Made by a program: the position numbers and the translations under genes. A model generated the notes under the pieces. That model ran no database searches and was not told the DNA's origin. It saw only the letters and a program-made list of their open reading frames with translations. Positions 1 to 38,666 of a stretch of DNA of 38,666 nucleotides are shown piece by piece. Within the stretch, counting starts at the first letter, position 1, and every line of letters starts with the position of its first letter. Origin of the DNA: an uncultured Clostridia bacterium (GTDB taxonomy: Bacteria; Bacillota; Clostridia; TANB77; CAG-508); NCBI GenBank assembly GCA_948663505.1, contig CAPNAQ010000001.1:1-38666 (forward strand), given 5' to 3'.

Positions 1-152
1 TATTATTCATTTCTATAATAAAATTATACAATAAATTTAGAAAAATGTACATAGTTTTTGGCAAAAAAATTGAAAAAATATGTATAATATGCTATATTAA
101 CATTGTAGTAGATGATATAGAAATAAAATAATTTGAAAGGATTTAGAATATA

Positions 153-578
153 ATGATAAGAAAAATTGAATTAAAAGATTTAGAAGCAGTATTTGAGTTA
201 TTAGATGAGTTATATGAAAATAAAATAGAATATTCTATATTTGCCCAAAAGTATAAAGCTAGTTTAAACGATGATAATTTTTATGAGATTGTTGCAGTAG
301 AAGATAATAAAGTAGTAGGTGTTCTTATATCACGAATAATAAATAGGTTAGCAAAGAAAAAGAACATACTTTTCATTGATGATTTAATTGTAAATGAAAA
401 GTATAGAAATATAGGTATAGGAAAACTATTAATACAAAATGCAATGGATTATGCAGTAAGCACAGATTGTGAATCACTAGAACTAACAAGTCTTATTTCA
501 AATATAAATGCTCACAGATTTTATGAAAATAATGGTTTTGAAAAACGACAGTATAAATTTAAAAAGCATTTAAATTAA
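153..578 (+). CDS. GNAT family N-acetyltransferase
   Basis: 141-aa ORF. It has the acetyl-CoA-binding block RNIGIGK (Q/RxxGxG/A) and a C-terminal NNGF typical of the GNAT fold. An AAAGGA RBS lies upstream of the ATG. Confidence 0.85.
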   Translation: MIRKIELKDLEAVFELLDELYENKIEYSIFAQKYKASLNDDNFYEIVAVEDNKVVGVLISRIINRLAKKKNILFIDDLIVNEKYRNIGIGKLLIQNAMDYAVSTDCESLELTSLISNINAHRFYENNGFEKRQYKFKKHLN

Positions 579-639
579 AATATTTTCATAAAATTTAAAA
601 GATAGATATATATGAATATATAAAAATTATGGAGGTTAT

Positions 640-1662
640 ATGGAACAGATTAAATGGGGATTAATAGGATGTGGAAAAGTGGTAGAAAATAAAAGCGGAC
701 CAGCATTTAATACAACTAATAATAGCTCAATTTATGCTGTAATGAGAAGAGAATTAACTAAAGCCAAAGAATCTGCTGAAAAACTAGGAGCAAAAAAATA
801 TTATAATAATATAGATGAGTTATTAGCTAATGATGAAATAAATGCTGTATATATTGCAACTCCACCTGGTTTACATTTAGAACAAGCAATTAAATGTTGT
901 AAAGCGAAAAAGCCAACATATATTGAAAAACCTTTTGCTAGAAATTATAAAGAAGCTTTACTAATTACAAAAACGTTTGAAGATGCAAAAGTTCCCTTAT
1001 ATGTTGCTCACTATAGAAGAGCATTGCCAAAATTTATAAAAATAAAAGAAATTTTGCAAAGTGGTAAGATTGGAACAATCTGTGAAGCAGACTTTAGACT
1101 AAATAGGAAATATAATTATGAAGAAATACATAATACTTGGTTATATAACACAGAAATATCTGGAGGAGGTAAATTTTATGATATCGCTCCACATTCCATA
1201 GACATTATGGTATATTTGTTAGGAAAATTTACTCAAATAAATGGAATTGCAACAAATAATAATAAAGAATATTCTGTAGAAGATATGGTTGTAATGTCAT
1301 TTAAAACAGATATGGGAGTAGTAGGAACTGCCAATTTTAACTCTTTAGCATTAGATAAAAAAGATCATATGATAATATATGGCACAAAAGGTAAAATTGA
1401 GTTTTCAATGCATGGTAATGATTCTATTATTATAACAACTGATAATAACGAAGAAAAAATAGAAATAAATAATCCTAAGATAATACAAGAAAATATGGTC
1501 GAAAATGTCGTTAACTCATTATTAACTGGAGAACATTTAAATACATGTTCAGCTGAAGAAGCATTAGAAACTTATAGGATAATGGATATAGTATTAGAAA
1601 AATACTACAATGGTAGAAATGATGATTTTTGGAATAGACCAAATACTTGGAATCAAAATTAA
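640..1662 (+). CDS. Gfo/Idh/MocA family NAD(P)-dependent oxidoreductase
   Basis: 340-aa ORF. N-terminal Rossmann block IKWGLIGCGKV and the EKP motif (YIEKPFA) are typical of this family. GGAGG RBS. Confidence 0.85.
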   Translation: MEQIKWGLIGCGKVVENKSGPAFNTTNNSSIYAVMRRELTKAKESAEKLGAKKYYNNIDELLANDEINAVYIATPPGLHLEQAIKCCKAKKPTYIEKPFARNYKEALLITKTFEDAKVPLYVAHYRRALPKFIKIKEILQSGKIGTICEADFRLNRKYNYEEIHNTWLYNTEISGGGKFYDIAPHSIDIMVYLLGKFTQINGIATNNNKEYSVEDMVVMSFKTDMGVVGTANFNSLALDKKDHMIIYGTKGKIEFSMHGNDSIIITTDNNEEKIEINNPKIIQENMVENVVNSLLTGEHLNTCSAEEALETYRIMDIVLEKYYNGRNDDFWNRPNTWNQN

Positions 1663-1672
1663 ATATTGTTAT

Positions 1673-1700
1673 AAATCTGCCACTACTAGTGGCAGATTTT
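1673..1700. terminator. bidirectional hairpin terminator between convergent genes
   Basis: Perfect 12-bp stem AAATCTGCCACT / AGTGGCAGATTT with a 3-nt loop and a T-run. It lies between the stops at 1662 (+) and 1705 (-). Confidence 0.6.
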
Positions 1701-1704
1701 ATGT

Positions 1705-2955
1705 CTAAAAATATTCTAATTCATCTTCTTTTTCTTTCTTTTCAAATTTGCTTAAATCGAGTTGTTTTTCAATAATAAAGTTAATATATGTTTCTTTCTC
1801 AAAATTCCTTATAAGGTCATCTTCAGAAGGATATGAAAATTTGTGGCATACCCAACTAATAAACTTTTGAACAGTAATTTTAAATCTATCAATAGCTTTC
1901 TTTAGATAGTTATTTTCATTTTCTAATTTGTTTATTATTTTTTGATATTGATGATCTATTTTATAAGTTTCATATTCAAATTGTTGTTTTAATTTCTTTT
2001 CCTTGTTTTCTAAAGTTTCTTCCAACTTCCTACATTTGAACTTTAAATTTATATTATCTTCAAGCATTTGAGTATGTTTCTTTTCATATTCTGTTGCCAT
2101 TTCTACAGTATTTGACTGTTTTGATAATTCTTTACGCAATGATATATTTTCTTTGTGTAATTCTTGTATTAAATCATCTCTAGGCTTTATTATTTCATTT
2201 TCTATTTTCTCATCACGATTAATCATAACCTTTTTAATATCTCTAATATTGGGTGTTTTTGGTAAATCTAATGTTATATTTTCTAGTACATTTTTGGTAT
2301 TTTCAAAATTAGTTATTTGCTTAAATTCTTGCACAGAATAATGTTCTCTATTAGTTACCTCAACTAATTCTCCTCTTTCTAATTTGAAATCTTTTTCAGA
2401 GATATGCTTGAAATAAGCATTTTGTAAATCTCTATAACTATTTCTACCTTTCCAAAAATCTCTGCAACATACTTTATCTATTTTATTTCCTTGTTTATCT
2501 GTTGTATGAACTACTGGAATAAATAACAAGTGCATATGTGGTGTATCTTCGTCCATGTGAACTATTGCTGAAATTATATTTTGCTCTCCTAAAGTTTTGT
2601 ATTTACAGATGAAATCATAACTTTCTTTAAAATATCTTTTACTTTCTTCGTAACCTATTTCATCAAAAAATTTCTGGTCAGATGTAAATACCATTTCACA
2701 CATTATATTACTATTACTTCTTATTTGACCTTTCAAATTATACTTTTCTTTTATTCTGTCAAACTCTTTTATATAACTTAATTCATTTTTTCTTAAATAA
2801 TAATTTAGTTCTGTTTTACTGCTATCTATATTCTTATTTGAATGATTTTTTGTTTTTCTTTCATTATGCTTATATGCTCCCATAGCTTTTGCCCTAGTCA
2901 ATTTTTCATTTCTAATTATGGCATAGCTCATATATTCTGCGTTGCTCCTTCTCAA
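1705..2955 (-). CDS. MobV-family (Mob/Pre) plasmid mobilization relaxase
   Basis: 416-aa ORF. HNERK (HxxR motif) and HMDEDTPHMHLLFIPV (HxDExxPHxH metal-binding motif) are diagnostic for Mob_Pre/MobV relaxases. The C-terminal half is K/E-rich coiled coil. Confidence 0.85.
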   Translation of the reverse strand: MRRSNAEYMSYAIIRNEKLTRAKAMGAYKHNERKTKNHSNKNIDSSKTELNYYLRKNELSYIKEFDRIKEKYNLKGQIRSNSNIMCEMVFTSDQKFFDEIGYEESKRYFKESYDFICKYKTLGEQNIISAIVHMDEDTPHMHLLFIPVVHTTDKQGNKIDKVCCRDFWKGRNSYRDLQNAYFKHISEKDFKLERGELVEVTNREHYSVQEFKQITNFENTKNVLENITLDLPKTPNIRDIKKVMINRDEKIENEIIKPRDDLIQELHKENISLRKELSKQSNTVEMATEYEKKHTQMLEDNINLKFKCRKLEETLENKEKKLKQQFEYETYKIDHQYQKIINKLENENNYLKKAIDRFKITVQKFISWVCHKFSYPSEDDLIRNFEKETYINFIIEKQLDLSKFEKKEKEDELEYF

Positions 2956-2974
2956 ATATACAAGATAAGATTTT

Positions 2975-3136
2975 CTTGTCTAACACACTAGACAAGTTTT
3001 TTTCAAAACTTATCTGTGTGGCAGGAGATCCTGCACCCTTTCCTAAAAAATAACTAAAGTATTTTTTAGGCTTAGTAAAATAGTAAACTATTTTACTAAG
3101 TGAAGTTGCAATATAAAGCATACCTTTGCAACTTCA
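2975..3136. promoter_or_regulatory. candidate oriT / control region of the MobV gene (inverted-repeat cluster)
   Basis: Inverted repeats directly upstream of the mob gene: CTTGTCTA-N6-TAGACAAG (2975-2996), GCAGG-N4-CCTGC (3021-3034), perfect 13-bp CTTAGTAAAATAG-N4-CTATTTTACTAAG (3071-3100), and 11-bp TGAAGTTGCAA-N14-TTGCAACTTCA (3101-3136). A nick site could not be identified by eye. Confidence 0.35.
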
Positions 3137-3151
3137 TGTCAGAGCCAATTC

Positions 3152-3403
3152 TTAAGAAGATGCTACTGCATTTTCATAAGAGAAATTAGCATATAAGCTG
3201 TCGAAAAATCCATCTGGATATTTTCTTTCATATTCACGAGTAGAAACAGCAGTTTTATTTTGTAATTTTATATTGCTATTTCCTAAATTATTATATAAGC
3301 AAATCATTAAATAATTAGTCATATTTTTAATATTGCTACTACTTTTAGCAATATCTAATAATTGAATTAAGTTATTTTTATAATAATCTACTTCTTTCAT
3401 CAT
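3152..3403 (-). CDS. hypothetical small protein (C-terminal SYENAVAS motif)
   Basis: 83-aa ORF with no convincing alternative on the opposite strand. Its C-terminal YENAxA motif resembles the two small paralogs at 20377-20956. Confidence 0.5.
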   Translation of the reverse strand: MMKEVDYYKNNLIQLLDIAKSSSNIKNMTNYLMICLYNNLGNSNIKLQNKTAVSTREYERKYPDGFFDSLYANFSYENAVASS

Positions 3404-3448
3404 TGTTCCTTTCCAAGATGAAAGAGCATTTTAAAGTTCCATATAGTT

Positions 3449-3545
3449 TTTTAGAACTTTTTAAAACATTTTTTATTTATCTAAAAATTTTTTAAAACAT
3501 AAATTTTAGAACTATTTTAAAACTTTTTATAGAATTTTTGAGAAC
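3449..3545. repeat. iteron-like direct repeats TTTTA(G/A)AAC
   Basis: Copies start at 3449, 3459, 3490, 3504 and 3515, plus a variant TTTGAGAAC at 3537. The compound unit TTTTAGAAC-T(A)-TTTTAAAAC occurs twice (3449-3467 and 3504-3523). Confidence 0.5.
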
Positions 3546-3637
3546 CGCATAGAAAAAGAGTATTAACCAAAATCCATTGATTAATACCCTTTCAAACTTC
3601 TGCAATTTTCTTGAGTTCCCTCAAAATTGCTATCGTA

Positions 3638-3650
3638 TGGTCGAGGTGAC
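3638..3650. repeat. distal att core: displaced copy of the tRNA-Pro 3' end
   Basis: TGGTCGAGGTGAC is identical to 13004-13016. It is a GC-rich 13-mer in a very AT-rich context. Confidence 0.75.
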
Positions 3651-3657
3651 GAGAATT

Positions 3658-3718
3658 TGCATTTCAAACTTATTTATTCTCTAATATTCTAGTTTTTTTT
3701 GAATGTAGTTTGAATGCA
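3658..3718. repeat. candidate arm-type recombinase binding sites (left arm)
   Basis: TGAATGTA (3700-3707) and TGAATGCA (3711-3718) are direct. TGCATTTCA (3658-3666) is an inverted variant. The same motif family is clustered in the right arm. Confidence 0.45.
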
Positions 3719-3804
3719 GTTGCTAAATTTTATTGAAAAATATTTCAAATTTATATATAATGATTTTAAATATTTAGAGAAAAATTATAAAATTTGGAGG
3801 GAAT

Positions 3805-3996
3805 ATGAAAATCAAGTGTTTAAAATGTAATGATATAATTGAATCTTTAAGTGTACATGACCTCAAATATTGCAAATGTGGTGCTTGTTCAATTGATGGT
3901 GGAAATGAATATACAAGAGTTGGAGGAAATTTTAAATATATTCATTGGGTATATGATGATGGACACGAAGAAGATTTTTTTGCCAAAAATGGTTAA
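3805..3996 (+). CDS. small zinc-ribbon protein (hypothetical)
   Basis: 63-aa ORF with a GGAGGG RBS. It has CxxC...CxC(x2)C cysteine spacing (CLKCND...CKCGAC). Confidence 0.55.
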   Translation: MKIKCLKCNDIIESLSVHDLKYCKCGACSIDGGNEYTRVGGNFKYIHWVYDDGHEEDFFAKNG

Positions 3997-4092
3997 TTAT
4001 GAAAACTAACTATAAAGTTCATTTATGTATTTTTTAATTAGCTATTTTAGAATTCGGCCGGATATTTTTAGAATTTATATAGATGTTCAATC

Positions 4093-5763
4093 TTATTTAT
4101 TTAAAATCCATACAGAATTTGTACGAGTTCCAATATTTTTAATTTTTTTCTCTTTATCTTGCAAACATTCAATCAATAAATATTTGATTCTTCTTTTCTT
4201 TTTATCATCAGATAGAAAGTCTGGCATTTTATCAAGTAATAAATCATTGATTTCTTTTCTTGTCGCTTTACCATAAGTTTTTATTAACTCTATTATCATT
4301 TGTTTATACATATCATTACTTAATCCTCGATTTTTGATATATTTAGCTTTTTCATCTGTTATCGCTGAAATTTCTTTAGAAACAAACAGATTAGGATATC
4401 TACCTTCTATTAAGTTATATTTTTTTAGTAAATCAGATTGTTGCTTAGTTATATGTATTCCTTTTTGAATTCTATCTAACAACATTACTATTCCAATATC
4501 TAAATCAGTTTTTTCAAAAAGCATTTTTGTATATTTTTCATCTAATATTTTTCCGTATAAAGTTACTTTTACTCTTCCATCTACAGATAAATCATAATCG
4601 GGCATAGGAAAGAATTTCTGCTTTTGATTATTAAATACTCTTCTTATTCCACTTCCTTCAGTATCAATCATATTTAAATTAACCATAGCATTAGCTAAAA
4701 AGGGATTTCTATAATATGGAGGAACATAACTTTCATCTAATAAAAACTTGTCAACATTTTGAGGAATAAAACTGCCTTCGTTTATGAAAATTAATTTTTC
4801 TTTCATTTCTAATATATTTATTCTGCCATGTTTTCTATAATCTTGATGAGCGATAGCGTTGTTTAATAACTCTCTTAATGTATAATTATCATATTGATCT
4901 ACTTCATTTGGAAATAATGTAATCTCGTTAACCATATATCTATATCTTAGATTTCTAATTTTATTTTTGACTTTTTCAACGTTTAATAGAAATGGAATTG
5001 TAAAATGTTCATAATCCAGAATTTCTCCATTTTCTTGCAATTTCCAAGTTATTTGTGGGGTATAGTCTTCAAATAAATAACTATCTTCTTCTTTTCCAAG
5101 TAATAGTAAAGCTGTACGAGTTACTTTACCATTTAATAAAACTTTTGCTTTATTTAGAAACGTAATATCATCCATATCGTCTATTTCTTTTGCAATTTCT
5201 TTATCTTCATTTTTCTTTTTAAATTGTTCTCTAGCTTTTAGAATAGCTTCTTCATCTAAATCTGCTACAGTTAAATTTTCTATAATTTGTCTAGACCAAT
5301 CAAAATTCATTGTAGATTTTATTTGATCACATTTCATTTGATTTAATGGAACTAATTCTTCATCATTTCTATCATAAGCAAATCCTTTCCATGTTGTTGG
5401 AATTCCAATAGCAGCAGGTATTTTGAACATTATTACTCTTTTATTATCCTCTACAAATAATTCAAAAATATCCAAGAAAGTAATTCCATCATTAGTTCCT
5501 TTTGTAATTTCTTTTTTTAATTTATTCAGATCGCCATTGTTTCTGTATTTAGTATCTACGAAATTATGAGTTTTATCTTCAACTCCAAAAATTAACCAAG
5601 AATATTGTTTTCCTACTAAATTGGCAGCATTACTTAATGCAGAAAAATATTTTCCAAGTTTTTCAAAATCAAAATTATTATTGGCTTCTTTATATTCTAC
5701 ACATTCATTCTCGTCATTTTTTAATAGTGAAAATAAAATTTGTTTAAGCTCAAAATTTTCCAT
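4093..5763 (-). CDS. AlbA_2 (Schlafen-like) domain / HATPase_c_4 ATP-binding protein with C-terminal wHTH
   Basis: 556-aa ORF. The N-terminal block ECVEYKEANNNF...SALSNAANLVG...LIFGVED matches the AlbA_2 'putative DNA-binding' domain pattern. The central block LRELLNNAIAHQDYR...INEGSF matches the RecG-C-terminal-like HATPase_c_4 pattern. Confidence 0.8.
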   Translation of the reverse strand: MENFELKQILFSLLKNDENECVEYKEANNNFDFEKLGKYFSALSNAANLVGKQYSWLIFGVEDKTHNFVDTKYRNNGDLNKLKKEITKGTNDGITFLDIFELFVEDNKRVIMFKIPAAIGIPTTWKGFAYDRNDEELVPLNQMKCDQIKSTMNFDWSRQIIENLTVADLDEEAILKAREQFKKKNEDKEIAKEIDDMDDITFLNKAKVLLNGKVTRTALLLLGKEEDSYLFEDYTPQITWKLQENGEILDYEHFTIPFLLNVEKVKNKIRNLRYRYMVNEITLFPNEVDQYDNYTLRELLNNAIAHQDYRKHGRINILEMKEKLIFINEGSFIPQNVDKFLLDESYVPPYYRNPFLANAMVNLNMIDTEGSGIRRVFNNQKQKFFPMPDYDLSVDGRVKVTLYGKILDEKYTKMLFEKTDLDIGIVMLLDRIQKGIHITKQQSDLLKKYNLIEGRYPNLFVSKEISAITDEKAKYIKNRGLSNDMYKQMIIELIKTYGKATRKEINDLLLDKMPDFLSDDKKKRRIKYLLIECLQDKEKKIKNIGTRTNSVWILNK

Positions 5764-5779
5764 TAGAATTTCTCCCTTT

Positions 5780-6529
5780 CTATAATCTACTCATTATATC
5801 AATATATTCACTAGCAGTTAGTACTGTTTTGGGCAAATGTAATTGAGTATAATAAGAAACCTTATTTTTTTGATATATAGCATCTATAATATTGCAATTC
5901 TCATCTTTATCAATTGACATAGCTAGTCCTAACACATTATATTTTTTAGATAATTTGGCAGTATATATTGCTATTCTATCAATTGCATTTATTGGTAGTT
6001 CTTCATCATCAAAAGAATCTATTTCAATAATTATAATGCTATTTTCTAAATCTCTAATTTTTATCAAAATTTGTGGTTTAGGGTCTTTACTATTTTCAAA
6101 ATCATTAAATATATTTTCTATTTCTAATATAGAAATAGTCGCATTTGACTTTGATTCTCCATAAGTAGTTATACCTGATCCAGTACAAATCTCGTTTTTT
6201 GCAGTAACTATTGAACCTTCATTTATATATTGTTCTTTTATCTTTTCTAGTTTTCTTTTTGTTAATTCATATTTTTCCTTAATGATAGATATATCCATAA
6301 TATTTTTATCATGTTCATCAATAAAAACATCTGGTGTTCTTCCAAGTAGGTAATCTATTGAAACGTTAAATATTGTAGCCAGTTTTTTAAGTGCCTCTAT
6401 ATTAGGTTCTCTCATATCTAATTCATACTTTGATATTGCTGCAGATTCTACCCCTAATCTAGTTGCAATATCTTTTTGTGTAAGCCCATTTTTTTCTCTT
6501 AAATATTTTAATCTTTCGCCATTCGTCAT
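5780..6529 (-). CDS. XRE-family HTH transcriptional regulator with a ~180-aa C-terminal domain of unknown function
   Basis: HTH_3 block LKYLREKNGLTQKDIATRLGVESAAISKYELDMREPNIEALKKLATIFNVSIDYLLG. The start is moved from 6574 to ATG 6529 (MTNGERL), which has an AAGGAG RBS 7 nt upstream. The track start overlaps an operator. Confidence 0.85.
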   Translation of the reverse strand: MTNGERLKYLREKNGLTQKDIATRLGVESAAISKYELDMREPNIEALKKLATIFNVSIDYLLGRTPDVFIDEHDKNIMDISIIKEKYELTKRKLEKIKEQYINEGSIVTAKNEICTGSGITTYGESKSNATISILEIENIFNDFENSKDPKPQILIKIRDLENSIIIIEIDSFDDEELPINAIDRIAIYTAKLSKKYNVLGLAMSIDKDENCNIIDAIYQKNKVSYYTQLHLPKTVLTASEYIDIMSRL

Positions 6530-6568
6530 CTTTTTTCTCCTTTTCATTCTATGTCTAAATTTTATCAT

Positions 6569-6781
6569 ATCCATTTTGGAAAGTCAATAAAATATGATTA
6601 CTTCTAGTAAAACACAAATTAAAGGCAGAAGAAGTTTAAAAAATTTTGAAAAAGGTATTGACATATTATCCATTTTGGATTATTATAAATATATCCAAAA
6701 CGGATAAATAAAAATGGAGGGAGGCTGTAGTTAACGAAAGTAAAGAATTATTTTTTTACCTACTAATTATCCAAAATGGAT
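6569..6781. promoter_or_regulatory. divergent control region with four ATCCA-N3-TGGAT operators and a rightward promoter
   Basis: Sites at 6569-6581 (imperfect), 6668-6680, 6693-6705 and 6769-6781. The promoter is TTGACA (6658-6663), 17 nt, TATTAT (6681-6686), and its spacer is one of the operators. Confidence 0.55.
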
Positions 6782-6813
6782 ACAGAAAAATATTCAAAGG
6801 AGGACTTTAAAAT

Positions 6814-7059
6814 ATGAGTGAAAATTTTAGTGAAGAAGTTAAAAAAGAACTAGTAAAACAAGCAGTAAAGAATTTAGAAGATCCATTTAAAATGCTAACT
6901 GTTAAAGATGTTGCAAAAGATTTATATATGGGAGAAAACAAAACTAATGAAATATTTAATCGTGCAGACTTCCCATCTGTAAATATAGGTAAAACTAGAA
7001 AAATTCAAAAGATAGCATATATTTTATGGAAGATGGAGAAAAGGATTGATGTTATATGA
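6814..7059 (+). CDS. excisionase-like / HTH DNA-binding protein
   Basis: 81-aa ORF with an AAGGAGG RBS. LTVKDVAKDLYMGENKTNEIF resembles HTH_17/Xis-type helix-turn-helix. It is the first gene of the rightward int operon. Confidence 0.5.
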   Translation: MSENFSEEVKKELVKQAVKNLEDPFKMLTVKDVAKDLYMGENKTNEIFNRADFPSVNIGKTRKIQKIAYILWKMEKRIDVI

Positions 7060-7217
7060 AAAATATAAAAAGCATTTATACAAAAGTTCACTTGGACAGC
7101 ATACTTTTGCACAAATGCAATATAAAGATATTCGAAACCTTTATATAAAAAGTATATCATTTTTCCTTATATTTAACAATAGAAAAACAAGTAGAAATAT
7201 TAGAAAGTGAGAGAAAA

Positions 7218-8015
7218 ATGGAAAAAGTTAAAAGATATTATTGGATAAAGCTAAAAACAGATTTCTTTAATTCAGATGAAATGGACTTTTTATTATCGCA
7301 AAAAGACGGATGTAAATATATTGTTTTATACCAAATGCTATGTTTGCAGACAGCTAATAATAATGGAGAATTATCATCAAAAGTTGGAGAAATGATTATA
7401 CCATATAAACCTGAAAAAATTGCAAGAGACACAAAATATTTTAACATAGATACTGTCATTGTAGCTTTAGAATTATTTAAGCAATTACATTTGATTTACA
7501 TAGATAATGGAAATTGCTTAAAAATAGCAGGGTTTGAAAACATGGTAGGTAGTGAGACAACTTGGGCAAAGCAGAAAAGAGAGCAAAGAGAAAAGCAAAA
7601 ATTATTAGTTGGACATTGTCCATCTAATGTCCAACAAGAGATAGATAAAGAGTCAGATTTAGAGTTAGAGAAAGATATAGAATTTAATGGATTGAATGAT
7701 AGATTTAATTATATCAATTTACAATTAAAAACAAGAAATTTAGTGCAGGAAGATACTCTTGACTATGATGAGCTATTTAAGAGAAAAAGAATATATATTC
7801 AAAATAAAGGATATATGCCAGAAAATCTAATTACTCAAATAAAATTATATCAATTAGCAATAAAGCGACTATATGATAATAAACAAGCTGAATTATTAGA
7901 TAAAGTAACATTGCCTATACTAGAAAAAGTATTTGGTAACATTTTAAAAAGTAAAACAATCGAAAATATAATAGAATATTACATTTCAAGTTTAATAAAT
8001 GAACTTGCAAAATAG
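7218..8015 (+). CDS. phage replisome organizer N-terminal domain protein
   Basis: 265-aa ORF. The N-terminus YYWIKLKTDFFNSDEMDFLLSQKDGCKYIVLYQMLCL matches the phage_rep_org_N pattern as I recall it. Confidence 0.65.
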   Translation: MEKVKRYYWIKLKTDFFNSDEMDFLLSQKDGCKYIVLYQMLCLQTANNNGELSSKVGEMIIPYKPEKIARDTKYFNIDTVIVALELFKQLHLIYIDNGNCLKIAGFENMVGSETTWAKQKREQREKQKLLVGHCPSNVQQEIDKESDLELEKDIEFNGLNDRFNYINLQLKTRNLVQEDTLDYDELFKRKRIYIQNKGYMPENLITQIKLYQLAIKRLYDNKQAELLDKVTLPILEKVFGNILKSKTIENIIEYYISSLINELAK

Positions 8016-8027
8016 GAGGTTAAGATT

Positions 8028-9206
8028 ATGAAACGAAAAGGTAGAAGAGGAAATGGAGAAGGTACAATATTTGAAGATAAGAAAAATAAAAGATGGATAG
8101 GACAATATGTTTCTGGAATATCTCCAGAAGGAAAAACTATTAGGAAATCTGTATATGGTAAGACAAAAAAAGAAGTTTTAAATAAATTAAATGATATTAA
8201 ATATAAAATAAATAATGGTACATATGTCGAAAAGAACGGAATTGAATTAGTGAAAATTATGGAAGATATAAGAGAAGAAAAATTTGCATCAAATACAATA
8301 TCAGGTGGACAATATGCAAGATTAAAATGGACTATAAACAAAATTAAAAATAGTAAATTAGGAAATATGAAAATACAAGATATAACTAAAAATGATGTAC
8401 AAGAGTTTTTAAATTCTTTAAAAGATTTAAGTGATTCATATATTAAAAAGATATATGAACAATTTGTACAAGCATACCATAGAGCAGAAATTAAAAAATA
8501 TATTACATATAATCCGATGTATGAAGTTATAAAACCAAAAAGTAATAAGCAAACTAAAATTGTAGAAGCATTAGATATAAATGTTCAAAAGTCTTTTACA
8601 GAATATTTAAACAAAGTGAATATTCAAAATGAACCATATAAAAACATATTTTTAATTCAAATGTATATGGGGTTAAGAATTGGAGAAGTATTAGCGTTAA
8701 GTAAAGAAAGTATTGATTTAGAAAATAAGATTTTATATGTTAAGAGAACATTAACAAATGATAAAGAATTTGCGATTATTTTAGGAAATAAGACGAAAAC
8801 TTATGCAGGTAATAGAACTTTACCTATACCAGAATTTTTAGTACCAATTTTTAAAGAACAAGTAAAATATACAAATGAAAATTTACACAATTTAATATTT
8901 ACAAATAATGATACTTATATAATAACATCTGCAGTCAATAAAGAGTTAAAAAGAATATTTAAAGAAGAACTAAATGTAAATCCAATAAATATAAGTTCGC
9001 ATTGTTTAAGACATACATATGGAACAAGGTGCATTGAAGCAGGAATGACTGCAGTTGTTTTACAAAGATTAATGGGGCATAGAGATGTAACAGTTACTTT
9101 AAATACATATACATCCGTGTTTAATAAATTTAAAGAAGATGAATTGGAAAAAGTAAATAACTATTTAAATAATAACCAATTAAATTTTGTAAATAGCAGT
9201 AATTAA
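8028..9206 (+). CDS. int: tyrosine site-specific integrase
   Basis: 392-aa ORF. It has an N-terminal SAM-like domain. The catalytic region has MYMGLRIGEVLAL (Arg I), HCLRHTYGT (HxxR) and LMGHRDVTVTLNTYTSV (His/Tyr). Confidence 0.9.
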   Translation: MKRKGRRGNGEGTIFEDKKNKRWIGQYVSGISPEGKTIRKSVYGKTKKEVLNKLNDIKYKINNGTYVEKNGIELVKIMEDIREEKFASNTISGGQYARLKWTINKIKNSKLGNMKIQDITKNDVQEFLNSLKDLSDSYIKKIYEQFVQAYHRAEIKKYITYNPMYEVIKPKSNKQTKIVEALDINVQKSFTEYLNKVNIQNEPYKNIFLIQMYMGLRIGEVLALSKESIDLENKILYVKRTLTNDKEFAIILGNKTKTYAGNRTLPIPEFLVPIFKEQVKYTNENLHNLIFTNNDTYIITSAVNKELKRIFKEELNVNPINISSHCLRHTYGTRCIEAGMTAVVLQRLMGHRDVTVTLNTYTSVFNKFKEDELEKVNNYLNNNQLNFVNSSN

Positions 9207-9224
9207 AATATCAAATATATAGTA

Positions 9225-9290
9225 TTGCAAGCTTCCTATTTGTAAGTACAAGTACTACAAATAGAGCTTGCAAATTTGGGAGAACCCAAA
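9225..9290. promoter_or_regulatory. candidate oriT upstream of mobC
   Basis: Long inverted repeat TTGCAAGCT(TC)CTATTTGTA ... TACAAATAG-AGCTTGCAA (9225-9273), followed by TTTGGG-AGAA-CCCAAA (9275-9290). The position upstream of mobC/relaxase is typical for an oriT. Confidence 0.4.
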
Positions 9291-9351
9291 CCCCTTTAAT
9301 ATGTTTTAGTAAAAGTCAATAGAGTTTTGACTTCAGAAAGGAATAATAAAA

Positions 9352-9660
9352 ATGCCCAAAGATAAGAAAATAAATATACGATTAACAGAGAAAGAAAAGA
9401 ATTTGATTGAATCAAAAGCTAAAAAATATAATATGACAATTACAAAATTTATTGTTAGTTCATGTTTAAAAGATAAAATTATTATTATCAATGGACTAGA
9501 CAAAATAGATACCGAACTTAGAAGAATTGGAAATAATATTAATCAATTAACAAAACTTGCAAATGAAAAAATAATTACAGTGGTTGACTTGAAAGAAGTG
9601 CGAATGGAAGTGAATAATATATGGCAATTATTGAAGCAATTAGTTCAAAAGCAAACCTAA
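9352..9660 (+). CDS. mobC: MobC-family relaxosome accessory protein
   Basis: 102-aa ORF. LRRIGNNINQLTKLAN is the conserved MobC block (GxNxNQxA...N). Its end overlaps the relaxase start. Confidence 0.8.
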   Translation: MPKDKKINIRLTEKEKNLIESKAKKYNMTITKFIVSSCLKDKIIIINGLDKIDTELRRIGNNINQLTKLANEKIITVVDLKEVRMEVNNIWQLLKQLVQKQT

Positions 9661-10856
9661 AAAAAATTATAAAATATGTTACACAAGACAAGAAAACAAA
9701 TATAAATCTAGTTACAGGAAAAGATTGCTTAGCTGAGAGTTGTTTAGAAGAAATGTTATATACAAAGAATTTATATCACAAAAATAGTGGCAGACAATAT
9801 ATACATATTATTCAATCATTTGCTCCAACAGATAATTTATCTGTAGAGCAAGTTCATAATACAGGAATTAAATTGGCAGAAAAGTTTAATGAATTTCAAG
9901 TATTAGTTGCAACACATATTGATAAAGAACATTTGCATAATCATCTAATTATAAATTCTGTATCATTTGAAAATGGATACAAAATTCAAATAAGTAAAAA
10001 AGATTTACAAGAGTTAAAAGATTATTCTGATAAGTTGTGTTTAGAAATTGGCGCTTCAGTTATTCCAAAAAAGGAAAAAACGCAATATATAAAAAGAAAC
10101 GAATACCGAGTAGCTGAGAAAGGTAAGAGTTGGAAATTCAAGTTAATAAATGCAATCGATTTATCATTATCAGAAAGTGTTTGTAAAGAAGATTTTATAA
10201 AAAGTATGAATAAATTAGGTTATCAAGTTAACTGGACAGACACAAGAAAATACATAACATATACAACACTTGAAGGCTATAAATGTAGAGACAGTAAATT
10301 ATATGATAAAAAATATTCAAAAGGAGAAATGGAAAATGAATTTAGAAGAATTAAAGAAGAACAATCAGATAGTAAAAGAAAGTCAAGTAGTTCCATCAAT
10401 AGTAAAGATGGATTATTATCTAGTAGATCCATTTGTGCTAAAGGATTTATACCAAAGGGAACAAGCAATAGTAGAAGATATAACAGGAATGAAAAAGAAA
10501 TGGCAAGATTTACAGGAAAGTTTATTAAAGGACAATATGAGAATGAACGAAGATATGAAGAAACTATTAGTACAAGGAATGGAAAATCAATTTTACAAAA
10601 TGAAACAAGAATTGAAGGAAACAGAAGAAGAACAGAAAGAGAAGATTTCAAAAATAAAATGGAAAACGGGATTAGTAACATTCTTGGTGGGATTGCTACT
10701 ATCAGCAATATGGTTTCTAACCCACAAATAAATACTAGACCTAAAAGAAAAATTAGAAGTTATAGAAATTTATCAAAAAGGGCTATGAGAGAATATGCAA
10801 TAAGGCAAGCTAATGCTAGCATTTTTAAGTGGGAAGAAGATGAAGAAGAAATATAA
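9621..10856 (+). CDS. MobA/VirD2-family relaxase (relaxase/mobilization nuclease domain)
   Basis: 411-aa ORF. HIIQSF and THIDKEHLHNHLIINSVS (HxDxxxxHxH HUH-type motif) lie in the N-terminal ~240 aa. The C-terminal ~170 aa is R/K/S/N-rich and low complexity. Confidence 0.85.
   Translation: MAIIEAISSKANLKKIIKYVTQDKKTNINLVTGKDCLAESCLEEMLYTKNLYHKNSGRQYIHIIQSFAPTDNLSVEQVHNTGIKLAEKFNEFQVLVATHIDKEHLHNHLIINSVSFENGYKIQISKKDLQELKDYSDKLCLEIGASVIPKKEKTQYIKRNEYRVAEKGKSWKFKLINAIDLSLSESVCKEDFIKSMNKLGYQVNWTDTRKYITYTTLEGYKCRDSKLYDKKYSKGEMENEFRRIKEEQSDSKRKSSSSINSKDGLLSSRSICAKGFIPKGTSNSRRYNRNEKEMARFTGKFIKGQYENERRYEETISTRNGKSILQNETRIEGNRRRTEREDFKNKMENGISNILGGIATISNMVSNPQINTRPKRKIRSYRNLSKRAMREYAIRQANASIFKWEEDEEEI
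10336..10731 (+). CDS. possible nested +1-frame ORF inside the relaxase 3' region (coiled coil + C-terminal TM)
   Basis: ATG 10336 is preceded by AAGGAG (10321-10326). The 131 aa run MNLEELKK...KWKTGLVTFLVGLLLSAIWFLTHK, with heptad-like K/E/L content and one terminal TM helix. Caveat: the region is purine-rich, so all frames are open. Confidence 0.3.
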   Translation: MNLEELKKNNQIVKESQVVPSIVKMDYYLVDPFVLKDLYQREQAIVEDITGMKKKWQDLQESLLKDNMRMNEDMKKLLVQGMENQFYKMKQELKETEEEQKEKISKIKWKTGLVTFLVGLLLSAIWFLTHK

Positions 10857-10903
10857 TAAATAGTGTTTACTTTTTTACCTTATTATTATAAAATTAAGGA
10901 AAA

Positions 10904-11671
10904 ATGGGGGATAAAAGTATGAAGAAAGATTTTATACATTTTTTTGGAACAACAGGAAATAAAGATATATTTTTTAAGAAAATTAGGCAAGCAGGTGGAT
11001 TATATTTTAATGTTGATGATACTAAAATAATAATAGATCCAGGACCAAGTACATTTTATAAATATATAAATACATATGAAGATAAAATTGATGGAATAAT
11101 TTTATCACACATACATATAGACCATTCTAATGACTTAAATATATTTGTAGAATTAATGACAGATGGAGGAGAAACAAAACAAGGTACTTTATTATTACCA
11201 GAGCAGGCAATAGAAGAAAAAGTGCTATTTCCATATTTAATGGATTTTCCATATAAATTAGAAACTATAAAACCAAATACAAAATATAAAGTTAAGAATA
11301 TAGAAATCACTTCATCAGTAGAACACAAACATGGTATTGAGAACTATGGATTCAAAATAAAAACAAAAAATCATACAATAGGTTTAGTTACTGATACAGC
11401 ATATTTTCAAGAATTATTAAATTCATACAAAGATAGTGATATATTAATAATGAATGTACCATATTATATACAGGATAAGCCAAAACCAAAACATCTTGAT
11501 ATACTAAATGCAGAAGAATTTATAAAAGAAATAAAGCCTAAAAAGGTTGTACTAACTCATTTTAATTGCAATATATTAGATAGTAACCCAACGTTACTTG
11601 CTGAAAATTTAAGTAAAAAGTATGATATAGATGTGATATCTGCAGAAGATAATATGATTTTAGAAATATAA
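10904..11671 (+). CDS. MBL-fold metallo-hydrolase
   Basis: 255-aa ORF. HIHIDHSND is the HxHxDH zinc motif of the metallo-beta-lactamase fold. Downstream His/Asp residues (VEHKHG, VTDTAY, LTHF) are present. Confidence 0.8.
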   Translation: MGDKSMKKDFIHFFGTTGNKDIFFKKIRQAGGLYFNVDDTKIIIDPGPSTFYKYINTYEDKIDGIILSHIHIDHSNDLNIFVELMTDGGETKQGTLLLPEQAIEEKVLFPYLMDFPYKLETIKPNTKYKVKNIEITSSVEHKHGIENYGFKIKTKNHTIGLVTDTAYFQELLNSYKDSDILIMNVPYYIQDKPKPKHLDILNAEEFIKEIKPKKVVLTHFNCNILDSNPTLLAENLSKKYDIDVISAEDNMILEI

Positions 11672-11688
11672 TAGGAGGATTAGCAATT

Positions 11689-12372
11689 ATGGAAAATATA
11701 AGAATATTATGGAGTGGAATAACAGGCAAGACTGCAAACGAAGTATTAAAAGTTGCTCAAAATAATAAGTATATTCAAATAGTTGCAGGTATATGTAGAA
11801 ATAATGGTAATTATTATAATTATAATGAATTAGATAATATCAAAGAAGAATTTGATGTTATTATTGACTTTTCACATAAAGATAGCTTTGATAAAGTATT
11901 AGATTATGCCTTAGAAGTTAAGAAACCAATAATTATTGGAACTGCTGGATTATCTGATGAACAAATGAAGAAAATGCAAGATGCAGCCAAAATTATACCA
12001 ATATTTAGAGGTGGAAATTTTAGATTTGAAGTAAAAGAATTTATAGATAAAATTGTAGAATATGCAAAAACAAGTGATGATGAAATAACATTAGTTGAAA
12101 GGCATTATATAACAGTACCTATTCCAAGCCAAACTGCTAAAGTTATAGCCAATAGGGTTTTAAAAGAAACAGGTAAAAAGGTAAAGATTCAATCGTCACA
12201 ACAAAGTAAAGAAAACACAAATGAATGGTGTGTTAACAATATACAATATAAATGCACTGCATATGATGAAAAACTAGCAAAAGATATTGTAAACATTGCT
12301 ATTATTATGAAAAACAAAAAAGCTGATGGCATTTATGATTTAGATAGGTTATTTAAAGAGAAAATAGATTAA
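11689..12372 (+). CDS. DapB-like (dihydrodipicolinate reductase fold) protein, atypical
   Basis: 227-aa ORF. DVIIDFSHKDS...KKPIIIGTAGL...FRGGNF follows the DapB layout. The catalytic block reads ERHYITVPIPSQTA instead of the ExHHxxKxDAPSGTA I recall for DapB. Confidence 0.6.
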   Translation: MENIRILWSGITGKTANEVLKVAQNNKYIQIVAGICRNNGNYYNYNELDNIKEEFDVIIDFSHKDSFDKVLDYALEVKKPIIIGTAGLSDEQMKKMQDAAKIIPIFRGGNFRFEVKEFIDKIVEYAKTSDDEITLVERHYITVPIPSQTAKVIANRVLKETGKKVKIQSSQQSKENTNEWCVNNIQYKCTAYDEKLAKDIVNIAIIMKNKKADGIYDLDRLFKEKID

Positions 12373-12386
12373 TAGGAGGAATTAAG

Positions 12387-12779
12387 ATGTTTAATTTTAA
12401 TCATGTTACAATTAGTGTAGATAATCTAGAAAACACAATAAAATTTTACAAAAATTTTGGATTTCAAATGCATAAAGAATATCACGATGAAAATGTTGAT
12501 ATTGTTATGTTAAAATTAGAAAATATGATACTAGAAATGTTTCATTATCAAGAGAGAGAAGAATTACCAGAACATTCAAAAGAATTAGGTATTGATTTAA
12601 AAACTGTTGGAAATAAACATTTTGGATTAGGTGTAAAAGATATAATGGAAGCCAAAAAATTTATTGAGGATAACAACTTATGTAATCAACAAATAACTAT
12701 AACAAAAGGCAGACTTGGAAAACCATATTTTTTTATAAAAGATCCAAATGGAATATTGATGGAAATAATTGAGGAATAA
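12387..12779 (+). CDS. VOC family (glyoxalase/bleomycin-resistance/dioxygenase fold) protein
   Basis: 130-aa ORF. FNHVTISVDNLENTIKFY...LEMFHY...HFGLGV...FIKDPNGILMEIIE is the paired beta-alpha-beta-beta-beta pattern of glyoxalase I-like proteins. Confidence 0.8.
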   Translation: MFNFNHVTISVDNLENTIKFYKNFGFQMHKEYHDENVDIVMLKLENMILEMFHYQEREELPEHSKELGIDLKTVGNKHFGLGVKDIMEAKKFIEDNNLCNQQITITKGRLGKPYFFIKDPNGILMEIIEE

Positions 12780-12849
12780 AGTGATATTTAATAAATGATA
12801 AATGTTATAATAATTTAATATATGGAGCTACTTTTAGTAGTTCTCTTTT

Positions 12850-12903
12850 TGAATGCAATTATTACATTCAATTAATTGTAGCTGAATGTAATTTTGAATG
12901 CAG
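12850..12903. repeat. candidate arm-type recombinase binding sites (right arm)
   Basis: TGAATGCA (12850-12857), inverted TACATTCA (12863-12870), TGAATGTA (12883-12890) and TGAATGCA (12896-12903). The pair TGAATGTA..TTTGAATGCAGT is shared with 3700-3720. Confidence 0.45.
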
Positions 12904-12976
12904 TAACACAAATGTAGAGACATTTTGAAAAAGCTAGAGAAAAGAAGAAGGGCTTAAAATAGCCTAAAAACAAATT

Positions 12977-13002
12977 AAGAGACTTGGAAAAAGTCTCTTT
13001 TT
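12977..13002. terminator. hairpin terminator between the cargo operon and the tRNA 3' end
   Basis: 9-bp stem AAGAGACTT / AAGTCTCTT with loop GGAAA, followed by TTT on the + strand. Confidence 0.5.
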
Positions 13003-13003
13003 C

Positions 13004-13016
13004 TGGTCGAGGTGAC
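13004..13016. repeat. tRNA-proximal att core (3' 13 nt of tRNA-Pro)
   Basis: TGGTCGAGGTGAC is identical to 3638-3650. Confidence 0.75.
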
Positions 13017-13079
13017 AGGGATCGAACCTGCGACCTCATGGTCCCAAACCACGCGCGCTACCAACTGCGCTACACCTCG
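13004..13079 (-). tRNA. tRNA-Pro (anticodon UGG)
   Basis: 76-nt cloverleaf folded by hand. Acceptor stem CGAGGTG/CACCTCG. D arm GCGC-AGTTGGTA-GCGC. Anticodon arm CGTGG-TTTGGGA-CCATG. Variable loop AGGTC. T arm GCAGG-TTCGATC-CCTGT. Discriminator A and an encoded CCA. C1:G72 plus A73 fit bacterial tRNA-Pro. Confidence 0.9.
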
Positions 13080-13105
13080 ATAAAAAACAAATTAAATACT
13101 TATAT

Positions 13106-13134
13106 ATAATATCACAATATAAAAAGAAATTCAA
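13106..13134 (-). promoter_or_regulatory. candidate sigma-A promoter of tRNA-Pro
   Basis: On the minus strand: TTGAAT (13134-13129), 17 nt, TATTAT (13111-13106). It lies about 26 nt upstream of the tRNA 5' end. Confidence 0.35.
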
Positions 13135-13252
13135 GCATTTTAGAAAAATTTATAATTAAATTTTTAAAAGTTCATTTTAAAAAAGTATGTTATAATAAAA
13201 TTAATATAAAAATCATAAAACAACAATACAAACAAAAATTTGCAAAATAGTA

Positions 13253-13281
13253 TTGACATTTTAGATTTATCAATATATAAT
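13253..13281 (+). promoter_or_regulatory. consensus sigma-A promoter for the HD-domain gene
   Basis: TTGACA (13253-13258), exactly 17 nt, TATAAT (13276-13281). Confidence 0.6.
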
Positions 13282-13365
13282 ATGCAAAGAAATAAGAAAA
13301 AGTGGTTTTTATTTCTAAAAAATATAGAAATTATAAAAACAGAAAATCAAGTAAGGATGGAAAAA

Positions 13366-13920
13366 ATGAAAGAACAATTTTTAGAGTTATTAAAACAAAT
13401 CAAAAGAGAAGGAATAGAAGAATTAATAGACTTTATAGAAAAAACAGACTTTTTCAAAGCACCAGCAAGCACAAGATTTCATGGAGACCATGAGGGTGGG
13501 CTAGTAGAACATAGTTTAAAAGTATATGAAATATTGAAACACAAAGTAGAAACAAACGTAGAACCAATAGAAGTTAATGCTGAAACATTAATATTAGTGC
13601 CATTATTACACGATTTATGTAAAGCAAACTTTTATAAAATAGATTATAGAAATGCAAAAAACGCATTAGGAGTATGGGAAAAAGTACCTTATTATACAGT
13701 AGATGACACAATACCATATGGGCATGGTGAAAAATCAGTAATGATGATAACAGAATATATCAAATTAACACCAGAAGAAAAATATGCAATACGTTGGCAT
13801 ATGGGATATACAGAACCAAAAGAATTATATAACACAATAGGAGCAGCATATAAAAAATATCCACTTGCACTATTAATGCATGAGGCAGATTTAGAAGCAA
13901 CATATTTTTATGATATATAA
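13366..13920 (+). CDS. HD-domain phosphohydrolase
   Basis: RFHGDHEGGLVEHSL and LLHDLCK form the H...HD metal motif. The start is moved from 13240 to ATG 13366 (MKEQF), which has an AAGGA RBS. The track start lies upstream of the consensus promoter, which falls inside the proposed 5' extension. ATG 13357 is an alternative. Confidence 0.8.
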   Translation: MKEQFLELLKQIKREGIEELIDFIEKTDFFKAPASTRFHGDHEGGLVEHSLKVYEILKHKVETNVEPIEVNAETLILVPLLHDLCKANFYKIDYRNAKNALGVWEKVPYYTVDDTIPYGHGEKSVMMITEYIKLTPEEKYAIRWHMGYTEPKELYNTIGAAYKKYPLALLMHEADLEATYFYDI

Positions 13921-13974
13921 ATATGTTTTTTAATAAGATATTTAGTTAAAATAAAATGAAGGGAAGAAATATCT

Positions 13975-14601
13975 ATGTTAGCATATATCAAAGGAAAATT
14001 AGAAATGAAAATGACTGGATATGTAATAATTGATGTAGGAGGACTAGGATATAAAATATATATGTCAGATACTGGAATAGACAAATTAGGAGATATTGGA
14101 GAAAATGTTAAAGTACATACATATTATAAAGTTAGAGAAGATGATATTAGTATATTTGGATTTAATACACTAGAAGAATTAAGAATGTTTGAATTATTAA
14201 TATCAGTAAGTGGAATTGGTGCAAAAACAGCTATTTCAATGCTTGCTGTATGTGAGCCAACAGATTTTGCGTTAGCAGTAATTTCAGATGATATAAATAC
14301 ATTAACGCAAATACCTGGAGTAGGAGCAAAATCTGCACAAAGAATAATATTAGAATTAAAAGATAAAATAAAGAAAGAACAACAAATACAAGAATTAACA
14401 AAAGTCACAAAAGGAAAAAATACAAAAGTAGAAGTTGCAATAGAAAATAATAAGAAAATTGATGAAGCAATAGCAGCACTTCAAGTTTTAGGATATAATA
14501 AAAAAGAAATTGAAAAAGCATTCGATAAATTAGATAAAAAAGAATTATCAACAGAAGACTTAATAAGAAAAGGATTGACAATTTTAGGAAAAGGCGTTTG
14601 A
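13975..14601 (+). CDS. ruvA: Holliday junction branch migration complex subunit RuvA
   Basis: 208-aa ORF. N-terminal OB domain MLAYIKGKL...GGLGYKIYMS. Two HhH motifs (VSGIGAKTA and IPGVGAKSAQRI). The C-terminal domain III ends LGYNKKEIEKA. Confidence 0.92.
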   Translation: MLAYIKGKLEMKMTGYVIIDVGGLGYKIYMSDTGIDKLGDIGENVKVHTYYKVREDDISIFGFNTLEELRMFELLISVSGIGAKTAISMLAVCEPTDFALAVISDDINTLTQIPGVGAKSAQRIILELKDKIKKEQQIQELTKVTKGKNTKVEVAIENNKKIDEAIAALQVLGYNKKEIEKAFDKLDKKELSTEDLIRKGLTILGKGV

Positions 14602-14641
14602 TAAATGTTTTAGATAATTTATAAAAAAGAGGTATAGCATA

Positions 14642-15883
14642 ATGAATAATAATGAACCATTAGCATATAGAATGAGACCAAGAACACTAGATGAATATAT
14701 AGGACAAGAACATGTCTTAGGACAAGATAAGATATTGTATAGAACTATAAAAGCTGATAGATTATCTAGTATAATTTTATTTGGACCACCTGGATGTGGA
14801 AAAACATCACTTGCAAAAGTAATAAGTGAAACAACAAAATATAAATTTTATAAAATAAATGCAGTAACATCAGGTGTTGCAGATATAAAAAAGGTAATAG
14901 AAGAAACAAGAAACTTTATGATAAATCCAATGGGAAAAAGCATTTTATTTATTGATGAAATCCATAGATTTAATAAATTACAACAAGATGCATTACTTCC
15001 ATATGTAGAGAATGGATTAATAATTTTAATAGGAGCCACAACTGAAAATCCATATTTTGAAGTAAATAAAGCTTTAATTTCGAGATCAATGGTAATAAAA
15101 TTAGAACCATTAACAGATGAAAATATATATCAAGTATTACAAAATGCGATAGAAAGAAAAGATGGATTAGGAGAATATAATATAAAGGTACAAGATGAAA
15201 CATTAAAAAAACTTGCTACAATATCAAATGGTGATGTAAGAACTGCATTAAATGGATTGGAAATTGCAGTACTTACAACAAATATGGAAAGTGATGGATA
15301 TATACATATAACTGATGAAGTTATTAAAAATTGTATACAAACGAGAAAAGCAGTATTTGATAAGAATGGAGATAGTCACTATGATAATATAAGTGCTTTT
15401 ATAAAATCTATGAGAGGATCCGATGCTGATGCTACATTGTTTTATTTAGCTAGAGCTTTAAATGGTGGAGAAGATCCAATGTTTTTAGCAAGAAGAATAG
15501 TAATATGCGCTTCAGAAGATGTTGGAATGGCGAATCCAAATGCATTAGTTGTAGCCAATTCTGCAATGCAGGCTGTCCATATGGTAGGAATGCCAGAGGC
15601 AAGAATAATATTAGCAGAAGCATCAGTGTATATTGCCACATCAAAAAAATCTAATGCTACATATTTAGGTATAGATAAAGCACTTGAAGATGTATCAAGT
15701 AAAGAAACAGGAACAATACCAATGCATATAAGGAATGCACCAGTTGAAGATATGAAAAAATTAGGATATAGTGAGGGATATCTGTATCCGCATGATTTTA
15801 ATGGTCATTGGGTTGAACAACAATATTTACCAGATATAATGATTGGAACAAAATATTATATAAAAGATGAAAATATAGAATAA
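14642..15883 (+). CDS. rarA: replication-associated recombination protein A (RarA/MgsA AAA+ ATPase)
   Basis: 413-aa [22 protein letters not shown], Walker [10 protein letters not shown] and Walker [12 protein letters not shown] are present. The MgsA_C block reads [40 protein letters not shown]. Confidence 0.9.
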
Positions 15884-15898
15884 AATACAAAAATATGG

Positions 15899-15927
15899 AA
15901 AACCTACTTTTAGAGAGTAGGTTTTTT
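15899..15927 (+). terminator. rho-independent terminator after rarA
   Basis: 10-bp stem AAAACCTACT / AGTAGGTTTT, loop TTTAGAG, then a T-run. Confidence 0.7.
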
Positions 15928-15930
15928 ATT

Positions 15931-16287
15931 ATGTCAGTAAATATTATTAAACAAATAATAATAGGATTTTTGGCAGGACTTATAAGTGGATTCTTTTCAA
16001 CAGGTGGAGGTCTAATATTAGTACCAGCCTTTATATATTTGCTAAATATAGAACCACAAAAAGCAAGAGGAACATCAGTATTTTGTATTTTACCAATGGT
16101 AATCACTAGTAGTTTTTTTTATTATAAAGAGAATTATATTAATTGGAATGTTGCAATTTTATGTGCAATTGGTGGTGCAATTGGAGGATACTTTGGAGCA
16201 AAATTATTAAAAAAGCTACCAGATAAATATTTGAAAATAGCTTTTACTATTTTCTTGATATATGTCTCACTTAAAATGATACTTTGA
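15931..16287 (+). CDS. half-size TSUP (TauE/SafE) family membrane transporter subunit
   Basis: About 118 aa with 4 predicted TM helices. GFLAGLISGFFSTGGGLILVP is the TSUP glycine-rich signature. The start is moved to ATG 15931 because the track start lies inside the rarA terminator. The RBS is weak. Confidence 0.65.
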   Translation: MSVNIIKQIIIGFLAGLISGFFSTGGGLILVPAFIYLLNIEPQKARGTSVFCILPMVITSSFFYYKENYINWNVAILCAIGGAIGGYFGAKLLKKLPDKYLKIAFTIFLIYVSLKMIL

Positions 16288-16470
16288 TAAAGAAATTTTG
16301 TTATGTCATAAAACAAAAGAGACGTTTCATGAAAAAAAAGAAAAAAGTCAAAAAATGTAAGTTAATATATATCTAGATATTATAAATTAGGAACTAATAC
16401 AAAAAGAAAATTAATATTATTTGACTTTAAATAGTTTTATTTTCAAAATTATGGAGGTAATAGTATAATA

Positions 16471-16689
16471 ATGGAAAATACAGATAATAGCAATAATAAT
16501 AGTATATGGAAAAATAAGAATCAGCAGTATATATTTGAATTACAAAAGTTCATGGATCTAGCAGATAATATACAAGATGAAGAATTAAGAAAACTAATTA
16601 TATATCAAATGTTAAGATGTGATAATTGTGTAACTAAAATAGCAGAAGATATATTTAAAAACATTTTAAATGATAAAAAACATAATTAG
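16471..16689 (+). CDS. hypothetical small soluble protein
   Basis: 72-aa ORF with a GGAGG RBS. It lies between the two TSUP half genes. I recognise no family. Confidence 0.5.
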   Translation: MENTDNSNNNSIWKNKNQQYIFELQKFMDLADNIQDEELRKLIIYQMLRCDNCVTKIAEDIFKNILNDKKHN

Positions 16690-16695
16690 GAAGGA

Positions 16696-17091
16696 ATGAT
16701 TTTATTCTTGAAGGAAATAATAATAGGTGCCATTTCTGGAATTGTAAGTGGAACTGGAATGGGTGGAGGAACTATTCTTATTTTTTTACTTACATTTATG
16801 TGTGGACTAGATCAACATATAGCACAAGCAACCAATTTAATCTTTTTTATACCAACATCTATTGTAGCAATTATAGTAAATTTAAAAAATAAATATATAG
16901 ATTTAAAATTAGCAATACTAATTTCAATTTTTGGTATTTTAGGAGCAATTATAGGAGCGAATTTATCATTCCAAACAGATGTAAAAACTTTAAGAAGACT
17001 TTTTGGCATATTTTTGGCAATTATTGCTATTCATGAAATATATACCATAATAAAAGAGAATAAAAAAGTAAAATTGAGTAAAAATAAATAA
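16696..17091 (+). CDS. half-size TSUP (TauE/SafE) family membrane transporter subunit
   Basis: 131 aa with 4 TM helices. GAISGIVSGTGMGGGTILIFLL is the TSUP signature. The exact start is uncertain because the RBS is very close to the ATG. Confidence 0.65.
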   Translation: MILFLKEIIIGAISGIVSGTGMGGGTILIFLLTFMCGLDQHIAQATNLIFFIPTSIVAIIVNLKNKYIDLKLAILISIFGILGAIIGANLSFQTDVKTLRRLFGIFLAIIAIHEIYTIIKENKKVKLSKNK

Positions 17092-17164
17092 CAAAAGGAT
17101 TATTAAAAAGATAGAGCTTTTTAAGAATTTTGATGTATATAAATAAGTTGAAAGGGTGATTATA

Positions 17165-17305
17165 ATGAAATTTACAAAAGGTTTATTAGTTGGAGGACTT
17201 ATTACAACAGGCATACTTTTAATGTATAATGATAATAATGTTATGAGTAAAAATAAAATGATTAAAAAGGGTAAACAATTTGCAAAAAAAATGGGAGTTT
17301 TATAA
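17165..17305 (+). CDS. small membrane protein (46 aa), not in the ORF track
   Basis: ATG 17165 is preceded by GAAAGGGTGA. MKFTKGLLVGGLITTGILLMYNDNNVMSKNKMIKKGKQFAKKMGVL has one TM helix and a basic tail. A strong hairpin follows. Confidence 0.45.
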   Translation: MKFTKGLLVGGLITTGILLMYNDNNVMSKNKMIKKGKQFAKKMGVL

Positions 17306-17313
17306 ACTTATAT

Positions 17314-17342
17314 TATAGGGAAGTTCTTTGAACTTCCCTATA
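17314..17342 (+). terminator. hairpin terminator
   Basis: Perfect 13-bp stem TATAGGGAAGTTC / GAACTTCCCTATA with a 3-nt loop. Confidence 0.6.
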
Positions 17343-17351
17343 ATACAAGAT

Positions 17352-17385
17352 GTTCGCCAAATTTGCTTAAGCAAATTTGGCGAAC
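17352..17385 (-). terminator. perfect 34-bp palindrome downstream of the Cys-rich protein gene
   Basis: GTTCGCCAAATTTGCTT|AAGCAAATTTGGCGAAC lies 34 nt after the stop at 17419. The core AAATTTG-N6-CAAATTT recurs at 27362-27381. Confidence 0.5.
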
Positions 17386-17418
17386 AAACAAATAACTATT
17401 TTTTAATAGTATCTTTTA

Positions 17419-17883
17419 TTATTCACAACATTCTTCTTCTGAACAATCTTCACATCTATCGTCACCAAAACATGGTTTTTTATCATCTATAAAGCAATCA
17501 CATTTCTCATGTTTATCACCTTTTAAGCATTTTCCTTCATGATGACATTTTGCACATATTTTGATTTTTTTAGTTGTATTAGCCCAAATTTGTATAGCAT
17601 AATGTCTATCAGGACAAAGAGGTCCAAATACAAATTCTCCTTCTTTGTCAGTAAAAGTATGACCTATAGGTCTTCTTTCTTCTTTTCCACATTCATAAAC
17701 GATTTCTGTTAATTTAACAACTGCATCACGAACTGGTTCTTTGAAACAGTTTTTGATAACTCCATAAATTACATCTCTATTATCTTCTGGTAAAGTTATA
17801 TCAAGATCAAATTGTTTACCTCCAGATACTACTCCGTCAACATCTATAATTGGACAGCAAGGTTTTTTGTTTTCCATTTCCAT
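17419..17883 (-). CDS. Cys-rich protein with a carboxypeptidase-regulatory-like beta-sandwich core
   Basis: 154-aa ORF. VIYGVIKN..PVRDAVVKL...TFTDKEGEFVFGPL...YAIQIW fits the CarboxypepD_reg pattern. The N-terminal CC and C-terminal CxxC/CxC/CC clusters give 16 Cys in total. Confidence 0.6.
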   Translation of the reverse strand: MEMENKKPCCPIIDVDGVVSGGKQFDLDITLPEDNRDVIYGVIKNCFKEPVRDAVVKLTEIVYECGKEERRPIGHTFTDKEGEFVFGPLCPDRHYAIQIWANTTKKIKICAKCHHEGKCLKGDKHEKCDCFIDDKKPCFGDDRCEDCSEEECCE

Positions 17884-18001
17884 AATAAATACTTCCTTTC
17901 AAAATTTTTTAATCAAAATGTTTGATTAATATATAATATGAAATTTGTCGAAAATTGACAATATAATTATAGTGATGTATTATATATAGGGGGGAATATT
18001 A

Positions 18002-18524
18002 ATGAAAAATAAAGTAGAAAATAAAAAATTATATATAAAAGAGTTTTTTAAAAGTCTTAAATTTAGAATGATAGCATTACTTGCAGCATTAGGTGTTACA
18101 GTTGGAGGAGGAGCTTTATTATTAGGAGATAAAGAATATAATCAAAATGAAGGGAATAATAGACTTGAAGTGTCGACTGATATAGATAAACAAATTCCAA
18201 AAGTAAAACAATTTTCTAATGAAATAAAAGTTAATATTCTAAAAGAAATAGGATATGAGGATACAAAACAAATAATAACTGAAAGTGCAGATAGAGTTTT
18301 ATTACAAATAGCATTAAAATATAATGAAAGATATGAAACAGATTTAACACCAGATGATTTATCATTAATAGAAAGTAAACCTCAATTTTTAGGAGTTATA
18401 GGTGATAATACATATGTGCAAGATTATAAATCAACTTCACCTGTAGATTATCACATATCAGATAATTGGAAAGATAAAACAAGTATAGATAAAATATATA
18501 TAATTATAAACAGCCGAACAAATG
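18002..18524 (+). pseudogene. 5' part of a membrane-anchored protein gene split by the 8.6-kb insertion
   Basis: The ORF has an N-terminal TM anchor. After ...IYIIINSRTN (codons CGA ACA AAT G at 18515-18524) the track ORF reads 22 unrelated, F-rich codons inside the insertion's inverted repeat and then stops at 18592. Confidence 0.75.
18515..18524. repeat. target-site duplication, left copy (CGAACAAATG)
   Basis: Exact 10-mer repeated at 27114-27123, in the same reading frame of the split gene. Confidence 0.8.
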
Positions 18525-18525
18525 G

Positions 18526-18549
18526 TATGTGTCAAGTATTTGTTGGCAA
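18526..18549. repeat. left terminal inverted repeat
   Basis: TATGTGTCAAGTATTTGTTGGCAA matches TTAGTGTAAAATTTATGTAGGCAA, the reverse complement of 27090-27113, at 17 of 24 positions by eye. Confidence 0.6.
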
Positions 18550-18618
18550 TTTTTTTATTTTTTTTAAAATTCGTCAAATTCCCTATTTATAAAGCATTCA
18601 TTAATATTATTTTTTTGT

Positions 18619-18798
18619 TTATGGATTATATCCATATTTTTTTATTATTTTTCTTGTTTGTTCCCATACATCTTGAGGAGTAAAAATATTTTCATTAATA
18701 TTTTCTCCCCAATATTTTAATATCTCTTTTTCTTGTTTCTCATTTATTCTAATAAAATTTTTTCTTAAATCTTCTATATAAATTTTTGTTTTTATCAT
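18619..18798 (-). CDS. hypothetical 59-aa protein downstream of the transposase, not in the ORF track
   Basis: ATG 18798 has an AAGGAG RBS that overlaps the transposase stop codon. Sequence: MIKTKIYIEDLRKNFIRINEKQEKEILKYWGENINENIFTPQDVWEQTRKIIKKYGYNP. Confidence 0.4.
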   Translation of the reverse strand: MIKTKIYIEDLRKNFIRINEKQEKEILKYWGENINENIFTPQDVWEQTRKIIKKYGYNP

Positions 18799-18813
18799 TT
18801 TATTTTTCTCCTT

Positions 18814-20328
18814 TTATCTATACATTAATGCTGTTGGTTCTAATAATTTTATTATTTTTTTCATTTCTTCTGTTTTTTCTATTACTCTTCCTTGTGCATA
18901 ATTATATTCTTCTAGTTCTTTTCTATCTACTCTGTGCATTTTTCTATTTTTCTTAACATTTTCCTCAATTTCTTTTATCCATTCTTCAATACTGTTATCA
19001 ATTGGAATATTACTTTCGATTTTTTCAATTTTTATTTCTCCGTTATTTTCATGGTATATTGCACATATTTTTGATAAATAATTTGCCCCTAATTTTAAAA
19101 ATGCTTTTCTTCCACTGCATAATCTGACTTTTAATACTGTAAATATTTGGCTTTCCATTGTTCCCATGTCTTTATATTCAATATCTTTCGGAGGTTCAGG
19201 CATTTTTCTCCCTTGTTCTTCTAATATATCTTGATAACGTGGTAGTCCTGTTTTCAAATAACTTTGTAATGTTTTTAATTTGTCTACTACCTTTTTTTCT
19301 CCTCCTAGTTCACTTTTTAAATTTTCTATATATCCTTGTACTTCATTATATCTCTTTTCTTTTATTATTTGTATTAGTTCATCTCTATATTTTTCCTCTT
19401 TTATATCTCTCATTATTTCCTGTTGTATATGAAAACTGTCTTTTTGGCATATTGTATCATCTGTCGCTGATGTACTTATCCATTTCGCACCGTCTCCATT
19501 ATTTGCCCTAACTTCTATACTTGTTTCATCATATTTTTGATATACTCTTGCATTTCTTAATTTTCCTAATCTTTGAGGCGTCATCATTCCAGCTATTATT
19601 GTTTTGTTTACTAATTCGCTTCTTGTACTGTCTTTTTTCCACCCTTCATACGTTATATGTAGTTTTAATTCTGTTTTCATTTTTCTTTTTGGATTATATT
19701 CTTGGTTTTTCTTTTCACATTGTTTTTTATATTTTTCTTTTGCTTCTTTTCTATCTTTTCCTTGTAAATTAATCCATATTCCGTCGGCTTCTTCAAATAG
19801 TGCAGGAACTTGTTTAGTCCCTTGTACTAATTTACCTTGTTTCATAAATTTTATTTCTTCATTCTCTTTGGCTTCTATTTTTTCCCCTATTTTCCATACT
19901 AATTGCTGTATTGTTTGATGACTTATTGTCTCATTTGTTAGATTTTTTACATCATTTGCTCCTTTTCTATATGATACTGTATTTACCACTGTTTTTAATA
20001 TCATTTCTGCTAAATTGCTTGATATTTTCCCTATTGTTTCTATTTTTATTGTTTCATCTAATAAATATACTGTTTTCTTATCTTTTATATATATCGCCCT
20101 TTTATATTCTACCTCACCCATTATTGTTTTTATTGTGTTTATTCTATATCCTTTATGTCTATATTCTTTCTTGTTTCTTTCTTTCATTAATTTCTCATCT
20201 TGTTTTTCTAATACTTGCTTTATTATTTCACACCCTAAATTACATACTAATTTGAATACCTTTTTTTCTAATTCTATAAATTTCTCATCTTTTACTTCTT
20301 CTTTTACTTCGTTTCTCATTTTTTTCAC
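18814..20328 (-). CDS. ISLre2-family (UPF0236) transposase
   Basis: 504-aa ORF. The N-terminal pattern ELEKKVFKLVCNLGCEIIKQVLEKQDEKL...RHKGYRINTIKTIMGEVEYKRAIY...YLLDE...SYRKGANDV...ISHQTIQQLVWKIG matches UPF0236/ISLre2 transposases as I recall them. Confidence 0.85.
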   Translation of the reverse strand: MKKMRNEVKEEVKDEKFIELEKKVFKLVCNLGCEIIKQVLEKQDEKLMKERNKKEYRHKGYRINTIKTIMGEVEYKRAIYIKDKKTVYLLDETIKIETIGKISSNLAEMILKTVVNTVSYRKGANDVKNLTNETISHQTIQQLVWKIGEKIEAKENEEIKFMKQGKLVQGTKQVPALFEEADGIWINLQGKDRKEAKEKYKKQCEKKNQEYNPKRKMKTELKLHITYEGWKKDSTRSELVNKTIIAGMMTPQRLGKLRNARVYQKYDETSIEVRANNGDGAKWISTSATDDTICQKDSFHIQQEIMRDIKEEKYRDELIQIIKEKRYNEVQGYIENLKSELGGEKKVVDKLKTLQSYLKTGLPRYQDILEEQGRKMPEPPKDIEYKDMGTMESQIFTVLKVRLCSGRKAFLKLGANYLSKICAIYHENNGEIKIEKIESNIPIDNSIEEWIKEIEENVKKNRKMHRVDRKELEEYNYAQGRVIEKTEEMKKIIKLLEPTALMYR

Positions 20329-20376
20329 CTTTTTATTTTATATTACTAAGGGCTTTTTATCGCCCCTAGTTTTGTA

Positions 20377-20634
20377 TTATCTAAATACATATTTAACACA
20401 ATCTAACATTCCTAAACAATACGCACATGCGTTTTCATACCTTGTTATACCACTTATACTGCTTAAAAGCTTTAGATATTCTTTATCTTTCTTGTTTTCA
20501 TAATTTTCTATTATTCTCAAATATTCTTTTCTATGTTCTTCATAAGGTTTTATTCTTCTTAAAAGTTTTTTATTTTTATCTACTTTATTATAAACATAGT
20601 TCAAAAAATATTCAATTATTGATTTTTCATTCAT
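20377..20634 (-). CDS. small protein, YENAxAYxLGM family (paralog 1)
   Basis: 85-aa ORF. MNEKSIIEYFLNYV...TRYENACAYCLGMLD parallels the neighbouring 91-aa ORF. Confidence 0.55.
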   Translation of the reverse strand: MNEKSIIEYFLNYVYNKVDKNKKLLRRIKPYEEHRKEYLRIIENYENKKDKEYLKLLSSISGITRYENACAYCLGMLDCVKYVFR

Positions 20635-20680
20635 GTTTATCTCCTTTATAAAAAAATTATTCTTATTGTTTTATTAATAA

Positions 20681-20956
20681 CTATGTTGGTACTCTTACAA
20701 AACTAAAGCCTTGTTTCATTCCTAAATAATAAGCAAGAGCATTTTCATATGTTGACATTACTTCAAAACAATTAACCAATCTTTTTAATACTAACTTTGA
20801 ATTGTCATCTAATGTATTACAAGTTTTTTCAGTAATTTCACGATAATTATTAAAATATTTTTTATAAGTATCATCTTTTTCTAATACATTTGACATATTT
20901 TGCATTTTATAAGTAACAAAATTTATAAAATCATCGTCCATTATTGTTTCATTCAT
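20681..20956 (-). CDS. small protein, YENAxAYxLGM family (paralog 2)
   Basis: 91-aa ORF with a GGAGGTG RBS. MNETIMDDDFINFV...STYENALAYYLGMKQ. Confidence 0.55.
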   Translation of the reverse strand: MNETIMDDDFINFVTYKMQNMSNVLEKDDTYKKYFNNYREITEKTCNTLDDNSKLVLKRLVNCFEVMSTYENALAYYLGMKQGFSFVRVPT

Positions 20957-21153
20957 TTTTTCACCTCCCTATCTTCATTGTACTTAGTCCTAAGTTTATA
21001 TAACTATATTAACATTTTATAGACCATATGTCAATATTTTTTTCAAATTTTTTAGACTTAAGTTCATATTTTATAGGAGATAATTAAATTTTTATATAAA
21101 AAAGTATTGCTTTTAATATTTTGTTATTATATATTTTCAATGAGGTGAAACAA

Positions 21154-21354
21154 ATGATAAACTATAATCCACTTTGGAAGCTTTTAATTGACAAGGGAAT
21201 TAGTAAATCAGAATTTAGAAATTTATGTAAAATTTCCAAGCAAACTTTAACAGAAATGAACAAAAACAATAATATCAGTCTTAACACTATTGACAGAATA
21301 TGTAATATTTTAGATTGTAATATAGCAGATGTTATAGAACATATAAAAGGTTAA
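21154..21354 (+). CDS. XRE/Cro-like HTH regulator
   Basis: 66 aa from ATG 21154 (GAGGTGA RBS). NPLWKLLIDKGISKSEFRNLCKISKQTLTEMNKNNNISLNTIDRICNILDCNIADVIE is an HTH_26/YozG-like pattern. Confidence 0.75.
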   Translation: MINYNPLWKLLIDKGISKSEFRNLCKISKQTLTEMNKNNNISLNTIDRICNILDCNIADVIEHIKG

Positions 21355-21489
21355 TATTATGTCAACTGTGTATCCTATTTTAACATGATTTTATAAAACA
21401 TCAAGTATTTTTTTGTAAAAGTGCCAAAATAGTTTACATAAATTACTTTTTGATGTTTTGTAAACGATTTTTATATTTTCGTAAAGAAT

Positions 21490-21530
21490 AAAGAGGATTT
21501 TTATTTTTCCTCTTTATTTTTTTTGTTTTT
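21490..21530 (+). terminator. rho-independent terminator
   Basis: 8-bp stem AAAGAGGA / TCCTCTTT with a 10-nt loop, followed by a long T-run. Confidence 0.55.
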
Positions 21531-21760
21531 TTCTATTAAATCAAATATCCTTAATATTACTAAAACAATAATTAATTCTGTTAATGAAATTATAAAAGCT
21601 TTCTTAGTATCATAATTACAAAATTTTAATAGTTTATCAAAATACATCATTTCATCTCTTCCCCCTTCTAAATGAATAATTTATTTTTCATATTATAACG
21701 TTTGGAACGTATAGTGTCAAGTCCGTATATTTCTGTTATTATTTTCATGAGGTAGAAATT

Positions 21761-22009
21761 ATGAGTAAATTTGAAAATGATGAAAAATTAATTAAAACTA
21801 ATGGTTCTATAGAATTTAAACTTTTAGATGTTTTAAATAAAAATAATATTACTAGATATAGATTAAGTAAGATTACTGGTATAAGATATGACACAATTTG
21901 TAATTATTGTTCAGGTAATGTGTCATTAATAAATAAAGAATATTTAAAGATTTTTTGTGATGTCCTAAATTGTAATATTGAAGATATAATAGAATATAAC
22001 AAATCATAA
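21761..22009 (+). CDS. XRE/Cro-like HTH regulator (second copy)
   Basis: 82-aa ORF with a GAGGTAG RBS. LLDVLNKNNITRYRLSKITGIRYDTICNYCSGNVSLINKEYLKIFCDVLNCNIEDIIE is similar in pattern to 21154-21354. Confidence 0.7.
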   Translation: MSKFENDEKLIKTNGSIEFKLLDVLNKNNITRYRLSKITGIRYDTICNYCSGNVSLINKEYLKIFCDVLNCNIEDIIEYNKS

Positions 22010-22010
22010 T

Positions 22011-22037
22011 AAAGAAGTAGCTTTATACTACTTCTTT
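22011..22037. terminator. hairpin between the convergent HTH and Rep genes
   Basis: 10-bp stem AAAGAAGTAG / CTACTTCTTT with a 7-nt loop. It overlaps the last codons of the Rep ORF. Confidence 0.45.
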
Positions 22038-23054
22038 ACTTTCAAATGGGTTAAAATAATATATTTTATTTTCTTCTATTTTATAGCTTTGGCTAAAGTC
22101 TATTTTGGCTATTTTTAAGTCTTTTATGTTTCTGTAATATGTTGATGATGACATGTTATTTTTTATATCTTTTAGTCCATTTAATTGGATTGCACAATAA
22201 AAATTATATAATAAATTTGCTTTTGCTGGTTTATACATTTTGTTTAGTCTTTCATATACTGCCTCTCGTCCTCTTACTATTTCTAAGTCACTTTTTATAA
22301 ATTGTAATACTTTCATAAATTCATCACCCCATACTTTCCTTAATTCTTCATATTTTACATCTTTTATTTTTATATGTTTTTCTTTTTTGTATATCTTTTT
22401 TAGCATTTTCTTTTTGATTTCACATTCAAATCTTATAAATCCATTTATTTGCTTTATATAGTCTATTATGTTAAATTCTGTGTTTATAAATTTCTTTATG
22501 TCATGTTTTTTGAATTCTAGTAGTTTATTATATATTTTTAATGTTGTTGTTGTTCCTGATAGATAGAGGCTTTCATCATAGAAAAATTTTGCGTTTCTTC
22601 TTGGATAACTACATCTGCTTAGACTGTTTATATAGCTTTTTACATTTTCTTGGTTTTCTAAGTCATAACATATTGCTATATCACATCTTTGTAAGTTCCA
22701 GTTTTCTATATTTGGTAATTTTATATTAAAATCTGTTTCTACTATTCTAATTAGATTTTCAGTTATGAATTCTATATCATAATATCCATTATGGCTATTA
22801 TATCCCATTATTATTTTGTGATAACTGCCTTCTATTTCTATATAATAACCTTTGTCTACAAATCCATATTTTATTCCTGTATCTACTCGAACACTTAATC
22901 TACTATCAAATGACCCTTGCAAATGGTCGTTTGTTATCTCGTATATTAATTGGTTGGTATTATTATTTATTGAACTTTTTACTATGGATTTTGATTTTAT
23001 TGTATTGTATATTTTTTGGTCGATTTCTGTATATATTTTTATTGTATCTATCAT
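22023..23054 (-). CDS. filamentous-phage gene II/X-family rolling-circle replication initiator (Rep)
   Basis: 343-aa ORF. IEGSYHKIIMGYNSHNG resembles the GSxxKxxxGHNxxG block of gene II/X (Phage_CRI-like) initiators as I recall them, and LQRCDIAICYD resembles the RxDxxxD block. The neighbouring inovirus morphogenesis genes support the call. Confidence 0.65.
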   Translation of the reverse strand: MIDTIKIYTEIDQKIYNTIKSKSIVKSSINNNTNQLIYEITNDHLQGSFDSRLSVRVDTGIKYGFVDKGYYIEIEGSYHKIIMGYNSHNGYYDIEFITENLIRIVETDFNIKLPNIENWNLQRCDIAICYDLENQENVKSYINSLSRCSYPRRNAKFFYDESLYLSGTTTTLKIYNKLLEFKKHDIKKFINTEFNIIDYIKQINGFIRFECEIKKKMLKKIYKKEKHIKIKDVKYEELRKVWGDEFMKVLQFIKSDLEIVRGREAVYERLNKMYKPAKANLLYNFYCAIQLNGLKDIKNNMSSSTYYRNIKDLKIAKIDFSQSYKIEENKIYYFNPFESKEVV

Positions 23055-23071
23055 TTTTTTACCTCATATTT

Positions 23072-23290
23072 TTATATTTCACCGTTTAATTTTTCTAATG
23101 TACTTCTATATCTACATTCTGTAGTATAATTGTCAATTTCTCCTGTTTTTAGCATTTGTCTTATTGCTATACGACAATTTATAATGTCAGAACTATTAAG
23201 ATTTATTGTTATTTTTCTTGCTTCTTCATCTCTTTCATTTAGTTTTTTTACTACTTTATCCAATATATCCTTAAAAATATCTTCTTCCAT
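23072..23290 (-). CDS. hypothetical small protein upstream of Rep
   Basis: 72-aa ORF with a strong AAGGAGGAG RBS. I recognise no family. Confidence 0.5.
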   Translation of the reverse strand: MEEDIFKDILDKVVKKLNERDEEARKITINLNSSDIINCRIAIRQMLKTGEIDNYTTECRYRSTLEKLNGEI

Positions 23291-23355
23291 TTTTTTCTCC
23301 TCCTTTATTTTTTCCTATATATGGGACATTCGGCGGGTGTTACTAAGACACCGCC

Positions 23356-23514
23356 TTAAAATTTCAATAATAATTTTTCTATTTGTTCTATTTTATTTTT
23401 TATGTCTTTGTTTTTAAATGGTATACATTTTAGAGTTTCTTTTGCTGTTAATATACAGCCTTTTACTAATTTTATTTCTTCTTCTGTTTCAAATTCTATT
23501 TTGTTTTTTTCCAT
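23356..23514 (-). CDS. hypothetical 52-aa protein, not in the ORF track
   Basis: ATG 23514 has an AGGTGA RBS. Sequence: MEKNKIEFETEEEIKLVKGCILTAKETLKCIPFKNKDIKNKIEQIEKLLLKF. The GC-rich hairpin at 23332-23355 follows the stop directly. Confidence 0.35.
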   Translation of the reverse strand: MEKNKIEFETEEEIKLVKGCILTAKETLKCIPFKNKDIKNKIEQIEKLLLKF

Positions 23515-23895
23515 TTCTTTTCACCTTTCTTTTTATCCTCCAAATTTATAAAAATTTATCATCTCCCAGCCCAACCACCTTTTTAAAATAACACTTTTAG
23601 CAAAGCCTACGAAGGTTTTTCTGTTAGTAAGAGGTCTAAACCCTTCTAATGTCTATATATATCAATGTTTATATATATATTTACTTGTTGGTGTTTTCGC
23701 TTCTTTTTACCTTTAGGCTTAGACCTCTGTTTTAATTGTAATTAATTGCTTCGTATGTCAATTACAAAAATGGCATAAAGTAGCTTGGCTTTCTGGTATT
23801 CCCATTTTATACATTTTTTTCATTGACAAATGCTGGGCTTCGTTGTTTTGTATTTGCTAAAAGTTACATTTTATAGTCACTAAATTTTTATATTT
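23515..23895. promoter_or_regulatory. phage intergenic region (candidate origin / packaging-signal region)
   Basis: A 380-bp non-coding gap between the assembly ATPase and the replication genes. It has AGAGGTCTAA (23630-23639) / TTAGACCTCT (23719-23728), AAGCCTA(CG)AAGG (23603-23615) / CCTTTAGGCTT (23710-23720), TTGTAATT-N16-AATTACAA (23736-23767) and a (TA)n tract at 23652-23681. Confidence 0.35.
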
Positions 23896-24759
23896 TTATC
23901 TTTCATTTCTGTTTATGAATTCTGTTTTTTGCATTGTTTCAACTACTTTATAGCTGTCGTATAAGTTTCTTATATAGTTACTTTGTATAAATGATTTTTT
24001 CCATTTTTTACGCATTTTGAATTTTTTTTCAGGTGTTGGATTGTCTACTATTGTGTTATAATCTTCGGCGTCATAGCATTTTATTCTTGTCCACCTTCCC
24101 ATGAATGTTTTGCATTCTATTACATCAAAGCATTGTTCTCTTATTTGTTTTACTACTCTTGTGTATACTTGACTTGATAAGTATATTTTTATTCTTTGTT
24201 TTCTTTGTTGTGTTATTACTGACAATATTCCTTCAGGAAAGTCCTTCCATTTTGTGTTATCATATTCATTTTGTACTTCATCAATTACAAATACTACCCC
24301 TTTTGTTCCGTTTCTTATTTCTAGTAATTGCCTCCAGTCTGTTAGTGGTAAATCTTGTTTTATGTAGTGTATATTTGTGCATATTATACAGTCAGGATAT
24401 GCTTCTTTTATTTTTTCTAATTGTTCTACTATACTGATTGTTTTTCCACTTCCTTGCCTTCCACAATATATTGATACTCCAAATAAGTTAAATGTTCGTC
24501 CATTTATTAATAACATAAATAGGTCGTATATTTTCCAACGTATAAAATCCATTAGCTTTATTATAAAACCAAATATTGGTATTTCTATATTAGATATTTT
24601 TATTTGTTCTAAATAGTTTGCTATTTTTAAAAATTTATATTGCATTTTTAGCCTTTTAAATCTTGTGTATATTTCAATAAATTCTGATATTGGTAAATCT
24701 TTAAAGATTTCTAATCTTAGCTTTTTATAATATTTGTTTAAATTTATATTTCCTTTCAT
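23896..24759 (-). CDS. Zot/pI-like inovirus assembly ATPase
   Basis: Walker A GRQGSGKT, Walker B VFVIDEVQ, then RKQRIKIYLSSQ, as in Zot-type NTPases. The start is moved from 25005 to ATG 24759 (AAAGGG RBS), because the upstream 246 nt overlap the better-supported 83-aa membrane ORF. Confidence 0.7.
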   Translation of the reverse strand: MKGNINLNKYYKKLRLEIFKDLPISEFIEIYTRFKRLKMQYKFLKIANYLEQIKISNIEIPIFGFIIKLMDFIRWKIYDLFMLLINGRTFNLFGVSIYCGRQGSGKTISIVEQLEKIKEAYPDCIICTNIHYIKQDLPLTDWRQLLEIRNGTKGVVFVIDEVQNEYDNTKWKDFPEGILSVITQQRKQRIKIYLSSQVYTRVVKQIREQCFDVIECKTFMGRWTRIKCYDAEDYNTIVDNPTPEKKFKMRKKWKKSFIQSNYIRNLYDSYKVVETMQKTEFINRNER

Positions 24760-24770
24760 TTTTGCCCTTT

Positions 24771-25022
24771 CTATCCCATGTTTATAAATGGTATTAATTT
24801 TAAAATGAATTGTATTATTGCCCATATTAAATGTACTGTTATCCAAAATACTATATTTCCAATAACCATTATCCAAACATCTGAGGGGAAAAACTGCATT
24901 GCTTTTATTAATAATTCTGTTGTGTTTACAATAGATGTTGGTATATATGTTAGTACTGGTATTATTCCAATTATTCCTTTTGAAAATATTAATAGTGGCA
25001 TACACATTAATTCTATTATCAT
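24771..25022 (-). CDS. small integral membrane protein (phage morphogenesis module)
   Basis: 83-aa ORF with 3 hydrophobic segments. Its ATG (25022-25020) overlaps the TGA (25021-19) of the upstream 178-aa ORF in an ATGA arrangement, which suggests translational coupling. Confidence 0.55.
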   Translation of the reverse strand: MIIELMCMPLLIFSKGIIGIIPVLTYIPTSIVNTTELLIKAMQFFPSDVWIMVIGNIVFWITVHLIWAIIQFILKLIPFINMG

Positions 25023-25555
25023 TGATTTTTTCCCCCTATACTTGTATTTTTTTCTAGTCCTAAGGCTGTCGCTCCGTCTGCTACGTTTATTCCTCTTAAA
25101 AACTTTGTTATTTGATTTAGGTTATATATAATCATAAATATGAATGTAAATCCTCTTACCCATGAAAACCATGTTTCTTTATATTTTGTAATTTTTCCAA
25201 AGTCTATAAATTTGTTTTGTTCTACTTCAAGATTTTCTGTAATTTGATATTTTGGTAAATCTATGCTTAAACTATTATCACTTTCTAATGTTTTTATTGT
25301 TTCAAATAGTCTTACATAATCGTTATATGGTATTTTTTCAGATATTTTTTCTTTTATCTCTTCAATATTATCATTAAAGAAATTTTCACTTGGAATAAAT
25401 AACAATTTTAATAAGTTTCCTAATAGGTCTATTATTGCTTGCGGTATTGCTTTTATGGCTTCCCATATAAAATTAAACCAGTCCCATAAATCAATAAATA
25501 TATCTGCTATTCCTTTTATTATGTTTCCGTGGTAACTCCCATAAAAAGTTTCCAA
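25019..25555 (-). CDS. pVI-position minor coat / membrane protein
   Basis: 178-aa ORF with a TTG start preceded by AGGA. It has a hydrophobic N-terminal region and a C-terminal TM segment (WFSWVRGFTFIFMIIY). It follows the pIII-like gene, as gVI does in Ff. Confidence 0.45.
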   Translation of the reverse strand: METFYGSYHGNIIKGIADIFIDLWDWFNFIWEAIKAIPQAIIDLLGNLLKLLFIPSENFFNDNIEEIKEKISEKIPYNDYVRLFETIKTLESDNSLSIDLPKYQITENLEVEQNKFIDFGKITKYKETWFSWVRGFTFIFMIIYNLNQITKFLRGINVADGATALGLEKNTSIGGKNQ

Positions 25556-25618
25556 TATTTCCTAATGCTTCTATAATATTTTCAAAAAAACTTGTTAATC
25601 CTCCTATTATTACATTTC

Positions 25619-26254
25619 CTATGTCACTCGCGAGATTACCGATTTTATTACATATATCAGTAAGCCAATTGATAATATTATTAAACCAATTGGAATTATC
25701 ACTTGTATCGTTTTCGTTGTTATTGTTGTTATTTCCTCCACCTGTGTTATTTCCTTGATTGTCACCTGTGGAGCTTCCTGAAAAAAAATCGTTTTATATG
25801 TTCCATCTGTATATATGTCTATATTTCCACCTAAATAAATGCTATTATTAAAATATGTTGTATAAAAATATCCATGGCTTGTATAATTTGTTTTTATAAA
25901 TGTATTATTGTTATATTCATACAATACGCCCTCTATTTCTGAATTTACTGTATTAAAGTATATACAATATGATTTACCCATATTTTGTACATCATTGCTA
26001 ATATACTGTTTCAAATTAGGGTATTTTTCTTTTGATACAAATAATACAGAAAATATATCGCCATTATATCTAAAACTATAATAATATTTATCACTTTTAT
26101 ATTCTTCTGTTTCGTAAAGAGCTTGATAGATTTCTTGAGGTATTTCTAACACTGTTATATCTTCATAGCTAGCAAATGCTTTATTTATAAAAGTAATTGT
26201 TATTAATAAAAATATTGTTATAGCTATTATTATTTTGTTTTTTATCTTTAACAT
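25619..26254 (-). CDS. pIII-like adsorption/minor coat protein
   Basis: 211-aa ORF with a GGAG RBS. It has a signal peptide ending AFA|SY and a C-terminal TM anchor (IIPIGLIILSIGLLIYVI) with a basic tail. It lies immediately after the major-coat candidate. Confidence 0.5.
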   Translation of the reverse strand: MLKIKNKIIIAITIFLLITITFINKAFASYEDITVLEIPQEIYQALYETEEYKSDKYYYSFRYNGDIFSVLFVSKEKYPNLKQYISNDVQNMGKSYCIYFNTVNSEIEGVLYEYNNNTFIKTNYTSHGYFYTTYFNNSIYLGGNIDIYTDGTYKTIFFQEAPQVTIKEITQVEEITTITTKTIQVIIPIGLIILSIGLLIYVIKSVISRVT

Positions 26255-26330
26255 TGCTTTATCTCCTTCTATATTTTAATAGCCCAGTATACGGCATATA
26301 ATGCCATATACATGGGCATATTTTAAATAA

Positions 26331-26492
26331 CTAGAAAAATTTGTATATTATTCTAGGTATTAATGAAACGGCTATCATAATGCCCATTAATGTTAATCCT
26401 ACAGGCAATAATACCCCTAAATTTGAAGTAATATTTGAAATTAAGCCTGAAAACATTGTGCTAGTTAATGTTAATGTTGACACAGTTTCCAT
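26331..26492 (-). CDS. pVIII-like major coat protein candidate (53 aa), not in the ORF track
   Basis: ATG 26492 is preceded by GGAGAAAGGAAGG. METVSTLTLTSTMFSGLISNITSNLGVLLPVGLTLMGIMIAVSLIPRIIYKFF has a polar N-terminus, one TM helix and a basic/aromatic C-terminus. An 11-bp stem-loop (26287-26311) follows. Confidence 0.6.
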   Translation of the reverse strand: METVSTLTLTSTMFSGLISNITSNLGVLLPVGLTLMGIMIAVSLIPRIIYKFF

Positions 26493-26571
26493 TTTTGCCT
26501 TCCTTTCTCCATTTTAAAGGGGTTTTACCCCTTTAAATGGTTTTATCTTTTGTATATTTATTACAAAGTTT

Positions 26572-26712
26572 TTAATAGAAAAATCTACTAAAAAACCAGT
26601 AACCAAAGTAAATTATTAATATTAATACTATTCCATAAGTAAATAATTGAAAAAATGTATTTAGTGTTTTTATTTGCATTAATATTTCTTCTAATAGTTC
26701 TATTTCTGACAT
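26572..26712 (-). CDS. small hydrophobic protein (46 aa; pVII/pIX position), not in the ORF track
   Basis: ATG 26712 starts 1 nt after the TAG of the upstream ORF. MSEIELLEEILMQIKTLNTFFQLFTYGIVLILIIYFGYWFFSRFFY has one TM helix. Confidence 0.45.
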   Translation of the reverse strand: MSEIELLEEILMQIKTLNTFFQLFTYGIVLILIIYFGYWFFSRFFY

Positions 26713-26713
26713 T

Positions 26714-26983
26714 CTATTCAACACCTATCAATTCACAATTCCAATAACTTATTCGTTTTTCTGAATTATAAACTTTGTCAAATCCTAGTACTAATTTTAT
26801 TAATGCAAATCTTTGTAAGTTTAAAGGGGCTATTTTATCAATTAGTTTTTCATCTTTTGAAATAAAGTTAAATTTTTTATTGTCTTTTGCTAAAACATTT
26901 ATTGATATGTATTGTTCTCCTTCCTTTGTTACTCCTACCCTTTTGTCAATAAAGTTAAATTCTTGCGTTCCTTTAATAACCAT
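26714..26983 (-). CDS. gV-position protein (possible ssDNA-binding protein)
   Basis: 89-aa ORF with an AGGAGG RBS. It is the first gene of the structural operon, and its size and position match gene V of Ff. I recognise no sequence motif. Confidence 0.4.
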   Translation of the reverse strand: MVIKGTQEFNFIDKRVGVTKEGEQYISINVLAKDNKKFNFISKDEKLIDKIAPLNLQRFALIKLVLGFDKVYNSEKRISYWNCELIGVE

Positions 26984-27089
26984 TTTGTTTTTTTCCTCCT
27001 TTTATATAAAAAAATATATAGGCTATTATTACCTATATATTTTTATTACTTTATATTTACTTATGAGTAATATTTATATAGGTAATTTT

Positions 27090-27113
27090 TTGCCTACATA
27101 AATTTTACACTAA
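27090..27113. repeat. right terminal inverted repeat
   Basis: TTGCCTACATAAATTTTACACTAA. Its reverse complement matches 18526-18549 at 17 of 24 positions by eye. Confidence 0.6.
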
Positions 27114-27123
27114 CGAACAAATG
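27114..27123. repeat. target-site duplication, right copy (CGAACAAATG)
   Basis: Exact copy of 18515-18524. Confidence 0.8.
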
Positions 27124-27350
27124 AGATAATTGCGTCAATAGGAAGAGTAAATTATAAAGTAACAAATATAGATACAAAAATAGTAATGAATGATAAAAGA
27201 AAAGAGTATTTAGAAGCTGAAGATAAAATAGATATAACAGAAGGGAAAACAGACGAAGAAAAAGAGCAAATATATAATTCACTTAAAGAAAGATGTTTAG
27301 AACAAGATAAAGTAAATAATAGATTTGATAATAAACAAATGGAATTGTAG
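27114..27350 (+). pseudogene. 3' part of the split membrane-protein gene
   Basis: An open frame of 78 codons with no start codon runs from CGA ACA AAT GAG: RTNEIIASIGRVNYKVTNIDTKIVMNDKRKEYLEAEDKIDITEGKTDEEKEQIYNSLKERCLEQDKVNNRFDNKQMEL, stop TAG 27348-27350. A TAA stop lies immediately upstream. The frame matches the left part through the duplication. Confidence 0.75.
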
Positions 27351-27381
27351 AAAATACCAACAAATTTGTTAAAGCAAATTT

Positions 27382-30300
27382 ATGAATAAACTTCCACTTT
27401 TTGCAAACAATAAGAAAAAACTTATTGAAGCAAGGAGTGGAATTTTTTTGAAAGAAAATAGAAAATTAAAAATAACAGGAGCAATGCTAGAAAAAAGTCA
27501 GTTAGAAAACCACTTAGAAAAAATAGCAGCAAGCCATAATACAACAACAAAATCGCAAAAAGAGACATTTCCAATACCACAATTAATAGAAAATTATAAA
27601 GCCATAGAAGATGTGTATAATTTATTAAATGAGCATTTAAAAATAGGAATAAATATACATCCAGCAGGAGAATGGTTATTAGATAACTTTTATATAATAG
27701 AAGAAACTGTAAAGCAAATACAAAAAGAATTAACAATAGAAAAATATATAAATTTTGTTGGAATTGCAAATGGAGAATATAAGGGATTTGCAAGAATATA
27801 TGTATTAGCCTCAGAAATAGTAGCATATACAGAAAATAAAATTGAAAGATATAATTTAGAAGATTACTTAAAAAGCTATCAAAGTAAAAAAACACTTAGT
27901 ATGGATGAAATATGGAACATAGGAATATTTTTACAAATAGCAATAATAGAGAGAATTACTGAAATATGTGCAAAAATATATAGTAGTCAAATGCAAAAAT
28001 ATCACGCAGAAAACATTGCAGAAAGATTAATAGAAAATAAAGAAAAAAATGATATAAAATTTAAAAACAATTCTAAAAAAGTTGAAAAAGAAATGTTACA
28101 AGACATGAGGTATCCATTTATAGAATATATGGCATATATATTAAAAAGATATGGAAAAAAAGCAAATGCATATTTAAACATATTAGAAGAAGTTGTAGAA
28201 AAGTTAGGAACAACAGTATCAGATATTATAAAAAAAGAACATTTTGATATAGCTACACAAAAAGTGTTAATGGGAAATAGTATAACAAGTATAAAAGAAA
28301 TACACAGAATAAACTTTTTAGAAATATTTGAGAAAATAAATGGAGTAGAAGAAATATTAAAACAAGATCCAGTACAAGTATATAGTAAAATGGATCATAA
28401 AACAAAAGAATATTATAGGGGGAAAATAAAAGAAATAAGTAAAAAGACAAAAATATCAGAAATATATATATCAAGGAAAATGTTAGAATTAGCACAAGAG
28501 AATTTTGAAAAAGAAGGTGAAAATAAAAAAGCTCATATTGGATATTATTTAATAGATATAGGCATAAATAGGTTATATGATAAATTAGAATATATATCTA
28601 AAAAGGAAGATTCTCCAAAAAATAAAACGAAAATATATATTTTAGCAATAATAGTTTTAACAACAATTATATCTGGATTTTTAAGTTATGTATTAAATTT
28701 ACAAATTAAAAATAATTGGATAGCAATTGCAAGCTTTATTCTATTTTTTATACCTGCTAGTGAATTTGTAATACAAATTATTCAAAACATTTTAAATAAA
28801 GTTGTAAAACCAAAAATAATACCTAAAATAGATTTTTCTGAAGGAATAGATAAAGAAAATTCAGCAATAGTAGTAATCCCAACAATAGTAAAATCAAAAG
28901 AAAAAGTAAAAGAAATGATGGAAAATTTAGAAAGATATTATTTAGCAAACAAATCTAAAAATTTATATTTTGCATTATTAGGAGATTGTTCACAAAGTAA
29001 AAATGAAAATGAAGAATTTGATAAAGAGGTTATACAAGAAGGAAAAAAACAAGTACAAAAATTAAATGAAAAATATCCAAATGATAATTTTCCAATATTT
29101 AGTTTTATATATAGAAAAAGAGTTTGGAATGAAAAAGAAAATTGTTATTTAGGCTGGGAAAGAAAAAGAGGACTATTAAATCAATTTAATGAATACATTT
29201 TAAATCAAGAAAAAAATCCGTTTAAATCAAATACAATTCAAGAGGCAGAAAATATAAAAGCAATAAAAGATATAAAATATGTAATTACATTAGATGCAGA
29301 CACAGATTTAGTTTTAAATTCTGCATTAGAATTAGTCGGTGCAATGGCACATATCTTAAATAAGCCAATTATAGATAAACAAAGAAATATAGTAATTGAT
29401 GGTTATGGTATAATGCAACCACGAGTAGGAGTAAATTTAGACATAAGCTATAAAACTATATTTACTAAAATATTTGCAGGTGCTGGCGGGATAGATAGTT
29501 ACACAAATGCAATTTCTGACATATATCAAGATAATTTTAAAGAAGGAATTTTTACAGGAAAAGGAATATATGATTTACAAGTATTTTCAAAAGTTTTAAA
29601 TAATAGATTACCAGAAAATAAAATATTAAGTCATGATTTACTTGAAGGTTGTTATTTAAGATGTGGTTTAGTATCAGATATTATGCTAATGGATGGTTAT
29701 CCTACAAAATATACTAGTTTTATGAATAGACTTTCAAGATGGATTAGGGGAGATTGGCAGATTATAGGTTGGCTTGGAAAAAAAAGTCCCTTAAATCTAT
29801 TATCAAAATTTAAAATTTTCGATAATTTGAGAAGAAGTCTTTTTGAAGTTTCTATTTTAGTAGCATTAATTTATATTAATATTATCAGAAAAATATATGA
29901 TATAGATATTTTAGGAATAGATAGTTTATTAATAATAATTGAAATAATTCCTTATATAATAGAATTATTTAATTATTTAATAGGAAAAAAAGAGGGAGAA
30001 GAAAAACAAAAAACGTTTACCCCTAAAATTACTGGATTTAAAGGTATATTTGCTAGGATAGTAATTGCTTTAGGATGTTTACCATATAAGGCATATTCTG
30101 CAATAAAATCAGCTATAAAAACAATATATAGACTTACAATATCCCATAAACATTTATTAGAATGGATGACATCTGAAGAAGCGGAAAAGCTAGCTAAAAC
30201 AGATTTTATAACATATTATAAAAATATGTTTGTAAATATTATTGCAGGTATAATTTCACTAATTATTTATTTTGAAGACAAAAGCATTTTAGCTTTAATT

Positions 30301-33300
30301 TTAGGAATAGTATGGATAATAGCACCTGCTATTATGTGGTATATTAGCAAAGAGAAGAACGAAATTCAGAAAGTGGAAGTGTTAAATCAGAATGAAAAGA
30401 ATTATATTTTAGATATTGGTAAACGAACTTGGGCATTTTTTGAGAATTATTTAAATGAGGAAAATAATTTTTTAATGCCAGATAATTATCAAGAAGATAG
30501 AAAAAATAAAATTGTAAAAAGAACTTCTTCTACAAATATTGGTTTATCAATGTTAGCTGTAATTTCTGCATGTGATTTAAAATTTATAAATTATGAAAAA
30601 GCTTATGATATTTTAAAAAATATAATAAATACTGTGGATATTTTACAAAAATGGAATGGTCATTTATATAATTGGTATAATACAAGTTCAAAGGAGCCAT
30701 TAATTCCTAGATATGTTTCAACTGTAGATAGTGGAAATTTTGTTGGATATTTGTATGTTGTAAAAAGTTGGTTAGAAGAAAGGCTAGAAGATGGACGTTA
30801 TACGTCAGAGATTACATTTTTAATAGAAATTGTAACAAAGTTGATAGAGAATACAGATTTTTCACATTTATATAATAATGAACAAAGATTATTTTCAATT
30901 GGTTTTAATATAGAAGAAAATAAATTAACAAACTCTTATTATGATTTATTAGCATCTGAAGCAAGACAAGCAAGTTTAATAGCAATTGCAAAAAAAGATG
31001 TACCATCAAAACATTGGAATTCATTAAGTAGAACATTAACAACACTTGGAAAATATAAGGGATTAATATCTTGGTCTGGAACAGCTTTTGAGTATTTAAT
31101 GCCAAATATAAATATTCCAAAATACAAAGGAAGTCTATTAGATGAATCATGTAAATTTATGGTTATCAGTCAAATGGAATATTCAAAAAAATTACAAATT
31201 CCATGGGGAATATCGGAATCAGCATTTAATTTAAAAGACTTAAATTCAAATTATCAATACAAAGCATTTGGAATTCCATGGCTTGGATTAAAAAGAGGAT
31301 TAGCAGATGAAATGGTTGTGGCACCATATGGAAGTATTTTAGCAATAACAGATTATCCAAAAGAGGTATATCAAAATTTAAAAAGACTAGAGCAATATGG
31401 AATGTATGGAAAATATGGATTTTATGAATCAATAGATTTTACACCAGATAGATTAGAAAAAGGAACACAATCAAGTGCTGTTAAAACTTATATGGCACAT
31501 CATCAAGGCTTAATATTACTATCAATTAATAATTTATTTAATGATAATATTTTACAAAAAAGATTTATAAGAAATCCTGAAATAAATGCAGTAGATATTT
31601 TATTACAAGAAAGAATGCCTGAAACAGCAATTATAACAAAAGAAAATAAAGAAAAGGTTGAAAAATTAAAATATACTGATTATGAAGACTATATAGTAAA
31701 CACGTATAAAAAAATAGACGAAAGACTAATTAGAGGAAGTGTAATATCAAATGATGATTATTTTATTGCAATGAACCAGAAAGGTGAAGGAATCAGCAAA
31801 TATAAAGATATAATTATAAATAGATATAAAGTAACAGAAGATTACTCTCAAGGTATATTTTTCTATATTAAAAATATCAAATCAAAAAATATATGGAGTT
31901 CAAGATATAGCAAAAATGATGGTAAATATAAAATAAGTTTTATGCCAGATAAAATAGAGCAGGAAGTTACAAATGACAATATTAATACAAAAATAACAAC
32001 AGGAATTGCTCCTGATGAACCTATAGAAATTAGGCAAATGACTTTAGAAAATCTTGGAGATGATGAAGAGATCTTAGAAATAACATCATTCTTTGAACCA
32101 GTACTTTCAAGGCAAGAACAAGATTATGCACATCCTGCATTTAATAATTTATTTTTAATATTTGATTTTGATGAAGAAACAAATAGTATATTAGTAAAAA
32201 GAAAAAGACGAGATGAAAAAGAATTAGAATTATATATGTGTGTAAACTTATCCACAAATAGTGAAATAATTGGGGATTTAGAATATGAAATTGAGCAAGA
32301 AAAGTTTATTGGTAGAGGAAATTTTGGAATTCCACAAATGGTAAAAAACTCAATTCCATTTTCTAAAAAAATAGGACTTGTAACAGAACCAGTACTAAGC
32401 TTAAAAAGAACAATTAAAATACAACCAAAACAAAAAACTACAATTAATCTAATAATTTCAGTAGGAGAAAGTAAAGAAAAGGTTTTAGAAAATATAAAAA
32501 AATATAAAATAGAAGAAAATATTAAGAAATCATTTGAATTGTCTAAAGCAAAAAATGAAGCACAAAATAGGTATTTAGGAATAAAAGGAAAAGAAATTTC
32601 AGATTATCAAAAAATACTATCATATATAATATTTAATAATCCAATGAAAAAGTTAAATTTAGAAAAATTGTCTAAACATAAATATCAGCAAAGTGAATTA
32701 TGGAAATATGGCATATCAGGTGATTTACCAATAATCTTAGTAAAGATAAGAGATATAAATGATTCTTATGTTATAAAAGAAGTATTAAAAGCATATGAAT
32801 TTTTTAGAACCAAGAATTTTATGACAGAATTAGTAATAATAGATGAAGAAAAGCATAGTTACGAAAACTATGTAAGAGAAGAAATAGAAGGAACGATTCA
32901 AAATAGTCAACTAGCATATTTAAAAAATATTAAAGGTGGTATTTTTGAAATTACAAAAAATGAAATAAGTAGAGAAGATTTTAATTTATTAAAATTTATT
33001 TCTGCAATTATAATTGATGGAAGTAAAGGAGGAATTAAAAATACACTTAGAGATTTAGAAGAAGAATATTTAGAAAAATATAAAATGATAGAAGAAGAAC
33101 CTGTAAAAAATCTATTAAAAAATGAAAGTATAGAAGATATAGATATTTTACAAAATTCGGAAAAACTTAAATACTATAATGAATATGGTGGTTTTTCAGA
33201 AGATGGAAAAGAATATTTTATCAAAGTAAATAAAGAAAATAGATTGCCAACAGTGTGGTCTCATATTATGTCTAATGAAAAATTTGGAACACTTGTTACA

Positions 33301-35169
33301 GAAAATATGGGTGGCTATACTTGGTATAAAAATAGTAGATTAAATAGAGTAACATCATGGGGAAATCAAGCAAATTTAGATATTCCATCAGAGGTAATTT
33401 ATATAAAAGATACAGAAACTTCAGAAGCATGGTCTTTAGGATTAAATCCAATGCCAAATAACAAAAATTATAATGTTATTTATGGTTTTGGTTATACAAA
33501 ATATATTAATAAAAATTGCGGTATAGAACAAGAATTTGAGGTATTTGTACCAAAAGAAGATAGTGTAAAAATAGGAATTTTGAGATTAAAAAATACAGAA
33601 TTAAATAGAAAGAAATTAAAAATATTATATTATATGAAGCCTGTTTTAGGAGAAGATGAATTAAAATCAAATGGATATATAAATTTAGAATATGATTCAA
33701 ACAATAATATAATTTGTGCACAAAATTTATATAATAGTGATTTTAAAGATGATGTTATTTATGTATCAAACAGTGAAGAAATGAAAAGTTATACAGGTGA
33801 TAAACAATTCTTTTTTGGACAAGGTGGAATATCAAATCCAGATAGTATAAGAAAGCCAATTTTAAATAATGAAAACAGTTTAGGCAAAAAACCATGTATT
33901 GCATATGAAATAGAAGTTGAAGTAGAAGGATTTTCAGAAAAAGAAATAGTGTTTATACTTGGAGCAGAGGAATCTATACAAGATAGCAAAAAAATTGCTT
34001 ATAAATATAGTAAAATACAAAATTGTAATCAGGAATTAGAAAATGTAAAAAGTTATTGGAAAGACTTATTGGGGAAAATGCAAGTATATACTCCATTAGA
34101 ATCAGTAAATATTATTTTAAATGGATGGTGTGTATATCAAATTATACAAAGCAGATTACAGGCAAAAACAGGATTTTATCAATCTGGTGGTGCATATGGA
34201 TTTAGAGACCAATTACAAGATACTATAGGATTAAAATATATAGATCCAAATATTTTAAAATCACAAATTATAAAGCATAGTGAACATCAATTTTTAGAGG
34301 GAGATGTTGAACATTGGTGGCATGATGAAACTGGAAGAGGTATTAGAACAAAGTTCTCAGATGATTTATTATGGTTAGTATATCTAACATGTGAATATAT
34401 AGAATTTACAAGTGATTATTCTATACTACAAATTGAAACTCCATTCTTAGTAGGTAAAGAATTAGAAGAAAATGAAAATGAAAAATATGATAAATTTGAA
34501 CATTCTTCAAAAAAAGGCACAATTTTAGAGCACTGTTTTAAAGCAATTGAAAGAAGCTTTAATTTTGGTAAAAATGGGCTTCCTAAAATAGGTTCAGGAG
34601 ATTGGAATGATGGATTAAGTAATGTCGGTACTAAAGGTATTGGAGAAAGCGTTTGGCTTGGATTTTTCTTATATAATATATTAGATAGATTTATAAAAAT
34701 TTTGAAACAGAAATCAGAGAATGAAAGTCAAATTTCAGAAGTTGATATTCAGAATTCAAATAATAAAGTTCATGAGATACAAATTTGTGATTTTAGTAAG
34801 AAAATAGAAGAGTATGAAAAAGTAATGCAACAGTTAAAAAAGGCATTAAATACAAATGGTTGGGATGGAAGTTGGTTTAAAAGAGCTTTTATGGATGATG
34901 GAAATATTTTAGGAAGTATGGAAAATGATGAGTGTAGAATAGATAGTATTGCTCAAAGTTGGAGTATTATCTCTAATGCAGGTGATAATGATAAGAAATT
35001 TATTTCTATGGAAAGTTTGGAAAATCATCTTGTTGATAAAGAAAATGGAATAATAAAATTGCTAGATCCACCATTTGAGAAAGGAAAGTTAAATCCTGGA
35101 TATATAAAATCATATTTACCTGGAGTAAGAGAAAATGGAGGGCAATACACACATGAGTATTGTTGTTAA
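27382..35169 (+). CDS. cyclic beta-1,2-glucan synthase (GT84 + GH94 domains), 3'-truncated
   Basis: 2595 codons. GT84 blocks (YVITLDADTDL, SHDLLEG, MQPRVG) are flanked by TM segments. GH94 blocks lie near the end (GFRDQLQD, GSGDWNDG, RENGGQYTH). The ORF stops 4 codons after the last block. The exact start is uncertain because there is no SD before ATG 27382. Confidence 0.85.
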   Translation: MNKLPLFANNKKKLIEARSGIFLKENRKLKITGAMLEKSQLENHLEKIAASHNTTTKSQKETFPIPQLIENYKAIEDVYNLLNEHLKIGINIHPAGEWLLDNFYIIEETVKQIQKELTIEKYINFVGIANGEYKGFARIYVLASEIVAYTENKIERYNLEDYLKSYQSKKTLSMDEIWNIGIFLQIAIIERITEICAKIYSSQMQKYHAENIAERLIENKEKNDIKFKNNSKKVEKEMLQDMRYPFIEYMAYILKRYGKKANAYLNILEEVVEKLGTTVSDIIKKEHFDIATQKVLMGNSITSIKEIHRINFLEIFEKINGVEEILKQDPVQVYSKMDHKTKEYYRGKIKEISKKTKISEIYISRKMLELAQENFEKEGENKKAHIGYYLIDIGINRLYDKLEYISKKEDSPKNKTKIYILAIIVLTTIISGFLSYVLNLQIKNNWIAIASFILFFIPASEFVIQIIQNILNKVVKPKIIPKIDFSEGIDKENSAIVVIPTIVKSKEKVKEMMENLERYYLANKSKNLYFALLGDCSQSKNENEEFDKEVIQEGKKQVQKLNEKYPNDNFPIFSFIYRKRVWNEKENCYLGWERKRGLLNQFNEYILNQEKNPFKSNTIQEAENIKAIKDIKYVITLDADTDLVLNSALELVGAMAHILNKPIIDKQRNIVIDGYGIMQPRVGVNLDISYKTIFTKIFAGAGGIDSYTNAISDIYQDNFKEGIFTGKGIYDLQVFSKVLNNRLPENKILSHDLLEGCYLRCGLVSDIMLMDGYPTKYTSFMNRLSRWIRGDWQIIGWLGKKSPLNLLSKFKIFDNLRRSLFEVSILVALIYINIIRKIYDIDILGIDSLLIIIEIIPYIIELFNYLIGKKEGEEKQKTFTPKITGFKGIFARIVIALGCLPYKAYSAIKSAIKTIYRLTISHKHLLEWMTSEEAEKLAKTDFITYYKNMFVNIIAGIISLIIYFEDKSILALILGIVWIIAPAIMWYISKEKNEIQKVEVLNQNEKNYILDIGKRTWAFFENYLNEENNFLMPDNYQEDRKNKIVKRTSSTNIGLSMLAVISACDLKFINYEKAYDILKNIINTVDILQKWNGHLYNWYNTSSKEPLIPRYVSTVDSGNFVGYLYVVKSWLEERLEDGRYTSEITFLIEIVTKLIENTDFSHLYNNEQRLFSIGFNIEENKLTNSYYDLLASEARQASLIAIAKKDVPSKHWNSLSRTLTTLGKYKGLISWSGTAFEYLMPNINIPKYKGSLLDESCKFMVISQMEYSKKLQIPWGISESAFNLKDLNSNYQYKAFGIPWLGLKRGLADEMVVAPYGSILAITDYPKEVYQNLKRLEQYGMYGKYGFYESIDFTPDRLEKGTQSSAVKTYMAHHQGLILLSINNLFNDNILQKRFIRNPEINAVDILLQERMPETAIITKENKEKVEKLKYTDYEDYIVNTYKKIDERLIRGSVISNDDYFIAMNQKGEGISKYKDIIINRYKVTEDYSQGIFFYIKNIKSKNIWSSRYSKNDGKYKISFMPDKIEQEVTNDNINTKITTGIAPDEPIEIRQMTLENLGDDEEILEITSFFEPVLSRQEQDYAHPAFNNLFLIFDFDEETNSILVKRKRRDEKELELYMCVNLSTNSEIIGDLEYEIEQEKFIGRGNFGIPQMVKNSIPFSKKIGLVTEPVLSLKRTIKIQPKQKTTINLIISVGESKEKVLENIKKYKIEENIKKSFELSKAKNEAQNRYLGIKGKEISDYQKILSYIIFNNPMKKLNLEKLSKHKYQQSELWKYGISGDLPIILVKIRDINDSYVIKEVLKAYEFFRTKNFMTELVIIDEEKHSYENYVREEIEGTIQNSQLAYLKNIKGGIFEITKNEISREDFNLLKFISAIIIDGSKGGIKNTLRDLEEEYLEKYKMIEEEPVKNLLKNESIEDIDILQNSEKLKYYNEYGGFSEDGKEYFIKVNKENRLPTVWSHIMSNEKFGTLVTENMGGYTWYKNSRLNRVTSWGNQANLDIPSEVIYIKDTETSEAWSLGLNPMPNNKNYNVIYGFGYTKYINKNCGIEQEFEVFVPKEDSVKIGILRLKNTELNRKKLKILYYMKPVLGEDELKSNGYINLEYDSNNNIICAQNLYNSDFKDDVIYVSNSEEMKSYTGDKQFFFGQGGISNPDSIRKPILNNENSLGKKPCIAYEIEVEVEGFSEKEIVFILGAEESIQDSKKIAYKYSKIQNCNQELENVKSYWKDLLGKMQVYTPLESVNIILNGWCVYQIIQSRLQAKTGFYQSGGAYGFRDQLQDTIGLKYIDPNILKSQIIKHSEHQFLEGDVEHWWHDETGRGIRTKFSDDLLWLVYLTCEYIEFTSDYSILQIETPFLVGKELEENENEKYDKFEHSSKKGTILEHCFKAIERSFNFGKNGLPKIGSGDWNDGLSNVGTKGIGESVWLGFFLYNILDRFIKILKQKSENESQISEVDIQNSNNKVHEIQICDFSKKIEEYEKVMQQLKKALNTNGWDGSWFKRAFMDDGNILGSMENDECRIDSIAQSWSIISNAGDNDKKFISMESLENHLVDKENGIIKLLDPPFEKGKLNPGYIKSYLPGVRENGGQYTHEYCC

Positions 35170-35382
35170 GACAGTTATTCGAACGAAGTGAGTTAGAAAT
35201 GTCTTATGCAACTGAGCAATAGCGAAGTTGTAATCTTTAGAAAAGAAAAAATATTGATACTCTTAAAATACATATGATATTACGGAAAAGTTTAAGTAAT
35301 AACAAAACACATAAAAAAGATATTTCTGAGATAAGAAATAAAATTTAAAAATGAAAAAGTTATTTCTTATTTGCGAAATAAC

Positions 35383-35411
35383 TTGACAAAATTTAAATAA
35401 AAGTTTATATT
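35383..35411 (+). promoter_or_regulatory. candidate sigma-A promoter for the ATPase gene
   Basis: TTGACA (35383-35388), 17 nt, TATATT (35406-35411). Confidence 0.5.
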
Positions 35412-35428
35412 TAATGTAGGTGATTAAA

Positions 35429-36622
35429 ATGTTAAAAAGAGAAATGTATTTATCAAGAATTAGAGGTTTCTATGATAGTGATCTTATAAAAATTCTAGTG
35501 GGAATAAGAAGATGTGGAAAATCTGTAATATTAAAACAGATAATGAATGAATTGAAAGAAAAAGGAGTCGATAAAGAACATATTATATATGTAAATTTTG
35601 AACTTATCGAATATGAAGATTTACAAGATTATAAAGAATTAAATAAATATATAAAAGAAAAAATAGTAGATGAAAAAAAATACTATGTATTTTTAGATGA
35701 AATTCAAAAAGTTGACAAATTTGAAGAGGTAGTAAATTCATTAAGAGCTTCTATAGAAAACATAAGCATATTTATTACTGGTTCAAATAGTAAATTATTA
35801 TCAAATGAATTATCAACTGTTTTATCTGGAAGGTATGTATTATTTAATATTTATCCATTAAGTTATAAAGAATTCATAGAGTTAACAGGTAAAGATGGTA
35901 AAAGTGATGAAACTTTTTGGGATTTTGTTAAATGGGGAGGACTTCCAAACAGAACTCAATTTACAGATGAAAGTAATATAAAAGATTATTTGCATAGTGT
36001 ATTTGATTCTATTATTTTAAGAGATGTAGTCGACAGATTAGGATTAAAAGATACAGTCTTATTTGATTTATTATTACAATATATTGTAGATATAACAGGA
36101 CGTGAGTTTTCTGCTGAAAATGTTATAAAATTTTTAAAGAATGAAGGCAAATCAGTATCGACAGAAACATTATATATATATTTAGATGCACTATGTAAGG
36201 CGTTAATGATGAAAAAAATATATAGATATGATATCCATGGAAAGGCAATACTAAAAACATTAAATAAGTATTATATGACAGATTTAGGAATAGCTCAAAT
36301 AAAAAATAACAATTTTGAGATAAATAAAAGTTTTGCTATTGAAAATGTTGTATATAATGAACTATTAATAAGAGGATATGATGTATATATAGGAAAAACA
36401 AAAGAAGGAGAAATTGATTTTATTGCTACAAATGATGAAGAAAAACTATATTTTCAAGTTGCTTATTTAGTGGAGCAACCTAAAACCGAAGCTAGAGAAT
36501 TTGGAGCTTATAAAGAAATAAATGATAATTATCCTAAATATGTTCTTTCTTTAGATAAAGCAGATTTTTCAAAAGACGGAATAATTCATAAAAATATAAT
36601 TGATTGGTTATTAGAAAAGTAA
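35429..36622 (+). CDS. AAA_14 / DUF4143 family ATPase
   Basis: Walker A GIRRCGKS, Walker B VFLDEIQ, and a C-terminal DUF4143-like region. The start is moved to ATG 35429 (AGGTGA RBS 5 nt upstream) from the GTG at 35420. Confidence 0.8.
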   Translation: MLKREMYLSRIRGFYDSDLIKILVGIRRCGKSVILKQIMNELKEKGVDKEHIIYVNFELIEYEDLQDYKELNKYIKEKIVDEKKYYVFLDEIQKVDKFEEVVNSLRASIENISIFITGSNSKLLSNELSTVLSGRYVLFNIYPLSYKEFIELTGKDGKSDETFWDFVKWGGLPNRTQFTDESNIKDYLHSVFDSIILRDVVDRLGLKDTVLFDLLLQYIVDITGREFSAENVIKFLKNEGKSVSTETLYIYLDALCKALMMKKIYRYDIHGKAILKTLNKYYMTDLGIAQIKNNNFEINKSFAIENVVYNELLIRGYDVYIGKTKEGEIDFIATNDEEKLYFQVAYLVEQPKTEAREFGAYKEINDNYPKYVLSLDKADFSKDGIIHKNIIDWLLEK

Positions 36623-36838
36623 AACAATATAGAAGATCATTATACAAAGGATATATTAATAATGAAATTATAGTTAAAGATAAAAAAGTTATAGTAGAAG
36701 GAACAGAAACATTAACATTAGATGGAGATATTACAGGAAGAAAATCATATATACCAGTAAGTGATGTAATAAACAAATTATATGAGTGCTTAAAAACAGT
36801 ATTAGAATTATTGGATTAAAGAATAGAAGGTGATACAT

Positions 36839-37318
36839 ATGATATATTTTATAGCAGATACACATTTCAATCATAAAAATATAATAGAATATTGTAATAG
36901 ACCATTTAAAGATACAAATGAGATGAATGAATATATTATACAAAAGTGGAATTCTGTTGTTAAGGAAAATGATATAGTTTATCATCTTGGAGATGTAGGT
37001 TTTGGAACTACTGAAATGTTAAAAGAATTAATCGGCAGATTAAATGGAATCAAAATATTATTACGAGGAAATCACGATTTTAAAAGAGGTGTTAATGGTT
37101 GGAAAGAAGTAGGTTTTAGTGAAGTGTATAAGAAAAGAATAGAATTAGGAAATTTAATATTAACACATGCACCAACAGAAGTAGTAGAAGAAGGAAAAAT
37201 TAATATTTTTGGACATATACATGATAAGCCATTAGACGAAAGATTTAATAAAGATAACCATATATGTGTTTCTTGTGATGTTGTAGACTATACTCCGATA
37301 GTAATAGAAATAAAATAA
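36839..37318 (+). CDS. metallophosphoesterase (calcineurin-like)
   Basis: Motifs IADTHF (DxH), LGDVG (GD), RGNHDF (GNHD/E) and FGHIH (GH). Start at ATG 36839 with a GAAGGTGA RBS. Confidence 0.8.
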   Translation: MIYFIADTHFNHKNIIEYCNRPFKDTNEMNEYIIQKWNSVVKENDIVYHLGDVGFGTTEMLKELIGRLNGIKILLRGNHDFKRGVNGWKEVGFSEVYKKRIELGNLILTHAPTEVVEEGKINIFGHIHDKPLDERFNKDNHICVSCDVVDYTPIVIEIK

Positions 37319-37335
37319 GATAAGGAGAAATTAAT

Positions 37336-38421
37336 ATGGCAAAAACTAAAAATGAAAAAAGATGTGTATTATGCAATAAACCATATGATTACAAATATGC
37401 AATGTTTGGCAGAGGTTGTTTACACAACTTATATGGATTATTAGAATTTTCAAAACCACCAAGAATAGTGTGGAATAAAGAATTATATTTATGTACTAAA
37501 ATTGCTTGGAAAAATCATAAATTTTTTCTTAGCAAAAAGAAGAAGTATGCTTTAGCACAAAAATATATAGCTCTAAATTATTTAAACAAAATGGATTATG
37601 ATTTTTTAGATGATATAAAAAAGAAAATCAAAAATGACATAAATAATATATCAGTATTTTCAAAAAACATAGTAGACACAATTTCTTTTACATTAAATGA
37701 CATATATAAATTATTTAATTATGCACAAAAATTTGATGAACTTATAAAAGAGTTTCAAAATATAAATTGGGAAGAAGTAGATGAAAAAGTTGCAGAAAAT
37801 TTTATGAAGAGTATGAGTTTCATATTTGATGTAACTAAAAAATCAAATCCAATATCATATGCTGTATTCTATTCAATGCAATACACATTTTGGCAAGTAG
37901 TAGTTGTGGGAGGAATATTAGCAGATATGAAACTTTCTGCTAGGCTATTGACTAATTCATTATCACTATTTGGAAAAGAACCAAGTGATATGTTTATAGA
38001 AGATGAGGAAACAATCCAATTAATATTAGAAAATCAAACATTTAAAGATAGAATAAACCAATTAATAAAAAAATATGGAGAAGGCAATGAAGAATTTATT
38101 ATAGATGATAGTGCACCAACAGAAGACATATTAATTAGATTTGATAACAAAGATTTGCTTTTTGCACTTCATGATGCAACATTATTTGTTAGAGGTATAA
38201 AAGATGCAAATAATATATGGAATTTAGAAATAGAGATTAAAGATACATATGATTTTACTGATTTTAAAAGCTTTAAAGAATATGTTGACTCAAATAAATC
38301 AAAACTTGAAGATATTCTTTCAACTACATTAAACAATTTTGGAGTTGTATCAAGTGAATACGAAGTTATAAAAACATATGATGTTAGAATAAAGTTTAAA
38401 ACAAAAGAAGGAGAATTTTAA
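37336..38421 (+). CDS. hypothetical protein with N-terminal Cys cluster
   Basis: 361-aa ORF with an AAGGAG RBS, 17 nt after the phosphoesterase gene. It has an N-terminal CxxC...GC cluster (CVLCNK...GRGCLH) and a central hydrophobic segment. I recognise no family. Confidence 0.5.
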   Translation: MAKTKNEKRCVLCNKPYDYKYAMFGRGCLHNLYGLLEFSKPPRIVWNKELYLCTKIAWKNHKFFLSKKKKYALAQKYIALNYLNKMDYDFLDDIKKKIKNDINNISVFSKNIVDTISFTLNDIYKLFNYAQKFDELIKEFQNINWEEVDEKVAENFMKSMSFIFDVTKKSNPISYAVFYSMQYTFWQVVVVGGILADMKLSARLLTNSLSLFGKEPSDMFIEDEETIQLILENQTFKDRINQLIKKYGEGNEEFIIDDSAPTEDILIRFDNKDLLFALHDATLFVRGIKDANNIWNLEIEIKDTYDFTDFKSFKEYVDSNKSKLEDILSTTLNNFGVVSSEYEVIKTYDVRIKFKTKEGEF

Positions 38422-38442
38422 GTTTTATTAGGTGGTGTTATA

Positions 38443-38666
38443 TTGAAAAAAATTGAAATATTAAAAACTATAGGACTAATACTTTTTTCGATTTTGATAG
38501 TTTGCTTAATTATATATATATTAAAACTAAAAATTTTTGGAGTAATAGATAATGATTATAAAAATGTAGGTTTAAAAATCGAAGATTATAATGTGGAATA
38601 TTGCACAACTTATAACTATGATAAACTTAGTAAATATAAAGTATATAAAATTAAGAATTATTATAG
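38443..38666 (+). CDS. partial membrane protein gene (runs off the window)
   Basis: TTG start preceded by TAGGTGGTG. MKKIEILKTIGLILFSILIVCLIIYILKLKIF... is an N-terminal TM anchor. The frame is open to the window end. Confidence 0.35.
   Translation, partial: MKKIEILKTIGLILFSILIVCLIIYILKLKIFGVIDNDYKNVGLKIEDYNVEYCTTYNYDKLSKYKVYKIKNYY

Follow-up and report, generated by a model that had tools for sequence, protein, structure and literature searches.

Among described elements, the closest analogues of the one reported here are plectroviruses that bear a transposase and the TnGBS conjugative elements, whose transposase belongs to the same family. The IS110 transposase of the Neisseria filamentous phages, cited in a preliminary description of this DNA, remains a precedent but is not the nearest one. 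Transposases of the p-MULT 3 group are associated with a conserved terminal C, 25-nt repeats, a 9-bp target duplication and oriented insertion upstream of promoters, and a bridge of 6-10 bp is reported for their superfamily (PMC3942029). The duplication length of ISLre2 is 9 bp as well (PMC8024623). In the window, i.e. the whole stretch of 38,666 nt analysed here, which comes from a gut bacterium, an insert resembles p-MULT 3 elements (PMC3942029) in its terminal C, its 25-nt repeats and its 9-bp duplication. We consider it highly probable that positions 18525-27114 form one mobile unit, a temperate inovirus-type phage whose integration module is an ISLre2/TnGBS-group (p-MULT 3) transposase together with two unequal repeats (Table 1). 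The earlier reading of a filamentous phage with IS-type termini is supported by seven insertions with distinct duplications, by the family ends and by the position relative to promoters.

Table 1. Features of the insertion and its flanks, in order of position in the window
Feature	Position	Strand	Basis or remark
Host gene (249 aa), 5′ part, interrupted	18002-18524	+	Resumes at 27124-27350 without the insert and one repeat copy
Left target-site duplication copy, GAACAAATG	18516-18524	.	Empty sites hold a single copy
IRR, transposase-downstream inverted repeat, GTATGTGTCAAGTATTTGTTGGCAA (outside inward)	18525-18549	+	Downstream end of stand-alone ISs, 20-22/25
ORF59, small, non-conserved, between transposase gene and IRR	18619-18798	-	Family searches without match
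Mutator-like DDE transposase (UPF0236; ISLre2-like, p-MULT 3), 501 aa	18814-20319	-	ATG at 20319; alternative GTG at 20328
Short spacer with GC hairpin (AGGGGC...GCCCT), between ORF85 and transposase gene	20329-20376	-	Sequence reading
ORF85, accessory gene	20377-20634	-	15.4-bit NCBIfam SLATT_5 match, below cut-off
ORF91, accessory gene	20681-20956	-	Pfam matches below cut-off only
Cro/cI-type HTH regulator (HTH_26), opposite to phage operon	21121-21354	+	Pfam PF13443, 3.3e-18
ORF49, small, one membrane-spanning segment	21501-21650	-	Hydrophobic residues 15-41
Perfect sigma-70 consensus promoter (TTGACA, 17-nt spacer, TATAAT), regulatory region	21692-21720	-	Predicted, 12/12 match
Second Cro/cI-type HTH regulator (HTH_26)	21761-22009	+	Pfam PF13443, 6.3e-13
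Gene II-like Rep, rolling-circle replication initiator	22023-23054	-	Pfam Phage_CRI, TIGR01629, PHROG 702
ORF72, small phage gene	23072-23290	-	Called in metagenome records; no PHROGs match
ORF52, small phage gene	23356-23514	-	Called in metagenome records
Non-coding intergenic region, 381 nt	23515-23895	-	Candidate replication origin and packaging signal
Zot/pI-like assembly ATPase, 287 aa	23896-24759	-	Pfam PF05707 Zot; PHROG 197, Zot-like
Morphogenesis/virion module	24771-26724	-	Inovirus-typical hydrophobic-segment pattern
ORF83, two membrane-spanning segments	24771-25022	-
ORF178	25019-25555	-	Morphogenesis/virion module
ORF211, pIII-like: N-terminal signal, C-terminal anchor	25619-26254	-
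ORF53, coat-like	26331-26492	-
ORF50	26572-26724	-	Morphogenesis/virion module
ORF89, OB-fold protein	26714-26983	-	AlphaFold2 and Foldseek
IRL, inverted repeat upstream of transposase gene in stand-alone ISs, GTTAGTGTAAAATTTATGTAGGCAA (outside inward)	27090-27114	-	25/25 in L008, L125 and L128
Right target-site duplication copy, GAACAAATG	27115-27123	.	Empty sites hold a single copy

RESULTS

Limits of the unit and its empty site

The window contains exactly two copies of the 10-bp sequence CGAACAAATG (18515-18524 and 27114-27123), compared with 0.01 expected by chance; this had been described as an exact 10-bp duplication. The flanking direct repeat stands, but its length is 9 bp. Homology to L124, an insertion elsewhere that is 99% identical, starts exactly at base 27114, and in the diverged copy L008 the termini are G...C and the duplication is unambiguously 9 bp long; thus the unit is 8590 bp long, from 18525 to 27114, and the tenth matching base is its conserved terminal C, not part of the target duplication. 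The end of metagenome contig L001 falls exactly on 18525.

In-silico excision of the insert plus one repeat copy restored the 249-aa ORF. The same host gene is intact in three other assemblies (L115, L116 and L120), where precise empty sites contain a single GAACAAATG and neither any IS nor any of the 8.6 kb. Thus, the insertion is polymorphic. In line with the earlier proposal that phage and transposase form one unit, no relatives carrying the phage at this site but lacking the transposase were found, and the precise empty sites were found instead.

Terminal repeats shared with stand-alone ISs

The imperfect inverted repeats noticed earlier (17/24 positions) were confirmed. With the terminal G/C added, IRR and IRL (the latter as reverse complement of 27090-27114) match at 18/25, well beyond chance: only 12/200,000 random pairs of 25-mers from the window reached this value, and 57/20,000 did so when 11 × 11 offsets were allowed. 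IRL is identical in three other elements (Table 1), its end type is present in 106 metagenome stretches, and IRR is ~89% identical in L008, whose ends as a whole are ~90% identical to those of the window despite a dS of 1.5-1.9.

Both end types recur in stand-alone ISs of 1.72 kb from metagenomes, and thus the two window ends are genuine but unequal ends of one ISLre2-type IS family. Matching duplications flank one of ~14 stand-alone copies on metagenome contigs (L095) and are missing from the rest, which we tentatively attribute to chimeric assembly across multicopy repeats. In the window unit, ~6.7 kb of inovirus genes lie between IRL and the transposase gene. Throughout the interior of the unit, no stretch matches either end at more than 15-16/25, a background value, and upstream of the transposase gene there is no relic of the upstream end or promoter of a stand-alone IS. 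The earlier statement that no second end copy adjoins the transposase is thereby confirmed, and no internal end that would tightly enclose the transposase gene was found; the ends specific to the transposase enclose the phage in its entirety.

Transposase and phage genes

The transposase matched Pfam UPF0236 (PF06782, 8.5e-37, 127 bits against a cut-off of 24.3), and its DDE and D(2)H residues (D179, D276, D294xxH297 and E389) are kept in at least 98% of 120 homologues. Since the best NCBIfam match, NF033529 (ISLre2), scored 167.7 bits, below the equivalog cut-off of 200, the protein is best placed as a divergent ISLre2 member; thus the UPF0236 part of the original assignment holds as given and the ISLre2 part in this qualified form. 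ORF59 is only 18% identical to the 56-aa ORF that takes its place in L008, and is missing in most relatives because the distance from transposase to IRR is only 61-152 bp there. The spacer upstream of the transposase gene stands where stand-alone ISs have their promoter region, and L006 has a comparable hairpin.

Both profile assignments made earlier for the phage genes exceeded curated cut-offs: Rep matched Phage_CRI (3.9e-16, 59.9 bits versus 21.7), TIGR01629 (44.9 bits versus 29) and PHROG 702 (1.5e-28), and the assembly ATPase matched Zot (1.1e-8, 35.3 bits versus 20.3, scored on a longer ORF). The proposed complete inovirus-type set is likewise upheld, with core functions present and intact, and both Cro/cI-like genes belong to HTH_26. 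An opposite-strand HTH_26 gene lies between Rep and the transposase gene in all relatives, and L124 has a different 78-aa gene at the position of the second regulator. The promoter in Table 1 was the sole 12/12 match of a scan that overall showed no enrichment over shuffled sequence. Folded as ssDNA, the intergenic region reaches -38.9 kcal/mol (z = -4.2 relative to shuffles) and, being likened to the intergenic region of Ff phages, may hold the replication origin and packaging signal. The morphogenesis/virion module had no curated family matches in Pfam or PHROGs, and its homologues in a sister phage (L148) are 51-76% identical. ORF89, always the first gene past IRL in relatives, was modelled by AlphaFold2 with a mean pLDDT of 94, and its top Foldseek PDB matches were nearly all OB-fold SSBs (E from 6e-3, TM 0.43-0.63); it is probably a single-stranded-DNA-binding protein analogous to the gene V protein.

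Other insertions and target choice

The same unit and its diverged relatives occupy many different sites. The window's phage (99% identical) was found at three sites including its own, and individual elements recur in identical form at two or three sites. Seven independent full-length insertions of five distinct elements share one layout, down to 60% transposase identity, and all seven have a perfect 9-bp duplication, each different, spanning the whole 7.1-8.6 kb. The repeats are mutually unrelated (GAACAAATG, GAGACTGGG, ATAAATAAA, TAACATAAA, TTAAAAATG, ATTACTAGG and TTATGAAAA), and insertion creates this duplication. Perfect, differing 9-bp duplications flank L125, L128, L132, L133 and L140; L008 has its own duplication and the same layout, with transposase and Rep 72% and 76% identical to those of the window, and at a single phage-type site, L129, the duplication is only 6 bp long.

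At 10 of the 12 phage-type sites (L142 taken into the count), 26-27 nt separate IRR from the -35 box of a downstream sigma-70-type promoter (box start at offset 27-28), and the majority of stand-alone IS sites also have a -35 box at offset 27-28. This position in the relatives is the known targeting signature of ISLre2/TnGBS elements. The window's own copy lies inside the 249-aa gene, not adjacent to a promoter, and landed atypically. Comparison of the window with L008 gave dN/dS values of 0.12 (transposase) and 0.08 (Rep); the two genes co-diverged under purifying selection.

DISCUSSION

That an ordinary stand-alone ISLre2-type IS landed within an unrelated prophage or on its border, the far end resembling an IS end by coincidence, would suit a transposase gene at one extreme, only 289 bp from the left end, in a family whose stand-alone ISs are abundant; yet this is extremely unlikely and contradicted by the absence of an IS end between the transposase and phage genes, the 25/25 match of the far end to IRL of independent elements, the duplications around seven whole units and the empty site lacking all 8.6 kb. 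Practically no chance is left for site-specific recombination, by a host Xer-type enzyme or Rep nicking, with the 9-bp repeat as att core. Many inoviruses use XerCD, and copies of a 37-bp direct repeat lie on either side of L148, but the 9-bp repeats differ from site to site, which contradicts an att core, the empty site holds exactly one repeat copy, and the ends are inverted repeats common to ISs. The repeats and duplication might instead record only an older IS insertion, if a phage with a site-specific mechanism of its own repeatedly entered resident ISs, always at one position between their IRL and transposase gene. Integration of the att type is indeed used by sister phages that share the backbone, and L008 retains an IS-type subterminal hairpin beside IRL. 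We nevertheless find this very unlikely: no att-like direct repeats or phage-only boundaries occur within the unit, the IS transposase promoter region is missing and not split, the phage-associated transposases lie in one clade apart from stand-alone ISs and co-diverge with Rep, identical whole units are inserted at several sites where the duplications differ and the promoter targeting is that of the family, and the empty site lacks the IS too.

A true transposon with a defective or domesticated inovirus as cargo, which would form no virions and depend on transposition and other vectors alone for its spread, is also unlikely. This would agree with the absence of a circular form from contigs and IMG/VR, the lack of observed virions or single-stranded DNA, the lack of a secretin gene, the structural ORFs being mostly without family matches and the Rep frameshifts in L006 and L007. 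Against it, the core functions in the window are all present and intact, Rep is constrained (dN/dS 0.08), the structural genes are conserved with L148, and 99%-identical copies in different samples and sites imply recent horizontal spread. Moreover, the hosts carry sporulation genes and are thus probably single-membraned, so that a secretin is not expected.

For a phage with its own transposase module, we propose by analogy with TnGBS, IS256 and ISLre2 (PMC3942029) that the transposase would make, and later integrate, a circular double-stranded form with IRR and IRL abutted, and this circle would, on the same analogy, serve as the replicative form of the phage. Rolling-circle amplification of the circle by the gene II-like Rep would start in the structured intergenic region, ORF89 would coat the single strands, and the Zot/pI-like ATPase with small membrane proteins would extrude filaments, while the two opposite-strand HTH_26 regulators may maintain lysogeny. 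A junction of IRR, a few bases and IRL was absent from all contigs searched, and IMG/VR contained neither the junction nor a copy of either end. The putative junction promoter would need a bridge of ~4-6 bp, compared with the 6-10 bp of the superfamily (PMC3942029).

L148, a close sister phage, shares the backbone but has neither transposase nor repeats, and an att-like direct repeat lies at its flanks; thus the integration module is exchangeable, and the ~6-kb backbone is a full phage by itself. All nine transposases with phage context, read directly in six of ~108 related clusters and inferred in three more from contigs of matching length, are scattered through the one clade that these clusters form, which suggests that the ~100 related transposase clusters represent a whole, undescribed phage lineage.

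RESULTS

Gene content of the insert

The insert in the window, in which inovirus genes and an ISLre2-type transposase lie together within a 249-aa host gene, is a well-supported case of a single transposable phage unit. Its transposase is the integration module of the phage, for one lineage, which follows from the ends, the target duplications, the empty sites and the copies at several sites taken together.

Profile searches bore out the phage assignments of the preliminary description. The Zot/pI-like ATPase exceeded its Pfam cut-off (PF05707, 35.3 bits against 20.3) and also matched PHROG 197, the gene II-type Rep exceeded the cut-offs of both PF05144 (59.9 bits against 21.7) and TIGR01629, and the two genes read earlier as Cro/cI-like HTH genes proved to be of one HTH family (see table). 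In agreement with the preliminary description, neither a tyrosine nor a serine recombinase was found within the insert, and genes of a conjugation module (type IV secretion, relaxase) are absent from 18525-27114. For the transposase, exact look-up of a 504-aa product with a GTG start returned nothing; the recorded gene encodes 501 aa from an ATG, and look-up of this form returned the same locus only.

Features of the transposable phage unit and its surroundings
Feature	Position	Strand	Family, sequence or property
Repeat CGAACAAATG, left copy	18515-18524		
Left end (IRR)	18525-18549		GTATGTGTCAAGTATTTGTTGGCAA
Transposase	18814-20319	-	Pfam UPF0236, 8.5e-37
Regulator	21121-21354	+	HTH_26
Regulator	21761-22009	+	HTH_26
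Rep	22023-23054	-	Phage_CRI, 3.9e-16; TIGR01629, 44.9 bits against a cut-off of 29; PHROG 702
Non-coding region	23515-23895		381 nt; fold z = -4.2
Assembly ATPase	23896-24759	-	Pfam Zot, 1.1e-8
Right end (IRL)	27090-27114		GTTAGTGTAAAATTTATGTAGGCAA (reverse complement)
Repeat CGAACAAATG, right copy	27114-27123		
Giant ORF	27382-35169	+	2595 aa

The other minus-strand ORFs, from the Zot gene to the right end, encode small membrane proteins. In the structural region, a 211-aa protein has a signal at its N-terminus and an anchor at its C-terminus, and a 53-aa protein is coat-like; the hydrophobicity pattern fits small single-pass coat and pIII-like adsorption proteins, with no match to a curated family, and comparison of the structural proteins with PHROGs and Pfam gave no significant match. 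ORF89, the first gene inside the right end, is predicted with a mean pLDDT of 94 by AlphaFold-type modelling, and the model has an OB fold, for which the best PDB matches are nearly all single-stranded-DNA-binding proteins, at an E of only ~6e-3 and TM scores of 0.43–0.63; its sequence profile found no match among PDB sequences. The non-coding region at 23515-23895 folds unusually well as single-stranded DNA and is a candidate for the replication origin and packaging region. Because a generic promoter scan of this 25%-GC window was uninformative (79 sites against 71 expected), we claim no promoter map, and little weight attaches to the fact that the scan lists none between IRL and ORF89.

The giant ORF lies directly downstream of the insertion and is called with 2573 aa in metagenome records, with GH94, Glycoamylase and GH94_b-supersandwich domains, so that its predicted product resembles a cyclic beta-1,2-glucan synthase or phosphorylase. 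The gene truncated by the phage, which is membrane-anchored, lies just 5′ of it.

Ends, target duplication and boundaries

In the window, which has a GC content of ~25% throughout, CGAACAAATG occurs exactly twice, where 0.01 occurrences are expected by chance. Directly inside the two copies lie imperfect inverted repeats, for which the earlier count of 17/24 matching positions was correct and becomes 18/25 when the terminal G/C is included. The match also stood up against random sequence, being reached by only 12 of 200,000 random pairs of 25-mers from the window; once 11 × 11 positional offsets were allowed, it was reached in 57 of 20,000 random window pairs. These 25-nt repeats have a conserved terminal C, i.e. 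both strands finish ...AC-3′. Upon in-silico deletion of the insert and one repeat copy, the 249-aa ORF was restored with its start at 18002. The boundary seen in L124, a contig with another copy of the phage, and the duplication in L008, a contig with a related unit, show that the element extends from 18525 to 27114 and that its duplication is 9 bp long. Thus, the duplication described previously is present, but its length is not 10 bp.

An end of IS type adjoining the transposase gene was not found, since matches in the interior reach only 15–16/25, which is background, and this agrees with the earlier remark that no second end lies beside that gene. One such match (15/25, at 20377-20401) was considered as a relic IRL upstream of the transposase gene and rejected, being at background level. 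Moreover, the promoter region of the stand-alone IS transposases (TTGAAA, 17-nt spacer, TACAAT) is absent from the unit rather than split, and a GC hairpin precedes the transposase gene in its place.

The transposase and its stand-alone relatives

The transposase scored 127.3 bits with PF06782 (cut-off 24.3), and its best NCBIfam family was ISLre2 (E = 4.6e-49), with ISH6, ISKra4 and Mbov_0401 far lower. Due to the fact that its 167.7 bits fall under the 200-bit cut-off of the NCBI ISLre2 equivalog, we call it a divergent ISLre2-like enzyme. D179 (FEEADGxW), D276 (NGDGAxW), D294-x-x-H297 and E389 are kept in at least 98% of 120 homologues; D179, D276 and E389 are assigned as the catalytic triad by motif position, not by structure, and D294-x-x-H297 corresponds to the C/D(2)H signature that follows the second D.

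When a degenerate pattern spanning both ends was searched in metagenome contigs, 106 stretches were obtained, all of the GTTAGTGTAAAAT type and with many different flanks. In 31 of the 80 returned loci, a UPF0236 transposase gene lies within ~125–150 bp of the GTTAGTGTAAAAT-type end in the same orientation, and its product is 49–56% identical to that of the window. These 31 loci are stand-alone ISs of 1719–1728 bp, and their other end, ...TTGCCTACATTTACTTGACACATAC, matches the left end of the window's unit at 20–22 of 25 positions. The shared end types therefore define, by convention, the right end of the unit as IRL (upstream of the transposase) and the left end as IRR (downstream of it), and in the window IRL is separated from the transposase gene by ~6.7 kb of phage genes. 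For most of the stand-alone ISs, the flanking duplications in metagenome contigs disagreed, with L095 as the only matching case; this is probably the result of chimeric assembly across multicopy repeats, and these duplications were left out of the evidence.

Other arrangements of the ends were seen in two metagenome contigs. In L069, an IRR-like end follows IRL after ~12 nt, giving a MITE-like mini-element of ~60 bp, and in L074 an inverted partial IRL (TTTTACACTAAC) lies ~40 nt from IRL; both look like deletion derivatives, for which mobilisation in trans is conceivable. A solo IRL-type 25-mer, GTTAGTGTAAAATTTTTGTTGGCAA, was present in 22 loci (among them L014, L022-L024, L030 and L032, e.g. 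L032 2290-2314), which represent one fixed site of a higher-GC human-gut bacterium and have the same flank except for L080 (1/22). No related transposase lies near this 25-mer, which may have been left behind as a relic or may terminate another kind of cargo element.

Empty sites and further copies

The empty site, whose recovery had been proposed as a check in the preliminary description, was found in L115, L116 (GCA_949744815.1) and L120, where ...AACAGCCGAACAAATGAGATAATTGCG... contains a single repeat copy and the 249-aa gene is intact. Contig L001 terminates exactly at 18525 and L147 begins 2 nt before IRL; breaks at these points are expected because the assembly graph branches at the ends of mobile elements. 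L124 begins exactly at 27114, is 99.06% identical to the window from 27114 to 22009, and adjoins an MFS transporter gene, i.e. the same phage is located at another site, and L144 and L146 show it at a third one, beside a GH10 gene. At 11043-11279 of L124, a different 78-aa gene replaces the 82-aa HTH_26 regulator encoded at 21761-22009 of the window, which is an immunity-region swap between otherwise 99%-identical phages.

In L008, from a MAG labelled ‘uncultured Clostridium sp.’, a unit of 8575 bp with different flanks has the gene order of the window (IRL, ORF89 homologue, Zot-like gene, Rep, HTH_26 on the opposite strand, transposase, IRR) and a clean 9-bp duplication, GAGACTGGG. Compared with the window, its transposase is 72% and its Rep 76% identical, and dS is 1.5–1.9, i.e. 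near saturation, while the terminal 40–55 nt are still ~90% identical. The dN/dS values of 0.12 for the transposase and 0.08 for Rep indicate that both modules are under purifying selection.

Protein searches returned at least 120 transposase clusters at 60–77% identity. Contexts were read for five of these, and four are phage units of 7147–7573 bp (P0044, P0046, P0133 and P0086), the fifth, P0142, being a stand-alone multicopy IS. Perfect 9-bp duplications flank the full-length insertions in L125/L126 (ATAAATAAA), L128/L130 (TAACATAAA), L132 (TTAAAAATG), L133-L135 (ATTACTAGG) and L140 (TTATGAAAA), so that a 9-bp duplication is found in the window and in six further phage-type insertions. Further copies with the same ends and different duplications, a search for which had been proposed as a check, thus exist, the duplications in L008, L125, L128, L132, L133 and L140 each being distinct. 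Identical elements were located at two to three sites each (L128 and L129; L132 and L133; L140, L141 and L142). Each element appears to be low-copy, unlike the related ISs. Those relatives that have a label are MAGs named either ‘uncultured Clostridium sp.’ or ‘Clostridia bacterium’, and carrier samples include ERZ27255158, ERZ941154/ERR675582, ERZ14651016, ERZ14651012 and SRR13251502.

Phage context is known or inferred for nine transposases, and in a neighbour-joining tree all of these were scattered through one clade of ~108 clusters, which has the stand-alone P0142 group as its sister and the metagenome ISs as outgroup. Within this limited sampling, the tree fits one old capture of the transposase followed by co-diversification.

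L006 and L007, both partial, are the only relatives in IMG/VR, and scans of this database with the transposase, both ends, the degenerate IRL and the junction pattern returned nothing. L007 (IMGVR_UViG_3300008640_000093, 7145 bp) has a Rep that is ~75% identical, a DUF2726 nuclease-like gene and an HTH_3 regulator, and no transposase or integrase in its 7.1 kb; the order of its genes resembles that of a circularly permuted full genome. L006 breaks off inside a transposase gene whose product is 75% identical to that of the window, and both contigs have apparent frameshifts in Rep.

Target-site choice

At 10 of 12 phage-type sites, a sigma-70-type promoter has its −35 box 27–28 nt beyond IRR, i.e. 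17–18 nt after the duplication; most stand-alone IS sites have the same promoter placement beyond IRR, and the flanks on the IRL side showed nothing comparable in the same analysis. Thus, the whole phage unit is placed by the targeting rule of the IS. The published distance is 15–17 bp (PMC3942029), against our 17–18 nt, and the reference points may differ. The window's own copy is an exception, as it lies inside a gene and no promoter occupies that position, where the best score is 6/12.

The window also contains, at 27130-27158, TTGCGT, a 17-nt spacer and TATAAA, starting 15 nt beyond IRL in the 3′ part of the interrupted gene. As a target promoter of the family it was rejected, because neither its side nor its distance fits the family signature, and it is probably a chance occurrence, though it could still drive the giant downstream gene. 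In L129, which holds the same element as L128, the duplication is only 6 bp (CATAAT); the −35 box is 17 nt from the duplication as usual, but its offset from IRR is 24 instead of 27–28, a hint that the cuts are positioned with respect to the promoter. In L133-L135 (L133 9374-9420), IRR is followed by the 9-bp duplication, a 12-nt partial IRL (GATAGTGTAAAA) and then the target promoter. This arrangement resembles what a former circle junction or tandem copy would leave; alternatively, the partial IRL may be a remnant of an earlier insertion at this site.

Sister phages without the transposase

L148-L151 carry the same phage backbone in the same gene order (Rep 71%, Zot 62%, coat 76% and ORF89 72% identical to the window), which is closer to that of the window than the L008 backbone is, and have neither the transposase nor the IS ends. 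An imperfect direct repeat of 37 bp borders these phages on both sides, its copies lying 6.0 kb from each other downstream of rho (L148 8791-8827 and 14804-14840). Their integration looks, from these repeats, like an att-type and possibly Xer-dependent process. Directly after the right-hand repeat, L149 and L151 contain a second element, which encodes two tyrosine recombinases, and this suggests that elements stack at a hotspot resembling a dif or IMEX site. Since these phages lack the module, the ~6-kb backbone constitutes a complete phage by itself, and the transposase with its repeats is an exchangeable integration module.

DISCUSSION

None of the GenBank phages carries the window's transposase, the only match, at 21% identity, being to an ISLre2 IS of a tailed phage; for Rep, the best match among GenBank phages is 27% identical, and our literature search found no paper tying ISLre2 or UPF0236 to filamentous phages. 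Phages that use transposases differ from the unit in various respects. Neisseria filamentous prophages (Nf/MDA) integrate by means of an IS110/Piv-type transposase instead of a tyrosine or serine integrase; IS110-family DEDD enzymes act site-specifically on repeats, without terminal inverted repeats or target duplication, whereas the unit has a DDE enzyme, 25-nt repeats, a 9-bp duplication and many different sites. Mu-like phages are tailed dsDNA phages that replicate by transposition, and as in the unit, their genome ends are transposon ends for a phage-encoded DDE transposase and a short duplication is made. In contrast to them, the unit has a rolling-circle Rep, inovirus morphogenesis genes and a transposase of an unrelated DDE family.

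The transposases of SpV1 phages are IS3/IS30-like, unlike the Mutator-like enzyme of the unit. Vespertiliovirus (Plectroviridae; Spiroplasma SpV1-type) comprises filamentous ssDNA phages with a transposase, in which the packaged genome is taken to be a transposition intermediate in circular form (PMC8295915). There the transposase replaces the gene II-type Rep and the hosts are wall-less, whereas the unit has both Rep and transposase, and its relatives are found in genomes with sporulation genes, some adjoining them.

ISLre2 and TnGBS, a streptococcal ICE, belong to one Mutator-like DDE group, p-MULT 3 (Guerillot et al. 2014, PMC3942029), with inverted repeats of 18–39 bp and a terminal C, duplications of 8–9 bp, circular intermediates with the repeats 6–10 bp apart, and oriented insertion upstream of the −35 box of sigma-A promoters, beside IR-right (PMC3942029). 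For ISLre2, the duplication is 9 bp (PMC8024623). ISLre2 ISs share with the unit a homologous transposase, IRL and IRR as in the 1.72-kb ISs, the 9-bp duplication and promoter-proximal targeting; the unit differs from them in its phage genes, the lack of the IS transposase promoter, an apparently low copy number and the sub-cut-off score. TnGBS is the closest mechanistic analogue: it is likewise a multi-gene element with a transposase of the ISLre2 group, unequal inverted repeats, a terminal C, an 8–9 bp duplication and oriented insertion upstream of promoters next to IR-right. Conjugation machinery in TnGBS stands against an inovirus module (rolling-circle Rep, putative SSB, Zot/pI and putative coat proteins) in the unit, and ~47 kb in streptococci against 7–8.6 kb in gut Clostridia-like hosts. 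In TnGBS, the circular transposition form is also the replicating and transferring form (PMC3942029), and a circle of this kind is proposed here.

By analogy with TnGBS, IS256 and ISLre2, the transposase would make and integrate a double-stranded circle with abutted ends, and this transposition circle would at the same time be the replicative form of the phage, which Rep would amplify by rolling-circle replication. The single strands would then be coated by ORF89, filament extrusion would fall to the Zot-like ATPase and the membrane proteins, and the HTH regulators would control lysogeny. In such a circle the junction would read ...ACTTGACACATAC + N(0-12) + GTTAGTGTAAAATTTATG...; a junction of IRR and IRL was present neither in any fetched contig nor in IMG/VR.

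We consider it possible, though somewhat doubtful, that the unit represents a species-rich ‘transposable inovirus’ lineage of gut Clostridia, with ~100 clusters at 90% identity, in which the circle is the replicative form, transposition is of the copy-out/paste-in type and a junction promoter may be formed. In such a lineage, copy-out by the transposase would free the phage genome while the prophage is retained, and after amplification by Rep, paste-in would occur at promoter-upstream sites of the next host. The junction promoter, already raised in the preliminary description, would consist of a −35 TTGACA from IRR and a −10 TAAAAT from IRL, facing the otherwise promoter-poor structural operon. 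Across the junction, these hexamers are 12 nt plus the bridge apart, and a working promoter, with a spacer of 16–18 nt, needs a bridge of 4–6 nt; the reported 6–10 nt give a spacer of 18–22 nt, so that a junction promoter is possible only at the lower bound. If true, it would switch the phage on in the circular state only.

Roux et al. 2019 (PMC6813254) stated that selfish-element and virus-domesticated transposases are indistinguishable by sequence alone, pooled those of inoviruses as ‘integration or selfish element’, and left a single UPF0236-annotated protein family as ‘Unknown’. For one inovirus lineage, the question of selfish versus domesticated is settled here. In TnGBS, a large self-transmissible element, a Mutator-like DDE transposase takes the place of an integrase and directs insertion to sites upstream of promoters (PMC3942029). 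This principle is thereby extended to a phage, and the sister phage with its att-type boundary shows that integration modules are swapped among otherwise similar filamentous phages. Prophage finders that need integrases or att repeats of at least 10 bp would miss or mis-delimit these elements, whereas the conserved 25-nt ends allow them to be delimited exactly and their insertion sites to be located. Finally, insertion upstream of promoters may change the expression of host genes in gut Clostridia.
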